Part shown: positions 1-64,000 of the stretch, piece after piece
Layout of the letters: every line of letters begins with the position of its first letter
How positions within the stretch are numbered: the first letter of the stretch is position 1
Source of the DNA: an uncultured Candidatus Saccharibacteria bacterium
GTDB taxonomy: Bacteria; Patescibacteriota; Minisyncoccia; UBA6257; Colwellbacteraceae
DNA length: 64,000 nt
Assembly: GCA_964559765.1 (NCBI GenBank)
Contig: CAZLHU010000002.1
Coordinates: 10,075-74,074, forward strand
Direction of reading: 5' to 3'
Notes under the pieces: generated by a model
Told to the model about the DNA's origin: nothing
Database searches by the model: none
The model's input: only the letters and a program-made list of their open reading frames with translations
Program-made: the position numbers and the translations under genes

Positions 1-3000
1 CAGACGTGGTGAATGTCCCATCGGATGAATAACCCGTAGCGGACGCGTTAGTAGCATAACCGGCGTAGTAGATCAGAGTGTTCGACGGCAGGCTGTTGAA
101 AGGCATCGTAAAAACTCCGGTCGAGGTTCCTCCTTGGGGAGAACAATTTGACCTAGGGGCTGGCGACGTTCCCCAGCAGATGCCGATAGCGGTTAAAGAT
201 GAGCCGCCGTTAGATGTGACATTGGCGCCCAGTACTGCGCTGTTATATGTAATTGAACTGGAGGTTGGAGAAGTGACCGTTGGACTGCTTGGCTGAGTCT
301 GCTCGCTACCCGCGGTGCTAAACGAAGGTTCGTTCTGTTGATATTTCCTGATAGCTACCCAATCAAAAATCGCATACTGAGTGGTCCACCATCCATAGTT
401 TCCGATATCCAGATAGAACCGCTGCGATGTCGGCGTAGTGTATGACGAAGTGCCGCTTATGGTCTCGGTTGCCCCATCCGATTGCCTGACCCTCGTATAT
501 TTCATATACCCCGTATTTGCAACGACGCCCCAGCTCACTCGCTTCCAAGTGTTCCACCAGTTTCCGATTGAACCTACGGCAGCTGAATTCATGCTGCTGC
601 CGCTATAAGCGTAGCCCAGCCAGTTCTGTCCGCTATCGGTATATTGGACGCCGTCGCCGCTGTAGGCATCCGTATCATCCATATTAGCGTACAGCCATGA
701 ACCCCCCTCAGAACGGATGGTTGAAGTGGACACATTCGACGCTATATAACACCAGGCATAGTTCTGGCCACTGCTACTGCCATTGCTGTCGTACATGAGC
801 GACTCGACCGCATATCCGCTGGCTGGCAGGAAAGTATTCGCGGCAATGACGTGGCTGTAGTCCGTGTTCACGTTGGTGATCGTAAGCTGGTTGCCGGACA
901 CAGCGACTCCGCCGTCATTCCCCGTAGCGACGCCGCCGTTAGTGTACGTCTGGAAAAACCATGTACCGGTGTTTATCGATGTACCGGGGAAATTATCGAA
1001 GATGAGGAAAGTATTCGTGCCGTTGGAGGCATTGGTCGCAGATGAATTCCCGTAATACAGATATATAGACTGGTTAGAGCCCAGATCTGCGGAAACGTTC
1101 ACCCAAACAGTCGCCACGCGATTGGGCGAAGATCCGGTCACCGTTTCCACCCAGAAAGGCAATACCGTCTGGCCATCTGACGCAGTAAACTGGAAGTCTC
1201 CTCCGACATTGATGGCTGTCGGGAACGATGCAGAATGCCCGCCGATGTTGAAGCTGGCACCGCTAGATCCGGAACTCTCGCCCACCAATAACTTTATCTG
1301 ATAGTTCGGTCCCGCTCCGGTCTGTCCGGTGATGTTAATCATTTTCCTGTAGTTCCATCCGCTACTTAGCCAAGACGCCCCTCCGCCGCTGCTGGTCACT
1401 GTGAATCCGCTGGCCAAAGTTCCAGTCTGCATGCTCGGGTTAGTAACCACCACATTCCATGCTCCAGCTACAGCTCCGGTGATCGGACAAGAACCGGACG
1501 ACAGCGTAGTGGAGTTAGTGAAGGTGAAGCCCGTGCAATTTATATTGGATTGTCCGCTCATGGTAAGCGCGACCGTAGCGCCGGACACGAAGTTAGTTCC
1601 GCTGATTGAAGATATGGATATAGACCCTGTATTAGCACCGGTCGTAGGTGAAATCGCGGTAACCGTGGGCGTAGAAGTAGAATAGGCTATCGTCAAACTA
1701 CCATTAGTTTGGCCAGCAGAACCTGCACCTTGAATATTGAAAGTGTTGGTAAGAGATGAGGATAGGTAGCTTGAACCTCCTCCTCCTGCCCCAACGCCAT
1801 TGTTGTTCGAACCGCCGCCTGCGCCTCCTCCGCCATAATATCCTCCACCACCTCCTCCGCCTCCGTAGTAGGTACCATTACCTCCATTACCTCCGACAGC
1901 TACGCCGCCAGCAGTGCCGTTATTCGAGCTATCTCCCGTACCGGCTGTTCCGCCGGCCGATTGCGTTCCGCCGCCTCCGCCGGTGACAAGACCGAAACTC
2001 ATGCCAGCCTGTCCGGATGTGCCGCCTCCCGCAGCGCCAGGCCAAACAGTGTCGTAAGACCAACCGCCAGGATCTCCACCCCCTCCTCCAGCGACGAGTA
2101 TCGCAGTTCCCTGTGAAAAAGTATTAGCCGTGCCGAACCAGGTCATTCCTCCTCCTCCTCCGCCGCCGTAATCGTTGCCGCAACATGTTTGATAGCCTCC
2201 CGTACCGCCGCCTCCATATCCGGCCGTGCCTCCGCCGCCTGATCCGGTATTAGCCTGGCCTCCGGCGCCGCCGACAGAGTAATAGTAAGTTGTTCCAGGG
2301 GTCACGGAAAGAGTCCCCGCAGCCAGTCCGCCCGTCCCGCCGGTAAGGCCGCCGAAGTAAACGTTGCCGCCGCCGCCTGCGCCATTGGCGATAAGATTTA
2401 TAGATGTAACTCCGGTCGGGACAACCCAGCTTTGGACCGATCCAGTGTAAGAAAGATTAGCCACAGCGATTCCTGATGAATTGTAATAAATTGTGACGCT
2501 GCCGTTACCAGTATTAACGCCTTGGGCCAAAGTAACACTGGTCGCCGATCCGCTTGCGTATGAAGATCCTCCTCCCCCAGTCCCGCCGCCGGCATAGCTT
2601 GTAGTACTTGATCCGCCTCCTCCGCCTCCGTAGTATCCTCCGCCTCCTCCGCCTCCGGCGTTATTATATGCGCCTTCGCCAGCCCCTCCAGCTCCGCCCT
2701 GACCAGCAGAGCCAGTAGCTCCATTAGTCGCGCCTCCGCTTCCGCCAGCGCTTAATGTCGCTCCTCCTCCGGCATTTCCATATCCAGAACTCGTTCCCGA
2801 TACTCCCTGTATTCCACCGGCTGGCGTAGTTCCGCCTCCGCCGCCCCATTGATGGTTGGTCTGACTGTTCCAAGCTCCGCCTCCTCCGCCTCCGGCTACC
2901 ACGATAGACGTGCCCTGGGAGAAGGTGCTCGCTGTGCCGAACCAGGTCATTCCGCCTCCGCCGCCCGATGTGTAATAAGAGCCGTCAGATCCTCCGGCAC

Positions 3001-3403
3001 CGCCGCCTCCGTATCCGGCCGTGCCGGCCGTGCCAACCGGTACGCCCGTACCGCCTTGGCCGCCGACATTCATGTAGTAGGTCGTTCCAGGTGTCACTGC
3101 CAAAGTGGCCGTGACCAATCCTCCGTATCCGCTGTCCGTAGTATATTGCCCCGAGGCAGCTGAACCTTCGCCTCCTTGGGCGCCTGCCACGACTATTGTT
3201 ATAGAAGTGACTCCCGTCGGTACGACCCAACTAGTTGGGCTCCCCGTGTAGCCGAAAGTTATCGAAGCGGCTTTGGCTTGGTTGGTCGAATTAAATGCGA
3301 TAAGGCCTACGGCCAGAACCAACACGGATATAACTATGAGGGAACCAAAACGACTCTTCTTGCTTATTTTTAGCTTAGGCAATTTAGACATTATGGCTCC
3401 CAT
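1..3403 (-). CDS. Giant cell-surface protein, partial in window (ATG at 3401-3403; ORF runs past position 1; >=1134 aa). N-terminal anchor helix, two tandem glycine-rich domains, an IPT/TIG-like Ig domain, a DUF2341-like domain and a lectin-like C-terminal region
   Basis: I translated the minus strand codon by codon from 3403 down to position 2 and found one frame with no stop. It is missing from the ORF track because it has no in-window stop. Repeated motif: VPTGVTSI..GAxGG..TPGTTYY..GGGGGGMTWFGTAxTFSQGT. Later motif: NYQIKLLVGESSG..VLPFWVETV..IYLYYGN. Confidence 0.7.
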   Translation of the reverse strand, partial: MGAIMSKLPKLKISKKSRFGSLIVISVLVLAVGLIAFNSTNQAKAASITFGYTGSPTSWVVPTGVTSITIVVAGAQGGEGSAASGQYTTDSGYGGLVTATLAVTPGTTYYMNVGGQGGTGVPVGTAGTAGYGGGGAGGSDGSYYTSGGGGGMTWFGTASTFSQGTSIVVAGGGGGGAWNSQTNHQWGGGGGTTPAGGIQGVSGTSSGYGNAGGGATLSAGGSGGATNGATGSAGQGGAGGAGEGAYNNAGGGGGGGYYGGGGGGSSTTSYAGGGTGGGGSSYASGSATSVTLAQGVNTGNGSVTIYYNSSGIAVANLSYTGSVQSWVVPTGVTSINLIANGAGGGGNVYFGGLTGGTGGLAAGTLSVTPGTTYYYSVGGAGGQANTGSGGGGTAGYGGGGTGGYQTCCGNDYGGGGGGGMTWFGTANTFSQGTAILVAGGGGGDPGGWSYDTVWPGAAGGGTSGQAGMSFGLVTGGGGGTQSAGGTAGTGDSSNNGTAGGVAVGGNGGNGTYYGGGGGGGGYYGGGGAGGGSNNNGVGAGGGGSSYLSSSLTNTFNIQGAGSAGQTNGSLTIAYSTSTPTVTAISPTTGANTGSISISSISGTNFVSGATVALTMSGQSNINCTGFTFTNSTTLSSGSCPITGAVAGAWNVVVTNPSMQTGTLASGFTVTSSGGGASWLSSGWNYRKMINITGQTGAGPNYQIKLLVGESSGSSGASFNIGGHSASFPTAINVGGDFQFTASDGQTVLPFWVETVTGSSPNRVATVWVNVSADLGSNQSIYLYYGNSSATNASNGTNTFLIFDNFPGTSINTGTWFFQTYTNGGVATGNDGGVAVSGNQLTITNVNTDYSHVIAANTFLPASGYAVESLMYDSNGSSSGQNYAWCYIASNVSTSTIRSEGGSWLYANMDDTDAYSGDGVQYTDSGQNWLGYAYSGSSMNSAAVGSIGNWWNTWKRVSWGVVANTGYMKYTRVRQSDGATETISGTSSYTTPTSQRFYLDIGNYGWWTTQYAIFDWVAIRKYQQNEPSFSTAGSEQTQPSSPTVTSPTSSSITYNSAVLGANVTSNGGSSLTAIGICWGTSPAPRSNCSPQGGTSTGVFTMPFNSLPSNTLIYYAGYATNASATGYSSDGTFTTS

Positions 3404-3423
3404 AATCTGTTGCAATAATTATA

Positions 3424-4035
3424 CTACTTATGAAAGCCTAAATCCGCCGGATTATTATCCCCAGAAACCCGCTTCACCGATCCTCCATTTTTTTCGAACT
3501 CATAGCGCGATTCAGAAACGTCTTTGGACAGCTCAACGGTCTTCTTAGGCAGGTCGTTGCGCTTTATTCTCCATTTGGACCAGTAGTCTATAACCAAACG
3601 GCTGTCGCCGAAGATGCTTTTAACCTTCTCCTTTTTAGCTATTTTAAGCGCGTAGCTCAAAGCAAGCAGCTCCCCGTAATTATTGGTTGCTGACTTATCC
3701 TTGATCAGATGTTTTCCGAAAGAATTTACTGTCTTTTTCGGCAGCGCTTTGTGCAACAAATTGACCCCGTTGGCGTCGGTTACGCTTATCTCCACGCCAT
3801 TGCCCCTGCCGGTCCCGGCGTCAAAATATATGCCGGGAGCCAATTGCTTGTTCGCCTTCAACTCATAGTTAGCTCCTTTAGCCAACCATCCCCTAGCCTC
3901 TTCTTCGTCTTTAAAGCCCTTAAAGCGCGCACCCACGACGCCCTTTACCTTGCTTTCGCATATCCTCCATTCATCGGTCACGCCCTTCTGCCCCCCAGGG
4001 ATAAAATATGCGTAGAATTTGTTCTTTGTGGCCAT
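3424..4035 (-). CDS. rnhA: Ribonuclease H1 with N-terminal RNA/DNA hybrid-binding (caulimovirus VI-like) domain
   Basis: N-terminus KFYAYFIPGGQKGVTDEW..GARFKGFKDEEEARGWL matches the RNase H1 hybrid-binding domain signature. C-terminal half has the RNase H-like DxG...TNNxGEL...DS motifs. Confidence 0.75.
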   Translation of the reverse strand: MATKNKFYAYFIPGGQKGVTDEWRICESKVKGVVGARFKGFKDEEEARGWLAKGANYELKANKQLAPGIYFDAGTGRGNGVEISVTDANGVNLLHKALPKKTVNSFGKHLIKDKSATNNYGELLALSYALKIAKKEKVKSIFGDSRLVIDYWSKWRIKRNDLPKKTVELSKDVSESRYEFEKNGGSVKRVSGDNNPADLGFHK

Positions 4036-4039
4036 ATTC

Positions 4040-4870
4040 CTACCACGGCAATTTCTTGTTCATAGCCAATTCAAAGCCTGCCGACGAATGATGACCTCCG
4101 CCGCCGTGCTTAAAAGCCAGCTTGGAAACGTCCACCTTATCGGAAGACCTCAATGATACGTGTATCAGTTTATCCCTTACGCGCCATATGATTGCGACGG
4201 GATATCCGCGTTTGACTATGGCCGCGCCGATTTCCGAATCAAGCACGGAAGAATTAACCACGAAGGCTTTGTGCCCCTCAAACTTAGTTTCATAACCCTC
4301 GGCGATAGTCTCGTCTATCGTCTTCTCGTCGTACTTCAGCAAGAGCCTGCCCTGACGCATATATTCCTTGCGACTCTTGGCATCCTCGAAATCATTGGCC
4401 AATCCGTTCCAGATCTTGAAATCAAAATGTATGTTGCGCAGGAAAGAAATCAGCTCTTTTGTTTCGGGCATTCTAAACCTCCAGAGATCTATGTCCTGGA
4501 TATAAGAAAGCAATCGCGGCACCTTAACCCCGGGATGGAAGTATAGCCAGGCTAGGACCGCCCCGGAGTGGTCGTTATCGAACAGACTCTCCGGTTGACG
4601 CTCGACTATGTCCCTTACGCTTATATGGTGATCTATCAGAACGAGCTGCTTTGCTTTTTTGGCTATGACCTTGGTCTCAGCCTCCGGATAAGTGAAATCT
4701 ATTGAATAGACGGTCTTGTTGTTAAGGCCGTCGGGTATTGGTAAGCCGTGCTCTACTGCAATATATTTGGCCTTATTGCCAAATTTTTTATACGCCGCCC
4801 AAGCGCTCCCGAAACCGTCCAAGCAATCCTTGTGGTATAGCACCACTATTTTAGGAGAGGGCATGATCAA
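4040..4870 (-). CDS. DHH/DHHA1 family phosphoesterase (NrnA-like oligoribonuclease/pAp phosphatase)
   Basis: VLYHKDCLDGFGSAWA, LIDHH and a C-terminal GGGGHHSSAGF (DHHA1) motif. Overlaps pgk by 4 bp. Confidence 0.75.
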   Translation of the reverse strand: MIMPSPKIVVLYHKDCLDGFGSAWAAYKKFGNKAKYIAVEHGLPIPDGLNNKTVYSIDFTYPEAETKVIAKKAKQLVLIDHHISVRDIVERQPESLFDNDHSGAVLAWLYFHPGVKVPRLLSYIQDIDLWRFRMPETKELISFLRNIHFDFKIWNGLANDFEDAKSRKEYMRQGRLLLKYDEKTIDETIAEGYETKFEGHKAFVVNSSVLDSEIGAAIVKRGYPVAIIWRVRDKLIHVSLRSSDKVDVSKLAFKHGGGGHHSSAGFELAMNKKLPW

Positions 4871-5928
4871 TATTTTATGTTAAGTGCGTCCAATCCAGGC
4901 ATCTTCTCACCAGCTAATAACGCCAGCATGGCTCCTCCTCCCGTGGATAGGAAGCCTATTTTATCCTTAAGTTTCAGATGGTTTATAACCATTCCAGTTT
5001 CCTCGCCGCCGACGACCGAAAACGCATGCGAGGCCGCAACAGCCCTGGCGATCTCATAAGATCCCTTGGCAAAATCCCTATTTTCGAAATAGCCCATCGG
5101 GCCTCCCCAAACAATAGTGCCAGACTTCTTTATGATAGACGAAAACTCCTTAATTGTCTTGGGGCCTATGTCCAGTATCTTTTCCTTGTCCCAAAGGGAA
5201 TCCGTGGGTAAGACGACCTTCTTGTTCCTGATCAGCTTTTTCACCTCGGGCAGCATCTCTGGTTCGCATATGGAATTTTTCACATCCTTGCCTTCGGCCA
5301 CGAAGAAAGTGTTGGCTGGGCCTCCGCCTATCAGAACGTGATCTATTTTCCTTATCATGTGGCGTATGACTCCTATCTTATCCTTCATTTTCCCTCCGCC
5401 TATGATTAACGTGACTGGTTTTTTGGGACGCACTATCACCTTCTCCAAGTGAGCCACTTCACTTAGAAGCGTCGGACCTGCAGAGCTCGGCATCAACTTG
5501 GTTATGGCAACCGTCGAAGCCGCTTCGCGATGGGCAGTGGCAAAATCATCGTTAACATACCTGTCTCCCAAAGAAGCCAGATCGGAGGCGGTAATCGGAT
5601 CGTCTTTAGTTTCGCCGGGCAAAAAACGCAGGTTATCCAAAAGGAAAACTGAGTTTCTGGAAGCGGATATTTCTCTCTTCATCCTTGCGAAGTCAAAATG
5701 CGAGAAGAAGACCACGGTCTTGCCAAGTTCTTTTTGGAGGAATGGCTGGAATCTGGCAAGGCTAAGCTTCCGCTCATATTTCTTCGGCCGGTCAAAATGG
5801 CTCAAAATCACAACCTTATGGCCCTTCTTAAGCAGGGAATTCACCGTGCTCACCGCCGCCTGGAAACGCGTCGAGTTCACGGGATTTTTGTCTTCAATAT
5901 CAAGGTTGACCCTGAGCAGATAAATCAT
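4867..5928 (-). CDS. pgk: Phosphoglycerate kinase
   Basis: Glycine-rich hinge motifs GGGKMKDKIGVI, WGGPMGYFE and GGGAM; 353 aa. Confidence 0.85.
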   Translation of the reverse strand: MIYLLRVNLDIEDKNPVNSTRFQAAVSTVNSLLKKGHKVVILSHFDRPKKYERKLSLARFQPFLQKELGKTVVFFSHFDFARMKREISASRNSVFLLDNLRFLPGETKDDPITASDLASLGDRYVNDDFATAHREAASTVAITKLMPSSAGPTLLSEVAHLEKVIVRPKKPVTLIIGGGKMKDKIGVIRHMIRKIDHVLIGGGPANTFFVAEGKDVKNSICEPEMLPEVKKLIRNKKVVLPTDSLWDKEKILDIGPKTIKEFSSIIKKSGTIVWGGPMGYFENRDFAKGSYEIARAVAASHAFSVVGGEETGMVINHLKLKDKIGFLSTGGGAMLALLAGEKMPGLDALNIKY

Positions 5929-5943
5929 ATGTACCTATTATAG

Positions 5944-5970
5944 CAACCAAAACCCCTTCCGAAGAAGGGG
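5944..5970 (-). terminator. Rho-independent terminator downstream of the 6096..6686 gene
   Basis: Stem ccccttc (5953-5959), loop cgaa, stem gaagggg (5964-5970). On the minus strand it is followed by a UUUUGGUU tract (5944-5952). Confidence 0.6.
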
Positions 5971-6095
5971 CTTTGGCCAAATAGTATTTAGGGACATGCC
6001 TCGATCGATATCGTCGCCGAGGACTGTTCTCCACTCACTCTGCAAAGAATATACCATAAAATTGGATAATAATCAAGACCCCCGTCCGATCAAAG

Positions 6096-6686
6096 CTACT
6101 TACTTGTCGTCGTGCTGGTTGGCGGGAGAGTTGAAGCTAAGCACGCGTTGACGGCGGCCATTGCCGTGTTCGACGGCACATAGTTGGGGTTGCCGTAGGC
6201 GCTGTCGAATTCGCTGCCCAATGCCGATTTCAAACAGCTTTGATTCTGCTGGGATTCTCCGTCGTAGACGGATTTGAAAGTCACGTTGATCACGGCCGCG
6301 CTTCCCGGAATAGGCACCAGAACTATCTGATTGGAGACAAGATTGCCATCGCAGGCATAGCCATACGTACCGGTGCCATATTCGAACTTAGCCGTAAGCT
6401 GGCTGCTGCCCTTTGCTGGCACGTTCAGGGATACGCCGCCGATATATATGGTATGGTCGACGCTGTCGCTGTTCTTGAAGGATATCAATCCCCCGTCAGG
6501 CAAAAGGACGTCCTGGGGCGAGATGGAGTTGCAATTGCTTATCGATACTATCGTCGCGGTGGCTGATGAATTGTTCTGTAAGTTAACCTTCCCAAAGAAG
6601 AACAAGGCCGCCACTATGATCACGACGACCACGATTGCGATCCACATGCCCAATTTTCTGCTTTTTGTAATCTGATTATTATCCAT
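6096..6686 (-). CDS. Hypothetical N-terminally membrane-anchored extracellular protein
   Basis: Single N-terminal TM helix (WIAIVVVVIIVAALFFF), then a Ser/Thr/Asn-rich domain; no recognisable family. Confidence 0.6.
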   Translation of the reverse strand: MDNNQITKSRKLGMWIAIVVVVIIVAALFFFGKVNLQNNSSATATIVSISNCNSISPQDVLLPDGGLISFKNSDSVDHTIYIGGVSLNVPAKGSSQLTAKFEYGTGTYGYACDGNLVSNQIVLVPIPGSAAVINVTFKSVYDGESQQNQSCLKSALGSEFDSAYGNPNYVPSNTAMAAVNACLASTLPPTSTTTSK

Positions 6687-6738
6687 TATTTTTATTTTGT
6701 TATGTTTTTCCGACTTTTAATTGGTAATCGACCGAATA

Positions 6739-8283
6739 TTAATCGATGGTCAACGGACAAGATTGTTGGTTCGGCTGGAAACTGGGTGTGAGAGAATAGC
6801 AGGTTATCTGGAACAGATAGTATCCCTTGGTCGTTACGTTACTAAAGACTCTGTTGCCGACCTTGGTTTCCGATGGAGCAAGGACGCCAGCCAGCCAATT
6901 AGGCAAAGAGGTGGCCAGGTCATTGCCTCCGGCGGTGCAATACAACGAATTTTGATCCTGCCAGTCCAGCCTGAAATTAGCCGGAGCCTTAAGCACATCG
7001 GTGCCGTCGCATTTCAGTGCGCCAGCTACATCGATCTCGGTCGTGGCTGTAGCCGAAATGCCGTTCTGAGTGACCGCCACTCTCGCCGTATAGTCGCCAG
7101 CCGTTGGGTAATTGCAGGCATCGACGAAATTATGGACAAGGGTTGAGCTCATCGGGGTCCCCGCAGTATTGAAATTTATATTATAGCTGCTGTCTGTCTG
7201 ATTATTATCCTGACAACTAAGAGCTACGTTCACAGGTCCCCACGATCCCGGAGCCGGGAATATTCCCGTCGACGTAGTATCGACTGTAACCGAATTCAAT
7301 GGAGACGAGCCACCTGAAGGCGACGTACTCATCTGAATCGCGGGTCCGGAAGAAGGCATCACGACGACAACAGCGCCACCAGCATCGCTACTGCCATTAT
7401 TGGTGGCGGTTATAACCGGCCTGAATATCCCTTGATTCGGGTAGTTACAGGAGCCGACTGAAAATGCATCTTGCACAGAATAGCCGGTTCCGCCGGTTTC
7501 AACATACTGATCATTGTAATTTACGTTACTCACCTCTGCGTTGCCGCCCGAATAGCCGCTTGTATTAATTATGTCACTGCCATCGCCGTAACAATCCAAC
7601 TTGAAAGAGAACGCCCCGCCGACAGGATTGTCGTAGCATCCGTTATAGCTGCATTGCCACTGAGAGACGCCCACTGTAAATCTAACGTTATTGAGCGGAG
7701 AACGGCTTACCAATGTACTCACATTGTTCGGCCACGCGCTAACTGCATAATTTATGGCCTGTATCTGTATGGCTCCGACCGAATAATCGGCCTCGGCGCT
7801 CTCCCCCGCAAAGTTCCAACTTGCGAACCAACCCATACTGGTATAGCCAGAACCCGAGGTGCCGTTCCTAACCACGTGGATAGTAGGAGAGTATGTCCCA
7901 GGCGACGTGTATGTGCAGCTGACCGAATTATTCCAGTCGAGGTAGGTCAACCATCCCCATACGTTGGCATAGATCGTGCTTCCGTATGTGGTTACTACGG
8001 TACCGTTGCCGCAGTCGAATGTTATGGTGTCGGTGCCGGCGATATTCCCCATGATAGGTATGTATTGGAACTGAAAAGTCGTAGGAGCGTAAAACTGCGC
8101 AAGATAGTAAGCTGCATTCCAGGGCCAAGGAGTTATCCTTCCCTGATACGAGTCATTGCCAAAACCGTAACTCATATATATAGAAGGGGCTGATTGCGCC
8201 GAAACGATCGGCGCCAAAGACATGGATGCGACGATTGTCGCTGCGATTATAAATATAGCTCCTAATTTAGATGGTCTGCCCAT
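6739..8283 (-). CDS. Secreted protein with PKD-like repeats
   Basis: Signal peptide MGRPSKLGAIFIIAATIVASMSLAPIVSAQS. PKD-like motifs FDCGNGTVVTTYG..YTSPGTYSPTIHVVRNG and CNYPTAGDYTARVAVTQNG. Confidence 0.6.
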   Translation of the reverse strand: MGRPSKLGAIFIIAATIVASMSLAPIVSAQSAPSIYMSYGFGNDSYQGRITPWPWNAAYYLAQFYAPTTFQFQYIPIMGNIAGTDTITFDCGNGTVVTTYGSTIYANVWGWLTYLDWNNSVSCTYTSPGTYSPTIHVVRNGTSGSGYTSMGWFASWNFAGESAEADYSVGAIQIQAINYAVSAWPNNVSTLVSRSPLNNVRFTVGVSQWQCSYNGCYDNPVGGAFSFKLDCYGDGSDIINTSGYSGGNAEVSNVNYNDQYVETGGTGYSVQDAFSVGSCNYPNQGIFRPVITATNNGSSDAGGAVVVVMPSSGPAIQMSTSPSGGSSPLNSVTVDTTSTGIFPAPGSWGPVNVALSCQDNNQTDSSYNINFNTAGTPMSSTLVHNFVDACNYPTAGDYTARVAVTQNGISATATTEIDVAGALKCDGTDVLKAPANFRLDWQDQNSLYCTAGGNDLATSLPNWLAGVLAPSETKVGNRVFSNVTTKGYYLFQITCYSLTPSFQPNQQSCPLTID

Positions 8284-8292
8284 TGTAATTTA

Positions 8293-8910
8293 TTAAGGCC
8301 TGACTTCTTTGATGAACGGGTTGGTCGACGAACCGCTCGACGGCTGATTGGAAGGAGAAGCGGATTGATTTGAAGTGCTTGTATTGGTCGATATCTTGCT
8401 TATCTTAAACAGGTCGAAACACGGATGGCCGCTCGCGGTTATCGCACAGCCGGTGGCGCCGTTATTATTATTGCCGGGGACAACAACATTCACCACGTCA
8501 GCAACCGCATTGGCTATGATGTTCCCGTTCGTGCTTACAGCCGAGACTGTGTATGTATACGTTCCGGCGACGGACTTGCTAAGAATAAAGTGCCCGCCGT
8601 AACTATTGGGACCTTCTCCGTTAACGCCGGGAGTGCATGCGTCATAGCTTGTCACTGCATCAGTGTTTCCATTCAACTCTTTAACCGTACAGGAGCTGAC
8701 ATCCGTAGCGAACCAGCATATCGTATACGGCACATTGGCATCCTCACTCACGGAAGCGCCGCCATTACCCGCACAGGTACTGTCCCAAGAAGACCCTGTA
8801 GTTTGGGCGTTTGTACGATCAAAACTGATGTAGTTAACGAATATAACGGCTGAAATGGCGATTAATACCAATCCCCCTATTAATTTATATCTATTGATTG
8901 GGTTAGACAT
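8293..8910 (-). CDS. Hypothetical membrane-anchored extracellular protein
   Basis: N-terminal TM helix (LIGGLVLIAISAVIFVNYISF), Thr/Ser/Asn-rich ectodomain, low-complexity S/N-rich C-terminus. Confidence 0.55.
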   Translation of the reverse strand: MSNPINRYKLIGGLVLIAISAVIFVNYISFDRTNAQTTGSSWDSTCAGNGGASVSEDANVPYTICWFATDVSSCTVKELNGNTDAVTSYDACTPGVNGEGPNSYGGHFILSKSVAGTYTYTVSAVSTNGNIIANAVADVVNVVVPGNNNNGATGCAITASGHPCFDLFKISKISTNTSTSNQSASPSNQPSSGSSTNPFIKEVRP

Positions 8911-8916
8911 TTTATT

Positions 8917-10464
8917 TTAATCCAGGATCTTTACTCCGACCGACGGCGATAAGCTGGAATTGTTATTATTGCCGGTATTTGAAGATCCGCCAGAACACTG
9001 AATTATTTGGGGCGAACCCGTCAATAACGCGGGATTGGCGCCTGAAGCATTCAGGCCATACACATAGAGATTGTGGCTCTTTCCGTCCGAAATACCGGAA
9101 AGATTGGCGCTAAAACCATGATTACCGCTGATGCCGTAGGTTGAATCGATATTATTCGGGCTGGCTGAAGCCGCTGGGAAATTGCCTAAATAAACGCCAG
9201 ACCCCTGGGAAGTGCCGTCGCGATAGACCGACACCCCCGTACTCTGAGAGGGATTGCTCGGATCGTAAGTCCAACCCGAGACTGAACAGGAAGAATTGCT
9301 GGTATTGGTTCCCAGAACTTGGCCTACTGGAGGAGGCGCCGCTTTAGTGACGACTATAACGGTCTGATCCTGGGACGCCAAATTCCCCTGCTCGACGACC
9401 ACCTTAGCCGTATATACCCCTGGAGAATTGTATGTACAGGATTGATATTCGGCATCTGCGGTCTGGCCATCAAGTTTGCCATCATATGGACTAGTTATGT
9501 TTGTGCCTGCGTCGGGCCTATTGCAATAAAATGTGTAATTGGTCGTGTCCTGGGGTTGATTGCTATTTAATACCGCGGTCAGATTTGCGGTCGCTGAAGT
9601 GCCATTGGATGGTATAGTTAGACTATTATTGTCCGCTGTCAGTGACACCGATAAAGTTGGCGGCGGAGGCGGGGCAGATACGAGATTGACGGACACTTCG
9701 CTGAACTTATCCACGGTCTCCTTTAGAGAACCGCCCCAGATAGACGTCCATATGTCGGCAAGCATCTGCCCTAAATTCGCGGTTATTAGATCGTTGAATA
9801 TACTTCGCGTAGATGAAAGTTCGCAAACTACGCCGAAGTAGTAATGTCCGACAGATTTATTTATGTTGAAAGTCTCGCTTCCGGTGCCGGGGACAATACC
9901 TTCATTCCAAGACCCATAAGTGGAACAGACCGTATTTGACGGATCTTCGCTTATGATATTCCAGTCCAGTTTGAAGGACGGCGTTGTGGATTTATAGCTC
10001 AAACTCTGCTGGCAATTGGATGAGAATGACAAGAAATCATCGCTATTGCCGTCAGCACAAAGACTGACGCCCATACCTACGCTCAAATTAGTGGGGGCCA
10101 GGACCAGAAGTGCCGCGGTGGCTGCGCCGCCAGCAGCGCCAACACCCTCTTCAGCTATCGCATCCGTGCCAGCCTCTTCGCCAGCAGATTCGACTGCGCT
10201 TGCAGAACCCTGCTCAAATAAAACGCCGCTGCCGTCCGTTGCAACGCTGCCTATAGACTGGCCGGCATCAGACCCGGTGGTTATTATTATGTTTCCGGCC
10301 GAATCTACGCTAAGACCCTGACCCTGTAAAATAGGCGGCGTATACATTGGCGACCCAGCCGTGACCGTTACGGAAGCCAACGCCGGGACAGCCCCTATCG
10401 AATAGAACACATAAACCAATATGGTCAGGTAACTTATTAAGGTTAATCCGCGCTTCGTTGTCAT
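8917..10464 (-). CDS. Secreted/anchored PKD-like repeat protein
   Basis: N-terminal hydrophobic signal/anchor, PPPPP linker, PKD-like YTFYCNRPDAG..YNSPGVYTAKVVVEQGN. Confidence 0.55.
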   Translation of the reverse strand: MTTKRGLTLISYLTILVYVFYSIGAVPALASVTVTAGSPMYTPPILQGQGLSVDSAGNIIITTGSDAGQSIGSVATDGSGVLFEQGSASAVESAGEEAGTDAIAEEGVGAAGGAATAALLVLAPTNLSVGMGVSLCADGNSDDFLSFSSNCQQSLSYKSTTPSFKLDWNIISEDPSNTVCSTYGSWNEGIVPGTGSETFNINKSVGHYYFGVVCELSSTRSIFNDLITANLGQMLADIWTSIWGGSLKETVDKFSEVSVNLVSAPPPPPTLSVSLTADNNSLTIPSNGTSATANLTAVLNSNQPQDTTNYTFYCNRPDAGTNITSPYDGKLDGQTADAEYQSCTYNSPGVYTAKVVVEQGNLASQDQTVIVVTKAAPPPVGQVLGTNTSNSSCSVSGWTYDPSNPSQSTGVSVYRDGTSQGSGVYLGNFPAASASPNNIDSTYGISGNHGFSANLSGISDGKSHNLYVYGLNASGANPALLTGSPQIIQCSGGSSNTGNNNNSSLSPSVGVKILD

Positions 10465-10853
10465 TTTGATACCACTTTTAGCTGCTTCATATAGTAAGTG
10501 CCATTATATAGACAATTCAGCGTATAAAAGTATGTTCCGCTGGCTAAATTGCCTATGTACATATTGCCATTGTAACTCACGTCTCTAATAGGATTGCCAT
10601 ATTTATCAAACCCCCCCAATGAACATTGGGATCCGGAAAGGCTTTTATCGACAGACCACTCTATGCTTAGAGGCTGATTGACACCTACGTACGCAGTACT
10701 GGTTGTGCTGCCAGACACACTTAAGCTCAGAAGACTGGAATCCCGATGGATACCGGTGTAAACCAATTGATAAACCGCCACACACACAAACACTAGGATG
10801 ATAAAGCCGATTATGCCGACAACCCAAATTAACAATGACTTACTTAACTTCAT
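10461..10853 (-). CDS. Small membrane-anchored extracellular protein
   Basis: N-terminal TM helix (LLIWVVGIIGFIILVFVCVAVYQLV); overlaps the upstream gene by 4 bp. Confidence 0.5.
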   Translation of the reverse strand: MKLSKSLLIWVVGIIGFIILVFVCVAVYQLVYTGIHRDSSLLSLSVSGSTTSTAYVGVNQPLSIEWSVDKSLSGSQCSLGGFDKYGNPIRDVSYNGNMYIGNLASGTYFYTLNCLYNGTYYMKQLKVVSK

Positions 10854-10927
10854 TGAGGTTATTTATATTATACATCATCTATATGTCCAAGCCAGACATT
10901 GAACCTTTCCGATGGGCGTCATGAGTC

Positions 10928-10959
10928 AAAAAAACAGCAAGTATTAACTTGCTGTTTTT
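10928..10959. terminator. Bidirectional intrinsic terminator (perfect 14-nt inverted repeat with A/T runs on both sides)
   Basis: aaaaaacagcaagt-atta-acttgctgtttttt. It overlaps the last codons of the 10944..11384 gene. Confidence 0.65.
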
Positions 10960-11384
10960 TGGGACCCGATTACCAGGCCGTAAAGCAGAGTGTGTCTGCC
11001 GCCCACGTACCACCGGTACATCTCGTAGCTGGCCAGACCGACGATAAGGCCGATCAGAACCGTATAGCCGAGTGTCTGCACTGTTACAGATCCGGCTATT
11101 GCGAGAACCACCGACACGCTGAGCAAAATCGACCAGATCGGAAAGACCAGATAGTCTTTCTTGACCTTGAACAACTTGCACACCAATGCCGGTACCCCCA
11201 GGACGATCGCGAGGATCGCTCCGTAGGTGATTACGTTCACTAGCACTGACTCCAGCGCCACTGACACGGTAATACCGGTAATCGCTGCCACTACAGGCAC
11301 GCCGATAGCGAGCACGACGCACACCGCCAGAACAAACAGAAGAAAGTTCTTCATTGTTATAAGCTTGTCTGTTTCGCGTCCCAA
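10944..11384 (-). CDS. Multi-pass integral membrane protein, unknown function
   Basis: Four predicted hydrophobic helices and a coding-like hydrophobic composition. The alternative frames (10879..11322 -, 10899..11243 +) are Arg-rich nonsense. Confidence 0.5.
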   Translation of the reverse strand: MGRETDKLITMKNFLLFVLAVCVVLAIGVPVVAAITGITVSVALESVLVNVITYGAILAIVLGVPALVCKLFKVKKDYLVFPIWSILLSVSVVLAIAGSVTVQTLGYTVLIGLIVGLASYEMYRWYVGGRHTLLYGLVIGSQKTAS

Positions 11385-11535
11385 TTAGATAGAGACTTCA
11401 CAGACAGCTTGGTTATTTTTTGTGCAGTGTTTCGACTTTGCATTAATAGATTAAAAACCAAGACGCCTGTTGGCATCTCACATCTCGTCTATTAAAGAAC
11501 ACTTGATATATCTATACAATATTTGACTGCAAATG

Positions 11536-12156
11536 TCAAGACTTAGTTTTGAATACGACGAACTTATAGCCTATGTAATTCCAGGCCAAAGCAATGATGC
11601 TGGCCATTATGGCGCCAACGTTGGCCCAGCGAGCCGGCGATATCGAACCGATCGGAGGAATAAAATTGACGATCAGCGAGGCTATCCCGATATTTATGGC
11701 GAATCCGATGAGACTGACTATAAAAAACTGCCCCACTTCCACTACATTGATGGATTTTTTGGAATCGAACGTCCAGTATTTATTCCAAAAATAACTGTTG
11801 ATGTTAGCGACTATGAATGATGTCGATTTGAACAGGACATACCATAGCCCGGAAGCGAAGCCTGACAGCAATATAAGCGCATTCAAAACACCGAGGTCTA
11901 TCAGAGTATTCAGTGCCCCTATCGCAACGTATTTGGCCATCTGCAGGAATACCGGGATCGCCTTACTTATTAGATAGGACAGCCATAGGGCGACTATCGA
12001 GAAAAGGACGAGTCCGATAACTATGGCCACGGATTCAGCCGGAGACAGAGTCAAAAAAGACAACTTTATGTTCGCCAATATCGGCAGCAACAACAGCCCA
12101 ATCGCAAGTCCGATTATGGATATCAGGAGATAATCCCTCTTTGTAAGGACTGACAT
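11536..12156 (-). CDS. GtrA-like membrane protein (polysaccharide/lipid-linked sugar translocation family)
   Basis: Four TM helices and the C-terminal WNYIGYKFVVFK motif typical of the GtrA family. Confidence 0.55.
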   Translation of the reverse strand: MSVLTKRDYLLISIIGLAIGLLLLPILANIKLSFLTLSPAESVAIVIGLVLFSIVALWLSYLISKAIPVFLQMAKYVAIGALNTLIDLGVLNALILLSGFASGLWYVLFKSTSFIVANINSYFWNKYWTFDSKKSINVVEVGQFFIVSLIGFAINIGIASLIVNFIPPIGSISPARWANVGAIMASIIALAWNYIGYKFVVFKTKS

Positions 12157-12174
12157 TCGATGTCTATGAGTCGT

Positions 12175-12921
12175 CTATTGAATCGCGTAAGTTATGCTGA
12201 CCGTGTCGGTCAACTGTTGAGTGCCCGATTCAATTGTAGGAGCGACAGCGGAACCCATCGTAGCGGCTGGGGCCGACATTTCGTTATATACGGGGAATGG
12301 CTCGACGCCGTTAGTGGATTCGGTAAAATTGACGATTTCTCCAAGCTGCACTCCGTTGTCTGCGGCCATTTGTTCCGCCTTGAGCTGCGCCTTGGTGAAT
12401 GCCTCGTTTCTTGCGGTGGCAAGGTGGCTATCTGGGTCCTCTATGCTGAAACTGACCTGGCCTATTTGATTCACTCCGAGATTCGCCAATCCGGCCAACA
12501 GCGTCGGTATCTTGGTGAAGTCCCTTATCTTAACCGTTTCGGTCTCTGTTATCGTATAGCTGACTATGGAAGTTTTTCCGGTCTTAGGAAGATAGTTGTA
12601 ATTCGGCGACAAATTATAGTCGGTGGTGGCGATATCATTTGAATCGACGCCCTGCTGCTTAACGAAACTTATCGCGGCATTCATCTGAGTGGCGTTGTCG
12701 GCTTCTATCTTGACCGGGTCGGCACCGATGGTCACCTCAGAGAAAGATACAGTCGCCAGATCGGGGGCAACGGTCGTCTGCGCATTGGCACTGACAGTGA
12801 CGGTGCGGACCGGCATAAGTGAGTTGCCCCACTTTATGACGCTTGGCACTATACCGACTATGCCGATTATTATTGTTAATATTAGAACCGCTTTTGTATT
12901 TTTATATGAGTTTTCTGACAT
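12175..12921 (-). CDS. SIMPL (DUF541) domain protein, YggE-like
   Basis: N-terminal anchor, then TVTVSANAQTTVAPDLATVSFSEVT..AAISFVKQQGV and a C-terminal SIMPL-like half. Confidence 0.6.
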   Translation of the reverse strand: MSENSYKNTKAVLILTIIIGIVGIVPSVIKWGNSLMPVRTVTVSANAQTTVAPDLATVSFSEVTIGADPVKIEADNATQMNAAISFVKQQGVDSNDIATTDYNLSPNYNYLPKTGKTSIVSYTITETETVKIRDFTKIPTLLAGLANLGVNQIGQVSFSIEDPDSHLATARNEAFTKAQLKAEQMAADNGVQLGEIVNFTESTNGVEPFPVYNEMSAPAATMGSAVAPTIESGTQQLTDTVSITYAIQ

Positions 12922-12942
12922 GGCTTAATTATACAACAATTG

Positions 12943-13638
12943 CTATCGACTTACCTTGATTATCTTATTGAACTCTGCGGACTTGAGGCTCGCTCCCCCT
13001 ATCAGCGCCCCAGATATGTCTGGATTCGAAAGAAACCTATCGGCGTTGCCGGCGTTCACCGAACCTCCGTACAACACTTTTACCGGGCCCAATCGGCTCC
13101 TGATGACCCTAGCCACTCTTGAGGTGTGCTCTGGGGAATCGCTGAATCCGGTCCCTATTGCCCATATCGGCTCATAGGCTACGATGATTTTCTCGAAATT
13201 ACGCAGCCCGAACAGATCCAGCCTCAATTGCGTATTTATGAACTTAATGGCCTCTTCCTGGTTCGTCTTGAATTCAGATCCCTCGCCGACACACAGGACG
13301 GGCGTCAGGCCTCCATCCAAGACGGAGACTAGTTTGCGGTTTATGATCGCATCCGTTTCATTCAGATTTTTGCGCCGTTCGGAATGGCCGAGTATCACAT
13401 ACTTGACCCCCAGTTTCTTCAATTGGCTCACCGATACCTCGCCGGTGTACGGACCATCGGACCAAAATGCGTCTTGGGCGCCCAATTTGGCCTTATGTAT
13501 AACATTTCTCACGTCAGCCAAAAACGGAAAAGGCGGGGCGATGACCACGCCCGCGTGGTCTATCCCCTTTGCCAGCTTTACGGCGTCGGAGGAAGTCTTC
13601 GGGTTCGCTTTCCAATTGGCGATAAGTAATTTTGTCAT
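12943..13638 (-). CDS. tpiA: Triosephosphate isomerase
   Basis: ANWKAN, ILGHSERR, AYEPIWAIGTG and YGGSV motifs. Confidence 0.9.
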   Translation of the reverse strand: MTKLLIANWKANPKTSSDAVKLAKGIDHAGVVIAPPFPFLADVRNVIHKAKLGAQDAFWSDGPYTGEVSVSQLKKLGVKYVILGHSERRKNLNETDAIINRKLVSVLDGGLTPVLCVGEGSEFKTNQEEAIKFINTQLRLDLFGLRNFEKIIVAYEPIWAIGTGFSDSPEHTSRVARVIRSRLGPVKVLYGGSVNAGNADRFLSNPDISGALIGGASLKSAEFNKIIKVSR

Positions 13639-13685
13639 CGACTATAATTTTAGCACTGATAATCTGCGATGGGTATCGCACCCCG

Positions 13686-14321
13686 TCACTTGTTCGTTAT
13701 CTTTCCCCTCTTTCTCTTGCCAAACCTGCGGTTTACTTCCAGCAATATCCCCAGGACGATGAACGCCATAACCAAATAATCGAATTGCCTGAAGTACGGT
13801 TCGATGGCTATCCAGTTGTAGCCCGCGACATAACCGATATAGGCAAGTACGGCGGACCAGATAAAGGAGCCTATAAAAGTGAGTAAAATGAAATGCTTAA
13901 GATTTATCCTGGACATGCCGGCCGGGAACGAAATAAATGTCCTTACGACGGGAAAGAACCGGCCCAAAAACACCATGGCCAGCCCGCGATTTTCCAACCA
14001 GCCGTGAACCCGCGTGACCTCTTCCGAGCTGACTAAGCGGGCTTTTTCAAGAAGAACGACAGCTTGCCGCTGGTATCTGTAGCCCAACCAATAATTTATA
14101 AGCGAGCCGAAGAGATTGCCGAGAGAGGCGACCAATATAACCAGCACGACATCGAATCTGCCCGTATAGGCCAGAAACCCTGCGAACAGCAGTATTATCT
14201 CCGAGGGAACGGGTACGTCCGCGCTCTCCAGGGTCATGAGGATGAAAACGCCCCAATACCCCAGACCGGATATCACAAACAATATGAATGTAGATACTCC
14301 CAAAGCCAGTGAATAGACCAT
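13686..14321 (-). CDS. DedA/SNARE-associated (TVP38) family membrane protein
   Basis: DedA core LFAGFLAYTGRFD..GRFFPVVRTFISFPAGM. Confidence 0.7.
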   Translation of the reverse strand: MVYSLALGVSTFILFVISGLGYWGVFILMTLESADVPVPSEIILLFAGFLAYTGRFDVVLVILVASLGNLFGSLINYWLGYRYQRQAVVLLEKARLVSSEEVTRVHGWLENRGLAMVFLGRFFPVVRTFISFPAGMSRINLKHFILLTFIGSFIWSAVLAYIGYVAGYNWIAIEPYFRQFDYLVMAFIVLGILLEVNRRFGKRKRGKITNK

Positions 14322-14333
14322 CCTGGGTCGTAA

Positions 14334-15320
14334 CTATTTTCGCAGGAATTCCGCGGCCGTATCAGGATCAACAACGTTTATTTCTATTCCCGTGTCCAAT
14401 TCAAAGCCGCCTTCTATCTGGATCTTCGGCTTTATTTCGATATGCCAGTGATAGTGGGTGTTCTTGTCCTTCCCCACCGTCGGAGCCGTGTTAAGGAAAA
14501 AGTTGTAATCCGGGTATTTTAATTTCTTTTCTATTTTCTTCAGAGATCTGTGCAACGCCTCAGTTACAGAACCCAAGACCTCTGGACTGGTGTCTTCGAA
14601 GAAGGAAATGTGCTTTTTGGGGAAGACTTTTATTTCAAAAGGATTGTGGGAGACAAATGGAGCGAAGGCTATGGCCTCGTCGTTCTCATAGATAACGCGC
14701 TTCTTCTGGCTCTTCTCCCATTTGATCGCCGTACAATATACGCATCGATTGTTGTCACGATAATATTTTGCCGAGCCCGTGAGGGAGTGTTGTATGATGG
14801 GTGGTATTATCGGCATGGTTATTATCTGATAGTGGGGGTGGTATATCGATGCCCCGGCGTTCAACCCCCAATTGTGGAATATCGATATGTAAGCGACATA
14901 GGAATCTTCCATCAGCATCTTGTAGCGGCGTCTGAACGTTTCCATGACTAATCGGGCCTCTTCCAACGGGAGCTTAGGAAAGTTCTTGTTGTGATCCCTG
15001 GTAACTATGAGATCGTGATGCCCTACGCCGGGAATCACGAAGAATGGGCCCTGCTTTGCCACGACGGACATGATTCCTTCATGGGTCACGGCCGGGAATT
15101 TATTGGGCACCACTTGTATCCATGGGCTCTCTTTAGGCGGACTGACTATTATCGGGAATCCCCCACCTGCTTTTTCCGGATTTTCAAAAAGACAGCCTTT
15201 TTTAGAAGGGCGCTTGGGTTTGTCCTTATTTATAAATTGCTGGGGCCTGTTCTTTCTCCCAGGGGCGACCAGAATCCAATCCCCAGATACGATATCCTGC
15301 CTTAATTCCGACTGGGCCAT
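14334..15320 (-). CDS. galT: Galactose-1-phosphate uridylyltransferase (HIT superfamily)
   Basis: Active-site HPHYQ, CVYC zinc site, HYHWHIE second half-site. Confidence 0.75.
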   Translation of the reverse strand: MAQSELRQDIVSGDWILVAPGRKNRPQQFINKDKPKRPSKKGCLFENPEKAGGGFPIIVSPPKESPWIQVVPNKFPAVTHEGIMSVVAKQGPFFVIPGVGHHDLIVTRDHNKNFPKLPLEEARLVMETFRRRYKMLMEDSYVAYISIFHNWGLNAGASIYHPHYQIITMPIIPPIIQHSLTGSAKYYRDNNRCVYCTAIKWEKSQKKRVIYENDEAIAFAPFVSHNPFEIKVFPKKHISFFEDTSPEVLGSVTEALHRSLKKIEKKLKYPDYNFFLNTAPTVGKDKNTHYHWHIEIKPKIQIEGGFELDTGIEINVVDPDTAAEFLRK

Positions 15321-15325
15321 ATGAT

Positions 15326-17179
15326 CTAACTTTTAGCGTTTGCTATCCTGTTTTGATAGTACCACGACAGTACGTCCTTAGCTATCGGAACCGCGTTAAG
15401 AATACTTTCATAACCGTTCTCAATAAGAACCATGACTTCAATCTGCGGATTGGTGGCTGGGGCGTAACCGATGAAGATGGCGTTGACCCTGGTATTGCCG
15501 TTGGTCTGTGCACTACCCGTCTTGGCGGCAACCGAAAACGGAAGCGTGTGCAGATCATATGACGTGCCATAGGGCTTAGACACTCCGTCATCCATACCTT
15601 GTTGGACCTGTGCGAACTCCGGCGCAAAAGAGGATAGGTCGAATAGTTCCGTCGAGGCCGTATCCAGCAGCATATGCGGCTTATAAGCTATGCCGCTATT
15701 CGCGACGGATTCGATGTAGTCCACAAGCTGGATCGGGGTCAGCTGCAGATCGCCTTGTCCGATGGCGACGTTATAAGTATCGCCCAACAACCAAGGCTTG
15801 CCCGTAGTCTTTTGGAATTCTGTCGGATTGGGCAGGAATCCGCTCGCTTCTCCGGGCATGTCTATGCCCGTCGGCTTTCCGAGTCCGAATGTCTGCCACC
15901 ACTGGTTAAGACTGGTGGGGCCGATGCCCGTGATTCCGTAGTCGCTCGGATCGTTCAGCAGGGGCGTCGTCCGATTGGGCGACCCTCCTACGGTAACATA
16001 AAAATACACGTCGCTGGAACGGGCCAGCGCGGAATAGAGGTCCACGAAACCTTGAGGTTGCCAGTCCATAAACTTTGTCGGATTGGACGAGTCATACGGG
16101 TTGGGCACGTACATATAACCCACCGACATAACCTGCCTTGTCGGACTTATGTTCCCTGCCTGCAGCACGGCGACCGCATCGAGCGGCTTGATAGTCGAAC
16201 CCGGGCTGTACTGCCCGCCGACGGCGCGATTGAACAAAGGTTGATTGGGATCGTTCAGCGACGCAGCGACGTTGTTTGGATCGTACGTTGGGAAACTTAC
16301 CATCGCTAGGACTTGGCCATTCCGCGGGTCTATGGCAACCCCCACGCCATTTGTACGATTGAGCCCCTGAAGACCACTCAACATGCGATTATAGAAATAT
16401 TCCTGGAAAGGCCCGTCGATGGTGGTCGTCACATTCTGCCCGGGCTGCGGCGAAATTATGGTCTGCGGCCCTTCTATCTTGCCGGTAGCATCTCTTGGAG
16501 TAACGGTTTCGCCGTCCACGCCGCGCAGGTCGCTGTCGTAATAGCTTTCCAAACCCGCCAATCCCTGAATCTGGTCGTTGCTGCTGGTCTGGCCAACATA
16601 TCCGACCACGGTCGAAAAAGCCTGCGGGTCGTTGGGATACAAACGCTCATAGTCGTTTTCCACCTTGATTGCGGACAAGTTAAGGCTTTGCAGCGAAATG
16701 AGCTGCTCGCGACTGACATTGCGCAGCAATAATATCTGGCTCCCCTTCTCCAAGTCAGTGCTGGAAATTTCAGAAGTGAGCTGACTGCCGCTTATGCCCA
16801 ATATATTCTCCGCTGCATTGAACACCTGGTCCTGTTCGCCGTTCTTTATCATATCGGCCACATCAAGATAGGCACTGAACACGGGTTGATTCTCCGCTAA
16901 CGGCGTACCGAAACGGTCGGTTATTAAGCCCCGCGGAGCTACTATCGGGGTCGTCTCATTGGCGTTCTGTTTAGCAAGGGAGCTGTAGTGGGAATAGTCC
17001 AAGGTGCCCATTACGACGAGGCGGACGGAAACGGCGACGGCAAACAACGACACCACCAAGAATAACAACCAAAATACTCGCGATCGCAACGGCTGTTCTT
17101 TCTGAGTCAATCCCGGGAAGGTGCTGTCGGCTACGGTCTCGTCTAGGTCTATGTTTTTATTTATATACTTTTTTGCCAT
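15326..17179 (-). CDS. mrdA: Penicillin-binding protein 2 / peptidoglycan D,D-transpeptidase
   Basis: N-terminal anchor, SxxK (STIKP) and KTG (KTGSAQ) motifs. Sits directly after mreBCD. Confidence 0.85.
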   Translation of the reverse strand: MAKKYINKNIDLDETVADSTFPGLTQKEQPLRSRVFWLLFLVVSLFAVAVSVRLVVMGTLDYSHYSSLAKQNANETTPIVAPRGLITDRFGTPLAENQPVFSAYLDVADMIKNGEQDQVFNAAENILGISGSQLTSEISSTDLEKGSQILLLRNVSREQLISLQSLNLSAIKVENDYERLYPNDPQAFSTVVGYVGQTSSNDQIQGLAGLESYYDSDLRGVDGETVTPRDATGKIEGPQTIISPQPGQNVTTTIDGPFQEYFYNRMLSGLQGLNRTNGVGVAIDPRNGQVLAMVSFPTYDPNNVAASLNDPNQPLFNRAVGGQYSPGSTIKPLDAVAVLQAGNISPTRQVMSVGYMYVPNPYDSSNPTKFMDWQPQGFVDLYSALARSSDVYFYVTVGGSPNRTTPLLNDPSDYGITGIGPTSLNQWWQTFGLGKPTGIDMPGEASGFLPNPTEFQKTTGKPWLLGDTYNVAIGQGDLQLTPIQLVDYIESVANSGIAYKPHMLLDTASTELFDLSSFAPEFAQVQQGMDDGVSKPYGTSYDLHTLPFSVAAKTGSAQTNGNTRVNAIFIGYAPATNPQIEVMVLIENGYESILNAVPIAKDVLSWYYQNRIANAKS

Positions 17180-17597
17180 AAGACGAACTTAAAATAGTAT
17201 ATATCGGCACAACTAATACAAGATTATAGGCTATTTCGGTCAGAACCACGCTCAACTGTACGTGGCCGTAAACATTCATCAGCACCGTGGTTACAAGCGT
17301 CACCGCGCCCAAGACCAGGTATTGTTGGAAATTGACGTAATCGAAAACTACCGCGCTCACCACCATCAGTCCCAGGAAGATCAGGCTATATATGTCGGGG
17401 TTGGGTCCGAACTGGAGCATAAATTCGCCGATCAATATGAACGCCAAACGGTCGACCCAGTCGCGGTCGCTTATCACCATAGCAAGCACAAGCACCATGA
17501 CAAGGTCCGGTTTCACGCCCATAAAAACGAACCAGGTCGCGGATTGCAACAATCCGGCGAATATTATTAGCAAAAGATTAATCGTGAACCGTAACAT
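17157..17597 (-). CDS. mreD: Rod shape-determining protein MreD
   Basis: Five-TM hydrophobic small protein between mreC and PBP2. Confidence 0.7.
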   Translation of the reverse strand: MLRFTINLLLIIFAGLLQSATWFVFMGVKPDLVMVLVLAMVISDRDWVDRLAFILIGEFMLQFGPNPDIYSLIFLGLMVVSAVVFDYVNFQQYLVLGAVTLVTTVLMNVYGHVQLSVVLTEIAYNLVLVVPIYTILSSSYGKKVYK

Positions 17598-18252
17598 TTC
17601 GTAAGTCGGATATGTCGACTTCCGTCTGCAAGGCGGCCTGGCGGAAGACGCTGTTAGGCGTATCGCTGATATTCTCTACAACCCCCACTTCCATGCCGTA
17701 TGGAAATCCGCTTGCCGCCGCTATGACCATATCTCCGACATTGATCTGCCCGTTCTGAGGTATCAAAGTTACCGTCGGAGACACGCCCCCTTGAAGCAAT
17801 CCGTCTATCTGCGAGCTCCCTATCCTCACCGCCATCTGCCAAGAAGGGTCGAAGACGGTCGACACTATACTTGAATCCCCGAGCACGGTGATCACTTTCC
17901 CTATGAGCACGTTGCTGCCCCACGTCACAACATCCCCCTCTTTGACGCCCTCGTTCGATCCGGCGGCAATCAATATCTCTTGTTTACTGTTCAAAGGATA
18001 ATCCGAATATACTTCGACCGTATTCGTGGGACTGGTAAGACTCTGATCAAACAACTGCACACGCAATGAGGCGTTCTCTTGCTGCAGCGCCGTCACCTCG
18101 CTGTTCAAGTTGGAATTGGATGAAGTGACCACTCCGCCTATCTTGCCTATGGCGGCCGTTCCCAGAGACTTTCCTCCGACAACAAACTGATAGTGCCCCA
18201 CAAATAGAACCACGGCTATGACTATAACGATTAAGGCGAAAACCCGCCTCAT
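17578..18252 (-). CDS. mreC: Rod shape-determining protein MreC
   Basis: N-terminal anchor, coiled-coil (EVTALQQENASLRVQL), beta-rich C-terminus, position after mreB. Confidence 0.8.
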   Translation of the reverse strand: MRRVFALIVIVIAVVLFVGHYQFVVGGKSLGTAAIGKIGGVVTSSNSNLNSEVTALQQENASLRVQLFDQSLTSPTNTVEVYSDYPLNSKQEILIAAGSNEGVKEGDVVTWGSNVLIGKVITVLGDSSIVSTVFDPSWQMAVRIGSSQIDGLLQGGVSPTVTLIPQNGQINVGDMVIAAASGFPYGMEVGVVENISDTPNSVFRQAALQTEVDISDLRNVTVHD

Positions 18253-18253
18253 A

Positions 18254-19300
18254 TCATATATTTATGATCTTCGGTTTCGGCTGGTTAGACAGGATAGCTT
18301 CGTACTTAGGCAGGTCCTCAACTATGACGCCGAGCCCCCTTACGACGCAGGTCAACGGATCGTCGACCAATCTGGTCTTTACGGTCGTCTCTCTTTCTAT
18401 GTATTGATCCAAACCAATAAGCAAGCTGCCTCCTCCGGACAGATATATGCCGCGCTTAAGGATATCTCCCACAAGCTCGGGCGGGGCTTCTTCGATTATC
18501 TCGCGTACGGTCTCAACTATCGATTTGAGCGATTTCTGCATGGCGGCACGGATATGAGTGCTTTTCACGACAATCTCCTTCGGCAGCCCCGTGGACATGT
18601 CCCGGCCACGTATGGACATCTCCAACTTTTCATCCTGCGGTATGGCCGCCCCAATAGTCATCTTCAGCTCTTCAGCTGTCGGCTCGCCTATCAAAAGCTT
18701 GAACTCGTCCTTTATGAAACGGACTATGTCTTCGTTCAGCCTCTGACCAGCGACCTTGAGACTTCTTGAGATCACCGTTCCTCCGACGGAAATGATCGAT
18801 ATTTCACTGGTGCCGCCGCCGATATCGACGATCATATTGGCCGTCGCCTCCTCAATGGGCAGCCTTCCGCCTATAGCCGAAGCTATAGGCTCTTCAACCA
18901 AAAGCACCTTCGATATACCAGCGGAAACAGCCGCGTCCTCAACTGACTTGCGCTCAACCTCGGTCAAGTTGGTGGGAACGCATATCGCGGCGAAATTGTA
19001 TCGGGAGAAAAATCCTTCGCCACCGATCTTGTCCAGGAAATACTTTATGATTGCCTCGGTCATCTCAAAGTCGGATATGACGCCGCCGATGAGCGGCTTA
19101 ATCAGGCTGATGTGCGCTGGAGACCGATCCAACATCTTCTTCGCCTCGCTGCCGATGACCAAAATCTGCCCGGTACGGTTGTTCAAAGCAACCAAAGTTG
19201 GTTCGTTGACGACGATGCCCTGTCCCTGGAGATACACCAAGAAATTGGCCGTGCCCAAATCTATGCCTACGTTTTTATAAAAGTTTCGAAACAGTGCCAT
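18254..19300 (-). CDS. mreB: Rod shape-determining actin homolog MreB
   Basis: IDLGTANFLVY, phosphate-2 DIGGGTSE, LSGGGSLL motifs. Confidence 0.9.
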   Translation of the reverse strand: MALFRNFYKNVGIDLGTANFLVYLQGQGIVVNEPTLVALNNRTGQILVIGSEAKKMLDRSPAHISLIKPLIGGVISDFEMTEAIIKYFLDKIGGEGFFSRYNFAAICVPTNLTEVERKSVEDAAVSAGISKVLLVEEPIASAIGGRLPIEEATANMIVDIGGGTSEISIISVGGTVISRSLKVAGQRLNEDIVRFIKDEFKLLIGEPTAEELKMTIGAAIPQDEKLEMSIRGRDMSTGLPKEIVVKSTHIRAAMQKSLKSIVETVREIIEEAPPELVGDILKRGIYLSGGGSLLIGLDQYIERETTVKTRLVDDPLTCVVRGLGVIVEDLPKYEAILSNQPKPKIINI

Positions 19301-20492
19301 AGCTCACTAATTTTACGTTTTTGCTATTTCTCTTTTTGACCTCCACCTTGCTGCCGGTCTTTTCGCTGACAACCAACCGGTAAGGTATGCCGATGAGATC
19401 GGCGTCGGCGAACTTTTCGCCGGCCGAAACCTCTCTGTCGTCGTAGAGTACATCATCCCCCTTGGCCTGTAAACGCTTGTATAGATCGCGGCCCATGCCC
19501 TTCTTAAGCTCTATCAGGTGGAAACGGAACGGAGCCACGCTCTCTGGCCAGATTACCCCGCGGTCGTCATGGAAAAGCTCGACGATAGTCCCCATCAGAC
19601 GGGTTATTCCGGTTCCGTAGCAACCCATTATCACATCGTTCATATTGCCACGCTCGTCACGATACGCCAGGCCGAAAGGAGTGGAATACTTAGTCTTCAA
19701 CTTGAATATATTGCCTACCTCAATAGCTTTCTCCTCCCTCAGCTTAGCGTTTCCACACTGAGGACAGGTGCTCTGTTCGGCGATTATTTCTTTATTGATC
19801 CCGATCTTGCACTTGTCGCATATATAGATAGTGTCCTCGCCCGCCGCAGCGACCGTTTGAAACTCATGTGAGAACTTAGAGAACGATCCGCCGGAAGCGA
19901 GGGTTATGTACGTGCTGTCGCCTATACCAAGCCGCTTGTATATCCTTACGTAGGCTTTCTTGGCCAGTTCGTAATATTTATCCAAATCCTTCTCATTCAT
20001 ATGGAACGAATACAGGTCCTTCATCAAGAACTCCCTGCCGCGAAGAAGCCCGGACTTGGATCTTGCCTCGTCGCGAAACTTGTTCTGGAACTGGAATACG
20101 TGTCTGGGCAGATCTTTATAAGAAAGGATGAACTTCTTGAGCAACGGCGAAACCACCTCTTCATGGGTCGGCCCCAATGCATAATCTATCTTCGAATAGT
20201 GGCTCGTGAATTTGAATAGATTGTCCAAGCTTTCCCAGCGTCCCGTCTTCTCCCAATTGGCTTTAGGCTGCAATGCGGGCATAGCCACTTCATTGGCACC
20301 CAACTTAACCATCTCCTCCCGGACAATGCGCTCGATATTGTTTCGCACTATGAGCCCAAGAGGCAGCATGGTATACGCGCCAGCCATGAGCTTGTCGACG
20401 AAACCTGCCCTGATGAGAAGCTGCGCGTTTACCGCATCTTCATCCTTGGGCGCATCGCGCAAAGTTTTGGTGAATAGTTCGCTCTGTTTCAT
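19275..20492 (-). CDS. proS: Proline--tRNA ligase (class II, short form without editing domain)
   Basis: Class II motifs, GCYGTGITRLMG, C-terminal anticodon-binding region. 405 aa. Confidence 0.8.
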   Translation of the reverse strand: MKQSELFTKTLRDAPKDEDAVNAQLLIRAGFVDKLMAGAYTMLPLGLIVRNNIERIVREEMVKLGANEVAMPALQPKANWEKTGRWESLDNLFKFTSHYSKIDYALGPTHEEVVSPLLKKFILSYKDLPRHVFQFQNKFRDEARSKSGLLRGREFLMKDLYSFHMNEKDLDKYYELAKKAYVRIYKRLGIGDSTYITLASGGSFSKFSHEFQTVAAAGEDTIYICDKCKIGINKEIIAEQSTCPQCGNAKLREEKAIEVGNIFKLKTKYSTPFGLAYRDERGNMNDVIMGCYGTGITRLMGTIVELFHDDRGVIWPESVAPFRFHLIELKKGMGRDLYKRLQAKGDDVLYDDREVSAGEKFADADLIGIPYRLVVSEKTGSKVEVKKRNSKNVKLVSYGTVSKLL

Positions 20493-21536
20493 CTATAGAA
20501 GTTTGCTTATATCCCTTATGGTAATAAGGACCATTAAAAATAGCAAAAGAGTTATGCCGACGCCGTTGATCCACGCCTCTACCTTTGGATTGATCTTCCG
20601 ACGGATTACTTTTTCTATGCCAATCATAAGTATCCTGCCTCCATCCAATGCCGGAAAAGGCACAATATTGATCACAGCCAGATTGATCGATATCAGGCCC
20701 AGCAAATAGAGCAGATACGGTATTCCTTGCTGAGTGGCTTGGCCAATGACCGAGAAGATGCCGACCGGACCCGTCACTCCGGACAGGACGGCCCAATGGG
20801 CCGTGAATAGGCCCACTATTAGGCTCCAAAAAGTAACGGCTATCAAAATCGTCACCTCCCAGACGACCTTGGCTCCGTCTACCAAAGCACTGAAAACATT
20901 CTCCCTGGCCACGCCTCCGTCACCTATCACGACCCCTATATGACCTTGGCCAGCGGGAGGATTGCTGCGGGGCGACGCGGTCACATCGACGGTCTTTCCC
21001 GCACGGACCACCTCGAAAGATACCGGGTGCCCCAGATTGTTATCTATGAAAGAATTGAACCCGTCGGGCGTGGTGAAATTTAGAATCTGGTCGCCGGGCA
21101 TAAGGCCTGCCGCCGCTGCGGGGCTGTTCGGCTGTACAGCGGTTATCACTACTGTGGATGGTATGCCCACCATGAACACGATCGAGAATACCACCCAAGC
21201 TATGAGTAGATTCATCACTATTCCAGCCACGACTATCAGTGCCCTTTTCCAAGCGGGCAGATCCTGAAAGCTGCGTAATGTAGTGCCCGGTTCTGTCTCG
21301 GGCTTTGGCGCGTTCGGATCGCTCTCGCCGTATATGCTCACGAAGCCCCCGAACGGCAGGGCGTTCAGACTGTATTCCGTGCCCTTGAAACGCTTGGATA
21401 CGATCTTGGGCGGAAAGCCAAAGCCGAACTCCGTGACTGTGGCCCCCATAAGCTTGGCCACTATGAAATGGCCGAACTCATGGCCGATAACCAAAACGAG
21501 AATGAATATTATCGTCGCTATTATGGTGAGCAGCAT
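20493..21536 (-). CDS. rseP: RIP metalloprotease RseP (site-2 protease, M50, PDZ-containing)
   Basis: HEFGH in the first TM, internal PDZ region, C-terminal LDGG. Confidence 0.85.
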   Translation of the reverse strand: MLLTIIATIIFILVLVIGHEFGHFIVAKLMGATVTEFGFGFPPKIVSKRFKGTEYSLNALPFGGFVSIYGESDPNAPKPETEPGTTLRSFQDLPAWKRALIVVAGIVMNLLIAWVVFSIVFMVGIPSTVVITAVQPNSPAAAAGLMPGDQILNFTTPDGFNSFIDNNLGHPVSFEVVRAGKTVDVTASPRSNPPAGQGHIGVVIGDGGVARENVFSALVDGAKVVWEVTILIAVTFWSLIVGLFTAHWAVLSGVTGPVGIFSVIGQATQQGIPYLLYLLGLISINLAVINIVPFPALDGGRILMIGIEKVIRRKINPKVEAWINGVGITLLLFLMVLITIRDISKLL

Positions 21537-21537
21537 T

Positions 21538-22071
21538 CTAACCCGAGATCTCGTTCAGCTTGTCCTTCAGCATCGTATCGAGAGCTCCGTTAAAGTTATC
21601 AACCAATTTCTGCATGCTCTCCTTGGAGCGGAACTTAACATCCTTGTCGGTCTCGGTGTTGAGGCTCTTATTTGCGGTGTCGCGTTCGACCCGCATTTTT
21701 ATCCTCGCCTCTTCGATCGATGACCTTATCAGTTTTTCCAGTTCCCTGCGCCGCTCCTCTGTAAGCTCCGGTATGCGAACCCGTATGACGTTGCCTTGGG
21801 GCGAAACGCTCAATCCCATGTTCTCGGACTCTATGGCCTTGGCCACCGTCGGAATGCTGTTCTTGTCCCAGACGGATATGACCAAATCTCTCGGCGGTTC
21901 GATGGAAATCGAGCCGAGCTGCTTAACGAGCATCGACTGGTCCATGTAAATCACTTTTATGTTCTCGATCAGTTTTGGCGTCGGTCGATTGGTCCTATAA
22001 GAAGACAACTCCTCCTTAAGGGCATTCGTTATCTCGGTGAATCTTCTTTCCAAGTCTTTTAGATAGTCCAT
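21538..22071 (-). CDS. frr: Ribosome recycling factor
   Basis: 177 aa with typical RRF hairpin arms (VIRVRIPELTEERRRELEKL). Confidence 0.85.
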   Translation of the reverse strand: MDYLKDLERRFTEITNALKEELSSYRTNRPTPKLIENIKVIYMDQSMLVKQLGSISIEPPRDLVISVWDKNSIPTVAKAIESENMGLSVSPQGNVIRVRIPELTEERRRELEKLIRSSIEEARIKMRVERDTANKSLNTETDKDVKFRSKESMQKLVDNFNGALDTMLKDKLNEISG

Positions 22072-22958
22072 AGTGCTGCTTCTAATTGAATTCTTTTGTT
22101 TGTATTAAATAGTCCGTTTAACGTGGTTCGCTTGAGGAGCTCCTTGATCGCGGTGAGATTGCGTTCCGGACTGCGGGCCAACTCGGCGATCATCTCCCTG
22201 ACTATGCCGTTGAGCCTCTCCGGCTCATCCAGTGCGTCGGTAAGCAGTTTACGTGCCACCGCCCTATCTCTCAACCCCCTCAGCGCCTCCTTTCTCAAAT
22301 CGGTCTCGCCGCCAAGGGCCAGCTGCAGCGCCCGGCCCATCCTGCCGAATGAATTCTTGGCCACATCCGCCGCGGCTTTCTCTTCGATACTCCAGACGGA
22401 CTTCAGGTATCCAGATATTTTCTCCTCCGAAAGCCTCGGGAAATAGATCTTATGGAAACGGGACCGCAGCGTCGGCAGGAGATTCTCGGGGCTGTCGACT
22501 ATGAGTATGAGCAGCCCGTGGGCCGGCGGCTCCTCCGAGACTTTGAGCAGCGCATTCTGGGCCTGGTCGGTCAAGCTGTCGGCCCCGTCGACGATGACAG
22601 TTCGATAAGCCGATGCCGACGGCTGCTCCGACAGGAAATACTTCATGTCCCGGATGGTGTCTATCCCTATGCTTTCCTTGTCCTTGGCAGCAGCGATGAC
22701 TATGGTCTCGCTGCGCGGTATCTTGGACTCTTCCAGATTTCCGAACTCTAGATAGTTGGCCAAACGGTCCGCAAACGTAAACTTACCCACGCTGGACTCT
22801 CCGAAGAAGATATAGCTTTGGAACAGCCTCCGCTCGTCGGCCATCTTAACGAACAGATCCATAAGATCGTCGTAGCCGACAAAGCTGCCCGTATGGCCAG
22901 GCTCTTTGGCTACCTCACGCTTTTTACCTCTTGTTGAGGAGCGTTCGCTTGTAGACAT
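22059..22958 (-). CDS. holB: DNA polymerase III delta-prime subunit (AAA+ clamp-loader family)
   Basis: P-loop-like GESSVGKFTFA, SRFHKIYFPRL sensor region, about 300 aa. Confidence 0.65.
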   Translation of the reverse strand: MSTSERSSTRGKKREVAKEPGHTGSFVGYDDLMDLFVKMADERRLFQSYIFFGESSVGKFTFADRLANYLEFGNLEESKIPRSETIVIAAAKDKESIGIDTIRDMKYFLSEQPSASAYRTVIVDGADSLTDQAQNALLKVSEEPPAHGLLILIVDSPENLLPTLRSRFHKIYFPRLSEEKISGYLKSVWSIEEKAAADVAKNSFGRMGRALQLALGGETDLRKEALRGLRDRAVARKLLTDALDEPERLNGIVREMIAELARSPERNLTAIKELLKRTTLNGLFNTNKRIQLEAALWTI

Positions 22959-23931
22959 CTAAATGGTCGATGATTATCCCGGAACCTTTGGCTACGCAGA
23001 GAATTGAGTCTTCGGCGATATAAGTTGGCACGTTGAATATTCTTTCGAAGAAGCCGTCGATGTGGCGCAGATTGGCCGTTCCTCCCGATAGTATGATTCC
23101 CTTTTCCATGACGTCCGCAACCAATTCCGGCGGGGTTTCGTTGAACACGTTCTGCACCGAAGCTGCGATGTCGGTAAGATAGGGATTCAAAGCCTCGGCT
23201 ATCTCGTTGGAATTTATGGTCAGATCTTTTGGCAATCCGGTGGCCAAATCGCGCCCGCGGAACTTCACCTCCAGTTTGCTCTTTAGAGGCATAGCCGAAC
23301 CGGCGGATATCTTTATGGCCTCGGCGCTCTGTTCGCCTATGGCCACGCCGTACTTCTTCTTGATGTAGCTCATGATCGCCTCATCGAACTTATTCCCGGC
23401 TACTCGTATGCTGGACCAGCAGACTATGCCGCCCAGAGAGATGACGGCCACCTCCGATGTGCCGCCGCCGATGTTTATGATCATATTTCCGGAAGAAGAG
23501 TTGATGGCTATCCCCGCTCCCAGTGCCGCTAAAAGCGGCTCACGCACGACATAGGCGTTCTTCGCTCCGGCCTCCTGGGCCGCATTGATTACCGCCCTCC
23601 GTTCCGTGGCCGTAATCCCCGCGGGGACTGAAATGACCACGTCCGGCTTGATAAGATTCCACTGGCCAGTCGCCTTGCCTATGAAATATTTGAGCATCGC
23701 CCTGGTGATGTAATAGTCGGCGACGACGCCGTCCTTCAAGGGACGATAGGCGGCTATGTCGCCCGGGGTCCTGCCGATCATGTCCTTAGCTTCGCGTCCG
23801 ACGGCCATGACATGGTTGTCTGGAAGGTTCAGGGCGACGATTGTCGGCTCATTAACCACGAACCCCTTTCCGGGTACGAAAACCACCGTGTTGGTTGTTC
23901 CGAGGTCTATGCCGATTCTGTTTACAAACAT
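22924..23931 (-). CDS. Second MreB/Mbl-like actin homolog
   Basis: IDLGTTNTVVF, DIGGGTSE, LSGGTANL motifs; a paralog of the 18254..19300 gene. Confidence 0.85.
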   Translation of the reverse strand: MFVNRIGIDLGTTNTVVFVPGKGFVVNEPTIVALNLPDNHVMAVGREAKDMIGRTPGDIAAYRPLKDGVVADYYITRAMLKYFIGKATGQWNLIKPDVVISVPAGITATERRAVINAAQEAGAKNAYVVREPLLAALGAGIAINSSSGNMIINIGGGTSEVAVISLGGIVCWSSIRVAGNKFDEAIMSYIKKKYGVAIGEQSAEAIKISAGSAMPLKSKLEVKFRGRDLATGLPKDLTINSNEIAEALNPYLTDIAASVQNVFNETPPELVADVMEKGIILSGGTANLRHIDGFFERIFNVPTYIAEDSILCVAKGSGIIIDHLDVYKRTLLNKR

Positions 23932-23935
23932 TAAT

Positions 23936-25204
23936 TTATTTTCTTTCTATATCCGCTCCCAAGAGCTTCAAACGTTCCTCTATCCGCTCGTATCCTCTGT
24001 CTATTTGCTCTATGCCCCCGAGTGAGCTCTCCCCCTTTGCAACAAGCGCCGCTATGACCAATGTCGCCCCTGCGCGTAAATCCAGGCTTTGAACCGAGGC
24101 TCCATGAAGTTCGGTCGGGCCAGAAATCCGTGCACGATGCGGGTCCAATATCTCTGCCCGTGCACCCATTTTAACTAGCTCGTTAATGTATTTTAGTCTG
24201 CCTTCGTAAAGAGTGTCAAAAATAGAGCTCACCCCCTTGCATTGGGTGGCTAGAACTCCGAACTGCGCCTGTAGATCCGTCGGGAAACCGGGATACGGCA
24301 ATGTCTGCACTCGAGCTGCCTGCAGGCGACTTTTGCCGCCCAATACGAGAACGCTGCTATGGCTCTCTATCTCCAGCACGACCCCGAATTCCTTGAATTT
24401 CTGGATCGGCGACACAAGGAACGGAAGAGGAACTCCCTTAACTCTTATTTTATTCTTAGTGGCCGCCGCTAGAGCTATGAACGTTCCGGCTTCGAGATAA
24501 TCGTTCATTACGCGATAGCGCACCTCCCATCCCTGCTTCTCGATCTTCCACATCACGCTTATGTCGTGCGTCCCAAGTCCCTTGAAGTCGGCGCCCAACA
24601 TGTTCAAAAAGTTGCCCAAGTCTTGGATATGCGGCTCGGCGGCGCAAAGCTCGATTTTCAAAGGAGCCGAAAGCGCCGCCAGCATCATCATGTTCTCGGT
24701 GGCGGTTACGCTGAATTCCTTCAATATCACGCGCTTGCCCCAGCGCTCCTTCGGCCTCTTTATCTCATATATATCTTCTTTGGAATCGTAAGACACGGTG
24801 CCGCCCAAGGATTGGATCGCTTCGAGATGCGCGTCGACCGGACGCACGCCGATCTGACATCCGCCCGGGGTGGCGATAACTACTTTGCCGTACCTTGCGA
24901 GCAATGGTCCGATGATAAGTATGGACGACCTGATCTTGCGCACCAGACTCTGATCGATCTTACTTGGATCTAAATCCTTGTTTATGATCCTTATTTTCCT
25001 CTCGCCCAACCAGACGATATTCGACCCCATACTCTCAAGGATCTGCAGCAGCGTGAAAACATCGTTTATTAATGGCACGTTCTCGATGACGCAAGGACGG
25101 CTGGTCAGAAGGGTCGAGGCTATTATCGGGGTTGCAGCATTCTTGGAACCGCGGACTTCTATCTCTCCTCTCAATTTACGCCCGCCGTTTACAACAAATT
25201 TCAT
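23936..25204 (-). CDS. murA: UDP-N-acetylglucosamine 1-carboxyvinyltransferase
   Basis: NGGRKLRGEIEVRGSKNAA start, catalytic Cys region, 422 aa. Confidence 0.9.
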   Translation of the reverse strand: MKFVVNGGRKLRGEIEVRGSKNAATPIIASTLLTSRPCVIENVPLINDVFTLLQILESMGSNIVWLGERKIRIINKDLDPSKIDQSLVRKIRSSILIIGPLLARYGKVVIATPGGCQIGVRPVDAHLEAIQSLGGTVSYDSKEDIYEIKRPKERWGKRVILKEFSVTATENMMMLAALSAPLKIELCAAEPHIQDLGNFLNMLGADFKGLGTHDISVMWKIEKQGWEVRYRVMNDYLEAGTFIALAAATKNKIRVKGVPLPFLVSPIQKFKEFGVVLEIESHSSVLVLGGKSRLQAARVQTLPYPGFPTDLQAQFGVLATQCKGVSSIFDTLYEGRLKYINELVKMGARAEILDPHRARISGPTELHGASVQSLDLRAGATLVIAALVAKGESSLGGIEQIDRGYERIEERLKLLGADIERK

Positions 25205-25218
25205 CTTGCCTATTATAG

Positions 25219-26547
25219 GTGAGAATGTCCCGCGACACTAGGCGTATTTTATTCTATATATTCCTGATTCTCTTCCTCGTGCTTGGCACTTCGATAGTTT
25301 TGTATTCCCAGGGGTGGCGATTCGACTTCGATACCGGATCATTCCAGATAATCGGGGGTATATATCTGAACAGTACGCCCTCAAACGCCGCAATAAGCCT
25401 AAACGGGAAGCCAGTCCAGAACCAATCCAGCCTGTTGCAGGCTGGCACACTGATATCCGACCTCACCCCGGGCAAATACAAGATTACGGTGAGTGAAAAA
25501 GGCTATTTGCCCTGGACCAAGACCGCCACAGTGATTTCCGGCGGCGCTGCGGTATTCGACAAGATAACTCTGCTACCGAGCAGCGGATCCAAAAAACTGG
25601 ATACTGGGGTGAGCTCATTCTCGCTGGCCGACGGGCAACTGGTTACCGTGGAAAACGGCGGCGTCTCTTTCCAGGACCACTCCATTCCGGGCGCCGAGCT
25701 TGTAGCCACTTCATACGGCGCCGACGTCATCACCAGCAATAAATCCGGAACGACGTATTATCTGGTCGACCTATCTAACTTAGGCTCAAGTCTGAATCTG
25801 ACCGCCTTGCTGGCCAATCTTAGAAGCTCGCGCTTGAAACTGACGAACAGGGTCACGATCGACAAGATAACCTTCAACCCCTTCGACGACTCCAAAGTGA
25901 TCATTAATGCCTCCGACGGTCTTTATATTATGGACACCTCCAATCTATCGATAAGCAAGGTTGCGCCGAAGACAGTGGCAGACTTCACCACAAGTTACGA
26001 CAGACTTTTATGGGTAAACAACAGCGGGATATCGAGCTACAACCTGGTGCTAAATTCATCCACGACCATCGACAGCTTTGCGACCAGAACGGCTATTCTA
26101 CCCGACAAAATCAACATATCTTCCTCTGGGTCATTAATATCTGTGCTCGATAAGTCCGGCAGGTTGTATCTGTTCGGTTCCGCAACACAGATCCCAATCG
26201 TCGTCGCCGACCAGGTCCAGGCATCAAGCTTCTCGCCGGACTCCTTATATCTCGCATTCGGAAAATCTGACGGATCCGTATACGTATACGACATAGACGA
26301 CGACACATATTTCAATCTAGGCATCGGTAACGGCGCGACGATAAACGACATAGAATGGTACAAAGACAGCGCGCATTTATTTGAGCTACAAAACAACGAT
26401 TTGAATTTCATAGAGGTCGCCACGGGCACGCCGGTGAACAGCGATCTTATTTCCAACAATGTCAGCCAATTTAATTACAGCAGCAACGAAGATGCGGTAT
26501 ATTATCTCGCCAACGGAGAAATTTTCAGTTTCGCGATAACCCGGTAA
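25219..26547 (+). CDS. Membrane-anchored PEGA-domain protein with beta-propeller-like C-terminal region (GTG start)
   Basis: TM helix ILFYIFLILFLVLGTSIVLY. PEGA fold AAISLNGKPV..LTPGKYKITVSEKGYLPW..VISGGAAV. The only plus-strand gene in a long minus-strand run. Confidence 0.65.
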   Translation: MRMSRDTRRILFYIFLILFLVLGTSIVLYSQGWRFDFDTGSFQIIGGIYLNSTPSNAAISLNGKPVQNQSSLLQAGTLISDLTPGKYKITVSEKGYLPWTKTATVISGGAAVFDKITLLPSSGSKKLDTGVSSFSLADGQLVTVENGGVSFQDHSIPGAELVATSYGADVITSNKSGTTYYLVDLSNLGSSLNLTALLANLRSSRLKLTNRVTIDKITFNPFDDSKVIINASDGLYIMDTSNLSISKVAPKTVADFTTSYDRLLWVNNSGISSYNLVLNSSTTIDSFATRTAILPDKINISSSGSLISVLDKSGRLYLFGSATQIPIVVADQVQASSFSPDSLYLAFGKSDGSVYVYDIDDDTYFNLGIGNGATINDIEWYKDSAHLFELQNNDLNFIEVATGTPVNSDLISNNVSQFNYSSNEDAVYYLANGEIFSFAITR

Positions 26548-27309
26548 CTAAGCGCTAAGTATCTCCCCTCCCGTCCTTGTGATCAGGACCGTGTGTTCGA
26601 AATGGGCCGATAGACTTCCATCCGCGGTCACAAAACTGTCATCTTTCAATTGATGTATGGCTTGAGTGCCTACGCTCACCATTGGCTCTATGGCTATGAC
26701 CATACCGGTTTTCAGAGGTATGCCGGTATTGGGCTTACCATAGTTATAGATAATGGGGTCCTCATGAAGTTCGTTTCCTACACCGTGTCCGGTCAATCCT
26801 TCAACCACTTTGAATCCAGCCATGCCAACTATGCGCTCTATCGCAAACCCAATATCTCCAACCTTATTGCCGTCCTTGGCTGCGCGAATACCTTCCCGAA
26901 GTGCCTGTTTGGTTATTTTTACAAGGCGCAGCCCTTCACTGCTCACCTTTCCGACGGGGACGGTGATGGCCGAATCGCTTATCCCCCCATTCCAATCCAC
27001 TCCAAAATCAAGCTTAAGTAGATCGCCGGATTTTAATATATATCCCGAAGGGCGACCATGGACGATGGTGTCGTTAACGGAGGCGCAAAGAGCAAAAGGA
27101 AACCTATGACTCTCGCCATAAGAACGGTAGTTCAGGAAAGCAGGCTTGGCGCCAGCATCCTCGGTCAGCTCCTTAGCCATCCGCTCCAACTCAAGCAGAC
27201 TTACACCGACAACAGCCGCCACCGATAATTTCCTTAAAATCGCAGCCGTTATTTTGGACGACTGGCGGATGCGCGAGATCTCCAACTCAGTTTTTATGTA
27301 TGAGCTCAT
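26548..27309 (-). CDS. map: Methionine aminopeptidase type I
   Basis: Pita-bread fold metal ligands (D..D..H..E..E spacing), 253 aa, position after adk. Confidence 0.85.
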   Translation of the reverse strand: MSSYIKTELEISRIRQSSKITAAILRKLSVAAVVGVSLLELERMAKELTEDAGAKPAFLNYRSYGESHRFPFALCASVNDTIVHGRPSGYILKSGDLLKLDFGVDWNGGISDSAITVPVGKVSSEGLRLVKITKQALREGIRAAKDGNKVGDIGFAIERIVGMAGFKVVEGLTGHGVGNELHEDPIIYNYGKPNTGIPLKTGMVIAIEPMVSVGTQAIHQLKDDSFVTADGSLSAHFEHTVLITRTGGEILSA

Positions 27310-27342
27310 TGTATAAATGCTATAAGAATAGACCAGAAGAGT

Positions 27343-27999
27343 CTATATGTGCTTCGAAAGCTTATTGAACACGACTTCAGGAGTGGACGTACCTTTGATA
27401 TTTACGATCTTGTACCCGCGTTTCTTGAGATAGTCGAATATAGGCTTGGTCCTGTCTACGTACTGCTCGAAGCGCCTAACTAAGCTCTCCTTATTATCAA
27501 ATACACGCTTGATCAGCTTTCCCCTGCATATGGGGCAATGCTTGTGTTTGACATCCGGGTCGATCACGACCGCCCCACAGACTGAACATATCCTGCGTGA
27601 GATGTTGCGGTTAACAGCGACATCCTTCGGCACGTCCAGCGAAAAGAATTTTATGTTCTTACGCCCATAAAGCTTCTCCAATAAAGGTATGAGATGCTCG
27701 GCTTCAAACAGAGTCCTGGGCGATCCGCTGAACACAATGTCCTCTCTGGCTTTGGACATCCGAGTCACTTCATCTTTAACAATCTTAAAAACCCAAGAGG
27801 GGGTGTTCAGGTATCCGCCATCAAAGAGCTTGCGCTCTCGGCGGATTATCGGGTTCTTTTGCCTATCAGGATCATGAACAACGTGCTCGAGATATCTACC
27901 CGTATCAAAATGTATGAAGCCTTTATTGTGCTCAAGCAAAGTAGCCTGCATTCCCTTGCCGGAGCCCGGGGAACCATATATAGCAACAGCTTTCATCAA
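27343..27999 (-). CDS. adk: Adenylate kinase (zinc-lid type)
   Basis: P-loop GSPGSGKG, lid CSVCG..HCPICRGK. Confidence 0.9.
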   Translation of the reverse strand: MMKAVAIYGSPGSGKGMQATLLEHNKGFIHFDTGRYLEHVVHDPDRQKNPIIRRERKLFDGGYLNTPSWVFKIVKDEVTRMSKAREDIVFSGSPRTLFEAEHLIPLLEKLYGRKNIKFFSLDVPKDVAVNRNISRRICSVCGAVVIDPDVKHKHCPICRGKLIKRVFDNKESLVRRFEQYVDRTKPIFDYLKKRGYKIVNIKGTSTPEVVFNKLSKHI

Positions 28000-28006
28000 C
28001 TATATA

Positions 28007-29278
28007 TTACCTTATACCTTCGTATTCGCGAACGGTGAGCTGTGAATCAATCTGATCCGCAGAGTCCAGTGCGACGGCCACAACTATAAGGAGTGCGGCT
28101 CCACCGATCGTCAAAGATTGGGTGTTAGTGAAAGCCTGGGTTATAAGAGGAAGCACGGCAATTATTCCCAAGAAGAGTCCGCCGAACAAAGTTATTCTGG
28201 AAGAAACCTTCTTGATGTACTGCGCCGTCGGTTCTCCCGGCCTCAGTCCAGGTACGAATCCACCGCTCTTCTGGAGATTTTTGGCTATTTCGTTCGGATC
28301 GAATGTAATGGCCGTATAGAAAAAGGTGAAGATGAACACAAGCAGGAAATAGGATATGCCGTATAACCAGTGGTTGTTCAGGAATCCGTTTACCGCCCCG
28401 TTTATCACGGTGGCCGCATGGATGGAAAGACCAGCGATTATCTGTCCCAGGAATTGGGGTATGAGCAAAACAGATATTGCGAAAATTATCGGTATCATGC
28501 CCGATTGGTTCACTTTCAACGGAAGATAGGTCGATACGCCCCCGTACACTTTATTGCCGCGGATGCGTTTGGCATAAGATATGGCAATCTTGCGGACGCC
28601 CTCATTCATAAGGACGACCCCTGCAATGACGACCAATCCCAGCACCGCCATCGCTATGTAGGTAGGTAAAGAGCCCGGCGTGTATGTAAGAACTGTGTTC
28701 CTGAAATCGGTAGGTAGTTTCGCCACGATGCCCGCGAATATAAGCAGGGATATTCCGTTTCCTATCTTCTGTTCAGTGATCAACTCACCGAACCAGACCA
28801 TGACAAGAGAACCCGCTGTGGCCACAATGACGCTTACGATCGTCTGTCCAAGACCAAGATTGGTAAGCACCCCTTCCGAGGTCAATAAACGCAAAAATCC
28901 ATAGGACTGCAGTAAGGCCAGAGGGACCGTCAGATAACGCGAGTATCGGTTGAACTTCGCCCTTCCAACTGTTCCTTCCTCGTAATACATGGACTTCAGC
29001 GCGGGGAAAATCATCGTTAAAAGCTGCATTATGATCGTCGAAGTGATGTACGGCCCCAAGCCCAACATCGCGATCGACAAAGTGGATAGCGCCCCTCCTG
29101 AGAAAACACTGAGGAATCCCAACAACTGATTGCCGGCTAAAAGATTCCTTAAAGCGGCCTGTTGCACCCCAGGAATAGGAATTGCAGCCAAAACGCGGGA
29201 ACAAACCAGAAGGCCCGCTACTATCAGCACCTTATTGCGCAGATCCTTTATTTTGAATATGTTAAGAATTCTTCCCAT
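28007..29278 (-). CDS. secY: Preprotein translocase subunit SecY
   Basis: Ten-TM protein, 423 aa, position after rplO. Confidence 0.9.
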   Translation of the reverse strand: MGRILNIFKIKDLRNKVLIVAGLLVCSRVLAAIPIPGVQQAALRNLLAGNQLLGFLSVFSGGALSTLSIAMLGLGPYITSTIIMQLLTMIFPALKSMYYEEGTVGRAKFNRYSRYLTVPLALLQSYGFLRLLTSEGVLTNLGLGQTIVSVIVATAGSLVMVWFGELITEQKIGNGISLLIFAGIVAKLPTDFRNTVLTYTPGSLPTYIAMAVLGLVVIAGVVLMNEGVRKIAISYAKRIRGNKVYGGVSTYLPLKVNQSGMIPIIFAISVLLIPQFLGQIIAGLSIHAATVINGAVNGFLNNHWLYGISYFLLVFIFTFFYTAITFDPNEIAKNLQKSGGFVPGLRPGEPTAQYIKKVSSRITLFGGLFLGIIAVLPLITQAFTNTQSLTIGGAALLIVVAVALDSADQIDSQLTVREYEGIR

Positions 29279-29552
29279 TTGCGGATGATTTCTTTGCCTT
29301 ACCTACGGCACGATGTCCCTTGCGTCGCTTGGCTAAAGCTTTTGCAGTGTTAACATTCGTAGCTATATTGCCGACTCCGCGCAATTTAGGTAAACGCTGT
29401 ATGAAATCCCTCTCCGCTGGACGAATCCTGTGGCCAGCACGGGCGTGCTGTCCCTTGGTCCCCTTTCCAGAAAAAGTTCCACGTTTTCCACCACGGCCAA
29501 CGCGCTTCTTAGACATACCGGAGTGATTTGGCTTGAGTTGATGTAGCTGCAT
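29262..29552 (-). CDS. rplO: 50S ribosomal protein L15 (short form)
   Basis: KPNHSGMSKKRVGRGGKRG..GKGTKGQ motif. Position between rpsE and secY. 96 aa; no L30 gene present. Confidence 0.7.
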   Translation of the reverse strand: MQLHQLKPNHSGMSKKRVGRGGKRGTFSGKGTKGQHARAGHRIRPAERDFIQRLPKLRGVGNIATNVNTAKALAKRRKGHRAVGKAKKSSANGKNS

Positions 29553-30073
29553 TATACTTTATCTACTTCCTTATTCTCTGCGACCGCATCCGCGACTTTA
29601 ACGGACTTAAGTTCGCCGGATGAACGCAACATCTCCAATGCCTTGATCGTAGCCATAGCGGTGGTCAGTTTATTGGTTGTAGTACCCAAACACTTGGCAG
29701 TAGCATCACGGATGCCGGCCAACGTGAGCACAACACGAACAGCCCCACCAGCCATCAGACCATGCCCGGAACGAGCCGGCTTCAAAATGACCTTAGCGGC
29801 ACTAAACTTAGCCTCGACTTCATGCGGGATAGTTCCCTCTCTCAAAGAGACCTTAACGATATTCTTCTTAGCGTGGTTCCGAGCTTTCTGGATGGACTGC
29901 TGAAGGTCTATGCCCTTGCCCATACCGACACCGATCCTTCCTCTCATGTCGCCTATAACCACAGTGGAACGGAAGCGAAAACGCTTGCCGCCAGCCATAA
30001 CCCTGGTCACACGGCGTGTTTCCAGCGTCCTGTCTTTGAACTCATCTTTAGCTACAAATCTGGATTCTCTCAT
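29552..30073 (-). CDS. rpsE: 30S ribosomal protein S5
   Basis: RVTRVMAGGKRFRFRSTVVIGD and GIRDATAKCLG motifs. Confidence 0.9.
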   Translation of the reverse strand: MRESRFVAKDEFKDRTLETRRVTRVMAGGKRFRFRSTVVIGDMRGRIGVGMGKGIDLQQSIQKARNHAKKNIVKVSLREGTIPHEVEAKFSAAKVILKPARSGHGLMAGGAVRVVLTLAGIRDATAKCLGTTTNKLTTAMATIKALEMLRSSGELKSVKVADAVAENKEVDKV

Positions 30074-30429
30074 TATACTTTTATGCCTTCTTTACGCATG
30101 GCTTCAGCCACGGCCTTAACTCTACCATGATAGCGATACATTCCGCGATCGAAGACGGCCGCCTTTATTCCAGCCTTCTTGGCCTTCTGAGCCAATATTT
30201 CACTGACAGCCTGGGCTTGATCGGTCTTCTTAATACCTTTCGTGGACTTCAACTCTTTGGTCGAAGCGGAAAACAGGGTCACTCCCTTGGTGTCATCAAT
30301 CAGCTGCAGATAGATATTCCGGTTGCTTCGAAACACCGAAAGCCGAGGAGCCTCCTTAGTGCCACGAGTTTTGGCCCTTGCCCTAATAGCCCTTCTCTCC
30401 CGTATTACGTTTTGTTTTTTGGCTTTCAT
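30073..30429 (-). CDS. rplR: 50S ribosomal protein L18
   Basis: RLSVFRSNRNIYLQLIDD and DRGMYRYHGRVKA motifs. Confidence 0.9.
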   Translation of the reverse strand: MKAKKQNVIRERRAIRARAKTRGTKEAPRLSVFRSNRNIYLQLIDDTKGVTLFSASTKELKSTKGIKKTDQAQAVSEILAQKAKKAGIKAAVFDRGMYRYHGRVKAVAEAMRKEGIKV

Positions 30430-30440
30430 AGCTTTATGTT

Positions 30441-30998
30441 CTATTTCTTGGCCCCACCGGCAGTGCTCGTAGCCTTCTTGCCAGCCTTGCGACGTACGAC
30501 TTCGTCGGAATAATGAATGCCCTTGCCCTTATATGGCTCCGGCTTCTTCAGTTTGCGGATGTGCGCGGCTATATCGCCCACCAAGGTTATGTCTGACCCT
30601 GAAATCTTAATAACGTTCTTCTCAGTGGTGATCTTTATGCCAGCCGGTATCGGGAATCGAACCTGATGGGAAAAACCAAGATTCAGCACCAAGTCTGATC
30701 CCTGGACCTCGGCACGGAAGCCGATACCCTCGATCACCAATTCCTTTTTGAAATCAGTAGTGGCGCCGGTCACGGCATTCTGAATAAGCGCGCGCATAGT
30801 TCCCCAGTTACTGCGAATCTGCTTTGATTCGTTGTCGGGCACTACGGTTATGGTGCTGCCATCAATCGTAAGCTTAATACCCTTAAGGACTTTTACATCC
30901 ATCTTTCCATTCGGACCCTCCACTTTAATGAAGTCGCCGCTGTTATGGACCTTCACCCCCTCGGGTATTGTTATTGGTTTTTTACCTATCTTAGACAT
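30441..30998 (-). CDS. rplF: 50S ribosomal protein L6 (start at MSKIGKKPIT, internal ATG of the track ORF)
   Basis: Two-domain L6 signature. The upstream 21-codon extension in the track would overlap rpsH and is not r-protein-like. Confidence 0.85.
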   Translation of the reverse strand: MSKIGKKPITIPEGVKVHNSGDFIKVEGPNGKMDVKVLKGIKLTIDGSTITVVPDNESKQIRSNWGTMRALIQNAVTGATTDFKKELVIEGIGFRAEVQGSDLVLNLGFSHQVRFPIPAGIKITTEKNVIKISGSDITLVGDIAAHIRKLKKPEPYKGKGIHYSDEVVRRKAGKKATSTAGGAKK

Positions 30999-31008
30999 TG
31001 TTATATTT

Positions 31009-31392
31009 TTACCAAATTTCGAAAAGCATTTCTCCGCCGACCTTCTCGCGCCTGGCGTCATGATTGCTCTTTATACCTGAAGGTGTCGATAGAATGAAGC
31101 GGCCATTGCCACGACGGGACGGCTTGATTTCGCGATAGCCAGAATATACCCGACGGGACGGCTTGCTCAGCAACTTTATGCCCCTTATGGCTGACTGACC
31201 TTCTTCATTGTATTTAAGGTCTATGTCGATTATACGCTTGACGCCCCGTCCCTTACGGACGGCCGAAGCTATGTAACCATATTTGACCAATGCATCTAAC
31301 ACGGCCATATCAGCGGTAGAATATGGGACTTTGACCCTGCTCATCTTTCTGGTCAAACCGTTATTAATTCTGGAAAGCACGTTGTATATCAT
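31009..31392 (-). CDS. rpsH: 30S ribosomal protein S8
   Basis: DALVKYGYI..IIDIDLKY..GRFILSTPSG motifs. Confidence 0.9.
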   Translation of the reverse strand: MIYNVLSRINNGLTRKMSRVKVPYSTADMAVLDALVKYGYIASAVRKGRGVKRIIDIDLKYNEEGQSAIRGIKLLSKPSRRVYSGYREIKPSRRGNGRFILSTPSGIKSNHDARREKVGGEMLFEIW

Positions 31393-31393
31393 A

Positions 31394-31579
31394 TTACCAA
31401 GAGGATTTTTTAACGCCTGGAATGCGACCTAGCTGAGCCAGCTCCCTGAAACAAATACGGCAAAGACCGAAGTCGCGCATATATCCGCGCTTGCGGCCGC
31501 AACGCCAACAACGCCGCACGATTCGGGTCGAGTACTTGGGTTTCTTTTGCGATCTTGCTATGACTGAGGTCTTGGCCAT
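31394..31579 (-). CDS. rpsN: 30S ribosomal protein S14 type Z (zinc-binding)
   Basis: 61 aa; [23 protein letters not shown] has CxxC..CxxC. Confidence 0.9.
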
Positions 31580-31580
31580 T

Positions 31581-32060
31581 TTATTTTGCTTTTAGAGGCA
31601 TACCTAGGCTGCGGAAGAAGGCTATCCCCTCTTCTTTAGTCTTGGTGTTCGCCACCAATGTGACTTCTAAGCCGAAATTAACCTTCGAGGTTTCAGCGTT
31701 GATTTCTGGGAAAACAGTATGCTCGCGAAAGCCCACTGTCAAATTGCCACGCTTATCAAAATGCTTAAGATCGATGCCTCGGAAGTCACGCACACGGGCC
31801 AAACTGATATTTATCATCCTCGACAAGAAGTCTTGCATCCTTTTCCCACGGAGAGTGGTCGTAAGACCAACTATTTCTCCTTCACGCAGCTTAAAAGTGG
31901 CGATGGATTTCTTAGCTGAACGAGGAGCCGCCTTCTGGCCGGTTATAAGGCCGAGTTCCTCAATTATGCCCGGGAGAACTTTCTCTTCGAACTGCTGATT
32001 CTGGCGAAGGCGACCTACGCCTACGGAAACTACGATTTTCTCTAAATGGTTGCGCTGCAT
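31581..32060 (-). CDS. rplE: 50S ribosomal protein L5
   Basis: VDGVGRL-like start, [10 protein letters not shown], position. Confidence 0.85.
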
Positions 32061-32350
32061 TGCTTACAATATCTTTCTTTTGGACCTTTGGCCGGACGAC
32101 GATTGCCAACTCTGGTAGCTTTCCCGCAAGCCGGACAAATAACAGCCAGACTGGAAACGTTCAACGGCGTAGGAAGCTTCACCAACTGCCCCTTCTCATT
32201 TGCTGTCTTGGCGCGGACGGCTTTCTGGTGGAGATTAAGACCCTCCACAGTAACAAGACCTTCTAACGGGGCAACTTTAATGACCTTGCCCGATTTGCCT
32301 CGGTCCTTACCCTTCATAATCTTAACTTGATCTCCTTTCTTTATGTTCAT
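32042..32350 (-). CDS. rplX: 50S ribosomal protein L24 (KOW domain) with a CxxC..CxxC cluster in the C-terminal region
   Basis: N-terminal KKGDQVKIMKGKDRGKSGKV KOW motif. C-terminus [21 protein letters not shown]. Confidence 0.85.
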   Translation of the reverse strand: MNIKKGDQVKIMKGKDRGKSGKVIKVAPLEGLVTVEGLNLHQKAVRAKTANEKGQLVKLPTPLNVSSLAVICPACGKATRVGNRRPAKGPKERYCKQCSATI

Positions 32351-32359
32351 CGTTGTAAT

Positions 32360-32725
32360 TTAGACGATTTCTTGAGCCAGCGAAATGACTTTATCATAAC
32401 CGAGCTCTTTAAGCTCGCGGGGCAATGGGCCGAAAACACGGGTAGCTATAGGCTCGCCCTTGTCGAGTATGATCACTGCATTCTCATCGAAACGGACGTA
32501 ACTCCCATCCTTACGGCGGATCGGGGCCTTTGTCCTTATGACCAGCGCATGCACTATATCCTTCTTCTTAATAGTCTTGCGCGGCTCCGCTACCTGCACT
32601 GAAGCGATTATCATCTCGCCCAAATGAGCGTAACGCTTGCGCGTGCTGCCCAAAACACGGAAGCACCTTACCACCTTGGCGCCAGAATTATCAGCTACTT
32701 TTAATACGGAACGTTCTTGGATCAT
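32360..32725 (-). CDS. rplN: 50S ribosomal protein L14
   Basis: MIQERSVLKVADNSGAK start. Confidence 0.9.
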   Translation of the reverse strand: MIQERSVLKVADNSGAKVVRCFRVLGSTRKRYAHLGEMIIASVQVAEPRKTIKKKDIVHALVIRTKAPIRRKDGSYVRFDENAVIILDKGEPIATRVFGPLPRELKELGYDKVISLAQEIV

Positions 32726-32727
32726 TT

Positions 32728-33009
32728 TTACTCTTCAACTTTTTTTGCTGACGAACCATCCACCTTGCTTATTATCCGAAAACGCTTGTCGCGTGAAATA
32801 GGCCTGGTCTCTTCAATGACTACACGATCGCCTATTTTATAGAGATTGCCTTCGTCGTGCGCCTTAAATTTAGAGCTGAGCGTATAGTGCTTCAGATATT
32901 TAGGATGGAACTTTGAACGGGTCACTTCGACAACCCGGGTTTTAGACATCTTGTCAGAAACCACGACCCCCTCTAAACGGCGATGTTTTTTGATATTATT
33001 TTCTGTCAT
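32728..33009 (-). CDS. rpsQ: 30S ribosomal protein S17
   Basis: LEGVVVSDKMSKTRVVEV and KFKAHDEGN motifs. Confidence 0.85.
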   Translation of the reverse strand: MTENNIKKHRRLEGVVVSDKMSKTRVVEVTRSKFHPKYLKHYTLSSKFKAHDEGNLYKIGDRVVIEETRPISRDKRFRIISKVDGSSAKKVEE

Positions 33010-33205
33010 TTTTCGCTTTTTCGTTGATGAACGTCATTAGCCTGGCCACCTTCTTGCGAGCCTCGGAAATGGCCCTTATATCCTTTACTTTGCCTGCGGC
33101 CAAATCGAACTTTAATCCCCGCAACTCTTCCTTGGCGGCGATTATAACCCTCTCCATTTCCTGTGGAGCCATCTCTTTCAATTTTTCTATATCATTCTTC
33201 TTCAT
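32996..33205 (-). CDS. rpmC: 50S ribosomal protein L29
   Basis: 69-aa helical protein (KEMAPQEMERVIIAAKEELRGLKF); position. Confidence 0.8.
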   Translation of the reverse strand: MKKNDIEKLKEMAPQEMERVIIAAKEELRGLKFDLAAGKVKDIRAISEARKKVARLMTFINEKAKNDRK

Positions 33206-33210
33206 TTGGG

Positions 33211-33630
33211 TTAATTGTTTTCCGAGCTCACGACCCTCGTCAGTACCGGCATCTTATGTCCGGCCAAAGTGAGGGCTTCGCGTGCTGTTTCTTTCGGTAT
33301 GCCATCGACTTCGAACAATATCCTTCCCGGCCTGACTGGGAATACGTAATGGTCCACGGCTCCTTTTCCGCCGCCCATGGTTCCTCCCGCTGATCGCTGG
33401 GTTACCGGCTTGTCCGGGAAGATCCTTATCCATAGACGCCCCTGGCGTTTCATGAAGTTCGTGATTGTCCTTCGGCCAGCTTCAATCTGTTTAGAGGTAA
33501 TCCAAGACGATTCCAAAGCCTGCAAACCATATGATCCGTAAGCCACAGTCAAACCACGCGTTTCAACTTCACGCTTCTTGGAGCGGCCCTTGTGCCATTT
33601 GCGATGTTTTACTTTCTTTGGAATAAACAT
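33211..33630 (-). CDS. rplP: 50S ribosomal protein L16
   Basis: MFIPKKVKHRKWHKGR start. Confidence 0.9.
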   Translation of the reverse strand: MFIPKKVKHRKWHKGRSKKREVETRGLTVAYGSYGLQALESSWITSKQIEAGRRTITNFMKRQGRLWIRIFPDKPVTQRSAGGTMGGGKGAVDHYVFPVRPGRILFEVDGIPKETAREALTLAGHKMPVLTRVVSSENN

Positions 33631-33636
33631 TTTGAA

Positions 33637-34278
33637 TTATTTCTTGTCGAATATTTCTCCCTTATATATCCATACCTTTATGCCGATAGCGCCGTACGTG
33701 CAAAAAGCCGTGGCGGTCCCGTAATCAACATTTGCCCTTAGCGTAGATAGCGGAAGCTTGCCCTTGCCAAGCCATTCCGTCCTGGCGATTTCGCTTCCGT
33801 TCAAACGTCCGGCAATCTGCACCTTTGCCCCCTGCACCTCGCGATGCTGGAAGAAAGATTCCAAGGATTTCTTCATCACTCTCCTGAACGGGGTCCTCTT
33901 CTCTATATCCCAGGCCATGTTCTGTGCGGCCACTTTAGCTGAAAGCTCGGTGCGCTTCAATTCCTCGACATTGAGACTGAGGCCAACCTTGCTCTTAATA
34001 ACCTTCTCTATCGCCTTGCTCAAATCTTCGATGCCCTTTCCTCCGCGGCCGATTATAAGGCCCGGACGGCTGGCTTTTATCAAAATCTTATAGCGGTCGC
34101 TGAGCCGTTCAATCTCGATCTTGGCGACGCCGGCCAGACCGATCCTCTTCATGATCACATCCCGGACTTTTTCATCCTCCTCCAACCAAGCGGCCATATT
34201 CTTGCGCGAAAGCCACTTGATATCCCAATCCTTGGTTATCCCTAAACGATATGAATCTGGTCTTATTTTGTGTCCCAT
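33637..34278 (-). CDS. rpsC: 30S ribosomal protein S3 (start at MGHKIRP, internal ATG of the track ORF)
   Basis: MGHKIRPDSYRLGITKDW is the canonical S3 N-terminus. The 52-codon Arg-rich extension in the track overlaps rplV. Confidence 0.85.
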   Translation of the reverse strand: MGHKIRPDSYRLGITKDWDIKWLSRKNMAAWLEEDEKVRDVIMKRIGLAGVAKIEIERLSDRYKILIKASRPGLIIGRGGKGIEDLSKAIEKVIKSKVGLSLNVEELKRTELSAKVAAQNMAWDIEKRTPFRRVMKKSLESFFQHREVQGAKVQIAGRLNGSEIARTEWLGKGKLPLSTLRANVDYGTATAFCTYGAIGIKVWIYKGEIFDKK

Positions 34279-34279
34279 T

Positions 34280-34792
34280 TTATATTGCTTTTCTTTGGAA
34301 TGTTCTCCTGAAGAATCCGGGCTTATTGGTGTTCTCCCTTGTACCCTCCGGCTTGGTCTCGGGCGCCTTCGCCTTCGCCTTACGCTCCGGCTTGGCTTCC
34401 TTCTTAGGCTTCTTGTCTGCCTTGGCCAGATCAAAACGGTTCGGCTTGGTCGAAGTAGACTCAGCGAGAACTAACGTGATGTGGCTCATCTTCTTCATGA
34501 TCGGCGTAGCTCTGCCCTGAGCCCTGGGCAAACTCCTCTTCATCATCGGGCCCTGATCGACGAATATCGTCTTGACGACGAGCTTATCGACGTTCATTCC
34601 AGAATTCTTCGCGTTAGATATTGCCGAACGGAGCAATTTTACGACCGGATCGGCTGAACGGGATGTGACGACCAAAAGCTGGGCCAAGGCCTCATTGACC
34701 GGCATGCGCTTAATAAGGTTGGCAACCAATCGCACTTTTCGCGGTGCGATGTGAAGATTCCTTAATTTAGCTGTAGTTTCGGTCTTTGTCAT
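34280..34792 (-). CDS. rplV: 50S ribosomal protein L22 with Lys-rich C-terminal extension
   Basis: LRNLHIAPRKVRLVANLIKRMPVNEA motif; KPKKEAKPERKAKAKAPE tail. Confidence 0.85.
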   Translation of the reverse strand: MTKTETTAKLRNLHIAPRKVRLVANLIKRMPVNEALAQLLVVTSRSADPVVKLLRSAISNAKNSGMNVDKLVVKTIFVDQGPMMKRSLPRAQGRATPIMKKMSHITLVLAESTSTKPNRFDLAKADKKPKKEAKPERKAKAKAPETKPEGTRENTNKPGFFRRTFQRKAI

Positions 34793-34794
34793 TT

Positions 34795-35139
34795 TTATTT
34801 CTTAGCTGCTGGTCCCGCTGTCTTGGCTGCCGCAGCTGACGTCTTTTGAGCCTCGGCTGCCTTGGTCTCCAGTTCCTTCTGGATCTTGCCTCCGTGCCTT
34901 ACAAACTTGCGGGTCTGCGAGAATTCACCCAAACGATGCCCGACCATCTCTTCAGAGACGATAACCGAGATGAAATCCTTGCCGTTGTGAACTCCGAAAT
35001 TGAATCCCACCATTTCTGGCGATATCTCGGAATCCCTGCTCCAAGTCTTGATCATATTCTTAAGGTCCGGCTTCAAGCCTGAAATCTTTTTCAGTAAGCT
35101 CGGGTCTACGTATGGTCCTTTTTTGCTGCTTCTGCTCAT
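34795..35139 (-). CDS. rpsS: 30S ribosomal protein S19
   Basis: [23 protein letters not shown] motifs; Ala/Lys-rich tail. Confidence 0.9.
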
Positions 35140-35142
35140 TTT

Positions 35143-35985
35143 TTATTTCTTACGTTTCTTGTTTACGCGACGGGACACAATAAGCCTGGCTGAATATTTC
35201 TTCTTCTTACGGGTCTTGTGACCACCGGTGACCTTGCCCCACCTAGTCTTGGGACGTTTGGTACCACGGGGCTGCTTGCCCTCTCCTCCTCCATACGGAT
35301 GGTCAACCGGATTCATGACCGAACCACGAACCGTAGGACGAATGCCCTTCATGCGGTTGCGGCCCGCCTTACCAATAGATACCAGAATATGGTCCGGATT
35401 GGAAACCTGCCCGATTGAAGCGAAATTGGTCCACATGACCCTGCGAACTTCTCCCGAAGGCATCTTTAAATCAGTGTACCCCGAACCCTGGGCCATGATC
35501 TGGGCCTGGCTTCCGGCGCTGCGGATTATCTGTCCGCCGCGACCTGGGTTTATCTCTATATTATGGACATTGTATCCGACCGGGATATTTTTCAAAGGCA
35601 AACGGTTGCCGACCTTAAGCTCAGCCTTTTCGGCTATGAGCATCGGGTCACCGACTTTGAGGCCCTCCGGGGCGAGATGGTAACGACGATCTCCGTCCTT
35701 ATAAAGGACGCTGACTATGAATGCACTGCGATACGGATCGTATTCCAAGGTCTCAACCCTGCCAGGCACGTTTATTTTGGCTTGGCGGAAATCTATGTCG
35801 CGATACAGCCTCTTTACGCCACCGCCTTGATGACGGACGGTGATGCGCCCGCGGTTATTCCTGCCGGCTGGAGACTTCAAACGACGACGAGATCGCTTCA
35901 TCGGTTTGACGTCCGAAAGCGAGCTGTAATCGATTACGCTCATGGAACGGCGGGATGGTGTGTATGGCTTATAGTGCTTAATCAT
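35143..35985 (-). CDS. rplB: 50S ribosomal protein L2
   Basis: GRNNRGRITVRHQGGG, MNPVDHPYGGGEG motifs. Confidence 0.95.
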   Translation of the reverse strand: MIKHYKPYTPSRRSMSVIDYSSLSDVKPMKRSRRRLKSPAGRNNRGRITVRHQGGGVKRLYRDIDFRQAKINVPGRVETLEYDPYRSAFIVSVLYKDGDRRYHLAPEGLKVGDPMLIAEKAELKVGNRLPLKNIPVGYNVHNIEINPGRGGQIIRSAGSQAQIMAQGSGYTDLKMPSGEVRRVMWTNFASIGQVSNPDHILVSIGKAGRNRMKGIRPTVRGSVMNPVDHPYGGGEGKQPRGTKRPKTRWGKVTGGHKTRKKKKYSARLIVSRRVNKKRKK

Positions 35986-36013
35986 TTCTCAATTTATTCG
36001 CCTGATATTCGCT

Positions 36014-36268
36014 TTATTGCGGTATAATGTCAATTTTTTCACCTTCCTTTAACTGCACGATTGCCTTCTTTTGGCTTGATTCGGAAGGCATGCTCAATAT
36101 ATTGATCCTGATGGCATGCACATTGTAGATCCTCTTCAACTCTTCCTTGATCTGTTTTGAATTTGCGCCCTTGGTGACCACGAAGACATACTTCCTGTCG
36201 TTAACCATACCGGCAGCTTTTTCGGTAACCCAAGGCTTTATTATGATATGTGAATTACTTTGCAACAT
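36014..36268 (-). CDS. rplW: 50S ribosomal protein L23
   Basis: IIIKPWVTEKAA..YVFVVTKGANSKQIKEELKRIYNV motifs. Confidence 0.85.
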   Translation of the reverse strand: MLQSNSHIIIKPWVTEKAAGMVNDRKYVFVVTKGANSKQIKEELKRIYNVHAIRINILSMPSESSQKKAIVQLKEGEKIDIIPQ

Positions 36269-36890
36269 TGTAGTGCTTTTCTATTAGCTCAACCGATCCT
36301 TTTTCTATAATAATCTGCCTGTACTTAAGTAGGTCGTAAATATTCAAAGCCTTAGGGTCTAAAACTTTGACTCCCTTAAGATTGCGGCTTATCTGGTGTA
36401 TCTTTCCGCCCTTAGCCGGAAGAATAAGAGTGTTCATCCTGCCGTCTTTAAGTATGACTTTTAGAACCGCAGCCAGAGCTTTGGTCTTTGGATCTATGCC
36501 ATCAAGCGAATCAATGAATTTTATTTCATTGTCCCTTAGGCGTCGCGACAATACGGCGAACGTGGCTATCTGCCTCATCTTCTTATTGAGCTTCACCGTC
36601 CAATCGCGCTCGGCTGTCGGACCGTGGGTCACGCCACCGCCCTTCCAAATAGGAGAACGGATAGAACCGTGACGAGCCTTACCGGTGCCTTTCTGCCTCC
36701 AAGGCTTTATTCCTCCGCCGCGAACCTCGCTTCTTCCTTTGACGTGCGCCGAAGACAAACGGGCATTGTTCTGTTGGGCCAACATCGCCTGATGGACCAA
36801 GTCAGAGTTCCAATGCACTCCGAAGATACGATCCGGAAGCTCTACCGAACCCACCTTCTTATTGCTCTTGTCGAATACTTCAGCTGTCAT
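36255..36890 (-). CDS. rplD: 50S ribosomal protein L4
   Basis: KPWRQKGTGKARHGSIRSPIWKGGGVTHGP motif. Confidence 0.9.
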   Translation of the reverse strand: MTAEVFDKSNKKVGSVELPDRIFGVHWNSDLVHQAMLAQQNNARLSSAHVKGRSEVRGGGIKPWRQKGTGKARHGSIRSPIWKGGGVTHGPTAERDWTVKLNKKMRQIATFAVLSRRLRDNEIKFIDSLDGIDPKTKALAAVLKVILKDGRMNTLILPAKGGKIHQISRNLKGVKVLDPKALNIYDLLKYRQIIIEKGSVELIEKHYNVAK

Positions 36891-36892
36891 TT

Positions 36893-37342
36893 TTATGCTT
36901 TTGCTTTAACGAATTTTGTTGCCGGAACGATTTCAACAACAGTGCCCTTTCTCCCGGGAACCGCTCCTTTTATCGAGATGACGTTCTTCTCGGCGTCTAT
37001 ATCGATGATCGTCAGGTTCTTCAAAGTAACCCTGTCTCCGCCCATGCGTCCAGCCATTCTGGTTCCTTTTATGACTCTTTGCGGCGCAGTTGCTCCGATA
37101 GAGCCTGGAGCGCGCCAGCGGTTCTTCTGACCGTGGGTCTTGGGTCCTCCTGCGAAACCATGGCGTTTAACTACTCCCTGGAATCCGCGGCCCTTCGTTA
37201 CGCCGCTTACCCACACTAAATCTCCAGCCTTGAACTCATGGTCCTCGCTTTTGGCGGTAACCTGAATAAGGGTGATGGCCGTAGCCTGATCATCCTTCCA
37301 AACCTGGGTCATATTAAGTTTTTTGCCTTTTAAAGCCGTCAT
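36893..37342 (-). CDS. rplC: 50S ribosomal protein L3 (short form)
   Basis: [10 protein letters not shown] and [23 protein letters not shown] motifs; 149 aa. Confidence 0.85.
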
Positions 37343-37517
37343 GTTTTTTGATTAATTTCTCAAAAATAAAACAACCGAGGAGCTCGGTTGCTTTATCGCC
37401 CTTGGGGGCTTAATTGCACTTACCGCTATCTCCTCACATCAAACGCGTTCTAGTAATTCTAGACGGAGGTTTGTGTGACGGGTTATTTTGCCTGCATCAA
37501 TGCAGAACGGGTGTATA
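37343..37517 (-). promoter_or_regulatory. Structured 175-nt spacer between rpsJ and rplC. Contains an intrinsic-terminator-like hairpin (37372-37390) plus U-tract (37360-37371) 18 nt upstream of the rplC start, and a second small hairpin (37492-37505)
   Basis: Minus strand reads gCAACCGAGctcCTCGGTTGttttatttttgag. Second stem is ctgca-tcaa-tgcag. Confidence 0.5.
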
Positions 37518-37856
37518 TTACACCATCTTTATCTCTACGTCCACCCCAGCCGGAAGGTTCAAATCACGCAGTGATTCGATGATCTTTGGGGCTGGCTTCT
37601 GGATGTCGATAAGGCGCTTATGAATGCGCATTTCGAACTGCTCGCGAGACTTCTTATGGACGAAAGTGGAACGATTGACGGTGTACTTCTTAAATTCGGT
37701 TGGCAACGGCAAAGGACCTATGACTACGGCTCCCAATCGCTGCATTGCATCGATTATCTGGTGGCAAGAATTATCAACCAGGCGGTGGTCGTATGACCTT
37801 ATTCTCAAGCGGAGTTTCTCGCCCTGGGTTGTCTCTTTGTTTTCCTTTGTAGCCAT
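37518..37856 (-). CDS. rpsJ: 30S ribosomal protein S10
   Basis: KLRLRIRSYDHRLVDNSCHQIID and the RIHKRLIDI motif. Confidence 0.9.
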   Translation of the reverse strand: MATKENKETTQGEKLRLRIRSYDHRLVDNSCHQIIDAMQRLGAVVIGPLPLPTEFKKYTVNRSTFVHKKSREQFEMRIHKRLIDIQKPAPKIIESLRDLNLPAGVDVEIKMV

Positions 37857-37893
37857 TTTGTCCTTTTAGTAATGTGCGGTCTTAGATATCAGT

Positions 37894-37919
37894 GACCCGT
37901 CATATATTTTAGACGGGTC
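37894..37919 (-). promoter_or_regulatory. GC-rich 8-bp hairpin 11 nt downstream of the tuf stop (no U-tract)
   Basis: gacccgtc-atatatttta-gacgggtc. Confidence 0.45.
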
Positions 37920-37930
37920 CTCCTGATGGA

Positions 37931-39130
37931 TTATTTGATTATCTTGGTGACGACGCCGGCTCCGACTGTCTTGCCACCTTCGCGTACGGCGAAACGCTGT
38001 TTCTCTTCCAATGCGACTGGCGCTACCAACTTCACGGTGAACTTGGCTGTATCGCCAGGCATAATCATCTCTGTTCCCTGGGCCAAAGTGATTTCTCCGG
38101 TAACGTCCGTAGTCCTGATGTAGAACTGGGGCTTATATCCAGCGAAGATTGGAGTGTGACGTCCACCTTCCTCCTTGCTCAAGATATAGACTTCGACGTC
38201 GAATTCGGTATGAGGAGTAACCGTGCCCGGCTTGGCGATAACCTGTCCGCGCTCAACGTCCTCTTTCTTCAATCCACGAAGCAATGCGCCGACGTTATCT
38301 CCAGCGATAGCCTCATCCAAAGTCTTTTGGAACATTTCCAGGCCGGTTATGACGGTCTTCTGGGTCGGCTTGAGACCGACGATTTCAACTTCCTCGTTGA
38401 CCTTGATCTTGCCACGCTCAACACGTCCGGTGACTACCGTACCGCGGCCTTCGATCGAGAAGATGTCCTCGATAGGCATAAGGAACGGCTTGTCGATTTC
38501 TCTCTTTGGTTCAGGAATGTAGGTGTCCAAAGCATTTACCAAGTCGAGGATCGGCTTAACTGCCGGATCATCGAGGGTCTTGGCTTCCAACGCCTTCAAA
38601 GCCGAGCCACGAATGACTGGGGCATTGTCGCCGTCGAACTGATACTTCTTCAAAAGCTCACGAACCTCAGACTCAACCAAATCAATGAGCTCTGGGTCAT
38701 CAACCATATCACACTTGTTCAAGAAGACGATGATGTTCGGCACACCGACTTGGTGAGCCAACAGGATGTGCTCGCGGGTCTGCGGCATCGGGCCGTCAGT
38801 AGCGGCGACAACCAGGATAGCGCCGTCCATCTGGGCAGCACCGGTAATCATGTTCTTGATGTAATCAGCGTGACCAGGGGCATCGATGTGCGCATAGTGA
38901 CGCTTCTCGGACTCATATTCCGAGTGGTGCAAAGCGATAGTAATACCACGCGCCTTCTCTTCAGGAGCGTTGTCGATCTGATCGACTTTCTCTTCCTTCT
39001 TTGCGAGACCCTTCATAAACAACACGTGAGTGATCGCGGCAGTGAGGGTAGTCTTGCCGTGGTCAACGTGGCCGATGGTGCCGACGTTAACGTGCGGCTT
39101 CGACCGTGAGAATTTTTCTTTTTCTGCCAT
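37931..39130 (-). CDS. tuf: Elongation factor Tu (start at MAEKEKF, internal ATG of the track ORF)
   Basis: [38 protein letters not shown] motifs; 399 aa from that start. Confidence 0.95.
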
Positions 39131-39235
39131 TAGTTTTTTCTTATTTTTATTAGAGTTTACGACGCTTTTGATTGTATAAGGAGTGGTGGAGAGTGTCAAC
39201 CCTGAACTTATCCACTAAACCCTGATTATTACAGA

Positions 39236-41338
39236 TTATTTACGACCTGCGACGATTGTCGCCTCAACATTCTTTGGTACGGGGTCATACCTGCAGAACT
39301 CCATAGTGAACGATCCCCTGCCTTGAGTCATCGACCGTAACTTTGTGGCATAACCAAACATTTCAGATAGCGGAATTTTGGCATCAATGACCTTGGCTAT
39401 GCCTCGGTCGCCCATCGCCTCAATCTTTCCTCGCTTCGAAGAGACGTCTCCGGTTATGTCCCCTAGGAATTCCGCGGGAACGATGACTTGGACGCTCATA
39501 ATCGGTTCAAGGATTATAGGCTTGGCCTGCTTGGCCGCCTCCTGCAAAGCCATCGAAGCTGCGATCTTGAAGGCCGCTTCAGAAGAATCTACGTCGTGGT
39601 ACGAGCCATCGAATACAGTTACCTCTAAATCAGTAAGGGTGAAACCGGCGACGATGCCCCGATCCAAAGCCTCGCGCACACCTTTCTCTATGGCCGGCAC
39701 GAATTCCTGAGGAATCGCGCCTCCTTTCAAAGCGTTCAAAAATACGAATCCAGATCCGCGCACGGCGGACTTAACTCTCAACCATACGTCGCCGTACTGC
39801 CCACGGCCTCCGGTCTGACGGATATACTTACCCTGAGCCTCAGCCTCGCCACTGATAGTTTCGCGATAGGCGACCTGTGGTCGGCCGACATCAGCTCCCA
39901 CGTTGAACTCGCGCCTCATGCGCTCCACCAACACTTCGAGGTGAAGCTCTCCCATACCGGCGATGATCGTCTCTCCGGTCTCCGGATCGCCGCTAACGCG
40001 GAAGGTCGGATCCTCCTCAGCCAAACGATGCAGGGCAACGCCCATTTTCTCCTGGTCGGCTTTGGTCTTCGGACTGACACGCATATTAATTACCGGCTCC
40101 GGGAAGGTTATCTTCTCCAGAACGGCAATGTGCTCGGGATCGCAAAGGGTGTCCCCTGTCGTCGTGTCCTTCATGCCGACTATCGCGCCGATATCACCGG
40201 CATGCATCTCGTCGACTTCATCCCGCTGGTTAGCGTGCATACGAAGGATACGGCCGACGCGCTCCTGGTTTCCTTTTGTAGCGTTATATATGTAACTGCC
40301 ACGTTTTAATACTCCACGGTAGATGCGGAAGTAAGTAAGGCTGCCGACATACGGGTCTGCAGCTATCTTGAAAGCCAAACCTAAGAATGGCTCGTCATCG
40401 CTGGAAGAGACTTCGAATTCCGTCTCTGTGGCCGGATCAATTCCTTTTATTCCCTTCCTGTCCTCAGGCGAAGGCAAATAATCGACGACGGCGTCCAACA
40501 TGAATTGGACTCCTTTGTTCTTCAGGGCCGATCCGCACAACACTGGCACCAAGGTCACCCTAAGCGTCGCTTCGCGCAAAACCTTCCTCAACTCGTCTAT
40601 GCTTATTTCCTTTCCTTCAAGATATTTAGAGGTCAACGCATCGTCCTGCTCGGCGATCTTTTCGATAAGCTCATGGTGTCTTTTTTCCGCTTCCGCTTTC
40701 ATGTTCTCGGGAATCGGGATCTCGGTTATATTCTCGCCGTGCTCGCCTTCGAATGAGAAAGCTTTCATTCTCATTAAATCTATGACGCCGCTGAAATCTG
40801 ATTCCGTCCCTATAGGCAGTTGGATTCTGACCGCATTCTTGGTCAGCCGGTCGATAACCGATTGGAAGCTCCTTTCAAAGTTCGCTCCCATGCGATCGAG
40901 CTTGTTTATGAAGCATATCCTAGGCACCTGATACTCATCGGCATAGTGCCAATTGGTTTCGGATTGAGGCTCAACTCCAGCCACGCCGTCGAAAACGACG
41001 ACTGCTCCGTCGAGCACCCTCAAGGACCGCTTAACCTCTACGGTGAAGTCGATGTGCCCAGGGGTGTCGATGATGTTTATTTTGGCCTCGTGCGCCTTAT
41101 CCCCTCCCATGTATGTGGGATTCCAATAACAGGTTGTGGCAGCGGCAGTGATCGTTATTCCGCGCTCACGCTCCTGCTCCATCCAGTCCATAACAGTATC
41201 GCCTTCATGCACCTCGCCGATCTTATGGGAAATACCGGTGTAAAAAAGGACGCGCTCGCTTACGGTCGTCTTACCGGCATCAATGTGGGCGATGATTCCT
41301 ATATCTCTTACTTTTTCAATTGGGTAGGGACGGGCCAT
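39236..41338 (-). CDS. fusA: Elongation factor G
   Basis: [16 protein letters not shown], 700 aa, five-domain EF-G layout. Confidence 0.95.
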
Positions 41339-41394
41339 TTTCTGTGCGGGTTAAAAGGAGGCAAGAATAGTGTCTTGTTAGTTGTTTAAATAGT

Positions 41395-41862
41395 TTATCT
41401 TGCGAAGTGTGCGAATGCGCGGTTGGCTTCAGCGGTACGATGGACGTCCAACTTCTTCTTTATAGCGGCTCCCTCGTTGTTGTTCGCGGCCATCAATTCT
41501 TCAGCCAAGCGCTTGGCCATCGTCTTTCCTTTCTTGCTGCGGGCACTGGCTACGATCCAGCGTACGGCCAACGTAAACCGACGCTCGGGCCTGACTTCCC
41601 TTGGAATCTGATAGTTGGCGCCTCCTACGCGCTTTGAAGCAACCTCAACTGACGGAGAAACGTTCGCGATGGCCTTTTCAAAAACGGCCAGCGGATCGGT
41701 ATTCATATCCTTCTTGATTATGTCCAAAGCATCGCGGACCACCTTCTCGGCGGTCGCTTTCTTGCCGTCACGCATCACGCTGTTCACAAAGCGGGACAAA
41801 GCAATGCTACCGTAAACGGCCTCTGGTTTGAAATTGCGCTTATGGTTACGTTTCTTACGCAT
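41395..41862 (-). CDS. rpsG: 30S ribosomal protein S7
   Basis: 155 aa, canonical S7 helical-core motifs, position between rpsL and fusA. Confidence 0.9.
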   Translation of the reverse strand: MRKKRNHKRNFKPEAVYGSIALSRFVNSVMRDGKKATAEKVVRDALDIIKKDMNTDPLAVFEKAIANVSPSVEVASKRVGGANYQIPREVRPERRFTLAVRWIVASARSKKGKTMAKRLAEELMAANNNEGAAIKKKLDVHRTAEANRAFAHFAR

Positions 41863-41864
41863 CT

Positions 41865-42284
41865 TTAGCCTTTCTTAACTTCGTGCTTGGCACCATATTT
41901 GGATCGCTGCTGCTTCCTTCCGGTAACGCCTGACGCATCGAGCTTACCACGAATAATATGGTACCTCACTCCAGGGAGATCCTTCACCCTTCCGCCGCGT
42001 ATGACGACAACGGAGTGTTCCTGCAAATTATGGCCTATTCCCGGAATATAAGCCGTGACTTCCTGGCCATTGGTCAGACGGACACGGGCTACCTTACGCA
42101 AGGCAGAGTTTGGTTTCTTTGGGGTGGTCGTAAATACCTTTATGCACACGCCCCGCTTGAACGGAGAAACTGAATTCACTGGCTTGTTTTGGAGCACATT
42201 AAAATAAAACCCCAGTGCCGGGGATTTACTCTTCCGCAAATTACTTTTCCGGCCCTTCTTCAAGAGCTGATGGATAGTAGGCAT
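41865..42284 (-). CDS. rpsL: 30S ribosomal protein S12 with a ~12-aa insertion after the PAL motif
   Basis: [54 protein letters not shown] motifs; insert [17 protein letters not shown]. Confidence 0.9.
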
Positions 42285-42328
42285 CGGGCAATACTATACA
42301 GAAATTTGCGGTTCAGTGTCAACGTTAT

Positions 42329-42976
42329 CTAAATGCCAGTGAAGTTGGCGTATATGCCGGCGGCATGGGGCCCGGCCAAAATCTGGAATATAGCGGAGGA
42401 CACTACGAATATGTATTGGGAGAAGAAGAATAGGAACAGCAGCACCAGTATAAGGCCGTATAAGCCCATATTTTCCATCATCCGGCTTAATCGGGGCGAA
42501 ATAAGGCTTATAAGCTTGGAACCATCCAGGGGTGGGATCGGCAATATATTGAAGACGGCCAGGATTATGTTCAGCATTATCACCATCCCTAATAGGGCTA
42601 TAGCGGTCGTGGGAAGAAGCGACCCGAGCAGCCTCACGATTATAGCGAATACCGCCGCAATGGATATGTTCGATATGGGTCCGGCGAGCGCCACCTTAAG
42701 CGGTCCGTACTTCGGATCTTTGTATAATTTATATGGATTGTACGGGACAGGCTTCGCCCACCCGATTACAGGTAGCCCGCTTATAGCCAAGACCAAAGGG
42801 AGGAGCACTGAACCTATTGGATCCAGGTGCTTCAAGGGATTCAGGGTCAGGCGCCCCGCATTCTTGGCGGTATCGTCCCCCAGGCTCAAAGCCACTACGC
42901 CATGGGATATCTCGTGGATCATCACGGAGAAGAGCAATACTATTAGTTGAAATATAAGTATAATTATGGTATTCAT
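42329..42976 (-). CDS. Stand-alone M50/site-2-protease-family zinc metalloprotease (start at MNTIIIL, internal ATG)
   Basis: HEISH in the first TM helix and LDGSK in a later helix. The upstream track extension would overlap rpmB. Confidence 0.65.
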   Translation of the reverse strand: MNTIIILIFQLIVLLFSVMIHEISHGVVALSLGDDTAKNAGRLTLNPLKHLDPIGSVLLPLVLAISGLPVIGWAKPVPYNPYKLYKDPKYGPLKVALAGPISNISIAAVFAIIVRLLGSLLPTTAIALLGMVIMLNIILAVFNILPIPPLDGSKLISLISPRLSRMMENMGLYGLILVLLFLFFFSQYIFVVSSAIFQILAGPHAAGIYANFTGI

Positions 42977-42986
42977 AATCGGTAAA

Positions 42987-43199
42987 ATGAAACAGTGCGA
43001 AATATGCGGGAAGGGTTCGATAATGCGCGGGCACAGGATTAAGCTCCGTGCGACTAAGTATAACCCACAGCCCAAAACACGGAAATACCCGAACATTCAG
43101 AAAGCCGTAGGGCTTGATGGTCGCAGGGTCAATGCCTGCACCCAGTGCATTAAGACTCTAGGTAAGGCAGCTAGGATCGCGATTCCTGCAAAAGCGTAG
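42987..43199 (+). CDS. rpmB: 50S ribosomal protein L28 (zinc-ribbon form)
   Basis: MKQCEICGKGSIMRGHRIKLRATKYNPQPKTRKYPNIQ..VNACTQCIK motif. Confidence 0.75.
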   Translation: MKQCEICGKGSIMRGHRIKLRATKYNPQPKTRKYPNIQKAVGLDGRRVNACTQCIKTLGKAARIAIPAKA

Positions 43200-43293
43200 G
43201 CATCGCCACGGCTAGTTTTGTTGTCTAAATTATCTCCCCAAGAAGTTTATTCACTGGGGAGATATCTTTAGGGTATACTTAATTTCGATATCG

Positions 43294-43364
43294 CGGGCTG
43301 TCGTATAATGGTAGTGCACAAGGCTGGGGGTCTTGTAGTCTGGGTTCGATTCCCAGCAGCCCGA
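43294..43364 (+). tRNA. tRNA-Pro (anticodon GGG); CCA not encoded
   Basis: Manual fold. Acceptor CGGGCTG/CAGCCCG (C1:G72, A73, typical of bacterial tRNA-Pro). Anticodon loop CTGGGGG with G37. T-arm CTGGG-TTCGATT-CCCAG. Confidence 0.75.
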
Positions 43365-43405
43365 CATAGTGGGAACTCCAAATAAAGAAACTTAGTCGAT
43401 TAGGC

Positions 43406-44008
43406 TTAGTTATTTGTTTCGATATTAGTGAATACCACAAGCCGATTGGAATAGCTCTTCTGGGCAGCGTTCCAAGTGCCTTCGCATGTAATCAGGTTGA
43501 GATGGGCTTGCCCGTCATTTGAATAGAAAACATCTGAGGCGTCGCCGTTTTGGTCATATAACCTAGATCCGCTCACGACAAACGTGGTGGTCGCCCCTTG
43601 TTCGTCTATAACGTATACTTTGTCCCCTTTTTGCAATTTATATAAATCGTCGAACACCGCCCATATGCCGTCCTTCCACCCCTCATGCCCAGCGATGACG
43701 GCACTGCCATCTTCCCCTGGTCGCGGCCCTAGATCAAACCACACCGTGCTGGTTGGACCCACCGGCACGCCCATTGCCCCCTGTGGCGTAAGGCCAACAT
43801 CCCCTATGGGGGCATCGACGTTCATTTTCGGAATTTTGAGTCGAACCGGGAGTCCTAATATGTTCTGTTGCAAGCTTTGCGGGACCTGGCTAGCAACCGG
43901 AGACGCCTGCTCGGATGGGCCTTTAAGGAGCAAAATAGACGCCAAACAGACAACCCCAACAACGGCGACAGCAACCAGCAACCATTTTAACAAAGTCTTA
44001 AACCGCAT
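43406..44008 (-). CDS. Sortase-family transpeptidase (membrane-anchored)
   Basis: N-terminal TM helix, catalytic His (AGHEGW) and the LNLITCEG (TLxTC) cysteine motif. Confidence 0.8.
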   Translation of the reverse strand: MRFKTLLKWLLVAVAVVGVVCLASILLLKGPSEQASPVASQVPQSLQQNILGLPVRLKIPKMNVDAPIGDVGLTPQGAMGVPVGPTSTVWFDLGPRPGEDGSAVIAGHEGWKDGIWAVFDDLYKLQKGDKVYVIDEQGATTTFVVSGSRLYDQNGDASDVFYSNDGQAHLNLITCEGTWNAAQKSYSNRLVVFTNIETNN

Positions 44009-44085
44009 GGATTTTTAGAAAGTCTATGTATAGAAATACCGCTTTCGACGTTATTCTATCACGCCAATGATTATGGCCACGCTCT

Positions 44086-44529
44086 CTATCCAGCTGGTTT
44101 TTCTTCCTTGGCTGGTTTATTCTTCGCCTCCTCGAGGAATTTTTTGACCTCTGCGACGAACTCTTCGTTACTGACGCCTTTCTGGATATAGTTCGTTACG
44201 CCTACATCCTTCATCCAGTTTTCCGCTTCAATGGACAAGTCAGAGTTCGTGAGAAACGCAATAGGGATATCAGCCGCGGGAGAACCTGGTTCGTTCCTGA
44301 TAAGATCGGCTGTTTTAAAACCATTACTACCAGGCATATTTATATCGAGCAAAATAAGATCGGGGTGGAATCTGCGCGCCATTTCCCGCCCAAGGTCGCC
44401 GTTTTCGGCATAGATGACCTCATAACCGGCCGATCCAAGCAGGCTGCCGAAAAGCCGCCGGCTCGTGGGATCGTCGTCGACTATTAAGATGTGTTTAGTG
44501 GTCGCTTTGTCTTTAATTACCTCATCCAT
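44086..44529 (-). CDS. Single-domain response-regulator receiver (CheY-like) with Lys/Glu-rich tail (start at MDEVIKDK)
   Basis: ILIVDDDPTSRRL..DLILLDINMPG..K in the canonical positions. Confidence 0.75.
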   Translation of the reverse strand: MDEVIKDKATTKHILIVDDDPTSRRLFGSLLGSAGYEVIYAENGDLGREMARRFHPDLILLDINMPGSNGFKTADLIRNEPGSPAADIPIAFLTNSDLSIEAENWMKDVGVTNYIQKGVSNEEFVAEVKKFLEEAKNKPAKEEKPAG

Positions 44530-44560
44530 GGTTTTATCCTTTATTTTATAATTTATTTTA

Positions 44561-44950
44561 TTATACAACCTTAGCGTCAAGAATTCCTCTAACTTTTTTC
44601 ACGATATCGCGGTACTCCCAATCGCTCTTAATCATAAAATCGAGAATCCCTATTTTTTTCGCCCGGGCGATGGTAGCGGAATCCTGAGAATTACTCCACA
44701 TGATGACGCGTGCATTTTTACCCCACTTGTCCTTACGAAGATTTTCAAGGAAATAAAAGCCGTCGGTATCGGGCATGAGATTATCGACAAGAATAAAGTC
44801 GGGGTGATTCTTTAGCGCGCTATCTAGGCCTTCTTTACCGTTCGTCGCCTTAAATACAGAGAAACCTTCATACGTAAACTTATCCGAAATGCCGTTCAGG
44901 ATGGATAGCTCGTCTTCAATGATTAACACTTTTCTTTGTGGCGTATCCAT
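44561..44950 (-). CDS. Single-domain response-regulator receiver (CheY-like)
   Basis: VLIIEDE..DFILVDNLMPDTDG motif; 129 aa, no output domain. Confidence 0.8.
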   Translation of the reverse strand: MDTPQRKVLIIEDELSILNGISDKFTYEGFSVFKATNGKEGLDSALKNHPDFILVDNLMPDTDGFYFLENLRKDKWGKNARVIMWSNSQDSATIARAKKIGILDFMIKSDWEYRDIVKKVRGILDAKVV

Positions 44951-44955
44951 ATTTT

Positions 44956-47154
44956 TTATTTTAATACCAACCTTCTGGTACCTTCTTTTTTCTTCATGCC
45001 TACAAGAGGGATTGTAACATAAAACGTCGATCCTTTATTTTCCGTCGATTCAAACCAGATTTTACCGCCCGTCTTTTCTATCGTTTCCTTGATAATATAC
45101 AATCCAAGTCCCGTGCCTTCAGGGTCCTTTACGCGTGCGTTGTCGGCCCTAAACATTTTAGTGAAGATCTTTGATTGCGCATCTTTGGGGATTCCATAAC
45201 CAGTATCAGCGACCGAAACAAGAATATTGGGTCCATCCTTTTTCATCGTTAGTGTGATACTCCCCTCTGGAGGGGTGTACTTTACCGCATTCGAAAACAA
45301 ATTCTGGAATATCATCCGGAGAATATTTAAATCAGCGTTAATTGGGGGAAGGTCTTTTTCGAGATTCTTATTTATAAGCAGTTTTTTATCATTAATATTC
45401 ACCTCGAGATCCTTGAGCGCCCCTTCTGCCACATTCTGAAGATTTACCTGTTCGGGTTCGACAACAAACACTCCCAAATCGACCCTAGAAACGTTGAGGA
45501 GTGCTGTAATTAAATTGATCATACGATCGTTGGAATTTTTTATTTCCGTCAGGTATTCACGCTGCTTGTCATTCAATGGCCCGGCATCTCCATCGATAAG
45601 CATGCCTGTGTATCCTTTGAGTGCTGTGAGAGGTGTGCGGAGTTGGTGTGAAGCGATAGAAACAAATTCATCTTTCGCCAGATCCAACGAACGCAATTCT
45701 TTGTTCGCTAATTCAACTTTTTCGGTTGTCGCAGCAAGTTGTTTCGCTTTAATATCGAGGTTTTTTGCAGTCACCAGTAACCTGCGCCGAACGCTTTCCC
45801 TTTCCTTGGCCGTTGTAGCAAGCTGCTTGGCCGTAACCACCAGCCTACTTCTCACGCTTTCCCTCTCCTTGGCAGTAGCAGCGAGTTGCTTGGCGGTAAC
45901 CTCTAATTTTTTTCGAACGCTTTCACGTTCTTTAGCCGTCGTAGCGAGCTTTTTGGCCGTGACCGCAAGCCTGTCTCTCACACTTTCTCTTTCCCTGGCA
46001 GTAACAGCAAGCTGCTTAGCTTTAAGTCGGAGCGTCTTTGCCGTCACTAACAATTTGCGCCTGACACTCTCCTTTTCCCTTGCAGTTGTGGCAAGATGCT
46101 TAGCGGTTATCACTAACTTATTTCTGACTTCTTCTCTTTCTTTGGCGGTTACGGCAAGTTTCCCTGCCGTCACAGCTAAGAGCTCCCTCGTTTTTTTTGT
46201 TTCGGTCACATCACGCGCAGCCGCGAACACGCCAAGCACATTACCTTTATTGTCTTTATAGACCGATGCATTATAGAGAACATCGATAAGCCTTCCATTT
46301 CTATGACGAATAGTAAGGGGGTAGTCAATAACCGATCCTGTTTTAAAAACTTGCTTATATCCCGCACGGGCTTTTTGGGGTTCGGTAAAATATTTTGAGA
46401 AATCAGTACCGATCAAATTCCCGCGCAACAAACCAGTTACCCGTCCCGTTGCCGCATTAACGTCAGTAATCTTTCCTTGCGGACTTATAACAACCAAGGG
46501 GTCGATGCCCGCCTCTATGAGACTGCGGGCGTACTGGTTTGTCAGTGCAATTTTCTCGGCAGTAGCGGCGAGCTGCTTGGCCCTAAGCCGAAGCGCCTCC
46601 GCTGTCACTGCCAGTTTACCCCTGATACTTTCACGTTCTTTAGCCGTCGTAGCGAGCTTTTTGGCCGTGACCGCAAGCCTGTCTCTCACACTTTCTCTTT
46701 CCCTGGCAGTAACAGCAAGCTGCTTAGCTTTAAGTCGGAGCGTCTTTGCCGTCACTAACAATTTGCGCCTGACACTCTCCTTTTCCCTAGCGACAGTAGC
46801 GAGTTGCTTAGCCTTAAGACGAAGATTTCTCGCCGTTACAAGCAGTTTGAGTCGAACATTTTCCCTTTCTTTTGCGGTCGTCGCAAGCTGTTTGGCTGTG
46901 ACCGCAAGTTGTTTGGCAACGACCTCTAATTTACGCCTGGCACTTTCCCTTTCACTAGCCGTCGTAGCGAGCTTTTTGGCCGTGACCGCAAGCCTGTCTC
47001 TGATGCTTTCCCTTTCTTCGGCAGTTATAGCGAGATGCTTAGCCGTCACTGCCAACTTACTCCTAACACCCTCCTTTTTCTTTGCCAAAACTTTAAGTTT
47101 AAGGATTGCGTTGTTGGCCCTGGAAGCAACTATTTTTTGTCCGTATTTTTTCAT
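44956..47154 (-). CDS. Cytoplasmic sensor histidine kinase: two ~8-9-unit arrays of a 22-aa coiled-coil repeat (LAVTAKKLATTAKERESVRxKL) flanking a PAS domain, then HisKA (ASHQLRTPL) and HATPase_c
   Basis: No TM helices. H-box IASHQLRTPLTAL; N, G1 and G2 boxes (NAVKYT, DTGYGIP, GTGLGL). Confidence 0.85.
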   Translation of the reverse strand: MKKYGQKIVASRANNAILKLKVLAKKKEGVRSKLAVTAKHLAITAEERESIRDRLAVTAKKLATTASERESARRKLEVVAKQLAVTAKQLATTAKERENVRLKLLVTARNLRLKAKQLATVAREKESVRRKLLVTAKTLRLKAKQLAVTARERESVRDRLAVTAKKLATTAKERESIRGKLAVTAEALRLRAKQLAATAEKIALTNQYARSLIEAGIDPLVVISPQGKITDVNAATGRVTGLLRGNLIGTDFSKYFTEPQKARAGYKQVFKTGSVIDYPLTIRHRNGRLIDVLYNASVYKDNKGNVLGVFAAARDVTETKKTRELLAVTAGKLAVTAKEREEVRNKLVITAKHLATTAREKESVRRKLLVTAKTLRLKAKQLAVTARERESVRDRLAVTAKKLATTAKERESVRKKLEVTAKQLAATAKERESVRSRLVVTAKQLATTAKERESVRRRLLVTAKNLDIKAKQLAATTEKVELANKELRSLDLAKDEFVSIASHQLRTPLTALKGYTGMLIDGDAGPLNDKQREYLTEIKNSNDRMINLITALLNVSRVDLGVFVVEPEQVNLQNVAEGALKDLEVNINDKKLLINKNLEKDLPPINADLNILRMIFQNLFSNAVKYTPPEGSITLTMKKDGPNILVSVADTGYGIPKDAQSKIFTKMFRADNARVKDPEGTGLGLYIIKETIEKTGGKIWFESTENKGSTFYVTIPLVGMKKKEGTRRLVLK
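45920..46080 (-). repeat. 161-bp perfect direct repeat, copy A (inside the histidine-kinase gene)
   Basis: Identical to 46628..46788. Offset 708 bp = 236 codons, in frame. Confidence 0.85.
46628..46788 (-). repeat. 161-bp perfect direct repeat, copy B (inside the histidine-kinase gene)
   Basis: Identical to 45920..46080. Confidence 0.85.
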
Positions 47155-47315
47155 ATATAAATTTCGCTTTATAATTTAATTTTTATTCCGGCTGTCCTTA
47201 ATATAATTATATCATTAGATTTCTTGGCCTTATTATTCCTACTTCCAAGAAGCCCCGCTTGTGAGCGAGGCTTCTCATTATCTCCGCAAGATACATCTAT
47301 TGACTTGGTCTCCGA

Positions 47316-47462
47316 TTATTTCCCCCTTATGATCCGTATTAGGATGACAATGATGGCAACGACGAGAAGAACATGAATCAGCCATCCCAATATGGGGAAA
47401 AAGATGAGCCCGACAAGCCACAAGACCACTAGCACAAATCCGACAGTTAGAAGTATGTCCAT
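47316..47462 (-). CDS. 48-aa two-helix membrane peptide, lmo0937-like family (too short for the ORF track)
   Basis: MDILLTVGFVLVVLWLVGLIFFPILGWLIHVLLVVAIIVILIRIIRGK; translated manually. Confidence 0.5.
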   Translation of the reverse strand: MDILLTVGFVLVVLWLVGLIFFPILGWLIHVLLVVAIIVILIRIIRGK

Positions 47463-47503
47463 CTTTGGTTTTAATGGTCTAACACCCCTACGTGATACTT
47501 ATG

Positions 47504-49360
47504 CTAAATCTTGCGCTTTTTTATGACTACGACCGACGAAACTGACGCCAATACCAAAAGGCCGACCAATGCTATGACATTCCAGGGAGTTTCATTGCTC
47601 TGAGGAGGATATCCTGTATTCGGAAGCTTCGGAGCGGCTACGGCGACAGCTACTGTCGATGAGTGGGTAACCGTAAAGCCGTTGGCGCTGCCCTGGGCCG
47701 TAGCGGTGTTCGTGGTCGTCTGGCTCAAATTCATCTGGCAAGAGTAAGTCCACGTTTCGCTTGGATCAAGCAACCCGTTGCTGTTAGCGTCGCCAGTAGG
47801 ACTGCTTATTTGGGAGCACTTGTTATCGACAAGCGTTACGTTGCTAAGCGGCACGGTGCCTGGATTGGTCACCAGATAGGTGTACGTAACCGATCCCCCG
47901 CCAGCGGGCAGGAATAATGGCGCAGGCACTTTTACCAAATTGATCAATGGCGGCACAACCGAAGACCCGACGACGACCGTAGCATTGGCTGTATCAGAGG
48001 CGATCAATCCGTTTGCCTTTCCGGTCGCGGTGACTGTGTCACTGGTTGTCTTAGAGAGCGTGGCAGTGCAACTATAGCTCCATTTATCACCCACACCGAG
48101 CGTTGAATTGGGATTTATACTCCCGGAAATGGTGACGGGACTGCACTCATTGTCGGTTACCGTCACATTGGTCATGGGAACTATCCCAACATTCGATACT
48201 GTGTAATTGTATGTGACAGTCCCCGGTCCAGAGGGTAGAGCCAGAGGGCTGGGTATCTTCGTGACGTTTATCAGTGGCGGCACGGGCACTACCGCTAAAG
48301 CCACATCACTGTTGGTCAGATAGCAAACGTAATTATGACTGCTGCCGGCCGTAACGGTTATCTGACCATTGGCATTACAATCGCCGGAAAAAGTGGCCTT
48401 ATACTTAGAAATATTATTGGTCTCGGTAACTTTATAGGTACCCGAAGCCAAATATACTGTATTACCAGAGGTTACGGGCGTTCCGCTTACAAATAAGGGG
48501 AAATTGGCAGCAGTCGACGTTCCGCCATTATCGTTTATGACCTCCTTGAAAATAGTGACACTGTTTAGACTACTGCCCAGCGAAGATCCACCGGACGTGG
48601 TAACTGGAGCTGAACACGTCGGTACAATTATATGGTCCGTATCACCGGTCGTAATTGTCCCGTTAAGCAGCGATATTGCGCTTCCTGTCCACGTGGTGTT
48701 GTCGCCGACGGTAATGGCGTTATTATTGTCTATGTCCGTTCCGATGAACGTCGTATTGGCGGCAAGCGTCGTAGCCGCAGTCGCCGTCCAAAAGACATTG
48801 CAGGCTGATGCGCCATTAGACAATGTGATAACTGAGCCGGCATCCGAAGTTAGAGCGCCATCGGCTCTAAAGATATATGTCCCGCTGCCGTTCAGGGTTA
48901 CATTGCCTCCAACATCCATGGCTCCCGTACTGCAATACACTCCAGGAGTATAGACGCCTACGGTGCCGGGATGCGACGTGTCAGTGGCAAGGTCCACACT
49001 CCCACCTACCAGAGTGAAGGTGAACGTACATGGCTGACTAGCAATGCCGGTAGATACATTTGATAGGGCATTCGATGCGTCTGTAAGCGCCTGAGAATAA
49101 GGAGCTACTGAGCCGTAGTATGTATTCTGCGCACCCAACGAAGGTTTAACGCTCGGTCCAGTCGTGAATCCTACGTCCCCATTGATCGACGTGGCCGCCC
49201 AAGAGTTGCTATAGGTGCTGCCGGCTAGGACGCCATAGGTCGACGCCATTCCAAGAGATGGAGATGTTTGCGCGAATGCAGTAACCGGCCCAGTCAGGCC
49301 GAATATGAGAGATACGGCAAACGCCGTTGTTATTACTAATACGTTATTAAATCTTTTCAT
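47504..49360 (-). CDS. Cell-wall-anchored surface protein: signal peptide, ice-binding-like (DUF3494-type) domain, two DUF11 repeats, LPNTG sorting signal with hydrophobic helix and KKRKI tail
   Basis: N-terminus MKRFNNVLVITTAFAVSLIFG..AFAQ. DUF3494-like ASTYGVLAGSTYSNSWAATSINGDVGF. DUF11-like NVTVTDNECSPVTISG..WSYSC. C-terminus KLPNTGYPPQ..VIALVGLLVLASV..KKRKI. Confidence 0.8.
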   Translation of the reverse strand: MKRFNNVLVITTAFAVSLIFGLTGPVTAFAQTSPSLGMASTYGVLAGSTYSNSWAATSINGDVGFTTGPSVKPSLGAQNTYYGSVAPYSQALTDASNALSNVSTGIASQPCTFTFTLVGGSVDLATDTSHPGTVGVYTPGVYCSTGAMDVGGNVTLNGSGTYIFRADGALTSDAGSVITLSNGASACNVFWTATAATTLAANTTFIGTDIDNNNAITVGDNTTWTGSAISLLNGTITTGDTDHIIVPTCSAPVTTSGGSSLGSSLNSVTIFKEVINDNGGTSTAANFPLFVSGTPVTSGNTVYLASGTYKVTETNNISKYKATFSGDCNANGQITVTAGSSHNYVCYLTNSDVALAVVPVPPLINVTKIPSPLALPSGPGTVTYNYTVSNVGIVPMTNVTVTDNECSPVTISGSINPNSTLGVGDKWSYSCTATLSKTTSDTVTATGKANGLIASDTANATVVVGSSVVPPLINLVKVPAPLFLPAGGGSVTYTYLVTNPGTVPLSNVTLVDNKCSQISSPTGDANSNGLLDPSETWTYSCQMNLSQTTTNTATAQGSANGFTVTHSSTVAVAVAAPKLPNTGYPPQSNETPWNVIALVGLLVLASVSSVVVIKKRKI

Positions 49361-49545
49361 TTGTTTTTATTTGTTTTTATTCGACTTATTGATTCCAGCG
49401 AACCACGTAGCAGCCGACCACTAATACGGATTCGTAAAAGCCATTGCAATAATTATACCATCCCCTACTTTTTTAGGCCGTATACAAAGACGGGGCTGTG
49501 AATAAAAAGACAGACCATCAGCCAACTCCTTGGATTTCTAATAAA

Positions 49546-49567
49546 ATTAGGCTTTGCCTAGCCTAAT
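49546..49567 (-). terminator. Intrinsic terminator after the toastrack gene
   Basis: attaggc-tttgccta-gcctaat, followed on the minus strand by UUUAUU. An adjacent 12-nt palindrome ccccaattgggg lies at 49586-49597. Confidence 0.5.
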
Positions 49568-49603
49568 AGCTATGACGTTTATAAACCCCAATTGGGGCCT
49601 TGC

Positions 49604-50110
49604 TTAATTGACTATTTCTATGCCGCCGAATACTACAGAACCTCTTAGGTTAAGGGTTACTTTACCCTCCCCTTTCTCGGTTTGGTCGTTTATCCCACCG
49701 AATATAGCGGAACTCTTGGAATTGACTGTCCAATCTTTAGGAATTACCAGTTTCATGCCGCCGAATACCGCCGAGAACTCTAGATCCACGGCCCTTGCTT
49801 CTGTTTTAACTTTGCTGAGGTCTATCTTTCCTCCGGCGAATATCATGGATACGCTTCCTCCTTTGAAGTTATTGGAAGAAACATCCTTATACAACGGACT
49901 GAAAATAGCCACTTCATTAAGATTGTCCTCGGTGGATGCCGTGGCTGTATACCCCTTCCAGTCGCCGTGGCGCCCGCCGCCGCTTAAAATCCTTACCCCG
50001 ATCGCTATGATCAACAGTGCTATAAGAAACTTGAACAGGGACAACCCGACCAGCGCGCTGAGACCGATTGCGATTATTATTACGCCGGCGATTAATCTTC
50101 CTCTGTTCAT
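49604..50110 (-). CDS. Toastrack-domain protein (LiaF / DUF2154 / DUF4097-like C-terminal beta domain) with one TM pair (start at MNRGRL)
   Basis: Repeated FGG/AGG beta-strand motifs (IFAGGKIDL..AVFGGMKLV..AIFGGI..VVFGGIEI). The upstream 126 codons of the track ORF belong to the overlapping gene region. Confidence 0.6.
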   Translation of the reverse strand: MNRGRLIAGVIIIAIGLSALVGLSLFKFLIALLIIAIGVRILSGGGRHGDWKGYTATASTEDNLNEVAIFSPLYKDVSSNNFKGGSVSMIFAGGKIDLSKVKTEARAVDLEFSAVFGGMKLVIPKDWTVNSKSSAIFGGINDQTEKGEGKVTLNLRGSVVFGGIEIVN

Positions 50111-50607
50111 TTGTTTATATTTATTTGTATCTGTTGTGGCTGCATAATTAGCGAATTTACGCTTGGAGGCAAGGAATTGGCGACAACCGGATCCACTTTC
50201 GCCAACCCATAGACTATCACGACTACGCAAAGGGCTATGGCCACGAGCGCCACCAAGATTCTGCCGACCGAAGTTCTGCCAAGCAGTATGTCCAATCCCC
50301 AGATGATCAGTATCACCGGCCAGAAAGGAACGAGCGCCACCCAGAATGCATGGGATATCAACCCGAAGCCATTGAGTAATAAAATCACACCTACGAGCAA
50401 GATCAAAAGCCCCCACAACATGCTTCCGTGATGATGGGGATGGTTGTTTCTCCACTCTTCCTTGTGGCACTCCCTCTCTTCTCGCCATTTATCGCGCTCA
50501 TCCCATTTGGAGCTACCACCAAACCGACGCGAGTCGATTTCCTCCCCGAATATATGTATATGCGACTGGGAAGAATTATTATCCTTATTTTCCTCTGCGG
50601 ACATCAC
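50107..50607 (-). CDS. Four-TM membrane protein with acidic/His-rich N-terminus (HKEEWRNNHPHHHG); membrane partner of the toastrack protein
   Basis: Its stop overlaps the downstream start as ATGA. Together this is a LiaF-like architecture split in two. Confidence 0.6.
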   Translation of the reverse strand: MMSAEENKDNNSSQSHIHIFGEEIDSRRFGGSSKWDERDKWREERECHKEEWRNNHPHHHGSMLWGLLILLVGVILLLNGFGLISHAFWVALVPFWPVILIIWGLDILLGRTSVGRILVALVAIALCVVVIVYGLAKVDPVVANSLPPSVNSLIMQPQQIQININK

Positions 50608-50695
50608 ATTGATAATACTACCAACGCATTGATCTTTAAAGGCGGGCCCTCCGGTCTAGCTTGCTTTTTTAATCTTCTCGTCTAGAATAAACGCG

Positions 50696-51271
50696 ATGCT
50701 TTCATATACGGAACTGAAAAAGGGCGTGCTCTTCGCTTTTGAGGGAGATCCATACGAAGTTGTTGATTCGGAGTTTTTGAGGATGCAACAAAGGAAAGCT
50801 GTGGTCAAAACCAAGATCCGCAACCTCATAACCGGAAAGCTGCTCGACAGGACCTGGCAGGCCAGCGACTATTTCGAAGAGGTGGAGATAGAGCGAAAAG
50901 AGGCAGTGTTCATCTATAAGAACCGCGGCGAATGCTGGTTCAACTTTGCCAATGATACAAAGAACCGCTTCAAGTTCGACGAAGCGGCAATACCGGATAT
51001 AGCTCCTTTTCTCAAGGCCAATATGACGGTCACCGCATGGATATTCCGCGATAAGGTAATAAAGATAGAGATACCGATAAAGATGGATTTCGAAGTGATC
51101 GATGCCCCACCAGCCGTCAAAGGCAATACCGCACAGGGCGGCACTAAAATAGTGACTATCGAGGGCGGTGCAAAGATATCAGTACCATTGTTCGTCAACG
51201 CCGGCGATTACATCAGGGTTAACACCCAGACCAAGGAGTATTACGAGCGAGCCGATAAGCCGAAGGCTTAA
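50696..51271 (+). CDS. efp: Elongation factor P
   Basis: 191 aa; KGVLFAFEGDPYEVVDSEF; three OB-fold layout. Confidence 0.85.
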   Translation: MLSYTELKKGVLFAFEGDPYEVVDSEFLRMQQRKAVVKTKIRNLITGKLLDRTWQASDYFEEVEIERKEAVFIYKNRGECWFNFANDTKNRFKFDEAAIPDIAPFLKANMTVTAWIFRDKVIKIEIPIKMDFEVIDAPPAVKGNTAQGGTKIVTIEGGAKISVPLFVNAGDYIRVNTQTKEYYERADKPKA

Positions 51272-51837
51272 ATTCCAAGGGTCGGCGGCAGAATATTTCC
51301 CCTTATAGCGTTCCACCAGGGATAGTTCATCCGTTCTATCCTTTTTACCTCCCCTTCATAGATCGGTTTGAAAAATACGTTCCCGACCTGCATCTCTTCA
51401 TAGCATTTAGAGACCAGCGACAATCGGTCGGCTAGTTTGACTACCTGGGATTCCTTGCTGCGCTGAGCGGCTTCCTCCTTCCATATGGCTATATATTCTT
51501 CCTGCAATCCCTGAGGAAGGTTCTCAAACATGAACGCGATCGTCTGTTCATTGACGCTCCTTATCGCCTCCAGGATTTGGTCGTTATAATGCTTAAAGGG
51601 GTTGACTATGTCGCCGCTGAATCCTTCTTCGACGTCGTGAATCGAGGCCATCTTCAATACCTTGGCCTCATCTATCTCCTCTCCTGCTTGCTTTAAAAAA
51701 TAGAGAATGGTTGTTGCGAAATAAACAGTATAAAAAGAATGTTCCGCCACAGATTCTATGAAATGCTGGGGCGTACCGTTAAACCTCACGACATGGGATA
51801 GAGACCTTCCTAAAAAATGTTCAAAAGTGTTGGCCAT
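51268..51837 (-). CDS. HD-domain phosphohydrolase (YfbR-like; start at MANTFEHF)
   Basis: ESVAEHS, HDVEE, KLADRL motifs. Confidence 0.65.
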   Translation of the reverse strand: MANTFEHFLGRSLSHVVRFNGTPQHFIESVAEHSFYTVYFATTILYFLKQAGEEIDEAKVLKMASIHDVEEGFSGDIVNPFKHYNDQILEAIRSVNEQTIAFMFENLPQGLQEEYIAIWKEEAAQRSKESQVVKLADRLSLVSKCYEEMQVGNVFFKPIYEGEVKRIERMNYPWWNAIRGNILPPTLGI

Positions 51838-52090
51838 CTTAATCCATTCAAGTCGTTGCTGAACTAAAGTCCCGCTCCAAGTGTGATATCCCGGCTTTAG
51901 CCAGGTGGGCAGGCTCAATCTCAGCCCAAGGGCTGAAATGCTATCGCGAGCCCTAATAGGTCTATTTGATCCGGATACATTGGTAGCGGGACCTAACCTA
52001 ATTATACACCCTTTTACCGTTCGCAAGAGGATAACAAAAGAGCCCAATTAAGGGCTTTTTGTCACATTCCTCCACAAGATGAGAAAGGGC

Positions 52091-52690
52091 TTATAGGATG
52101 CCTTCCAATTCCGTGCCGTAAAGCATGGCTTCGTTGATCAGACGGTAATCAATCAACTCCGAAGGCCCGAACCAGAGCGAAATCTCCTTATTCGCCTCGT
52201 CAGTCGAACCGGATGCATGAATAAGATTGCGCACAGCGCGGTTCTCTCCGTCCGAAACCTCATAGGAGTCGATGGTGAAATCTCCGCGGATACTGCCGAC
52301 ATCCGAGGTCAGCGGCTCCGTTCCCCCTGTCAGCTTGCGGACAATGCCGACGGCGTGCATCCCCTGCCAAACCATGGCGATGACTGGTCCCTTCGTCATA
52401 TATCTCTTTAAGTTATTTAGAATGACCTCCGTGATCTTCAACGGATCTTCCGAAGGCGGCACCTTGCCTTTCTTTTTATACGACTCGATGGTCTTCATAC
52501 CCGTCTTTACACGCCACTCTGGGTCGATCAGATAGTGTTTTTCGATCAGCTCTATGGACGGGACCATCATCTTGATGCCTATAAGCTTCAAACCACTGCG
52601 TTCATAGCGCTGCACTATCTCGCCAATCAGGCTTCTCTGAATACCGTCAGGTTTTATTATCACCAACGTTCGTTCCTCTTTGGGATGCAT
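52091..52690 (-). CDS. ndk: Nucleoside diphosphate kinase (with ~45-aa insertion)
   Basis: ERTLVIIKPDG, NLIHASGS (active-site His). Confidence 0.75.
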   Translation of the reverse strand: MHPKEERTLVIIKPDGIQRSLIGEIVQRYERSGLKLIGIKMMVPSIELIEKHYLIDPEWRVKTGMKTIESYKKKGKVPPSEDPLKITEVILNNLKRYMTKGPVIAMVWQGMHAVGIVRKLTGGTEPLTSDVGSIRGDFTIDSYEVSDGENRAVRNLIHASGSTDEANKEISLWFGPSELIDYRLINEAMLYGTELEGIL

Positions 52691-54109
52691 TTATTTTATT
52701 TTTTCGTCTCTTAGTTTTATATGCAAGTCTCTCAACTGGGCCTCACTCACCTCGGAAGGCGCATTCATCAGCAAATCGCGGCCATCCCCTGTCTTTGGGA
52801 AAGCGATCACTTCGCGGATGTTCGGCTCGTTCTCCATGAGCATCACGAAACGATCGACTCCTGGAGCTATTCCGCCGTGAGGAGGAACGCCATATTCAAA
52901 AGCCTGAAGCATATGGCCGAATTGGGCTTGTATCGCCTTTGGATCGTTGCCCATCGCCTCGAAGACGGCGGCCAATAATTCTGGGTCGTGTATACGAATG
53001 GAACCTCCGCCTATCTCATACCCATTCAGCACAAAATCATACTGATCGGCGAGGATCGCGGCCGGGTCTTTCTTGAACGCCTCCCAGAACTCCTTGGTAT
53101 TCTTGACCCTGGGCTTGGTGAATGGGTGATGTACGGAATCCCAACGCTTTTCACTCTCTTTCCATTCAAATGCGGGGAAATCAACTACGAATAGAAACGC
53201 CAGTTCGTTGGGGTCATTCTTGTTCTGGCGAACATCGGGTTTATCGCTGTTATATTTGCTCATCGCCTCAGCATAGGACATCCTAGGAATCCGGCCATTC
53301 TTGTCCAACACGATCTTCTTGTCGGGATACAGCTTTTTGACCAGTCCCAGATACAAGTCTTCAATCAGCCCCATTACTTCATCTTGGTCGATAAAACTCA
53401 TCTCTATGTCCAGCTGAGTGAATTCGGGCTGCCTATCGCCCCGGGTATCCTCGTCCCTGAAACAGCGGGCGACCTGGAAATAACGCTCGATTCCGGCGAC
53501 CATCAAAAGCTGCTTATACTGCTGGGGAGATTGCGGCAGGGCGTAGAAGTCCCCCGAGTGCAATCGCGAAGGGACCAAATAGTCTCTTGCGCCTTCCGGA
53601 GTGGACTTGCCCAATATCGGCGTCTCAATTTCGACGAATCCCTTGTCGGCAAGGTAGTCGCGCATATATCTCAAGACCTTATGCCTGTTCCTAAGATTCT
53701 TCTGCATGCGGGCACGGCGCAAATCTAGATATCGGTAAGTCATACGTATATCCTCGCTAACCTCGTGTCCGTCCGTGCCTACGTCGAAAGGAGGCGTTTT
53801 GGCCTTAGTTATAACCTCAAGCTTTTCCACTGGAATTTCCAGCTTGCCCGTCGGTATTTCAGAGTTCTCCTGTCCCGACGGCCTTACGGTGACCTTACCA
53901 CGCACCCTTATCACCCACTCCGAACGCAAAGTATTGGCCAAGTCGTATAGTTCCTTGTCCTTAGGGGTAAATACTAGTTGAACGATACCTCTTCGATCGC
54001 GGATATCTATGAAGATTATCTTCCCGTGGTCCCTACGTCCGCCTACCCAGCCCGCAAGTTCCACTTCCTGGCCTTCTTTGCCAAGTATTTCCTCTGTTAG
54101 GATACGCAT
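52691..54109 (-). CDS. aspS: Aspartate--tRNA ligase, bacterial-type motifs but lacking the GAD insertion domain (472 aa)
   Basis: N-terminal OB fold; motif 2 [23 protein letters not shown] (E. coli AspRS: [23 protein letters not shown]). Confidence 0.8.
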   Translation of the reverse strand: [472 protein letters not shown]

Positions 54110-54200
54110 TATTGGAAGTGTACAACAACATCAGCAACAAAATCCAGTTGATATCGACTATCAACTGGATCATAGATTCGCACCAACTGCCGAGATGGTT

Positions 54201-54839
54201 TTATAGGAATCTGATGGTACCGATTATTTCCTTAACAAGACTTAGATTCATATCGCTAAATTGCAGCACGAGATACTGATAGACCTGGCTGCCAACGACG
54301 CTGTTTATTATGGTGACTGGCTCAGGATACTCGACTACCAGCATATCCTTGCCTATATCTCCTTTTATGGTGCTGGTTGCGACAATGAGATCTCCGCTTC
54401 GATTATCGACGTTTACAACTTCGATTATAGGACCGGCTCCGTAAGTCGCGCTGAACCCACCGCCGGAATTTTGGTTCGCAATTTGGGCGTTTATTAAATC
54501 GTCTACGGTGACCCCGCTGTCAGGCCTTATGCTGATCTGGGCATCGGCCTGCCCTTGAGTAGAGACTCCGCCATCCACGGCTCCGAATAATTGGAAATTT
54601 GGATACTTGAACGTGACCTTGAACTGTGGTGAGGAGTATACGTTCCAGTCTGAAGATTGGTCTTGAGTGGAAACTTGCAACGGGACGGGGGTCGATAATT
54701 TGGTGATATTGACGTTAGATTCAGCGCCCTTAGATAGGTTCACTCCATGATAGTAATAAATCAATGCGCCAAAAACGACGACTATCACGACGCACAGCAA
54801 AACGATTACTATTTTGTCCTTATTATTGTTCACGGTCAT
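54201..54839 (-). CDS. Hypothetical membrane-anchored protein
   Basis: N-terminal TM helix (IVIVLLCVVIVVVFGALIYYY); no recognisable family. Confidence 0.5.
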   Translation of the reverse strand: MTVNNNKDKIVIVLLCVVIVVVFGALIYYYHGVNLSKGAESNVNITKLSTPVPLQVSTQDQSSDWNVYSSPQFKVTFKYPNFQLFGAVDGGVSTQGQADAQISIRPDSGVTVDDLINAQIANQNSGGGFSATYGAGPIIEVVNVDNRSGDLIVATSTIKGDIGKDMLVVEYPEPVTIINSVVGSQVYQYLVLQFSDMNLSLVKEIIGTIRFL

Positions 54840-54851
54840 TGGTTATACTTA

Positions 54852-55376
54852 TTAAAATTCTATACCTAGTTCAGCTATCTTGCCATCGTTGAATGGATGC
54901 TTAATCTCATGGACATCGGTCACTAGATCCGCGGCGTCTATGAATTCCTGCGGGGCGCCTCTTCCTGTAAATATTACTATATTCTTCAGCGGAACTTTGT
55001 GCATAACCCTAAGCACTTCATCTGCGGGTATAAGACCCAGGGATACAGCGACGTTGACCTCGTCAAGAATAAGCATATCCCACTTATCCAGTTCCGATTC
55101 AATGAAAGCGAGGGCGTCATGCGCAGCCTCAATATGCTTCTCTTTGGGCAGTTGGTCTCCCAATATCCCAACAAAACCGAGGCCCATTTTCTTTATGACC
55201 AGCTTTCCAGCCCCATCCTCCCGCCGATGGATTTCCACGAAATCCTCCCCCGACTTCCATGGGCCCTTTATGAATTGGACCATAAGCACGTTGCGTCCCC
55301 GTCCGATCGCCCTTACGGCCTGGCCTAAAGCAGCGGTCGTCTTGCCCTTGCCGTTACCGGTAAAAAGTATGAGCAT
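54852..55376 (-). CDS. ATP:cob(I)alamin (corrinoid) adenosyltransferase, CobA/CobO/BtuR family
   Basis: LFTGNGKGKTTAALG..MVQFIKG..LDE..IFTGRG..VTDVHEIKHPF matches the CobA P-loop family along its whole length. Confidence 0.7.
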   Translation of the reverse strand: MLILFTGNGKGKTTAALGQAVRAIGRGRNVLMVQFIKGPWKSGEDFVEIHRREDGAGKLVIKKMGLGFVGILGDQLPKEKHIEAAHDALAFIESELDKWDMLILDEVNVAVSLGLIPADEVLRVMHKVPLKNIVIFTGRGAPQEFIDAADLVTDVHEIKHPFNDGKIAELGIEF

Positions 55377-55393
55377 GGGTTAATTTTAACATA

Positions 55394-56521
55394 CTAGGCC
55401 GAGCCGATTATCGTTCCCCCGCCAAGCATCTCGCCTTCTTTGGAATAGAAGACTGCCGATTGTCCTAAGGCAACGAATTTCTGAGGATGATTGAATGCGA
55501 GCCTGGACGTTCCGTCAGATCCAGTCGTTAATGTGGCTTCAGACAGGCGCTGGCGATAGCGCACCCTGGCCATGACCGGCACGCCGCCTTTGTCCGACAT
55601 ATCGCTTTTGCGATTTATGACATTTACATCGGACAGATCAACCTCGTTACGGTAAAGGACGGGGTTGTCTTCGCCCTCAGCCACGACCAGAGTGTTCGTC
55701 CTGACATCCTTGTCGGACACATACACTGGCCTGGTATCTTTGGGGCCCGGCACGCCGATATGCGGATGCCTCAGGTTTACGCCGAGATGGCGTTGGCCGA
55801 TGGTATAGAACTGTGCGCCGTTATGCTCACCCACTTTTTCTCCTTTCACGTTCAATACATTCCCCTTTTCCTCTGGGATGTATTTGGATAGGAAATCGGC
55901 GATCGTGACCTTGCCGATGAAACAGATTCCCTGCGAGTCCTTCTTTGCAGCCGTAGGCAGCCCCGCCTCTTTGGCGATCGTCCTTACTTCCGGTTTGATA
56001 TAGTCCCCGAGGGGAAACAGGCAACGCTTCAACTGTCTTTGGGTAAGGGTCCATAGGAAATAGCTCTGGTCTTTATTCTTGTCTTTCGCCTCAAACAAGC
56101 TGAAGCCGTCTCCGGATTTGGCAATTTTCACATAATGACCGGTAGCGACATAGTCAGCCCCCATCTCCATTGCCCGGTCCATGAATAGGCCGAATTTTAT
56201 TTCCCTGTTACAGGCCACGTCAGGATTGGGGGTGATGCCGTTGCGATAGCCTTGGATCATGTATTCCACGACTTTCGCTTCATATTCCTTTTCCATGTCG
56301 AAGACATAGAAAGGAATGTCTAATTTATTGGCCACGCGGCGCGCGTCTTCGGCCTCGCGCACATCGCAGCCGTCCACGTTCCAGCAACGCAGATGTACGC
56401 CGACGACGTCATAGCCGTCCTTTTTGAGCAGGTATGCGGCGACAGAGGAATCAACTCCCCCTGACAGGCCCACGAAGACCAGCTTCTTCTTTGATCCTGA
56501 ATTGGTATTCTCCATATGCAT
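55394..56521 (-). CDS. mnmA: tRNA-specific 2-thiouridylase MnmA
   Basis: PP-loop SGGVDSS, catalytic Cys region CNREIKF, C-terminal barrel. Confidence 0.85.
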   Translation of the reverse strand: MHMENTNSGSKKKLVFVGLSGGVDSSVAAYLLKKDGYDVVGVHLRCWNVDGCDVREAEDARRVANKLDIPFYVFDMEKEYEAKVVEYMIQGYRNGITPNPDVACNREIKFGLFMDRAMEMGADYVATGHYVKIAKSGDGFSLFEAKDKNKDQSYFLWTLTQRQLKRCLFPLGDYIKPEVRTIAKEAGLPTAAKKDSQGICFIGKVTIADFLSKYIPEEKGNVLNVKGEKVGEHNGAQFYTIGQRHLGVNLRHPHIGVPGPKDTRPVYVSDKDVRTNTLVVAEGEDNPVLYRNEVDLSDVNVINRKSDMSDKGGVPVMARVRYRQRLSEATLTTGSDGTSRLAFNHPQKFVALGQSAVFYSKEGEMLGGGTIIGSA

Positions 56522-56591
56522 ATGACCTACACAAAGTACTTAATCGACCCTGACGAGTCAATCAGCTGTGGCGCATAATTCACGATCCGGG

Positions 56592-58127
56592 CTATTCCTC
56601 CGGATCCTCTTTTGATTCGGAGTCGGGATTTATGGGCGCCTCGTCCGGCTTAATATCACCATCCATAGATCCGTCTGCTTTATCGGAAGGACCGACGGAT
56701 TTGCTCAAAAGTTTTCGGAGCTCGTCCAGATCGGCGGCCTTGCGCACTTTGCGGTGCGGAGATTCCTCTTCCGCATTGGATTTGAGTATGTCGAGATGCT
56801 GCTCGGTGCGTCGCTCTGCCTTATCGCTCACATCGCTGCTTCCGGAATGCAGCTCCTCGTCGATCTTTTTGTCGACAGCCTCCTTCGGCGATCCGTAGCG
56901 CGTGCGGCTCATCTGTATTATGTCCTCGGACAGCGGGCTTTCCGGCAATGGCGGCGGGGGCAGGGTTTGCGCCGAGAATGGCTTGGAGGCCGTTCCATCT
57001 ATGAGAAGTTTTATATAAACGTGATATTTGCTCAGATTGACCAGGTCATTCTCGGTGAAGGTAGGCATGAATTCCCTCTCCAAGAATCTGGCGTCATCCG
57101 CTCCGACCCTGAATACGACCATCGTGCCGACGTTGCCGAAAACCGCGTCGCGAACTTTGCTGTTTTGTCCGGTGATCAGCTGTGCGATGTATTGATGGGC
57201 CAATACGAGATTCAGTCTGTATTTGCGGGCCTCGGAGAGTATGTTGGCGAATGATTCCGTAGAGAAGTTCTGGAACTCGTCGATGTATAAATAAAAGTCT
57301 TCTCTCTCGGCCTCAGGTATATCCACGCGGCTCATTGCTGCAAGCTGCATCTTAGTGACGAGCATCGCCCCAAGCAGTTCGGAATTATCCTCGCCCACCC
57401 TTCCCTTTGACAGGTTGGCGATGAATATCTTCTTCTCGTCCATAATCTTCCTTAGATCTATGGTCGAATGCGGCTGGCCGATGATCCTGCGGATTATGGG
57501 GTTGGACACGAACTGTCCGACTTTGTTCAATATTGCGGCTGTGGCTTCGGTCTCAAATCGCTGGGTATAGCGAGAGAACTCGTTGATCCAGAAGTTCTTC
57601 ACCACCGGGTCGGAAAGATGGCTCACCACCTCATTGCGATACGCCTTGTCGGTAAGTATGCGCATGACCCCGAGAAGAGTGGACCCGGGATATTCAAGCA
57701 GTGAAAGCAATGTGTTGTTGAGGATGTACTCCATCCTGGCAGACCAGGCATCGATCCAGATCTTCTTGAACACGCCCATCAAGCCGGAGGCCACAAGATG
57801 ATGGTACTCCTCCCCTACTCGCTCGAGCGGGTTAAACCCGACAGGATGTTCGACGTCAGCCGGATTGAAGTAGACCACGTCTTCCACGCGCTCCGGCGGA
57901 ACGAATTTGAGTATGCGCTCGGCGAATTCGCCGTGAGGATCGATTACGCCAACCCCGCGACCGGCTAGAATGTCGGCGACCACCATATTCTCCATCAGGG
58001 TCGTCTTGCCGCTCCCGGTTTTACCTATCACATAGACATGCTGTCTGCGGTCGATTTTCTTTATGCCGAAGACCACATTTTTATTATGTGCGGTCGTCTG
58101 GCCGATAACTGTTAAGTCCTTGTCCAT
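56592..58127 (-). CDS. TraG/TraD/VirD4 (TrwB)-family type-IV-coupling-protein-like P-loop ATPase, soluble (no TM), acidic C-terminal tail
   Basis: Walker A VIGKTGSGKTT followed by GVIDPHGE (TrwB: VIVDPNGD). Walker B LYIDEFQNF. NLVLAHQYIAQL motif. Tail PDSESKEDPEE. Confidence 0.65.
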   Translation of the reverse strand: MDKDLTVIGQTTAHNKNVVFGIKKIDRRQHVYVIGKTGSGKTTLMENMVVADILAGRGVGVIDPHGEFAERILKFVPPERVEDVVYFNPADVEHPVGFNPLERVGEEYHHLVASGLMGVFKKIWIDAWSARMEYILNNTLLSLLEYPGSTLLGVMRILTDKAYRNEVVSHLSDPVVKNFWINEFSRYTQRFETEATAAILNKVGQFVSNPIIRRIIGQPHSTIDLRKIMDEKKIFIANLSKGRVGEDNSELLGAMLVTKMQLAAMSRVDIPEAEREDFYLYIDEFQNFSTESFANILSEARKYRLNLVLAHQYIAQLITGQNSKVRDAVFGNVGTMVVFRVGADDARFLEREFMPTFTENDLVNLSKYHVYIKLLIDGTASKPFSAQTLPPPPLPESPLSEDIIQMSRTRYGSPKEAVDKKIDEELHSGSSDVSDKAERRTEQHLDILKSNAEEESPHRKVRKAADLDELRKLLSKSVGPSDKADGSMDGDIKPDEAPINPDSESKEDPEE

Positions 58128-58195
58128 ACTGATTTTTAATTATAAGCCAGGATTGCCTGTCATCTGATTTGATTATACCACCAGACGCGGATTAT

Positions 58196-59443
58196 CTATT
58201 CGGTCACTTCCGGCAAATTCGTAGGCGGAGCGCCCCGCTTCATTTCCAAACGGGTCAGCTTCTCGGCGCCGACCGTCGAATGCGGCGGATGGTACATAGT
58301 AGCCAGCTCCTCGGTGCAGATCATAAGCGGCTTTTTGGACAAGCTGCGCTTGCAGTAGTTTTGGAAAAGGCTCTTTTTTGATTCCAACTCCTTTTTTTCT
58401 TTGCCGAAGTTCTTCTCTATGAAGGTCATCTTAACGTCATCCAGTTTGAAGCTGTTCAGTTGAGGGCTGCCGAACTGGCGCAATGCCCCGACGACCGCTG
58501 ACATATTGCCCTTAACGAAAGAGCTGCGTCGGTCCAAATACAGAGCGCGGACTGTAGCCTCGAACACGAACTTGGCGCGCTTGTTCTCTATGGCCCGAAC
58601 TACGTCGTTCTCTCCGGGAGATATTGATTTGCCGGCAGGCTTATCATCCTTCTTGGGCGGTTTCGCGCCCGGATGTTCGAACAGCCCAGAAATCACGTCG
58701 ACGATCAAAAATTTTAATATGCCGAAAATGTGGTCGGATAGCTTCTTAGGCTTAACCTTGGCCTTGCGTCCCAAAAGCTCGTCCAGAACCCCTTGGGAGT
58801 CCTTTTCCCATTTCTTAACCTTGTCCTTATCCGCCAGCGGATGAATGACGATCTGCGTCCAGATCATCTCGTCATCCTTAAGCGTGGACATAGTCTCTAC
58901 GATCGTAGCGATGGGGTCTATATAATATTCGTCTTTCCTACTCTCGTCGAAAGAAGGATACGTGCGTAAGGGGTAAGCGCCGTCGCGGCTGAACACCAGT
59001 TCTGAACCGGCGATGTCATAGTTCTCGTCCGGCAGATCGGTGCCAAACCGGCCCACGTAATCCTCGGTCGGAGTAATTTCCGCACCAGGATACTGCGAGA
59101 ACACCGCTGATTCCAAAAGCTTGCGGAGATGGTCCGGCAAACGGATATAGAAATGCGTGCTCTCCGAAAAGCCGACTATTTCAAAAGACATCAGGTCCTC
59201 GCTGGGAATGGCATGCAAGGTGGCGAATACTTGTTCCATGGCCTGAGGCGATTTCAAATTGTCCGCTGGGATCTTGAGCTCCAATGTCGCCCAGTTAAGA
59301 CCGCTATCATGCTCCTCCTGCTTCTGCTTGGCCTTATATTTTTTAACCATATCGCGGATGGTAATAAAAAACGCGAATAGGATACCGATCCCAAACGCGA
59401 CAACAACCACCTGTTCAACTATATTTATGATTTGTTGTGGCAT
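58196..59443 (-). CDS. N-terminally anchored membrane protein of unknown function, operonic with the T4CP-like ATPase
   Basis: One TM helix (VVVVAFGIGILFAFFITI), Lys-rich linkers, no recognisable family. Its start abuts the upstream stop (59443/59444). Confidence 0.55.
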   Translation of the reverse strand: MPQQIINIVEQVVVVAFGIGILFAFFITIRDMVKKYKAKQKQEEHDSGLNWATLELKIPADNLKSPQAMEQVFATLHAIPSEDLMSFEIVGFSESTHFYIRLPDHLRKLLESAVFSQYPGAEITPTEDYVGRFGTDLPDENYDIAGSELVFSRDGAYPLRTYPSFDESRKDEYYIDPIATIVETMSTLKDDEMIWTQIVIHPLADKDKVKKWEKDSQGVLDELLGRKAKVKPKKLSDHIFGILKFLIVDVISGLFEHPGAKPPKKDDKPAGKSISPGENDVVRAIENKRAKFVFEATVRALYLDRRSSFVKGNMSAVVGALRQFGSPQLNSFKLDDVKMTFIEKNFGKEKKELESKKSLFQNYCKRSLSKKPLMICTEELATMYHPPHSTVGAEKLTRLEMKRGAPPTNLPEVTE

Positions 59444-60286
59444 CTAGCTCTTAGAAGACTCCTTCAAGCCGTACGTACCGCGACGCACTAACACGAACCT
59501 AGGATCCTTAATAAGTTCATTGTGGACCGTCTGGTGATGGACGTCCTTATCGCTAAGGGCATTGACCCTGGTGGCAACTTCTTTGAAGTGCAGCGGCTCC
59601 TTCGACTTCATCAAGACAAGATAGCTCTTGTCCCTGACCGTCTTGGGATTTATGTGTATCCATTTATCCGAGCCTAGGTCCCCATATGGCCCGATCTTGA
59701 AATGCTTCGAGATCGATAGATAGTTCAATATGACCGGTTCGGTAAGATTGTATTTGTTGGAAGTGGCGCTTAGGAATGAGTCGAAGTCGTTGCTGTTATT
59801 CGAAGCCAATGCTTCAGCGACTTTCCTAGCGATCTTGTATGCTTTTTCGTCACGGTGCCACACATCGTGTAGCTCGTCGTCGCCTTCGACAAACTCAGGC
59901 GAATCTATCATGTCGGCCAATAAGCGCAGGTTATTCGCGAAACGCTTCAACGACCCGGCATCGCCGAATAACGAATGCAGGTCTGCCGTAAGTAGGTCGT
60001 GTCGGCGTACATTTCCCACGTTCTGCAGATATCCGTCTATGAAGCCGATCAGGTACTCCAAATCACTGTCACCCTTTAAAGAGTCGATCAGCGACTTTAT
60101 CGCATTGGATTCGATCTGACGGACACGTTCCCTGGTCAGGTCATAAGATAAGCCCAACTCAGCGAGAGTCTTGGAACTGTTGCCAGAAAGACCATAACGG
60201 CCGGCCAATATTTTTGCTGAACGTCGATCTAGGCCCTCTAAGGCCTTATCAACCAATTTTTGGACATCTACCGACTTAGATTTCAT
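59444..60286 (-). CDS. Sigma-70 region-4-type HTH DNA-binding protein (not a complete sigma factor) with an unknown ~200-aa C-terminal domain
   Basis: LDRRSAKILAGRYGL..KTLAELGLSYDLTRERVRQIESNAIKSL matches the sigma70 region 4 pattern. Confidence 0.6.
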   Translation of the reverse strand: MKSKSVDVQKLVDKALEGLDRRSAKILAGRYGLSGNSSKTLAELGLSYDLTRERVRQIESNAIKSLIDSLKGDSDLEYLIGFIDGYLQNVGNVRRHDLLTADLHSLFGDAGSLKRFANNLRLLADMIDSPEFVEGDDELHDVWHRDEKAYKIARKVAEALASNNSNDFDSFLSATSNKYNLTEPVILNYLSISKHFKIGPYGDLGSDKWIHINPKTVRDKSYLVLMKSKEPLHFKEVATRVNALSDKDVHHQTVHNELIKDPRFVLVRRGTYGLKESSKS

Positions 60287-60292
60287 GTGAAT

Positions 60293-60321
60293 AAATTACA
60301 ATTTTCTAATGATATTGTCAA
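60293..60321 (-). promoter_or_regulatory. Candidate sigma70-type promoter for the 59444..60286 operon; predicts a leaderless transcript
   Basis: Minus strand: TTGACA (60321-60316), 17-bp spacer, TAATTT (60298-60293), 6 nt, then ATG (60286). Confidence 0.45.
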
Positions 60322-60366
60322 GGATAGATAGAGCCGAAGCGTCGGTTTTACCCAACTAATCCTGCG

Positions 60367-61272
60367 TTAGGCTTTCTTCTTATTCTTCCAATTATTCCAA
60401 GTGACAAGCAGAGGGCTTGCAATCAGAATTGAAGAATAGGCGCCTACCGTCGTACCGACAAGTATGGTCAGGACGAAATATTTCAAACTTAACGGCCCTA
60501 ATAAGTATATAGCAAGTAGGACTAAAATCAGAGTAAGGGACGTGCTGACCGAACGCCTGAAGGTCTCATTTATACTGCGGTTGACTATGCTTCCAAAGTC
60601 CTCTCTTCCACGGTATTTGACCAGGTTCTCTCTTACTCGATCGAAGACCACGATGGTGTCATGAACCGAGAATCCCATGACAACCAGAAGCGCAACTAAG
60701 AAGTTGGAATCCGCGGCTACGCCAAAGTATCTTCCCAGAATAGCGTATAGCCCGGCTGGTATGACCACGTCATGGAATAGAGTGATAAGGGTCAGAGCCC
60801 CGTATTTCCACGAACTGATAGGTTGCGAAACTTTTCGGAAGGCGAAGGATATGAACAGGGATATGAAAACCAACACAAGGATTATTGCCCATACGGCGTT
60901 CTGCTCCAACTGGCTGGAGATCGTAGGAGATACGCTGGAGAAAGAGACGTCCTGCACTCCGCTGCCGAACTTGTCCTGTATCTGGGTTAGATACTGTTGG
61001 CGGCTCGCCTCAGAGATGACGTTCATCGTTATCGAATAGGTGCTGCTCTGGGAATCCAAAGCGACGGTCTCAACGCTCTGATTTAACGTGGAAGTGAAGA
61101 AATCCTTTACCGTGGCGATGTTCGTGTTGGGGATCTGAACTTCCCATATGGAACCGCTCTTGAAATCTATTCCGAGGCGGAATCCAAACAGCGCTATCGC
61201 GGATATAGCTACGACAACCATTATGGTTGAGATCCAATAGAATACTTTTCTGTGTCCGACGTAATTGATCAT
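60367..61272 (-). CDS. secF: Protein-export membrane protein SecF
   Basis: Six-TM SecF topology, position after secD. Confidence 0.85.
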   Translation of the reverse strand: MINYVGHRKVFYWISTIMVVVAISAIALFGFRLGIDFKSGSIWEVQIPNTNIATVKDFFTSTLNQSVETVALDSQSSTYSITMNVISEASRQQYLTQIQDKFGSGVQDVSFSSVSPTISSQLEQNAVWAIILVLVFISLFISFAFRKVSQPISSWKYGALTLITLFHDVVIPAGLYAILGRYFGVAADSNFLVALLVVMGFSVHDTIVVFDRVRENLVKYRGREDFGSIVNRSINETFRRSVSTSLTLILVLLAIYLLGPLSLKYFVLTILVGTTVGAYSSILIASPLLVTWNNWKNKKKA

Positions 61273-61277
61273 TGTAA

Positions 61278-62552
61278 TTATTTTTCCATGAATACCTCCA
61301 ACATGGCCCTGGTCACGAATATGGCCGAGAACATGCTGATTATGACGCCGAGACCCAGGGTTAGGGCGAAACCTTTAACGAAACTTGAAGTTAAGAAATA
61401 GAGGATGGTCGCCGTAATGATGGTACTTATATTCGAGTCACGGATTGAAGGCCAAGCCCTCCGGAACCCCTCTTCAATGGCAACATGCCAGTTTGAGCCC
61501 TTCTTAACCTCTTCCTTGGAGCGTTCGAAGATAAGGATGTTTGCGTCGACGGCCATACCTATCGAGAGAATGACGCCGGCGATTCCAGCCAGAGTGAGGG
61601 TGAATCCTCCGGGTATCAGGAATTTGAACAGTCCTAATGACAAAGAAGTGTAGATGAGCAACGCGCATGATGCGAACAGCCCCAAAACGCCATACGAAAG
61701 AAGCATGAATAATATGACGGCTAGGGTGCCTATCCCCCCAGCCACCAATATCTGATGCAACGCATTGTCCGCCGCCGTGGCGCTTACGGTCTCTTCGCTT
61801 ACTAGTTTTATAGGAGCGGCCAGGGCGCCGGCGTTGAACCTTTCAGCAAGCTGCTGAGCGACGGTCGCGGTCACGCCCGATCCGCTGATTTGAGCCTGAC
61901 CACTGGTTATCGCCGAATTTATTATCGGGCAAGACATGTTTGTGTCGCCGGGGAAGATAAGATTGCCGTCGACGAGTATGCAAAGCGGCTTATTGATGTT
62001 GTTGCTGGTTATCTGGGAGAAGATCTGAGAACCCTGGTCGTTAAGGTTAAAAGTGAAAATCGGGTTGTTATTCTGATCAAAGCTCAGGGCAGCGTTCGTT
62101 ATATAACGACCGGTAAGCTGGGTTAGCGCCAGATTTTCCGTACTGCTGCCGGTGGTGCTGGTCGCAATCTGGACCAATCCGAACTGCAAGGTCGGAAGCT
62201 GTCCTATTTCATTTACCGCATCGGATAGGTTCTTGACCCCGGGCAGATCAACCAGCAATTGATAATTGTTGTTGTTCTGGGCCACGGTAACCTGGGCATC
62301 GGAAACGCCGTATAAGTCTATGCGTTTCGTAAGAACGTCCTGTAAGCCGTTCACCACGGAGCTGTAATCGGCCGGAGCGACAGAAGACAAATCTATGTCA
62401 TATACGAGTGACGTACCTCCGGCTAAGTCCAAACCATACCTCCAAGGGCTCACGCTTTTGCTCCACCTATTGGGATATATAAATACAGCCGAGACGATGG
62501 CTATAACAATGATGATTATTAGTACTATAAAATTGGATTTCCAAGTTTTCAT
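61278..62552 (-). CDS. secD: Protein-export membrane protein SecD
   Basis: N-terminal TM, large periplasmic-type domain, C-terminal six-TM bundle. Confidence 0.85.
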   Translation of the reverse strand: MKTWKSNFIVLIIIIVIAIVSAVFIYPNRWSKSVSPWRYGLDLAGGTSLVYDIDLSSVAPADYSSVVNGLQDVLTKRIDLYGVSDAQVTVAQNNNNYQLLVDLPGVKNLSDAVNEIGQLPTLQFGLVQIATSTTGSSTENLALTQLTGRYITNAALSFDQNNNPIFTFNLNDQGSQIFSQITSNNINKPLCILVDGNLIFPGDTNMSCPIINSAITSGQAQISGSGVTATVAQQLAERFNAGALAAPIKLVSEETVSATAADNALHQILVAGGIGTLAVILFMLLSYGVLGLFASCALLIYTSLSLGLFKFLIPGGFTLTLAGIAGVILSIGMAVDANILIFERSKEEVKKGSNWHVAIEEGFRRAWPSIRDSNISTIITATILYFLTSSFVKGFALTLGLGVIISMFSAIFVTRAMLEVFMEK

Positions 62553-62571
62553 AATTTATCAGAAATGATTC

Positions 62572-62647
62572 TGGTGCCCCCAGCAGGGATCGAACCTGCG
62601 ACCGTCTCCTTAAAAGGGAGCTGCTCTACCGACTGAGCTATAGGGGC
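62572..62647 (-). tRNA. tRNA-Lys (anticodon UUU), CCA encoded
   Basis: Reverse complement is GCCCCTATAGCTCAGTCGGTAGAGCAGCTCCCTTTTAAGGAGACGGTCGCAGGTTCGATCCCTGCTGGGGGCACCA. Anticodon loop CTTTTAA. T-loop TTCGATC. Confidence 0.8.
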
Positions 62648-62746
62648 GGCTCTTCGGTCCCTTACCTAAGTAAATAGCAAACTACTATTTCCTTCATATC
62701 CTTCGCCGACTGCTACCGAATCAGGGCTAAGAAACTGTATCACAAA

Positions 62747-63811
62747 TTACTCTTCTCCGAGTAGTTTTTCAAGTTCTTCGGCCAGTTTCTTGGCTTTGGA
62801 ATCGAGTTTCGGGGTCTTGATCTTTATATGTATGAAAAGGTCCCCGCTCCTCGAGACGCCCTCCCCCGATACCCTGAGCTCCTTGGCCACATCGAATCCA
62901 GCTGGTATTTGCACCGTAAGCTCTTTGCCGCCCAGGCCGACTACCTTGCGTTTTTTACCTAGCAGTATGTCCGTTATCGGCACCTCCAGCTGCATATATA
63001 GGCTATCTCCCCTACGCTCGAATACGGGATGTCTCTTAATACCGACTCTGACATACAAATCGCCCGCTTCGGTCTTGCGCTCGCCGGCCTCCCCCATTCC
63101 CTTAACTTTTATGATCTGGCCGTCAGTAACGCCTGGACGTATTTCCAATTTAACGGACCTGAATCCTTTTTTCCTGCCCTCGCCCTTGCAGTTAGGGCAC
63201 AGTTCTACGGGGATCTCTCCGGTACCGCGGCATTCCGGACAGGAAACGACCTGAACGAAGTTGCCGAATATCGTATTTCTTGATTCGCGAATCTCTCCCC
63301 TGCCGGCGCAATACTCGCACTTCTTAACGCCCTTATCGGCCTTATAGCCGAGGCCCTTGCAGACATCGCAGACAACCTTTGTCTCAAACTCAAGATTCAT
63401 AGACTTGCCCGCCCTCGCTTCTTCGAGGGTTATCTCCACGCCTAATTGCAGATCGGCGCCATGGTCATAGCTCTTCCGGCGCGGCCTGACCCCCATTCCC
63501 TCGAAGAAAGATTCGAAGATATCGCCGAAGTCGCCCATGTTATTGAAGTCGTTCATGTTTACGTCCCAGTTAAAGCCGCCCGGGCCGGCAGTAGGACCTC
63601 CGCCATCGGAGACCCTGCCGAAACGGTCATACTCAGCTTTTTTCCTGGCGTCGGAAAGAATCTGATAAGCTTCGTTTATTTCCTTGAACTTGGTCTCGTC
63701 TCCGCCCACTTTGTCGGGGTGATATTTGTGGGCCATCTGACGGTAGGCCTTCTTTATATCCTCGGCGGAGGCGTTGCGAGACACACCTAAAATTTCGTAA
63801 TAGTCCTTCAT
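62747..63811 (-). CDS. dnaJ: Chaperone DnaJ
   Basis: J domain with HPD (KYHPDK), Gly-rich linker, four CxxCxGxG zinc-finger repeats. Confidence 0.9.
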
Positions 63812-63817
63812 ATTATT

Positions 63818-64000
63818 TTATTGCAACGTCACGACCTCGTGGCTGCGCGATTCCATCTGCACCTCCGCGAACTTGGTCATAACCAAGAATTCGAATATGA
63901 GGAAAGCGATTACCGTCAGCACGTAGGCAAGTATCGTGGCCAGCAACAGAACGGTGGACCACAGGATGATGTATAGGGATAAAATCACTATCAATTTCAT
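63818..64000 (-). CDS. Small hydrophobic membrane protein, possibly 5'-truncated by the window edge
   Basis: ORF starts exactly at the last window base; two hydrophobic helices. Confidence 0.3.
   Translation of the reverse strand: MKLIVILSLYIILWSTVLLLATILAYVLTVIAFLIFEFLVMTKFAEVQMESRSHEVVTLQ

Follow-up and report, generated by a model that had tools for sequence, protein, structure and literature searches.

The region considered here belongs to a 64-kb stretch of DNA (hereafter the window) and carries, between a tRNA-Pro(GGG) gene and efp, genes for a sortase, two stand-alone receivers (REC1 and REC2), a histidine kinase (HK), a membrane mini-protein, an LPNTG-bearing surface protein and two LiaF-like proteins (Table 1). 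The genes that an initial annotation had listed between 43294 and 50607 are all real and were correctly placed, as indicated by Pfam, NCBIfam, ARAGORN, Rfam and gene calls. Within this region, a soluble coiled-coil kinase and two output-less receivers sit between the genes of a sortase-adhesin module.

Table 1. Features of the region and its borders (positions in the window; IBP, ice-binding protein; TM, transmembrane)
Feature	Position	Strand	Basis and remarks
tRNA-Pro(GGG)	43294..43365	+	ARAGORN and Rfam; convergent with sortase
Sortase, membrane-anchored, class-F-like, 200 aa	43406..44008	-	PF04203, E=1.4e-21
Predicted extended -10 element TGATAGAAT	44053..44061	-	Between REC2 and sortase (77-bp gap); 45 nt before the sortase start
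REC2, stand-alone receiver, about 147 aa from ATG at 44529	44086..44529	-	PF00072, E=1.3e-21, no other domain
REC1, stand-alone receiver, 129 aa	44561..44950	-	PF00072, E=9.9e-20, no other domain
Soluble histidine kinase, 732 aa	44956..47154	-	PAS, HisKA and HATPase_c; no TM segment
Predicted extended -10 element TGATATAAT	47206..47214	-	52 nt upstream of the kinase gene
DUF5670/lmo0937-family membrane mini-protein, 48 aa	47316..47462	-	PF18919, E=4.4e-11; NF033488
LPNTG protein, sortase substrate, 618 aa	47504..49360	-	PF11999, PF24346, TIGR01167, AF2 model
Predicted extended -10 element TGGTATAAT	49452..49460	-	92 nt upstream of the substrate gene
LiaF-like_C protein	49604..50110	-	Pfam, 26.2 bits (cut-off 29 bits)
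LiaF-TM protein	50107..50604	-	Pfam, 37.4 bits (cut-off 27)
efp	50696-51271	+	Gene beyond the LiaF-like pair

The surface protein comprises successively a signal peptide, a DUF3494 (ice-binding-type) beta-helix head (about residues 40-250), three Ig-like beta-sandwich domains (about 266-352, 364-464 and 474-574, the last two being DUF7507/CLIPPER_2), the LPNTG motif, a TM helix and a KKRKI tail. It belongs to the DUF3494 family according to its PF11999 (Ice_binding) match (E=2.6e-19, 70.2 bits for a cut-off of 28.7 bits), and Pfam also recognises PF24346 (E=7.7e-15). Its C-terminus (...APKLPNTGYPPQSNETPWNVIALVGLLVLASVSSVVVIKKRKI) has the LPXTG motif, hydrophobic segment and basic tail of LPXTG proteins and scores 18.5 bits with the TIGR01167 LPXTG anchor model, above the cut-off of 15.9. 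The AF2 model has a mean pLDDT of 83.6, exceeding 90 in the head, which resembles solved IBPs (target TM 0.74-0.85) and matches 5UYT (IBPv) at E=1.3e-15. The public gene call, of 471 aa, lacks the signal peptide and some of the head, and the correct gene model is the 618-aa ORF. Like the DUF3494 proteins IBPv (5UYT), FfIBP (4NU2), EfcIBP (6EIO) and SfIBP_1 (6BG8), the head combines a beta-helix and a flanking helix, and SfIBP_1 also associates a DUF3494 domain with Ig-like domains. Unlike these solved IBPs, the window protein is attached via an LPXTG sortase signal, and ice binding is here only a fold likeness. Some of its relatives carry a PG_binding_1 domain in place of the LPXTG anchor. The protein is most likely an adhesin whose head is displayed on a stalk of three Ig-like domains.

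The sortase displays a clear Sortase domain (PF04203, 77 bits for a 26.6-bit cut-off), a hydrophobic N-terminal segment and the triad His108/Cys175/Arg189, invariant across 19 homologues. Its best NCBIfam match is class F (NF033748), at 116.9 bits, which is below the 166-bit cut-off, and the enzyme is best described as class-F-like. One homologue bears the NCBI name 'class F sortase'. The window encodes a single sortase and a single LPXTG ORF, no second LPXTG-type ORF being found in the 64 kb besides the 618-aa protein. Comparison with related Patescibacteria indicates that the two genes form a recurrent pair. Indeed, 58 of the 66 loci with at least 1.5 kb of upstream sequence have an IBP/CLIPPER LPXTG gene immediately before the sortase gene (a gene being counted if it ends no more than 1.2 kb upstream on the same strand). 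In three of the eight exceptions, an HK-REC cassette is interposed, as in the window. The partner substrates end with (A/S)P(G/K/S)LPNTG[FL]PP, a TM segment and K/R residues. The closest homologue of the window substrate, in locus L168, is followed after 5 bp by its own sortase gene, with no two-component genes between them.

A membrane-anchored His-Cys-Arg cysteine transpeptidase encoded beside a single LPXTG-type protein is also known from SrtB-IsdC, from YhcS-YhcR of B. subtilis and from class E/F sortases of Actinobacteria. Unlike these Gram-positive pairs, the window pair involves a sortase under the class F cut-off and a substrate with a DUF3494 beta-helix head; furthermore, such pairs are confined to Patescibacteria, and in the window the two genes are separated by a kinase/receiver cassette. 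The sortase would be the dedicated transpeptidase of the LPNTG protein: once secreted, the 618-aa protein would be cut at LPNTG by the adjacent enzyme and coupled covalently to the cell wall. No description of a module made of a DUF3494-headed LPXTG protein and its own sortase was found in the searchable literature. The DUF5670 protein (NF033488, 43.6 bits for a 30-bit cut-off) would be a small membrane accessory of this display module. Its gene occurs in 13 of the 80 sortase loci compared, mostly right beside the substrate or the sortase gene. These 80 loci were picked by similarity to the window sortase and share common ancestry, and therefore the counts drawn from them do not represent independent events. 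Globally, as far as sequence comparison indicates, the conserved core consists of the LPNTG-anchored protein and its putatively dedicated class-F-like sortase, often joined by the DUF5670 mini-protein. The module, a wall-anchored adhesin with an ice-binding-type head and its own sortase, is of a kind typical of ultra-small Patescibacteria. The two-component genes interpose between the members of this conserved substrate-sortase unit, a point overlooked by the initial annotation.

The kinase is of the HisKA class (PF00512, 65.4 bits; PF02518, 95.5 bits) and its translation includes the H-box (SHQLRTPL) and the N, G1, F and G2 boxes (NLFSNAVKYT, DTGYGI, FRADN, GTGLGL). Its only input elements are a PAS domain (211-322) and two long heptad arrays: 28 unbroken heptads (about residues 15-210) precede the PAS domain and 25 unbroken heptads (328-503) follow it, continuing into the H-box His503, before HisKA and HATPase_c. 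The arrays are built from a 21/28-residue unit (LAVTAKK LATTAKE RESVRRK) and have a weak core, with Thr at d and Arg at every third a. The corresponding DNA contains tandem repeats of 63/126 nt, and a 185-nt segment is duplicated within the gene, its copies in the two arrays being 96% identical. Array length differs between orthologues by whole heptads (distances of 173, 173, 250, 257 and 257 residues, all 5 mod 7), and in many family members a heptad array is the sole region upstream of DHp. The kinase belongs to a small HK-specific family with family-specific heptad arrays. A continuous heptad register into the DHp helix and length changes by whole heptads are shared with the S-helix coiled coils of sensor kinases and with chemoreceptor heptad classes, whereas the arrays of this family are far longer (25-28 heptads in the window, hundreds of residues in P0121).

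Both receivers carry the D-D-D-T/S-K residues of receiver domains, as read from their sequences. The initial annotation had described them as orphan CheY proteins, and neither term fits. Both directly follow a kinase gene, and the closest solved relatives are the receivers RR468, DivK, Spo0F and PhoP (RR468 and DivK for REC2). Furthermore, no che or pil gene was recognised in the annotated part of the window (42.3-58.1 kb), nor any association with CheA, MCP or motor genes, and the receiver of the pilus operon of L168 is only 23-26% identical. REC1 is the constant partner immediately downstream of the repeat-type HK, with orthologues 86-89% identical in L006, L007, L013 and L016; orthologues of REC2 (81-83% identity) are located just upstream of the repeat-type HK in L006, L013 and L016. 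Kinases with phosphorylatable REC-only partners that signal by protein contacts are exemplified by HK853-RR468, LovK-LovR, DivJ/PleC-DivK, KinA-Spo0F and CheA-CheY, and LovK-LovR has been reported to affect cell attachment. In contrast with these systems, the window contains no Hpt, che genes, downstream DNA-binding regulator or known target, and its family associates two distinct receivers per kinase with a heptad-array input.

The association of this cassette with the sortase recurs. Repeat-type HK and REC genes lie no more than 3.4 kb from the sortase gene and on its strand in 7 of 80 species-level genomes (about 9%), in at least four gene orders (IBP-x-HK-REC-REC-HK*-REC-REC-SRT, HK*-REC-IBP-SRT, REC-HK*-REC-IBP-SRT and SRT-REC-HK*-REC-REC). 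In the window, HK-REC-REC is placed between DUF5670 and sortase. The cassette is inside the substrate-sortase pair in the window, L010 and L016, and the receiver-sortase gap is 4 bp in L006, L007 and L010 and about 20 bp in L016. In a reverse census, 5 of 13 repeat-type HK loci had an IBP or sortase gene nearby, while for the other HK loci with this core the figure was 1 of 37 (Fisher p=0.003). An HK and REC-only cassette accompanies this sortase family in independent genomes and gene orders, so that the neighbourhood is not due to chance. In comparisons with L007, L013 and L016, the cassette proteins appear as the best-conserved part of the module: the HK core is 90-91% identical, REC1 86-89% and REC2 81-83%, versus 62-70% for the sortase, about 45-54% for the substrate and 52% for L28. 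The cassette is nevertheless optional. It is missing from about 90% of related sortase-substrate pairs and, among repeat-type HK cassettes whose flanks are usable, more than half have neither a sortase nor an IBP gene close by. The cassette is therefore not obligate for the work of the sortase and may belong to a wider programme of envelope or attachment functions. The ancestral order may have been substrate-DUF5670-sortase, the three-gene phosphotransfer cassette having come later between DUF5670 and sortase; GC is lower in the HK/REC genes (0.43-0.46) than in the sortase and substrate genes (0.51), which counts toward such an insertion.

The initial annotation had proposed that the kinase, receiver and sortase genes form one operon, and had set independent transcription of the sortase against it. 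The proposal is upheld in part. HK and REC1 are 5 bp apart, REC1 and REC2 are separated by anything from an 8-bp overlap to 31 bp according to the start chosen (alternative upstream TTG starts of REC2 occur at 44568 and 44580), and REC2 and sortase by 77 bp. This tight same-strand block has no terminator-like hairpin (none was found on the minus strand between 49360 and 43406), and the gaps are also short in relatives. On the other hand, an extended -10 motif of a type strongly enriched in intergenic sequence precedes the sortase gene: all nine occurrences of TGnTAnAAT in the window are on the coding strand, and seven of them lie within the intergenic 6.2% of the sequence. The sortase gene thus probably also has a promoter of its own, which makes obligatory co-transcription less likely. 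HK-REC1-REC2 are probably expressed from the kinase promoter, with read-through into the sortase gene, the sortase's own promoter being probably basal. As for the LiaF-like genes, their description as a toastrack pair goes too far: a C-terminal domain is found only in the second one, and its score is under the Pfam cut-off (Table 1). They appear to form a transcription unit separate from the module, since a terminator-like hairpin (49567-49546) lies between them and the substrate gene and since no such pair was found beside the module in the related sortase loci compared. They have neither a LiaS-type kinase nor a DNA-binding LiaR nearby, the neighbouring kinase being a soluble HisKA type and the receivers devoid of HTH.

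The adjacency to tRNA-Pro had also been called compatible with horizontal acquisition, in which case the whole block from sortase to LiaF would be an accessory island integrated at the 3' end of tRNA-Pro(GGG). The block does face this 3' end, its GC3 is lower than elsewhere in the window (0.50 vs 0.58, p=0.004), and the flanks of the module differ in more distant genomes. However, no integrase or recombinase was found among the genes between 43.3 and 50.7 kb, and a search for repeats of the tRNA-Pro 3' end across the 64 kb, with up to three mismatches allowed, returned only the tRNA itself. The composition check suggested by the initial annotation gave a divided answer. The GC3 shift is confined to the HK/REC genes, whereas the GC and codon-usage distance of the block are not significantly different, all values lie inside the window's range, and the sortase and substrate genes have a typical GC (0.51). 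Furthermore, tRNA-Pro(GGG), convergent and immediately adjacent, and L28 flank the sortase likewise in L006, L007 and L010. As this junction is shared in spite of a sortase identity of only 66%, it must be old. No variable occupancy of the tRNA-Pro site is seen, the next-best sortase of the search being 68% identical. The tRNA appears as a conserved neighbour and not as an attachment site, and integration of the block at this gene is very doubtful indeed; with no integrase, no tRNA repeat, an old shared junction and a mild composition shift, it is largely refuted, which avoids mislabelling the locus as mobile DNA. Four-fold-site identity to L007 is higher for the HK/REC genes (0.46-0.58) than for sortase, substrate and L28 (0.25-0.36), which hints at exchange of the cassette itself.

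It is rather probable that the genes in 43406-49360 work together as a single surface-display module, with the kinase cassette embedded in it, in a Patescibacteria (Paceibacterota-like) cell. The kinase would answer a cytoplasmic cue and phosphorylate REC1 and REC2, and the phosphorylated receivers would adjust, by protein-protein contacts, the amount of adhesin made or anchored. The main competing view is that HK-REC-REC is a general patescibacterial signalling unit (serving for example type IV pili, envelope stress or growth state), found beside sortase and adhesin genes in gene-dense and often rearranged surface-protein neighbourhoods without regulating them. Indeed, in 55 of 63 metagenomic loci measuring 3 kb or more, one to three REC-only genes follow a kinase with the same core, mostly without sortase or IBP genes, and the cassette has diverse other neighbours (ECF sigma, HTH, PG_binding/fn3, VWA, SPFH and ABC proteins); the predicted promoter of the sortase gene also points this way. 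This view has to contend with a linkage kept through at least four gene orders and significantly enriched for repeat-type kinases (5/13 vs 1/37), with the position of the cassette inside the pair in the window, L010 and L016 at short distances from the sortase gene, and with the fact that many of the other neighbours are likewise wall-associated surface proteins. It is unlikely, though to be taken seriously.

A true cold-adaptation device, in which the DUF3494 head would bind ice, the wall-anchored protein would make the cell an ice-adhering particle and the coiled-coil kinase would sense temperature, is very unlikely. The IBP fold of the head and its likeness to IBPv agree with it, several related MAGs are named as if from peat or palsa sites (SPRUCE, palsa), and the weak-core arrays are what would be expected of a meltable coil. 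However, judging by MAG names, the same family is common in Patescibacteria of groundwater, lakes and other settings, and DUF3494 is a large family in which ice-binding activity has been measured in only some members.

Returning to the embedded-module reading, no output partner for the receivers is identifiable in the window, and its 64 kb contain no ECF sigma factor. In more distant relatives, a divergent ECF-type sigma gene (passing TIGR02937) adjoins REC-HK*-REC and/or the substrate-sortase pair, which recalls ECF-coupled envelope systems such as PhyR-NepR-sigma EcfG, CseBC-sigma E and sigma BldN with chaplins and a class E sortase. Unlike these, the window has no sigma gene, no anti-sigma or PhyR-like sigma-mimic domain was seen, and the link is one of neighbourhood only. 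The PEP-CTERM/exosortase system with PrsK/PrsR also couples a protein-sorting transpeptidase genomically to a two-component system, the sorting enzyme being unrelated to the window sortase; PrsR is a DNA-binding sigma-54 activator, in contrast to the window receivers, which lack an output domain.

Patescibacteria represent a large share of bacterial diversity, have very few transcription factors and presumably live attached to other cells. Beyond type IV pili, little is known about their attachment machinery and its control. The window provides an example of a candidate adhesin system that is very widely conserved, made of a DUF3494-headed LPXTG-anchored protein and its own sortase, and the strongly conserved kinase and two receivers found inside the module in one clade offer an experimental handle on surface regulation. 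A bolder and improbable extension would see the heptad-array kinases as a class of sensors found only in Patescibacteria, with the coiled coil acting itself as input, tunable in length and unzipping or binding a partner upon temperature or another physical cue; the two receivers would relay this signal and control, either after transcription or by way of a partner-switching sigma factor, how the sortase displays an adhesin of ice-binding fold that serves attachment to ice or to a host cell. In any case, this kinase family constitutes a natural series of signalling coiled coils that differ by whole heptads and that could inform studies of signal transmission along helices.

The window is included in the 411-kb contig Ga0455670_0000046 of the JGI metagenome 3300041809, and the locus is a patescibacterial sortase-adhesin display module in which a strongly conserved kinase/two-receiver cassette is embedded. 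The gene inventory of the initial annotation is correct according to Pfam/NCBIfam, ARAGORN and Rfam (see table); its labels 'toastrack pair' and 'orphan CheY' designate genuine genes but need minor corrections of wording. The Rfam scan of the whole window, together with a permissive scan of positions 1-3500, detected two tRNAs and nothing else. The deposited call for the LPNTG protein (8236-9651 of L001, which holds the public gene call for the locus) is only 471 aa long: it starts 147 codons too late, and both the signal peptide and the beginning of the ice-binding-type head are missing from it. In the 618-aa ORF, the Pfam domain corresponds to residues 44-237.

Features of the locus and positions of the motifs and paralogues discussed in the text (L-handles denote loci of related Patescibacteria)
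Feature	Position	Strand	Source
tRNA-Pro(GGG)	43294-43365	+	ARAGORN, Rfam
Sortase	43406-44008	-	Pfam/NCBIfam
Receiver-only protein REC2	44086-44529/44568	-	Pfam/NCBIfam
Receiver-only protein REC1	44561-44950	-	Pfam/NCBIfam
Soluble PAS-HisKA-HATPase_c kinase	44956-47154	-	Pfam/NCBIfam
DUF5670 peptide, 48 aa	47316-47462	-	Pfam/NCBIfam
Ice_binding + DUF7507 protein, 618 aa; C-terminal LPNTG, TM segment, KKRKI	47504-49360	-	Pfam/NCBIfam
LiaF-like_C protein, sub-threshold score	49604-50110	-	Pfam/NCBIfam
LiaF-TM protein	50107-50604	-	Pfam/NCBIfam
efp	next after LiaF-TM gene	+	
TGnTAnAAT	5937, 13647, 43984, 44053, 45011, 47206, 49452, 55383, 58172	-	
ATTACA-N5-ATTACA, exact	L042 8490-8506; L047 5555-5571, 5641-5657; L064 7975-7991; L110 10810-10826		
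ATTACA-N5-ATTACA, degenerate	L038, L048, L067, L085, L091, L094, L107, L113		
PG_binding_1-ended head paralogues	L002 12429-13667; L004 444-1808; L015 6703-8019; L025 2540-3853; L060 3776-5050; L063 6675-7928; L066 6958-8238; L085 7052-8305		

One genome per species was scanned with a sortase alignment, leading to 80 loci whose six-frame ORFs were all searched with the proteins of the window. The sortase and substrate homologues originate from MAGs of Paceibacterota, Minisyncoccia and other Patescibacteria. A same-strand Ice_binding/CLIPPER ORF ends at most 1.2 kb upstream of the sortase gene in 58 of the 66 loci whose upstream sequence reaches 1.5 kb or more, and three of the eight exceptions carry a kinase-receiver cassette between substrate and sortase, which is the arrangement of the window. 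At their C-termini, the partner proteins have a near-invariant (A/S)P(G/K/S)LPNTG[FL]PP motif, then a hydrophobic stretch and a basic tail. The window contains a single LPXTG-type ORF and a single sortase, whose His108/Cys175/Arg189 triad is invariant and whose best NCBIfam class is class F, with a score below the cut-off. DUF5670 is present in 13 of the 80 loci, mostly directly adjoining the substrate-sortase pair. As judged from these sequences, the conserved core of the locus is the substrate and its sortase.

The AlphaFold model of the substrate, built from a 27-sequence alignment (mean pLDDT 83.6), begins with a signal peptide and a beta-helix head, continues with three beta-sandwich domains and ends in a C-terminal TM helix. 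The modelled head matches solved DUF3494 ice-binding proteins with target TM scores of 0.74-0.85, and its sequence matches that of IBPv (5UYT; E=1.3e-15). The predicted layout corresponds to a stalked adhesin anchored to the wall, with a head of the ice-binding fold. The LPXTG protein is often adjoined by a paralogue that has the same type of head and a PG_binding_1-like C-terminus (…GATxYFGxLTRAALAEFQ…) replacing LPXTG; attachment of this head to the wall can therefore be covalent or non-covalent. Furthermore, a second pair is found beside the first in L004 (7896-9979), L008, L021, L037, L054, L059, L060 and L066. It comprises a protein that has only CLIPPER domains and a variant signal (for example GLPNNG or LPDTG directly before the TM segment), together with a longer sortase; where domains are annotated (L004/L005), this sortase is fused to PG_binding_1.

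The association of the cassette with this core extends beyond the window. Sortase homologues 64-70% identical to that of the window have unrelated flanks, yet they again adjoin a histidine kinase and one to three stand-alone receivers. In seven of the 80 representative genomes, a kinase with the same N-terminal repeats and receivers are encoded at most 3.4 kb away, on the strand of the sortase gene, and cassette and module occur in at least four gene orders. The kinase always precedes REC1 orthologues, and REC2 orthologues lie just upstream of the kinase in L006, L013 and L016. In the opposite direction, with the kinase family as the seed of a metagenome scan, receiver-only genes follow kinases of the same catalytic core in 55 of 63 loci (at least 3 kb). 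A substrate gene with an ice-binding-type head or a sortase gene is nearby in 5/13 loci with repeat-type kinases versus 1/37 others (Fisher p=0.003). These counts show that the linkage is real but not obligatory, and the cassette is a recurrent, optional component of the display module.

The cassette is also the most conserved portion of the module. Compared with L007, L013 and L016, identity reaches 90-91% for the kinase core, 86-89% for REC1 and 81-83% for REC2, versus 62-70% for the sortase, about 45-54% for the substrate and 52% for ribosomal protein L28. The H, N, G1, F and G2 boxes of the kinase and the phospho-acceptor pockets of both receivers, as read from the sequences, are kept. A recent transfer of the cassette was considered. 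At 4-fold sites, the cassette is less diverged than the flanking genes in the comparison with L007, but its identity is similar to that of the sortase in those with L013 and L016. Conservation of the cassette proteins therefore reflects mostly purifying selection, and the L007 comparison leaves some room for cassette exchange.

The location next to tRNA-Pro had been considered compatible with a horizontally acquired island. No integrase is present at the locus, and the 3' end of the tRNA, searched across the window with up to three mismatches, matches only the tRNA itself. In L006, L007 and L010, tRNA-Pro(GGG) is likewise convergent with and directly adjoining the sortase gene, with L28 close by; as their sortases are merely 66% identical to that of the window and their L28 proteins 52%, this junction is ancient. 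Composition gave a mixed answer: GC3 is modestly lower in the locus block than in the rest of the window (0.50 versus 0.58, p=0.004), inside the range of the window and driven by the kinase and receiver genes, but neither GC nor codon-usage distance differs significantly. The best sortase matches are a 99% identical fragment, then a 68% identical protein. Globally, the data agree with an old, rearrangement-prone module into which a cassette was placed, and disagree with a tRNA-integrated island. The two LiaF-like genes, which had been included in the same locus, have no homologues beside any of the 80 related sortase loci (phmmer). Furthermore, the sole terminator-like hairpin on the coding strand of the region (49567-49546) separates them from the substrate gene, and the pair is a bystander. 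What the initial annotation observed thus stands, and its interpretation does so in part, without the island and the LiaF membership.

The window contains nine copies of the extended -10 motif TGnTAnAAT, every one on the coding strand, and seven of them fall within the intergenic 6.2% of the sequence. One copy each precedes the substrate gene (by 92 nt), the kinase gene (52 nt) and the sortase gene (45 nt), and a fourth copy is found within the 3' end of the kinase gene, 61 nt before REC1. This motif is probably the main promoter signature of the organism, with no recognisable -35 needed. The substrate and DUF5670 genes would likely form one transcription unit, and kinase, REC1 and REC2 another that would read through into the sortase gene, which would likely also have a proximal promoter of its own. 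The earlier proposal of a single operon from kinase to sortase agrees with the likely read-through; the additional predicted promoter makes an obligatory joint transcript less likely. In L006 and L007, the receiver-sortase gap is just 4 bp and therefore leaves no room for a promoter.

Several candidates for the output of the receivers were considered. In a distant cassette subgroup with the order receiver, repeat-type kinase, receiver, a conserved ECF-type sigma gene (passing TIGR02937) lies alongside in divergent orientation, in 6/13 loci versus 1/37 loci with other kinases (p=0.0007). The same sigma gene flanks eight of the 80 sortase loci, some of them devoid of any kinase. The divergent intergenic regions beside it carry ATTACA-N5-ATTACA direct repeats with an 11-bp period, a candidate regulator-binding site or promoter element; the five exact matches, in four of 167 loci, are all beside the sigma gene. 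This linkage and these repeats suggest that the output is transcriptional in the sigma-bearing distant genomes. The 64-kb window contains no ECF sigma homologue and no excess of the repeat (4 matches versus 4.5 expected), and thus gives no support to this output in the present genome; the partner of the receivers is therefore encoded elsewhere on the contig or is something else. Other neighbours of the cassette in relatives are mostly wall-associated (PG_binding_1, fn3, VWA) or small HTH/sigma proteins, which would fit a role in surface remodelling. In L168 (region 80-5908), which holds the closest substrate homologue, the substrate-sortase pair lies divergently next to a type IV pilus operon (PilM, PilO-like, PilB, PilT). 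The 122-aa receiver-like protein encoded between PilB and PilT lacks the acceptor Asp (…LLNELFP…) and is therefore probably a pseudo-receiver; with this Asp absent and only 23-26% identity to REC1/REC2, it does not support a pilus link.

The kinase itself is unusual: it carries 28 heptads over residues about 15-210, with zero register shifts, and after a PAS domain 25 further heptads (residues 328-503), continuous into the phospho-acceptor His503. The unit LAVTAKK-LATTAKE-RESVRRK places Leu/Leu/Arg at a, Thr/Thr/Val at d and Ala/Ala/Arg at e, a hydrophobic seam that is wide but weak. In PAS-less orthologues, the distances separating the His from a conserved N-terminal motif (173, 173, 250, 257 and 257 residues) are all 5 mod 7, so array length varies by whole heptads. 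The two arrays share a 185-nt segment (45920-46104 and 46628-46812) at 96% identity, pointing to recent recombination, by intragenic duplication or gene conversion. An antiparallel array-array hairpin with PAS at its tip was dropped as a model in view of the unequal arrays and of the single array of the PAS-less orthologues. The PAS domain has only marginal matches among PDB sequences (RpfR, PpsR; E>0.002), which point to no particular ligand, and the LOV Cys motif was not found in it. No Pfam or NCBIfam model covers the arrays. An exhaustive search with one array against 1.84 billion representative proteins retrieved only 90 clusters at E<=1e-3 and 40 at E<=1e-10, the best ten matches all being histidine kinases of 442-1060 aa. 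Among them, P0128 (652 aa) carries array-PAS-array on a different kinase core, of the SHDLRAPL type, otherwise joined to CHASE3 in L004/L006/L016, and P0121 (1060 aa) combines two PAS domains with an array of roughly 385 residues. The array/PAS input seems to be a module that is portable from one kinase core to another.

Dedicated sortase-substrate pairs and histidine kinases with single-domain receivers are already known. The open literature searched held nothing specific on CPR sortases, class F sortase, DUF3494 with LPXTG, or sortase with a single-domain response regulator; neither the wide occurrence of the DUF3494-LPXTG-sortase module among Patescibacteria nor the heptad-array kinase family seems to be described there.

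Elsewhere in the window, an open frame exceeding 1139 aa (1-3410, minus strand) runs without stop codon past the left end. It has an N-terminal TM/signal segment, is very rich in Gly/Thr/Ser and probably encodes a giant secreted surface protein; its presence accounts for the seemingly 'gene-free', GC-rich (0.60) first 3.4 kb. A 77-aa L28-like gene (42966-43199, plus strand) and the longest M50-peptidase ORF (42329-43096, minus strand) overlap at the 5' end of the latter, and most of this overlap disappears with the shorter public M50 call (215 aa). About 6 kb from the locus, a 511-aa DUF87/T4SS-DNA_transf/TrwB protein (56592-58127, minus strand), a type IV secretion coupling-protein-like ATPase, is encoded among housekeeping genes.

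What the first reader, a model, noticed from the sequence alone, without database searches (positions are those of the whole stretch)
44956..47154. Histidine kinase built from 22-residue coiled-coil repeats, with a 161-bp perfect in-frame DNA duplication bracketing its PAS domain
The kinase has no membrane segments. About 60% of it consists of a 22-aa repeat, LAVTAKKLATTAKERESVRxKL (two hendecads), in two arrays on either side of a PAS domain. At the DNA level, two 161-bp segments (45920-46080 and 46628-46788) are 100% identical and exactly 708 bp (236 codons) apart. RecA-dependent or slipped recombination between them would delete or duplicate the PAS-containing unit in frame. That would change the coiled-coil ruler length or the sensor content. 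Such perfect long repeats inside a signalling gene are candidates for programmed length or phase variation.
Basis: seen in the sequence. Interest (0 to 1): 0.6.

Follow-up and report, generated by a model that had tools for sequence, protein, structure and literature searches.

The report
Heptad-repeat histidine kinase with internal duplication
A soluble bacterial sensor kinase made largely of a long seven-residue-repeat coiled coil carries a recent 161-base internal copy on either side of its PAS sensor domain. It belongs to an undescribed family whose rod length changes in whole seven-residue steps through recombination between repeats, and nothing shows a programmed switch.

Summary
ORF 44956-47154 (-) encodes a soluble 732-aa HisKA kinase. 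Its order is leader, 27-heptad coil, PAS, then a 23-heptad coil that runs in register into the DHp helix.

- **Repeat unit:** 21 or 28 aa (3-4 heptads), not 22-aa hendecads. The arrays make up about 48% of the protein, not 60%.
- **Duplication:** the two 161-bp copies, 708 bp apart, are confirmed. Together with a 46-bp third copy they are the only exact repeats of 30 bp or more in the 64-kb window.
- **Independent support:** a k141 assembly of the same strain breaks exactly 141 nt into the repeat.
- **Family:** the gene belongs to a family of about 60 Patescibacteria kinases that I could not find described. The N-terminal coil varies from 20 to 66 heptads, yet leader-to-His spacing is 2 mod 7 in all 12 orthologs measured. 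Most members lack PAS.
- **Repeats in orthologs:** long perfect internal repeats recur (138, 135, 82, 71 bp). Two near-identical strains differ by a 147-bp (7-heptad) indel bounded by a 47-bp direct repeat.

Repeat-mediated, in-frame length change is therefore documented in this family. The 161-bp identity is best read as a recent gene conversion or duplication. Recombination between the copies would give a family-typical coil-only kinase. Nothing indicates programmed switching.

The parts
44956..47154 (-). Histidine kinase CDS, 732 aa, soluble. Order: leader, coil array A, PAS, coil array B, DHp (HisKA), CA (HATPase_c).
   Evidence: ORF. Pfam domains. No TM segment. The exact protein is on JGI contig Ga0455670_0000046.
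47056..47154 (-). Conserved N-terminal leader (aa 1-33, '...ILKLKVLAKKKEGVRSKL'). It is shared by the whole family and already lies in heptad register.
   Evidence: Family sequences. Register.
46531..47097 (-). Coil array A, aa 20-208. It has 27 unbroken heptads (position 1 Leu, position 4 Thr/Val, position 5 Ala; every 3rd or 4th heptad reads RESVRxK) and runs into the PAS N-cap helix.
   Evidence: Heptad table and column composition. Autocorrelation. Predicted helical.
46628..46788 (-). Perfect 161-bp repeat, copy 1 (aa 123-176, inside array A).
46956..47001 (-). A 46-bp exact third partial copy of the repeat, in array A. It is identical to 46641-46686 and 45933-45978.
46180..46554 (-). PAS cassette (aa 201-325; Pfam PAS at 210-320). 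It is 124 aa (7n+5) of the widespread 'SLIEASLDPLVTISPEGKITDVN...DVLYNASVYKD' subtype.
   Evidence: Pfam. 70-77% identity to PAS repeats from many phyla. PAS fold in the AF2 model at residues 217-316.
45697..46179 (-). Coil array B, aa 326-486. It has 23 heptads in unbroken register into DHp helix 1. Compared with PAS-bearing relatives it amounts to a 22-heptad insertion in the PAS-DHp linker.
   Evidence: D(VT)-to-His distance is 188 = 34 + 22x7. The helix at 435-521 runs through His503.
45920..46080 (-). Perfect 161-bp repeat, copy 2 (aa 359-412, inside array B).
   Evidence: The independent contig L162 starts at 46060, 141 nt into this copy.
45475..45678 (-). HisKA/DHp domain (aa 493-560). 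The phospho-acceptor His503 codon is at 45646-45648.
   Evidence: Pfam HisKA at 65.4 bits. H-box SHQLRTP.
45004..45333 (-). HATPase_c catalytic domain (aa 608-717).
   Evidence: Pfam at 95.5 bits. Foldseek matches to HK853, WalK and YF1.
44561..44950 (-). Single-domain response regulator 1 (129 aa). It starts 5 nt after the kinase stop codon.
   Evidence: The kinase plus two receiver genes are conserved in L002, L082, L083, L158 and L159.
44086..44580 (-). Single-domain response regulator 2 (160-164 aa). It overlaps the end of regulator 1.

Best explanation
WHAT IT IS. The gene encodes a cytoplasmic homodimeric HisKA histidine kinase. It sits in an operon with two stand-alone receiver proteins. 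Its N-terminal extension is one long canonical heptad coiled coil that continues into DHp helix 1. A PAS sensor is spliced in-line, 22 heptads further from the phospho-acceptor His than in relatives but in the same angular register.

FAMILY. It is a PAS-bearing member of a Patescibacteria kinase family that I could not find described. In most members the only 'sensor' is the coil.

HOW THE ARRAY CHANGES. The array is built from 63- and 84-nt DNA units. It evolves by unequal recombination, slippage and gene conversion between units, so its length changes only in whole heptads.

THE 161-bp COPIES. They are the trace of one recent such event in this lineage. That event was either a conversion or copy-paste patch between the two otherwise 45-76% identical arrays, or a by-product of the rearrangement that put PAS between them. 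The copies are a passive recombination substrate. At the low spontaneous rate expected for a 161-bp direct repeat, they can excise the PAS unit and leave a family-typical coil-only kinase. They are not a dedicated switching device.

SHOWN: domain order, heptad register, the duplication, family-wide length variation, and a strain-level indel in an ortholog.

INFERRED: the parallel dimer, signal transmission along the coil, conversion as the origin of the copies, and the recombination rate.
For: - **Period and register:** the period is 7/21/28 aa and the register is unbroken from the leader to the DHp.
- **Invariant spacing:** leader-to-His distance is 2 mod 7 in 12 of 12 coil-only orthologs while the heptad count runs from 20 to 66.
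- **PAS-to-His spacing:** D(VT)-to-His is 34 in six PAS-bearing relatives and 188 = 34 + 22x7 here. This matches the heptad rule for PAS-DHp linkers (PMC6798134).
- **The repeat is an outlier patch with sharp edges:** 100% against 76% or less elsewhere. The closest orthologs are only about 78% identical at DNA level, so the event post-dates the species splits.
- **Perfect repeats recur at other positions in orthologs:** L088 138 bp, L002 135 bp, L093 82 bp, L100/L104 71 bp. All their offsets are multiples of 21 nt.
- **Strain-level indel:** L158 and L159 have flanks 97.8-99.3% identical. Their genes differ by 3 mismatches plus a 147-bp, 7-heptad indel bounded by a 47-bp perfect direct repeat in the long allele.
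- **Deletion product:** it has 35 heptads + 2, identical in spacing to the syntenic ortholog L002.
- **No switching device:** no inverted repeat in or beside the gene, and no recombinase among the annotated neighbours.
- **Independent corroboration of the repeat** from a k141 assembly.
Against: - No reads were available. The copy number of the 708-bp unit and any heterogeneity in the population are untested.
- The direction and mechanism of the event cannot be resolved, because orthology within the arrays is scrambled. The candidates are conversion, duplication, and a footprint of PAS acquisition or gene fusion.
- Recurrent perfect repeats and frequent contig breaks in the arrays would also be seen if these loci really do vary at high frequency.
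- The dimeric parallel coiled coil and signalling through 22 extra heptads are inferred. The AF2 model is a monomer with pLDDT of only 60-75 in the arrays.
Confidence: 0.6

Rival explanations
1. Contingency locus. The 161-bp repeats drive frequent, selectable gain and loss of the PAS unit (0, 1 or 2 PAS). Subpopulations would then carry a ligand-blind coil-only kinase or a double-sensor kinase.
For: - Both products are in frame.
- The deletion product has the exact family register and a natural counterpart, L002.
- PAS-less and PAS-bearing genes coexist within a clade that is 90% identical in the kinase core.
- A strain-level, repeat-bounded indel exists in an ortholog.
- 9 of 23 ortholog contigs end inside the array. 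Strain heterogeneity could contribute to that.
Against: - No variant of this gene is on record. The exact deletion and duplication products are absent from about 15 billion proteins. The closest PAS-less relatives are no more than 87% identical.
- Deletion is not reversible without a donor.
- A 161-bp repeat gives only ordinary spontaneous rates (my own knowledge of E. coli direct-repeat deletion, roughly 1e-5 to 1e-4).
- No recombinase, simple-sequence repeat or inverted repeat was seen in or beside the gene.
- Contig breaks are fully explained by repeats longer than k.
Confidence: 0.1
2. Assembly artefact. The two copies are really diverged and were homogenised by consensus or polishing, or the contig is a chimeric path through a shared repeat that joins a coil-only allele to a PAS-bearing allele, or the copy number of the 708-bp unit is wrong.
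For: - This is a metagenome contig.
- The arrays break many short-read assemblies.
- 161 bp exceeds common k values, so the path needed pair or long-read information that I cannot inspect.
Against: - An independent sample and assembler gives 99.98% identical sequence, and its contig ends exactly k = 141 nt into the repeat. That is the signature of a true duplication of at least 141 bp.
- Any read-consistent path must place the PAS segment between two copies at least once.
- Both junctions keep the family's registers. A random chimera would do that with a chance of about 1/7 per junction.
- Orthologs carry comparable perfect repeats.
Confidence: 0.12
3. Footprint of PAS acquisition or gene fusion. 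The duplication arose in the same event that placed a 'leader-coil-PAS' module in front of a complete coil-only kinase. That event could be an unequal exchange with a paralogue or related strain, or single-crossover integration of an R-bearing DNA segment, which by itself leaves direct repeats around the insert.
For: - The window gene is nested among coil-only genes.
- Array B is unit-for-unit collinear with the N-terminal array of L002 (71.9% nt identity over 413 nt), as if B were a complete short array.
- The coil-to-PAS junction phase is the same as in P0089.
- The segment absent from L085 and L002 corresponds to PAS plus the start of B plus copy 2.
Against: - The copies do not abut the PAS cassette. 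They lie about 25 aa (copy 1) and 33 aa (copy 2) away from it.
- The rest of arrays A and B is old and diverged, so a single recent event does not explain the whole structure.
- No paralogue lies in the 64-kb window.
- PAS identity to P0089 (77.6%) equals kinase-core identity to it (77.3%), which fits vertical descent.
Confidence: 0.15
4. Nucleotide-level selection keeps the two segments identical, for example through an RNA element or an internal regulatory site present twice.
For: None specific. The only point is zero synonymous differences over 53 codons.
Against: - Orthologs have perfect repeats at different positions and of different sequence.
- The Rfam scan of the window finds only two tRNAs.
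- The patch boundaries do not coincide with any feature.
Confidence: 0.02

Closest known systems
PAS/LOV - coiled-coil - DHp sensor kinases (FixL, YF1, VicK/WalK type) with heptad-periodic linkers
   Same: - It has a PAS C-terminal D(V/I)T motif, a helical linker and a HisKA DHp.
- The linker length obeys a 7n + constant rule (rule described in PMC6798134).
- The kinase core matches HK853, WalK, VicK and YF1 structurally.
   Different: - The linker is 188 residues, against 27-34 in relatives, and is made of near-identical 21/28-aa units.
- A second, 27-heptad coil precedes the PAS.
- Most family members have no PAS at all.
- No NCBIfam equivalog reaches its cut-off.
Signalling helix (S-helix) and BvgS-type coiled-coil linkers
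   Same: A parallel coiled-coil segment directly N-terminal to the DHp is presumed to carry the signal (PMC1592074 and PMC5829827, listed).
   Different: - The S-helix is a single conserved segment of about 40 residues.
- Here the coil is 140-460 residues, repetitive and hypervariable in length, with an unusual core (Leu at position 1, Thr/Val at position 4, Ala at position 5, and Arg at position 1 of every 3rd or 4th heptad).
- S-helix motif membership was not tested.
Size-variable coiled-coil repeat proteins (e.g. streptococcal M proteins) and other tandem-repeat genes that evolve by intragenic recombination
   Same: - Heptad-based DNA repeats.
- In-frame gain and loss of blocks between direct repeats.
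- Concerted evolution with patches of perfect identity.
- The comparison with M proteins rests on my own knowledge.
   Different: Those are surface antigens under immune selection. This is a cytoplasmic signalling enzyme in which the register to the catalytic His is strictly kept.
Classical contingency or phase-variable loci (simple-sequence slippage, invertible promoters, shufflons)
   Same: A repeat inside a coding region can change the product without point mutation.
   Different: - There is no homopolymer or short-unit tract, no inverted repeat in or beside the gene, and no recombinase among the annotated neighbours.
- The change is not an ON/OFF frameshift.
- Deletion is effectively one-way.
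Multi-PAS 'PAS S-box' kinases with tandem near-identical PAS repeats
   Same: The PAS is the same subtype, 70-77% identical across phyla. The outgroup orthologs P0032 and P0087 have five copies in front of the same kinase core.
   Different: Here a single PAS is embedded in coil arrays rather than in a PAS tandem.

Membership tests
HisKA-type sensor histidine kinase | DHp with an H-box His (HisKA profile) followed by a GHKL ATPase domain | tested here: met
   PF00512 at 65.4 bits (cut-off 26.9) and PF02518 at 95.5 bits (cut-off 26.4). SHQLRTP H-box with His503. Foldseek matches to HK853 and WalK at E 1e-18 to 1e-21.
HisKA-type sensor histidine kinase | A cognate receiver-domain partner encoded nearby | tested here: met
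   Two Response_reg genes lie immediately downstream. The arrangement is conserved in orthologous loci.
PAS-domain sensor | PAS fold profile above threshold and a five-stranded sheet | tested here: met
   PAS_9 at 47.3 bits (cut-off 27) and PAS at 42.6 bits (cut-off 22.6). The AF2 model shows strands between residues 221 and 315. Ligand or cofactor was not testable.
Heptad (7/2) coiled-coil signalling linker | Seven-residue periodicity, unbroken register into the DHp, and linker lengths within the family that differ by multiples of 7 | tested here: met
   Autocorrelation peaks at 21, 28, 42, 49 and 56. Heptad table. Leader-to-His is 2 mod 7 in 12 of 12 orthologs. D-to-His is 34, 27 or 188, all 6 mod 7. 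Dimer state and parallel orientation are not testable here.
   No autocorrelation peak at 11, 22 or 33. DNA periods are 63 and 84 nt.
Phase-variable or contingency locus | A hypermutable device such as a simple-sequence tract, an invertible segment with a recombinase, or a cassette system | tested here: not met
   Only 63/84-nt units and the 161-bp direct repeat are present. There is no inverted repeat in 44500-47600, TRF finds no short-unit tract within the gene, and no recombinase family was assigned to any called neighbour within about 5 kb.
Phase-variable or contingency locus | Length heterogeneity within a single strain population | not testable with these tools
   No reads were available. 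Database look-ups found no variant of this gene. An ortholog shows an indel between two 98-99% identical strains.
Tandem-repeat gene under concerted evolution | Patches of within-gene identity far above between-species identity, repeat-bounded indels between close relatives, and variable copy number among orthologs | tested here: met
   Within-gene identity is 100%, against about 65-78% between species. Repeat-bounded indel. Range of 20-66 heptads. Recurrent perfect repeats.

The most novel reading that the evidence does not exclude
These Patescibacteria kinases use a repeat-encoded coiled coil as a length-tunable element that changes in whole-heptad steps. In this gene the 161-bp repeats act as a real contingency switch that turns the PAS input off (deletion) or doubles it (duplication) in subpopulations. 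Recombination would then rewire a two-component sensor rather than regulation doing so. A PAS domain that signals through about 27 nm of coiled coil would also be the longest natural PAS-DHp linker that I know of.
Probability: 0.1. Interest if true: 0.75.

Novelty: new variant of a known kind. Interest (0 to 1): 0.42.

Why it matters
The duplication itself is ordinary tandem-repeat dynamics. The family it exposes is more useful.

- **A natural length series:** roughly 60 soluble kinases form a series of coiled-coil input helices from 20 to 66 heptads. All are locked to one register relative to the phospho-acceptor His.
- **A very long PAS linker:** one member places a PAS domain 22 extra heptads from the DHp without changing phase.
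- **What this offers:** it is a ready-made test set for how far, and by what motion, signals travel along coiled coils in two-component sensors.
- **A small example of domain evolution:** in tiny CPR genomes, sensor domains can be lost or gained in one in-frame step by recombination between flanking repeats.
- **A practical warning:** these genes fragment short-read assemblies, so they are under-represented and mis-annotated.

Tried and rejected
- **Hendecad or 22-aa periodicity:** rejected by autocorrelation and DNA periods.
- **Exact look-up of the predicted 496-aa deletion and 968-aa duplication products:** neither is on record.
- **Search for near-identical PAS-less alleles with the C-terminal 320 aa:** the best hit is 87% identical. 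Only an identical C-terminal fragment, P0156, turned up, and its contig could not be retrieved.
- **Paralogues in the window as conversion donors:** none found.
- **Resolving PAS gain versus loss with a neighbour-joining tree of kinase cores:** the window gene is nested among coil-only genes. PAS-bearing forms with the same 34-residue linker sit deeper in the tree and in the outgroup, so the polarity stays unresolved.
- **Mapping orthology of individual repeat units against L085, L002 and L082:** the mapping is scrambled, at 65-72% identity everywhere.
- **Known-family searches for the coil:** there are only faint chance Pfam hits (PhageMin_Tail, DUF3540) below their cut-offs. No NCBIfam model reaches its cut-off. 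The PAS has no PDB sequence match.
- **Literature searches:** nothing on this family or on its PAS motif strings.
- **AF2 monomer model:** it confirms helices and the PAS fold. It folds the rods back at low-confidence breaks (residues 149-162 and 423-438), so it says nothing about oligomer state or about A/B packing.
- **Rfam scan:** only two tRNAs, and no RNA element in the repeat.
Full report
**1. Observation**

The minus-strand ORF 44956-47154 encodes a 732-aa protein. Pfam finds PAS at aa 210-320, HisKA at 493-560 and HATPase_c at 608-717, all above their curated thresholds. No hydrophobic segment reaches a transmembrane level; the highest 19-residue hydropathy mean is 1.51, inside the DHp.

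The two segments 45920-46080 and 46628-46788 are identical over 161 bp at an offset of 708 bp. Identity collapses immediately beyond one edge and within about 25 nt beyond the other. This is far beyond chance:
- In-phase 161-nt window pairs within the arrays average 44% identity, and the best pair off this diagonal reaches 76%.
- In the whole 64-kb window, the only exact repeats of 30 bp or more are this pair and a 46-bp third copy at 46956-47001.

The window comes from JGI metagenome contig Ga0455670_0000046, which is 411 kb long. I looked up the downstream response regulator by exact sequence and found four further contigs of the same strain. One is a MEGAHIT k141 contig from another sample. 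It matches the window with 1 mismatch in 5,077 bp and starts exactly 141 nt into repeat copy 45920-46080. A k = 141 assembler does this when at least 141 bp is truly duplicated. I therefore take the duplication to be real.

**2.

The repeat is not 22 residues or two hendecads:
- DNA periods are 63 and 84 nt.
- Protein autocorrelation peaks at 21, 28, 42, 49 and 56.
- Written in sevens, both arrays are unbroken heptad strings with Leu at position 1, Thr/Val at position 4 and Ala at position 5. Every third or fourth heptad reads RESVRxK.

Array A spans aa 20-208 (27 heptads) and array B spans aa 326-486 (23 heptads). Together they make 48% of the protein, not about 60%. Array B runs without a phase break into the DHp helix that carries His503. 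The AF2 monomer model has mean pLDDT 69.6, with 60-75 in the arrays. It predicts long helices, a PAS fold at residues 217-316, and one helix from 435 to 521 that passes through His503.

**3. Family context**

- **The PAS subtype.** A whole-protein search was dominated by multi-PAS proteins from many phyla. Their PAS repeats are 70-77% identical to this one.
- **How rare the coil is.** A search with the coil alone found only 34 proteins, many of them fragments at contig ends.
- **The family.** Scans with the kinase core recovered about 60 Patescibacteria kinases at 65-90% identity. They share:
  - an N-terminal leader (MNKKT..S...NTILKLKVLAKKKEGVRSKL);
  - the same heptad units;
  - the same junction into the DHp (VELANKELRSLDLAKDEFVSIASHQLRTPL).
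- **PAS content.** Almost all members have no PAS, so the coil is their only input region.
- **The nearest genome.** The closest public genome is a MAG labelled Candidatus Saccharibacteria (L002). It has the gene in the same neighbourhood: an ice-binding-like surface protein upstream, then two receivers and a sortase downstream. It is a 493-aa coil-only form.
- **Position in the tree.** In a neighbour-joining tree of kinase cores, the window gene is nested in a 90%-identity clade of coil-only genes.

**4. Length varies only in whole heptads**

In 12 of 12 coil-only orthologs with a recognisable leader, the distance from the leader Leu to the phospho-acceptor His is 2 mod 7. The number of heptads ranges over 20, 20, 24, 24, 25, 28, 30, 35, 36, 36, 38 and 58/66.

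In the six PAS-bearing relatives of this kinase core, the distance from the PAS D(V/I)T Asp to the His is always 34. Two more distant kinases have 27. In the window gene it is 188 = 34 + 22x7. So array B behaves as a 22-heptad insertion in the PAS-DHp linker that keeps the angular phase. This is the same heptad rule established for LOV/PAS kinases such as YF1 (PMC6798134).

The predicted recombinant between the two 161-bp copies is a 496-aa protein. Its leader-to-His distance is 247 = 35 heptads + 2, which is family-typical and equal to L002.

**5. Is the repeat a switch?**

Evidence that repeat-mediated change happens in this family:
- Long perfect internal repeats occur in several orthologs at different positions: L088 138 bp, L002 135 bp, L093 82 bp, L100/L104 71 bp, L116 62 bp and L085 57 bp. 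All their offsets are multiples of 21 nt.
- 9 of 23 metagenome loci begin inside the array.
- Two loci from different samples, L158 and L159, have flanks 97.8-99.3% identical. Their genes differ by 3 mismatches and one 147-bp (7-heptad) indel. In the long allele that indel is bounded by a 47-bp perfect direct repeat.

This is direct evidence for recent, in-frame, repeat-mediated length change between closely related strains.

Evidence against a programmed device:
- No simple-sequence tract and no inverted repeat lies in or beside the gene, and no neighbouring gene was assigned to a recombinase family.
- The exact deletion and duplication products are absent from the protein collection.
- The closest PAS-less relatives are no more than 87% identical.
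- Deletion would be one-way.
- The contig breaks are explained by repeat length relative to k.

**6. Best explanation and its limits**

The 161-bp identity is a recent patch in arrays that are otherwise as diverged from each other (45-76%) as from orthologous arrays in other species (65-72%). A gene conversion or a copy-paste duplication within a concertedly evolving repeat is the simplest account.

I could not decide whether PAS is ancestral, with many one-step losses, or was acquired or fused in this lineage.
- **For acquisition or fusion:** the gene is nested among coil-only genes, and array B is unit-for-unit collinear with the N-terminal array of L002.
- **For vertical descent:** the coil-to-PAS junction phase matches P0089, and PAS identity to P0089 (77.6%) equals kinase-core identity to it (77.3%).

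I also could not exclude an error in the copy number of the 708-bp unit.

On function, I infer a parallel dimeric rod continuous with the DHp, with the PAS signal passed along array B. The weak core (Thr, Ala and periodic Arg) suggests marginal stability, but this is untested.

**7. Comparison and verdict**

The protein is a bona fide HisKA kinase with a PAS domain and a heptad-periodic coiled-coil linker (see the membership rows). It differs from FixL/YF1/WalK-type kinases and from the S-helix in the length of the coil, its repetitive nature and its hypervariable length.

Its DNA behaviour resembles that of size-variable coiled-coil surface proteins rather than classical phase-variable loci. 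I found no description of the family.

Overall, the duplication is ordinary repeat dynamics. The family-level pattern of heptad-step length change is of moderate interest.

Noticed in passing
window 45494-46261 (+) and 46505-47179 (+): Long antisense ORFs (255 and 224 aa) across the arrays also read 'LAVTAS...'-type heptads. The codon string GCN-GTN-ACN-GCN (A-V-T-A) is self-complementary in a shifted frame. They look like mirror ORFs created by the repeat, not genes.
   Followed up: no
window 43406-44008 (-) and 47504-49360 (-): The kinase and its two receivers sit between a sortase gene and a 618-aa protein. That protein has ice-binding-like and DUF7507 domains and a C-terminal LPNTG sorting signal followed by a hydrophobic tail. 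The same synteny is seen in L002. The JGI gene call starts that protein 147 codons later (471 aa).
   Followed up: partly
L002 2502-4823 (+): The orthologous surface protein in the related MAG contains an exactly duplicated block of about 100 aa (PPTPATLHVVKLVVNANGST...CTITNTNNT, present twice). Perfect internal duplications are therefore not confined to the kinase in these genomes.
   Followed up: no
window 46180-46554 (-); proteins P0001-P0120: The PAS subtype (SLIEASLDPLVTISPEGKITDVNEAT...DVLYNASVYKD) is 70-77% identical across many phyla and one archaeal group. It occurs in many tandem copies per protein (nine, by my count, in P0001). It has no PDB sequence match at E<1e-3, so its ligand appears to be unknown.
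   Followed up: partly
L088, P0165, P0177, P0180, P0189, P0199: Several orthologs carry two copies of the N-terminal leader, about 56 aa apart. The 5' end of the gene therefore also duplicates.
   Followed up: no
L083 4001-5163: One ortholog (P0122) is split into a 287-aa and a 66-aa ORF. An otherwise identical intact 387-aa allele (P0161) exists in other samples. This is a probable frameshift, either a pseudogene or a sequencing error.
   Followed up: no
L097, L102, L105; P0211-P0227: The same kinase core (77-81% identical) also occurs behind a membrane-anchored CHASE3-like sensor (PF05227), with or without the same PAS. The core therefore swaps input modules freely within Patescibacteria. 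L002 has such a paralogue immediately upstream of the coil kinase.
   Followed up: partly
window 43294-43364 (+) and 62575-62647 (-): These two tRNA genes are the only Rfam matches in the window.
   Followed up: no

Follow-up and report, generated by a model that had tools for sequence, protein, structure and literature searches.

Coupling proteins of the VirD4/TrwB/TraD type (R388 TrwB, PDB 1E9R; DotL) combine an N-terminal transmembrane (TM) domain and a P-loop domain, with Walker A and Walker B motifs and a TraG-D_C region, in one polypeptide. The third gene of the operon described here encodes an ATPase that shares the P-loop domain, both motifs and TraG-D_C; however, it has no TM domain, and its anchor is a separate protein of a different, VirB4-like predicted fold, encoded by the neighboring gene. 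Gene 3 also differs from VirD4/TrwB in that no relaxase or T4SS genes lie alongside it, its context is housekeeping and its sequence is much more highly conserved. VirB4 (R388 TrwK, PDB 7O42/7O43/8RTB) resembles gene 2 in the modeled fold of its N-terminal domain, but no sequence similarity of TrwK to gene 2 or gene 3 was detected, and the ATPase is closer to VirD4. Further, the two halves are separate genes here, with no VirB3, VirB6 or VirB8 gene nearby or elsewhere in the window (the whole 64,000-nucleotide stretch of DNA that was analyzed).

A likeness can also be drawn to the Gram-positive plasmid pIP501, where TraJ, a soluble coupling-type ATPase, is presumably recruited to the membrane by the separately encoded membrane protein TraI. 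TraI is small and, to our knowledge, no VirB4-like domain has been reported in it; both proteins belong to a full conjugation operon. FtsK/SpoIIIE, with its winged-helix gamma domain, and EccC with EccE of the T7SS offer analogies only, not membership. In FtsK/SpoIIIE the motor and the gamma winged helix form one protein, whereas the presumed DNA reader of this operon is a separate multi-domain protein.

Layout of the operon and its three proteins

The earlier note had placed three minus-strand genes here, and the ORF coordinates agree. The features are as follows.

61278-62552, minus strand: secD, kept upstream neighbor of the operon
60367-61272, minus strand: secF, kept upstream neighbor of the operon
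60293..60321, minus strand: putative sigma-70-type operon promoter (TTGACA 60321-60316; -10-like element ~60298-60293)
59444..60286, minus strand: gene 1, 280 aa, four HTH-type domains
60080-60265, minus strand: gene 1 sigma-70 region 4 (aa 8-69; Pfam Sigma70_r4)
60110..60139, minus strand: gene 1 recognition helix LTRERVRQIE (aa 50-59), region 4.2-type by alignment
59852-60067, minus strand: gene 1 winged helix 2 (aa 74-145; structure model)
59657-59848, minus strand: gene 1 winged helix 3 (aa 147-210; structure model)
59453-59641, minus strand: gene 1 HARE-HTH winged helix (aa 216-278), last domain
58196..59443, minus strand: gene 2, 415 aa, DUF8128 (PF26449)
59357-59431, minus strand: gene 2 N-terminal TM helix (aa 5-29)
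58244-59296, minus strand: gene 2 VirB4-N-terminal-domain-like domain (aa ~50-400), predicted cytoplasmic
58211-58228, minus strand: gene 2 C-terminal motif PPTNLP (aa 406-411)
58128..58195, minus strand: spacer between genes 2 and 3, 68 nt, A/T-rich, with two TATAAT hexamers
56592..58127, minus strand: gene 3, 511 aa, soluble TrwB/VirD4-like ATPase, conserved core aa ~20-390
58002-58025, minus strand: gene 3 Walker A GKTGSGKT (aa 35-42), invariant in the alignment
57276-57293, minus strand: gene 3 Walker B YLYIDE (aa 279-284), invariant in the alignment
56595-56969, minus strand: gene 3 tail (aa 387-511), AERRTEQHL (aa 437-445), DLDELRKLL (aa 466-474), then an acidic end
55394..56521, minus strand: mnmA, frequent downstream neighbor (its identical copy in related locus L001 matches Pfam tRNA_Me_trans)

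Zero or near-zero spacing had been described. This is correct for genes 1 and 2, which abut (0 nt), but not for genes 2 and 3, which are 68 nt apart. The flanks are secD/secF upstream and mnmA downstream, as previously noted, and the GC content of the operon is similar to that of the remainder of the window. No VirB4, relaxase or pilin gene was seen among the window ORFs (ten other ORFs scanned against Pfam, the remaining ones read by eye), in keeping with the earlier note. At 60321, where that note ends its interval, the TTGACA box begins; the ATG of gene 1 lies 35 nt after the start of this box. The -10-like element is A/T-rich and preceded by TG; since it is weak, the promoter was missed by a consensus scan. 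As read from the sequence, the operon mRNA is possibly leaderless. In 38 of 48 related loci, a TTGAC(A) box lies no more than 120 nt ahead of the HTH gene; in five of them (L006, L007, L011, L014, L076) the distance is exactly 35 nt.

The region 4 HTH (Pfam Sigma70_r4, E 7e-11) had been regarded as the sole recognizable part of gene 1. This view has to be given up: the structure model predicts three more winged helices, the last of which is a HARE-HTH. Region 4 is 32-34% identical to that of SigA, and T51, R52, E53, R54, R56, Q57 and I58 of its recognition helix are invariant in the family alignment. We take LTRERVRQIE to be the counterpart of the helix that reads the -35 element in primary sigma factors; judged by this alignment, a -35-type recognition helix is intact. 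Gene 1 was considered as a sigma-70 family sigma factor and rejected, with Sigma70_r4 as its sole match. It has no region 2 or 3 and is therefore unable to act as a sigma factor; its NCBIfam sigma matches are confined to the final ~60-80 model positions, with scores far below cutoffs. The fold also matches the RNAP delta subunit, and TIGR04567 matches below cutoff (E 3e-4). However, delta begins with its HARE-HTH and ends in a long acidic tail, whereas the HARE-HTH of gene 1 is C-terminal, the protein stops there without an acidic tail, and two extra winged helices are present. Delta was rejected as well.

Gene 2 had been called a single-pass membrane protein without a family. The single N-terminal TM helix stands, but the protein does belong to a family, PF26449/DUF8128, according to the precomputed annotation on an identical protein; a profile of DUF8128 relatives retrieves 4386 cluster representatives. 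From the K/R-rich stretch that comes after the TM helix, most of the protein is predicted to be cytoplasmic. In the structure model this part is a VirB4-N-terminal-domain-like fold that was overlooked previously. The VirB4 likeness is structural only, with the aligned TrwK region inferred rather than read out, and hhalign detects no sequence similarity between gene 2 and TrwK (0.3% probability).

For gene 3, the earlier assignment as a coupling-protein-like ATPase is borne out. Pfam matches are TrwB_AAD_bind (1.6e-12), T4SS-DNA_transf (7e-9), TraG-D_C (4e-7) and DUF87 (1.7e-8). By hhalign, TrwB is matched with 92.5% probability (E 5e-7, 260 columns) versus 1.9% for VirB4 (TrwK). The Pfam and hhalign alignments cover aa 26-343 and TrwB 118-391, including the span between Walker A and Walker B, where coupling proteins carry an inserted all-alpha domain. 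TrwB and DotL were the only significant sequence matches in a profile search of the PDB, which did not recover TrwK even at E <= 10, and VirB4-type models match over the P-loop only (AAA_10, E 0.026; P-loop_TraG, E 0.085). By sequence, gene 3 is thus close to TrwB/VirD4 and not to VirB4. FtsK/SpoIIIE was rejected (FtsK_SpoIIIE, E 0.0018, aa 14-51, P-loop only), as was HerA, which has a HAS-barrel and a NurA partner: the DUF87 match is weaker than those to the coupling-protein models, and gene 3 lacks both a barrel region at its N-terminus and a neighboring nuclease gene. As noted earlier, the ATPase has no TM segment of its own (best 19-mer hydropathy 1.29); it also has no N-terminal extension. 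The acidic tail is present (net charge -12 over 125 aa) but is not a family feature, the family median being 0, and its strong acidity is specific to the lineage of this genome. This lends no support to the proposal that the tail contacts the HTH protein in the manner of TraD and TraM.

Conservation in Patescibacteria and fused relatives

The triad is kept as a unit across genomes of related, ultra-small Patescibacteria, and by sequence its ATPase falls with coupling proteins rather than outside that clade, so the earlier note stands on both counts. ATPase homologs number more than 8000, at 60-70% identity, across Patescibacteria classes. The 80 related loci include 79 ATPase ORFs with enough upstream sequence, and 53 of these have DUF8128 immediately next to them. 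About a quarter of ATPase orthologs have no adjacent DUF8128; these unlinked ATPases are nested subclades in the ATPase tree, where loci of the same candidate phylum (as named in sequence records) group together. In 44 of 52 linked loci, drawn from several classes, the HTH gene stands ahead of DUF8128. The median gap is 42 nt between the HTH gene and DUF8128 and 9 nt between DUF8128 and the ATPase (55 loci). Upstream, secF precedes 31 of 44 DUF8128-linked ATPases with enough upstream sequence, and secD/secF are directly upstream on the same strand in about 35 related loci; on the downstream side, 18 loci have an mnmA homolog. The HTH gene is missing from its position in Uhrbacteria-type loci, which retain secF-DUF8128-ATPase, and in Saccharibacteria the HTH gene still precedes the motor gene while secDF is not adjacent. 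No T4SS or relaxase genes were found by phmmer within ~7 kb in the 80 loci, nor a PrgI homolog in their flanks. The unit is inherited with secDF across Patescibacteria, in agreement with the earlier suggestion that this is no integrated element of the conventional kind.

One machine is divided between genes 2 and 3, each encoding one half. The family phrog_5156 spans both proteins in the same order, and comparison of profiles indicates that DUF8128 and the ATPase are fused in the Bacillus phages G and SPO1. By hhalign, phage G gp156 resembles DUF8128 in its N-terminal part (98% probability, E 7e-14), and an HMM built from DUF8128 relatives matches gp156 (1e-21) and SPO1 gp27.4 (4e-8). By sequence, an actinobacterial plasmid (Embleya) apparently carries the fusion too, its N-terminus matching DUF8128 weakly (30% probability). 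The phage and plasmid ATPases are 25-33% identical to gene 3. These relatives have the same two modules in the same order but are single polypeptides, and the phage G fusion lacks the N-terminal TM helix of gene 2. Unlike the operon, they have no sigma4/HARE gene, and a relaxase-like gene of the MOBC type, a VirB4-like ATPase or both accompany them. In phage G the VirB4-like protein is gp155. In SPO1 the fusion is closely followed by gp27.3, a Replic_Relax protein (MOBC relaxase class). The Embleya plasmid NZ_CP108778 has a row of PrgI, a VirB4-like ATPase, the 812-aa coupling-type protein, a MOBC relaxase and NlpC/P60. We therefore class the gene 2/gene 3 pair as a split coupling-protein variant.

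Apparent counterparts were also recognized in Southlakia epibionticum. SEML1_0294 (349 aa; Sigma70_r4, HARE-HTH and winged helix) is directly upstream of SEML1_0293 on the same strand, and both are flagged as core, Patescibacteria-enriched families (Wang et al. 2023, Tables S1 and S2). SEML1_0293 is a 921-aa TrwB_AAD_bind/TraG-D_C protein whose ATPase domains start near aa 400 (Wang et al. 2023). From these domain tables, it is apparently a DUF8128-type N-domain fused to the ATPase. SEML1_0294 has one extra winged helix relative to gene 1, and secDF is not adjacent, unlike here. The adjacency, the short median gap, the phage fusions and this apparent fusion make it very probable that the anchored neighbor is the membrane attachment of the ATPase, as the earlier note had supposed. 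In published Tn-seq data, the apparent HTH counterpart is essential and SEML1_0293 is non-essential at all three time points. The HTH protein is therefore not merely a motor adaptor. A second Southlakia paralog, SEML1_0142, could mask the phenotype of SEML1_0293.

Explanations of the operon and its possible roles

Based upon these observations, we favor, at roughly even confidence, the reading that the operon is a domesticated, membrane-tethered nucleic-acid motor, Patescibacteria-wide and vertically inherited, that derives from a monoderm-type conjugation coupling protein. DUF8128 would tether the ATPase to the inner membrane face, perhaps via the G(A/P)PPxNLP peptide that is conserved at its C-terminus. 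At the membrane, the ATPase would form a ring and translocate nucleic acid with ATP in the style of a coupling protein. Gene 1 would bind DNA and/or RNA polymerase. It would be essential in its own right and might tag nucleic acid or bring it to the motor. The machine would work apart from the T4SS gene cluster, in line with a published survey in which only 148 of 5713 coupling-protein homologs lie near virB4.

Alternatively, the gene 2/gene 3 pair might supply the coupling protein that is missing from the Patescibacteria T4SS encoded elsewhere in the genome, recruiting protein or nucleic-acid substrates, with its VirB4-like N-domain docking it onto the VirB3/VirB4/VirB8 inner-membrane complex. 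We consider this possible but rather unlikely. It would account for a T4SS cluster that has no recognizable coupling protein, and coupling-protein genes are often far from virB4. The TrwB-like ATPase, the fused relatives in conjugation-type clusters and the modeled VirB4-like domain, which would be a natural docking surface, also point this way. However, the T4SS of Southlakia is essential and SEML1_0293 is not, the context is housekeeping in every lineage examined, and the ATPase is conserved far beyond usual T4SS parts. Coupling-protein homologs also occur in more genomes than VirB4 (2918 versus 2417 of 3035 in a published survey), counts that are blurred by incomplete MAGs.

It is unlikely, in our view, that the three genes do not form one system, with gene 1 as a general essential RNAP-associated or transcription factor and the pair acting elsewhere, possibly in protein export with SecDF. 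Gene 1 would then be a sigma region 4 mimic with a delta-like HARE-HTH, linked to the pair by a shared promoter or old synteny only. The essential/dispensable split in Southlakia fits, as do the identity to SigA region 4, the delta fold match, the invariant recognition helix, the Uhrbacteria-type loci, the looser HTH-to-DUF8128 gaps and the frequent secDF adjacency. Yet the HTH gene keeps its place before DUF8128 in most linked loci, and in Saccharibacteria without adjacent secDF too, which exceeds expected drift; genes 1 and 2 abut in the window, and the putative operon promoter is separate from secDF. Nor are we aware of any coupling-type ATPase that works with SecDF. It is very improbable that the operon is left over from an integrated element, conjugative or mobilisable, or that it is an anti-phage defense module. 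Family relatives do occur on plasmids and phages, and PADLOC reports mad8 (E 1e-15) and weak HerA/DndH matches for the ATPase and, in region 4 of gene 1, MzaA (2e-8), but these span generic ATPase or region 4 segments only. Moreover, the GC content is not deviant, a search of the surroundings (window; 80 loci) found neither an integrase nor a relaxase or T4SS gene, the gene order beside secDF is constant across classes, the ATPase tree groups loci of the same phylum, and the Southlakia genes were published as a core family.

For the favored membrane-tethered motor, candidate roles would include membrane-proximal handling of chromosomal or incoming DNA. The translocation module put forward in the earlier note is a plausible function too. 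The operon encodes no channel protein, and these genes alone therefore cannot explain transport across the membrane. Since the HTH counterpart is essential and the ATPase is not, a simple adaptor-motor relationship is argued against, and the adjacency of the two genes could reflect co-regulation only.

Patescibacteria are unable to make their own nucleotides. With this in mind, the module might be the ATP-driven motor of nucleic-acid import in this group, a bold proposal to which we assign a small chance. The coupling-type ring at the membrane would pull incoming DNA or host RNA inward, and on the cytoplasmic side the nucleic acid would be taken over by the sigma4/winged-helix protein. For DNA, ComEC might be the point of entry, since the com genes reported to be conserved in the group do not include ComFA. 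The motor family is near-universal in the phylum, and cells in rich co-culture can do without the motor, just as they can without ComEC; both are compatible with import, as is a 2026 preprint on host-RNA import with no known mechanism.

Layout and conservation of the three-gene unit

Our analysis has shown that the three minus-strand ORFs of the earlier note lie exactly where it had placed them:

59444-60286, minus strand: gene 1, HTH protein, ORF of 280 aa
58196-59443, minus strand: gene 2, DUF8128 membrane protein, ORF of 415 aa
56592-58127, minus strand: gene 3, ATPase, ORF of 511 aa

The near-zero spacing described there is true for one junction only, since genes 1 and 2 have no spacer but genes 2 and 3 are 68 nt apart. 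The neighbourhood is housekeeping, as had been recognized: secD and secF form the upstream flank of gene 1, and mnmA, a CobA/CobO/BtuR-type corrinoid adenosyltransferase gene, aspS and ndk are found downstream of gene 3. The GC content of the operon is the same as that of the remainder of the window. A VirB4, relaxase or pilin gene was not seen among the window's ORFs (ten other ORFs scanned with Pfam, others inspected by eye), in agreement with the first reading of the sequence.

The end coordinate of the earlier note, 60321, corresponds to the first T of a TTGACA box, 35 nt before the ATG. TTGAC(A) was present upstream of the HTH gene in 38/48 loci, commonly with a TG-type extended -10 behind it, and based on this promoter-like box the three genes appear to be their own transcription unit. 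A -35-like TTGAC(A) is located exactly 35 nt before the HTH start codon in the window (60286-60321, minus strand) and in five related loci (L006, L007, L011, L014 and L076). Transcription from such a box would start at or next to the ATG, and the mRNA would be leaderless. Autoregulation via the TTGACA box was considered and rejected; the box is common before the HTH gene but indistinguishable from an ordinary promoter.

The comparison of gene neighbourhoods proposed in the earlier note was performed on 80 loci obtained from a scan, with one genome per species (Doudna-, Wildermuth-, Nealson-, Niyogi-, Kerfeld-, Uhr-, Falkow-, Buchanan-, Morani-, Wolfe-, Nomura- and Yonathbacteria, among others), and it revealed a conserved unit. 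DUF8128 was directly upstream of the ATPase on the same strand for 53 of the 79 ATPase ORFs with enough upstream sequence (53/71 without a divergent paralog clade), the HTH gene was directly upstream of DUF8128 in 44/52, and secF, with secD, was upstream of the unit in 31/44. The DUF8128 and ATPase genes were separated by a median of 9 nt, and the HTH and DUF8128 genes by a median of 42 nt. In a neighbour-joining tree of the ATPase, unlinked ATPases formed nested subclades, and loci with a shared candidate phylum in their record titles clustered together (e.g. Wildermuthbacteria L014 and L022). This pattern is consistent with vertical inheritance, the ancestral order being secD-secF-HTH-DUF8128-ATPase. 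A search of the 80 loci for VirB4-like, PrgI, MOBC and NlpC/P60 homologs found none within approximately 7 kb. Vertical, phylum-wide conservation of the unit away from T4SS genes is well supported and, with no T4SS or relaxase homolog nearby, upholds the view that this is not a conventional integrated conjugative element.

Some loci depart from this arrangement. In Uhrbacteria-type loci (L032, L063, L069, L073, L075, L077 and L083), secF abuts DUF8128 directly, and the HTH gene is absent there and across each fetched locus. The ATPase of L050 (3518-9917) lies behind nrdD, nrdG and a gene for a 96-aa TM protein and has no DUF8128 neighbour; a treble-clef zinc finger has been added at its C-terminus, and an RNase T-like exonuclease gene follows it. 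In L042 (4986-13207), dnaK and dnaJ enclose the ATPase gene along with those of a 585-aa unknown protein and of a second, divergent ATPase paralog. A search for T4SS clusters near unlinked ATPase copies yielded housekeeping neighbours instead (nrdD/nrdG, the RNase T-like exonuclease and dnaK/dnaJ), and a hidden DUF8128 was rejected because the 585-aa (L042) and 96-aa (L050) neighbours are unrelated to it.

Ancestry of the ATPase and its membrane partner

The TrwB/TraD/VirD4 hallmarks reported for gene 3 were borne out by the proposed Pfam search, in which coupling-protein models scored best (TrwB_AAD_bind, 1.6e-12, aa 26-343; T4SS-DNA_transf, 7e-9; TraG-D_C, 4e-7). The DUF87/HerA match was weaker, and FtsK and VirB4-type models reached the P-loop only. 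When the ATPase family profile was run against all PDB sequences, TrwB (2.5e-5) and DotL (3.7e-4) were the only matches. Using R388 proteins from NC_028464, hhalign paired gene 3 with the coupling protein TrwB (92.5% probability, 260 columns) and gave 1.9% for TrwK, the R388 VirB4. More than 8000 ATPase homologs were scored, with 60-70% identity between named candidate phyla, and about 180 positions were invariant in an alignment of 11 diverse members. Judged from these comparisons, conservation of the ATPase is unusually high. Close homologs of the unit's proteins were all in Patescibacteria/Candidate Phyla Radiation assemblies.

The acidic C-terminal tail is present in the window protein (net -12) but is not a family trait. 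The median net tail charge of 112 homologs is 0, and only 25% carry -4 or lower over the last 30 residues; the strong acidity is thus lineage-specific. A tail motif, (V/I/L)(D/N)xx(D/E/A)L(R/K)xx(L/I), was found in 66/120 homologs, and AERRxEQxL is in the consensus of the 11-member alignment.

Gene 2 had been described as a single-pass membrane protein with no family match. The first part stands, as there is one N-terminal TM helix (aa 5-29), and the K/R-rich stretch behind it puts most of the protein in the cytoplasm. The second part does not; the local Pfam version gave no match, and precomputed annotation assigns the protein to PF26449 (DUF8128), whose profile found 4386 cluster representatives among 1.84 billion proteins. 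The AlphaFold model is confident (pLDDT 87, pTM 0.81), and a Foldseek search with it placed 13 TrwK chains at the top (E 3e-6 to 1e-3). Because DUF8128 lacks a P-loop and the matches included no further RecA-like ATPase, we infer that the TrwK region matched must be the VirB4 N-terminal domain. A link at the sequence level was rejected (DUF8128 family profile against TrwK by hhalign, 0.3%), and based on the model the relation seems visible at the fold level only. The C-terminal end of DUF8128 carries a conserved G(A/P)PPxNLP (window 58211-58228, minus strand; also in the homologs P0344, P0402 and P0435), and in longer members a low-complexity linker of variable length, at most approximately 250 aa, lies between this motif and the folded domain. 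The motif resembles a short docking peptide.

Relatives in phages and on a plasmid indicate that genes 2 and 3 belong to one machine. The profile of PHROG family 5156 (824 positions, function unknown) matched gene 2 at 73-366 and gene 3 at 387-804. Searching with the ATPase by tblastn returned 51 phage records, almost all from large Bacillus phages; tblastn with DUF8128 returned no phage record, and its phage link comes from the PHROG profile and HMM searches. The ATPase occupies the C-terminal half of phage G gp156 (825 aa) and SPO1 gp27.4 (906 aa), and the N-terminal halves match DUF8128 (gp156: hhalign 98%, E 7e-14, HMM E 1e-21; gp27.4: HMM E 4e-8). Upstream of gp156 is gp155, which is VirB4-like (P-loop_TraG, AAA_10; L084, the phage G locus, 1196-5338). 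Overlapping and downstream of gp27.4 is gp27.3, which matches Replic_Relax (PF13814), the MOBC relaxase class (L085, the SPO1 locus, 2747-6284). In the records, gp27.4 and gp27.3 have no product name, gp156 is labelled 'ATP-binding/permease; MsbA-like' and gp155 'VirB-like'. From these matches, large Bacillus phages are predicted to carry a conjugation-like gene pair that includes a fused DUF8128-coupling-type ATPase. An Embleya plasmid has a row of PrgI/VirB3, VirB4-like ATPase, 812-aa coupling-type protein, MOBC relaxase and NlpC/P60 genes, and the N-terminus of the 812-aa protein resembles DUF8128 weakly (30%, E 5e-4).

Taken together, the fusions and their VirB4- and relaxase-like neighbours suggest that the Patescibacteria pair is a split, relaxase-less coupling-protein subtype in which a VirB4-like N-domain stands in place of the usual transmembrane domain. 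In contrast to the phage relatives, which join DUF8128 and ATPase in one polypeptide, the Patescibacteria pair is encoded by two genes. The earlier proposal of a membrane anchor supplied in trans agrees with these observations: hydropathy indicates no hydrophobic segment in gene 3, as had been claimed, and the single-TM DUF8128 adjoins it and is fused to it in phages. There is good support for the identification of the three parts, for an ATPase machine encoded by two genes and for the ancestry of the pair among conjugation-type coupling proteins.

Other genes in the window

Several other genes were observed. A stop-free frame of at least 1139 aa with a signal-peptide-like N-terminus runs off the left end (2-3418, minus strand; GC 0.54-0.56, above the rest of the window) and probably encodes a giant secreted or surface protein. 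Two proteins of approximately 515 aa (6739-8283 and 8917-10464, both minus strand), predicted to be secreted or membrane-anchored and without a Pfam match, have smaller ORFs of a similar kind beside them; they may be surface proteins specific to this lineage. A 618-aa surface protein (47504-49360, minus strand) has an ice-binding-like domain, two DUF7507 repeats and a C-terminal LPNTG sorting signal, and a sortase-like gene (43406-44008, minus strand; LITC motif, by eye) lies approximately 3.5 kb away. Translation of 44956-47154 (minus strand) gives, by eye, a histidine-kinase-like protein of 732 aa; its N-terminal two thirds contain many repeats of approximately 22 aa (LAVTAKxLATTAKERESVRxKL) with a PAS-like segment between them.

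The HTH protein and possible roles of the unit

Gene 1 does contain a sigma70 region-4 HTH, but this is not its only recognisable part, as the very confident model (pLDDT 93) has four small helical domains. The recognition helix LTRERVRQIE, a motif with which sigma-70 reads the -35 hexamer, is invariant in the family alignment. Sigma region 2 is absent, which excludes the protein from the sigma factors. Scores were obtained for more than 5500 homologs, and the best 120 listed were almost all 262-300 aa and from the same phylum. A diverged MOBC relaxase was rejected (hhalign against SPO1 gp27.3, only 0.4%). Our literature search found no paper mentioning DUF8128 or a sigma4/HARE protein in CPR.

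Published Tn-seq in Southlakia epibionticum bears on the role of this protein. SEML1_0294 (349 aa; Sigma70_r4, HARE-HTH and winged domains; Wang et al. 2023, PMC10633639, Tables S1 and S2) was essential at three of three time points, with 24 insertions in the input and 1, 1 and 2 after selection. Directly downstream, SEML1_0293 (921 aa) was non-essential at all three (87-120 insertions), its normalised reads fell from 5817 to 2940 to 1372 while those of the neighbour SEML1_0292 were flat, and its TrwB_AAD_bind match at aa 402-719 suggests a fused N-domain (PMC10633639). Both genes are flagged there as core, Patescibacteria-enriched families. From the published domain tables, we regard them as apparent counterparts of gene 1 and the ATPase pair. 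The essential job of the HTH protein would then need no ATPase, making it more than a relaxosome-like adaptor, and its similarity to sigma region 4 and delta makes a transcription- or chromosome-linked role likely. With strong tail acidity also lineage-specific, the earlier idea that the acidic tail contacts the HTH protein is disfavoured. Nevertheless, conserved adjacency argues for a functional or regulatory tie of the HTH gene to the pair. We predict that DUF8128 would anchor an ATPase ring beneath the membrane, that the ring would move nucleic acid and that the HTH protein would be functionally tied to this machine.

The main alternative is that the gene 2/3 pair serves as a distal coupling protein of the Patescibacteria T4SS, which in Southlakia is essential and has no recognisable coupling protein (PMC10633639). 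This agrees with the ancestry of the family, and a second Southlakia paralog (SEML1_0142) and the incompleteness of MAGs make it harder to dismiss; however, the ATPase is dispensable in Southlakia, and its family is extremely conserved and more widely distributed than VirB4, so we consider it rather unlikely. Of 3035 Patescibacteria genomes, 2918 have VirD4-type homologs (5713 in total, only 148 near virB4) and 2417 have VirB4 (Quinonero-Coronel et al. 2025, PMC12102498); that study leaves the role of the orphan homologs open and says of an exaptation of the coupling-protein gene that it 'cannot be ruled out'. A motor for nucleic-acid import is a still more doubtful reading. It touches on ComFA, unmentioned beside the conserved ComEC, DprA and ComFC (PMC10633639), and on a 2026 preprint describing host-RNA import by a Patescibacterium with its mechanism unresolved. 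An origin in a mobile element or defence system is very unlikely; PADLOC partial matches (mad8, HerA, DndH, MzaA) were judged generic, and nothing useful was found in the MADS literature. Simple replacement of FtsK by the ATPase is unsupported, given the annotated ftsK of Saccharibacterium TM7x.

The orphan coupling-protein homolog was already known. Its VirB4-like split partner and the fused phage and plasmid relatives seem to be undescribed so far, as does the conserved association with secDF and with a sigma-fragment protein that is apparently essential. Patescibacteria, most of them uncultured, account for a large share of bacterial diversity and have tiny genomes; any gene kept by nearly all of them is therefore likely to matter. 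To the published orphan, our study adds a dedicated partner with a VirB4-like fold that would supply the membrane anchor; a pair that is the split form of a protein fused beside VirB4-like or relaxase-like genes in phages and a plasmid; its association with a DNA-binding protein built on a sigma fragment, the apparent counterpart of which is essential in the only species tested; and secDF inherited beside the whole unit. The architecture of the pair blurs the distinction between VirB4 and VirD4. These four points lead to a specific hypothesis about a conserved 'dark matter' machine, and Southlakia is genetically tractable.
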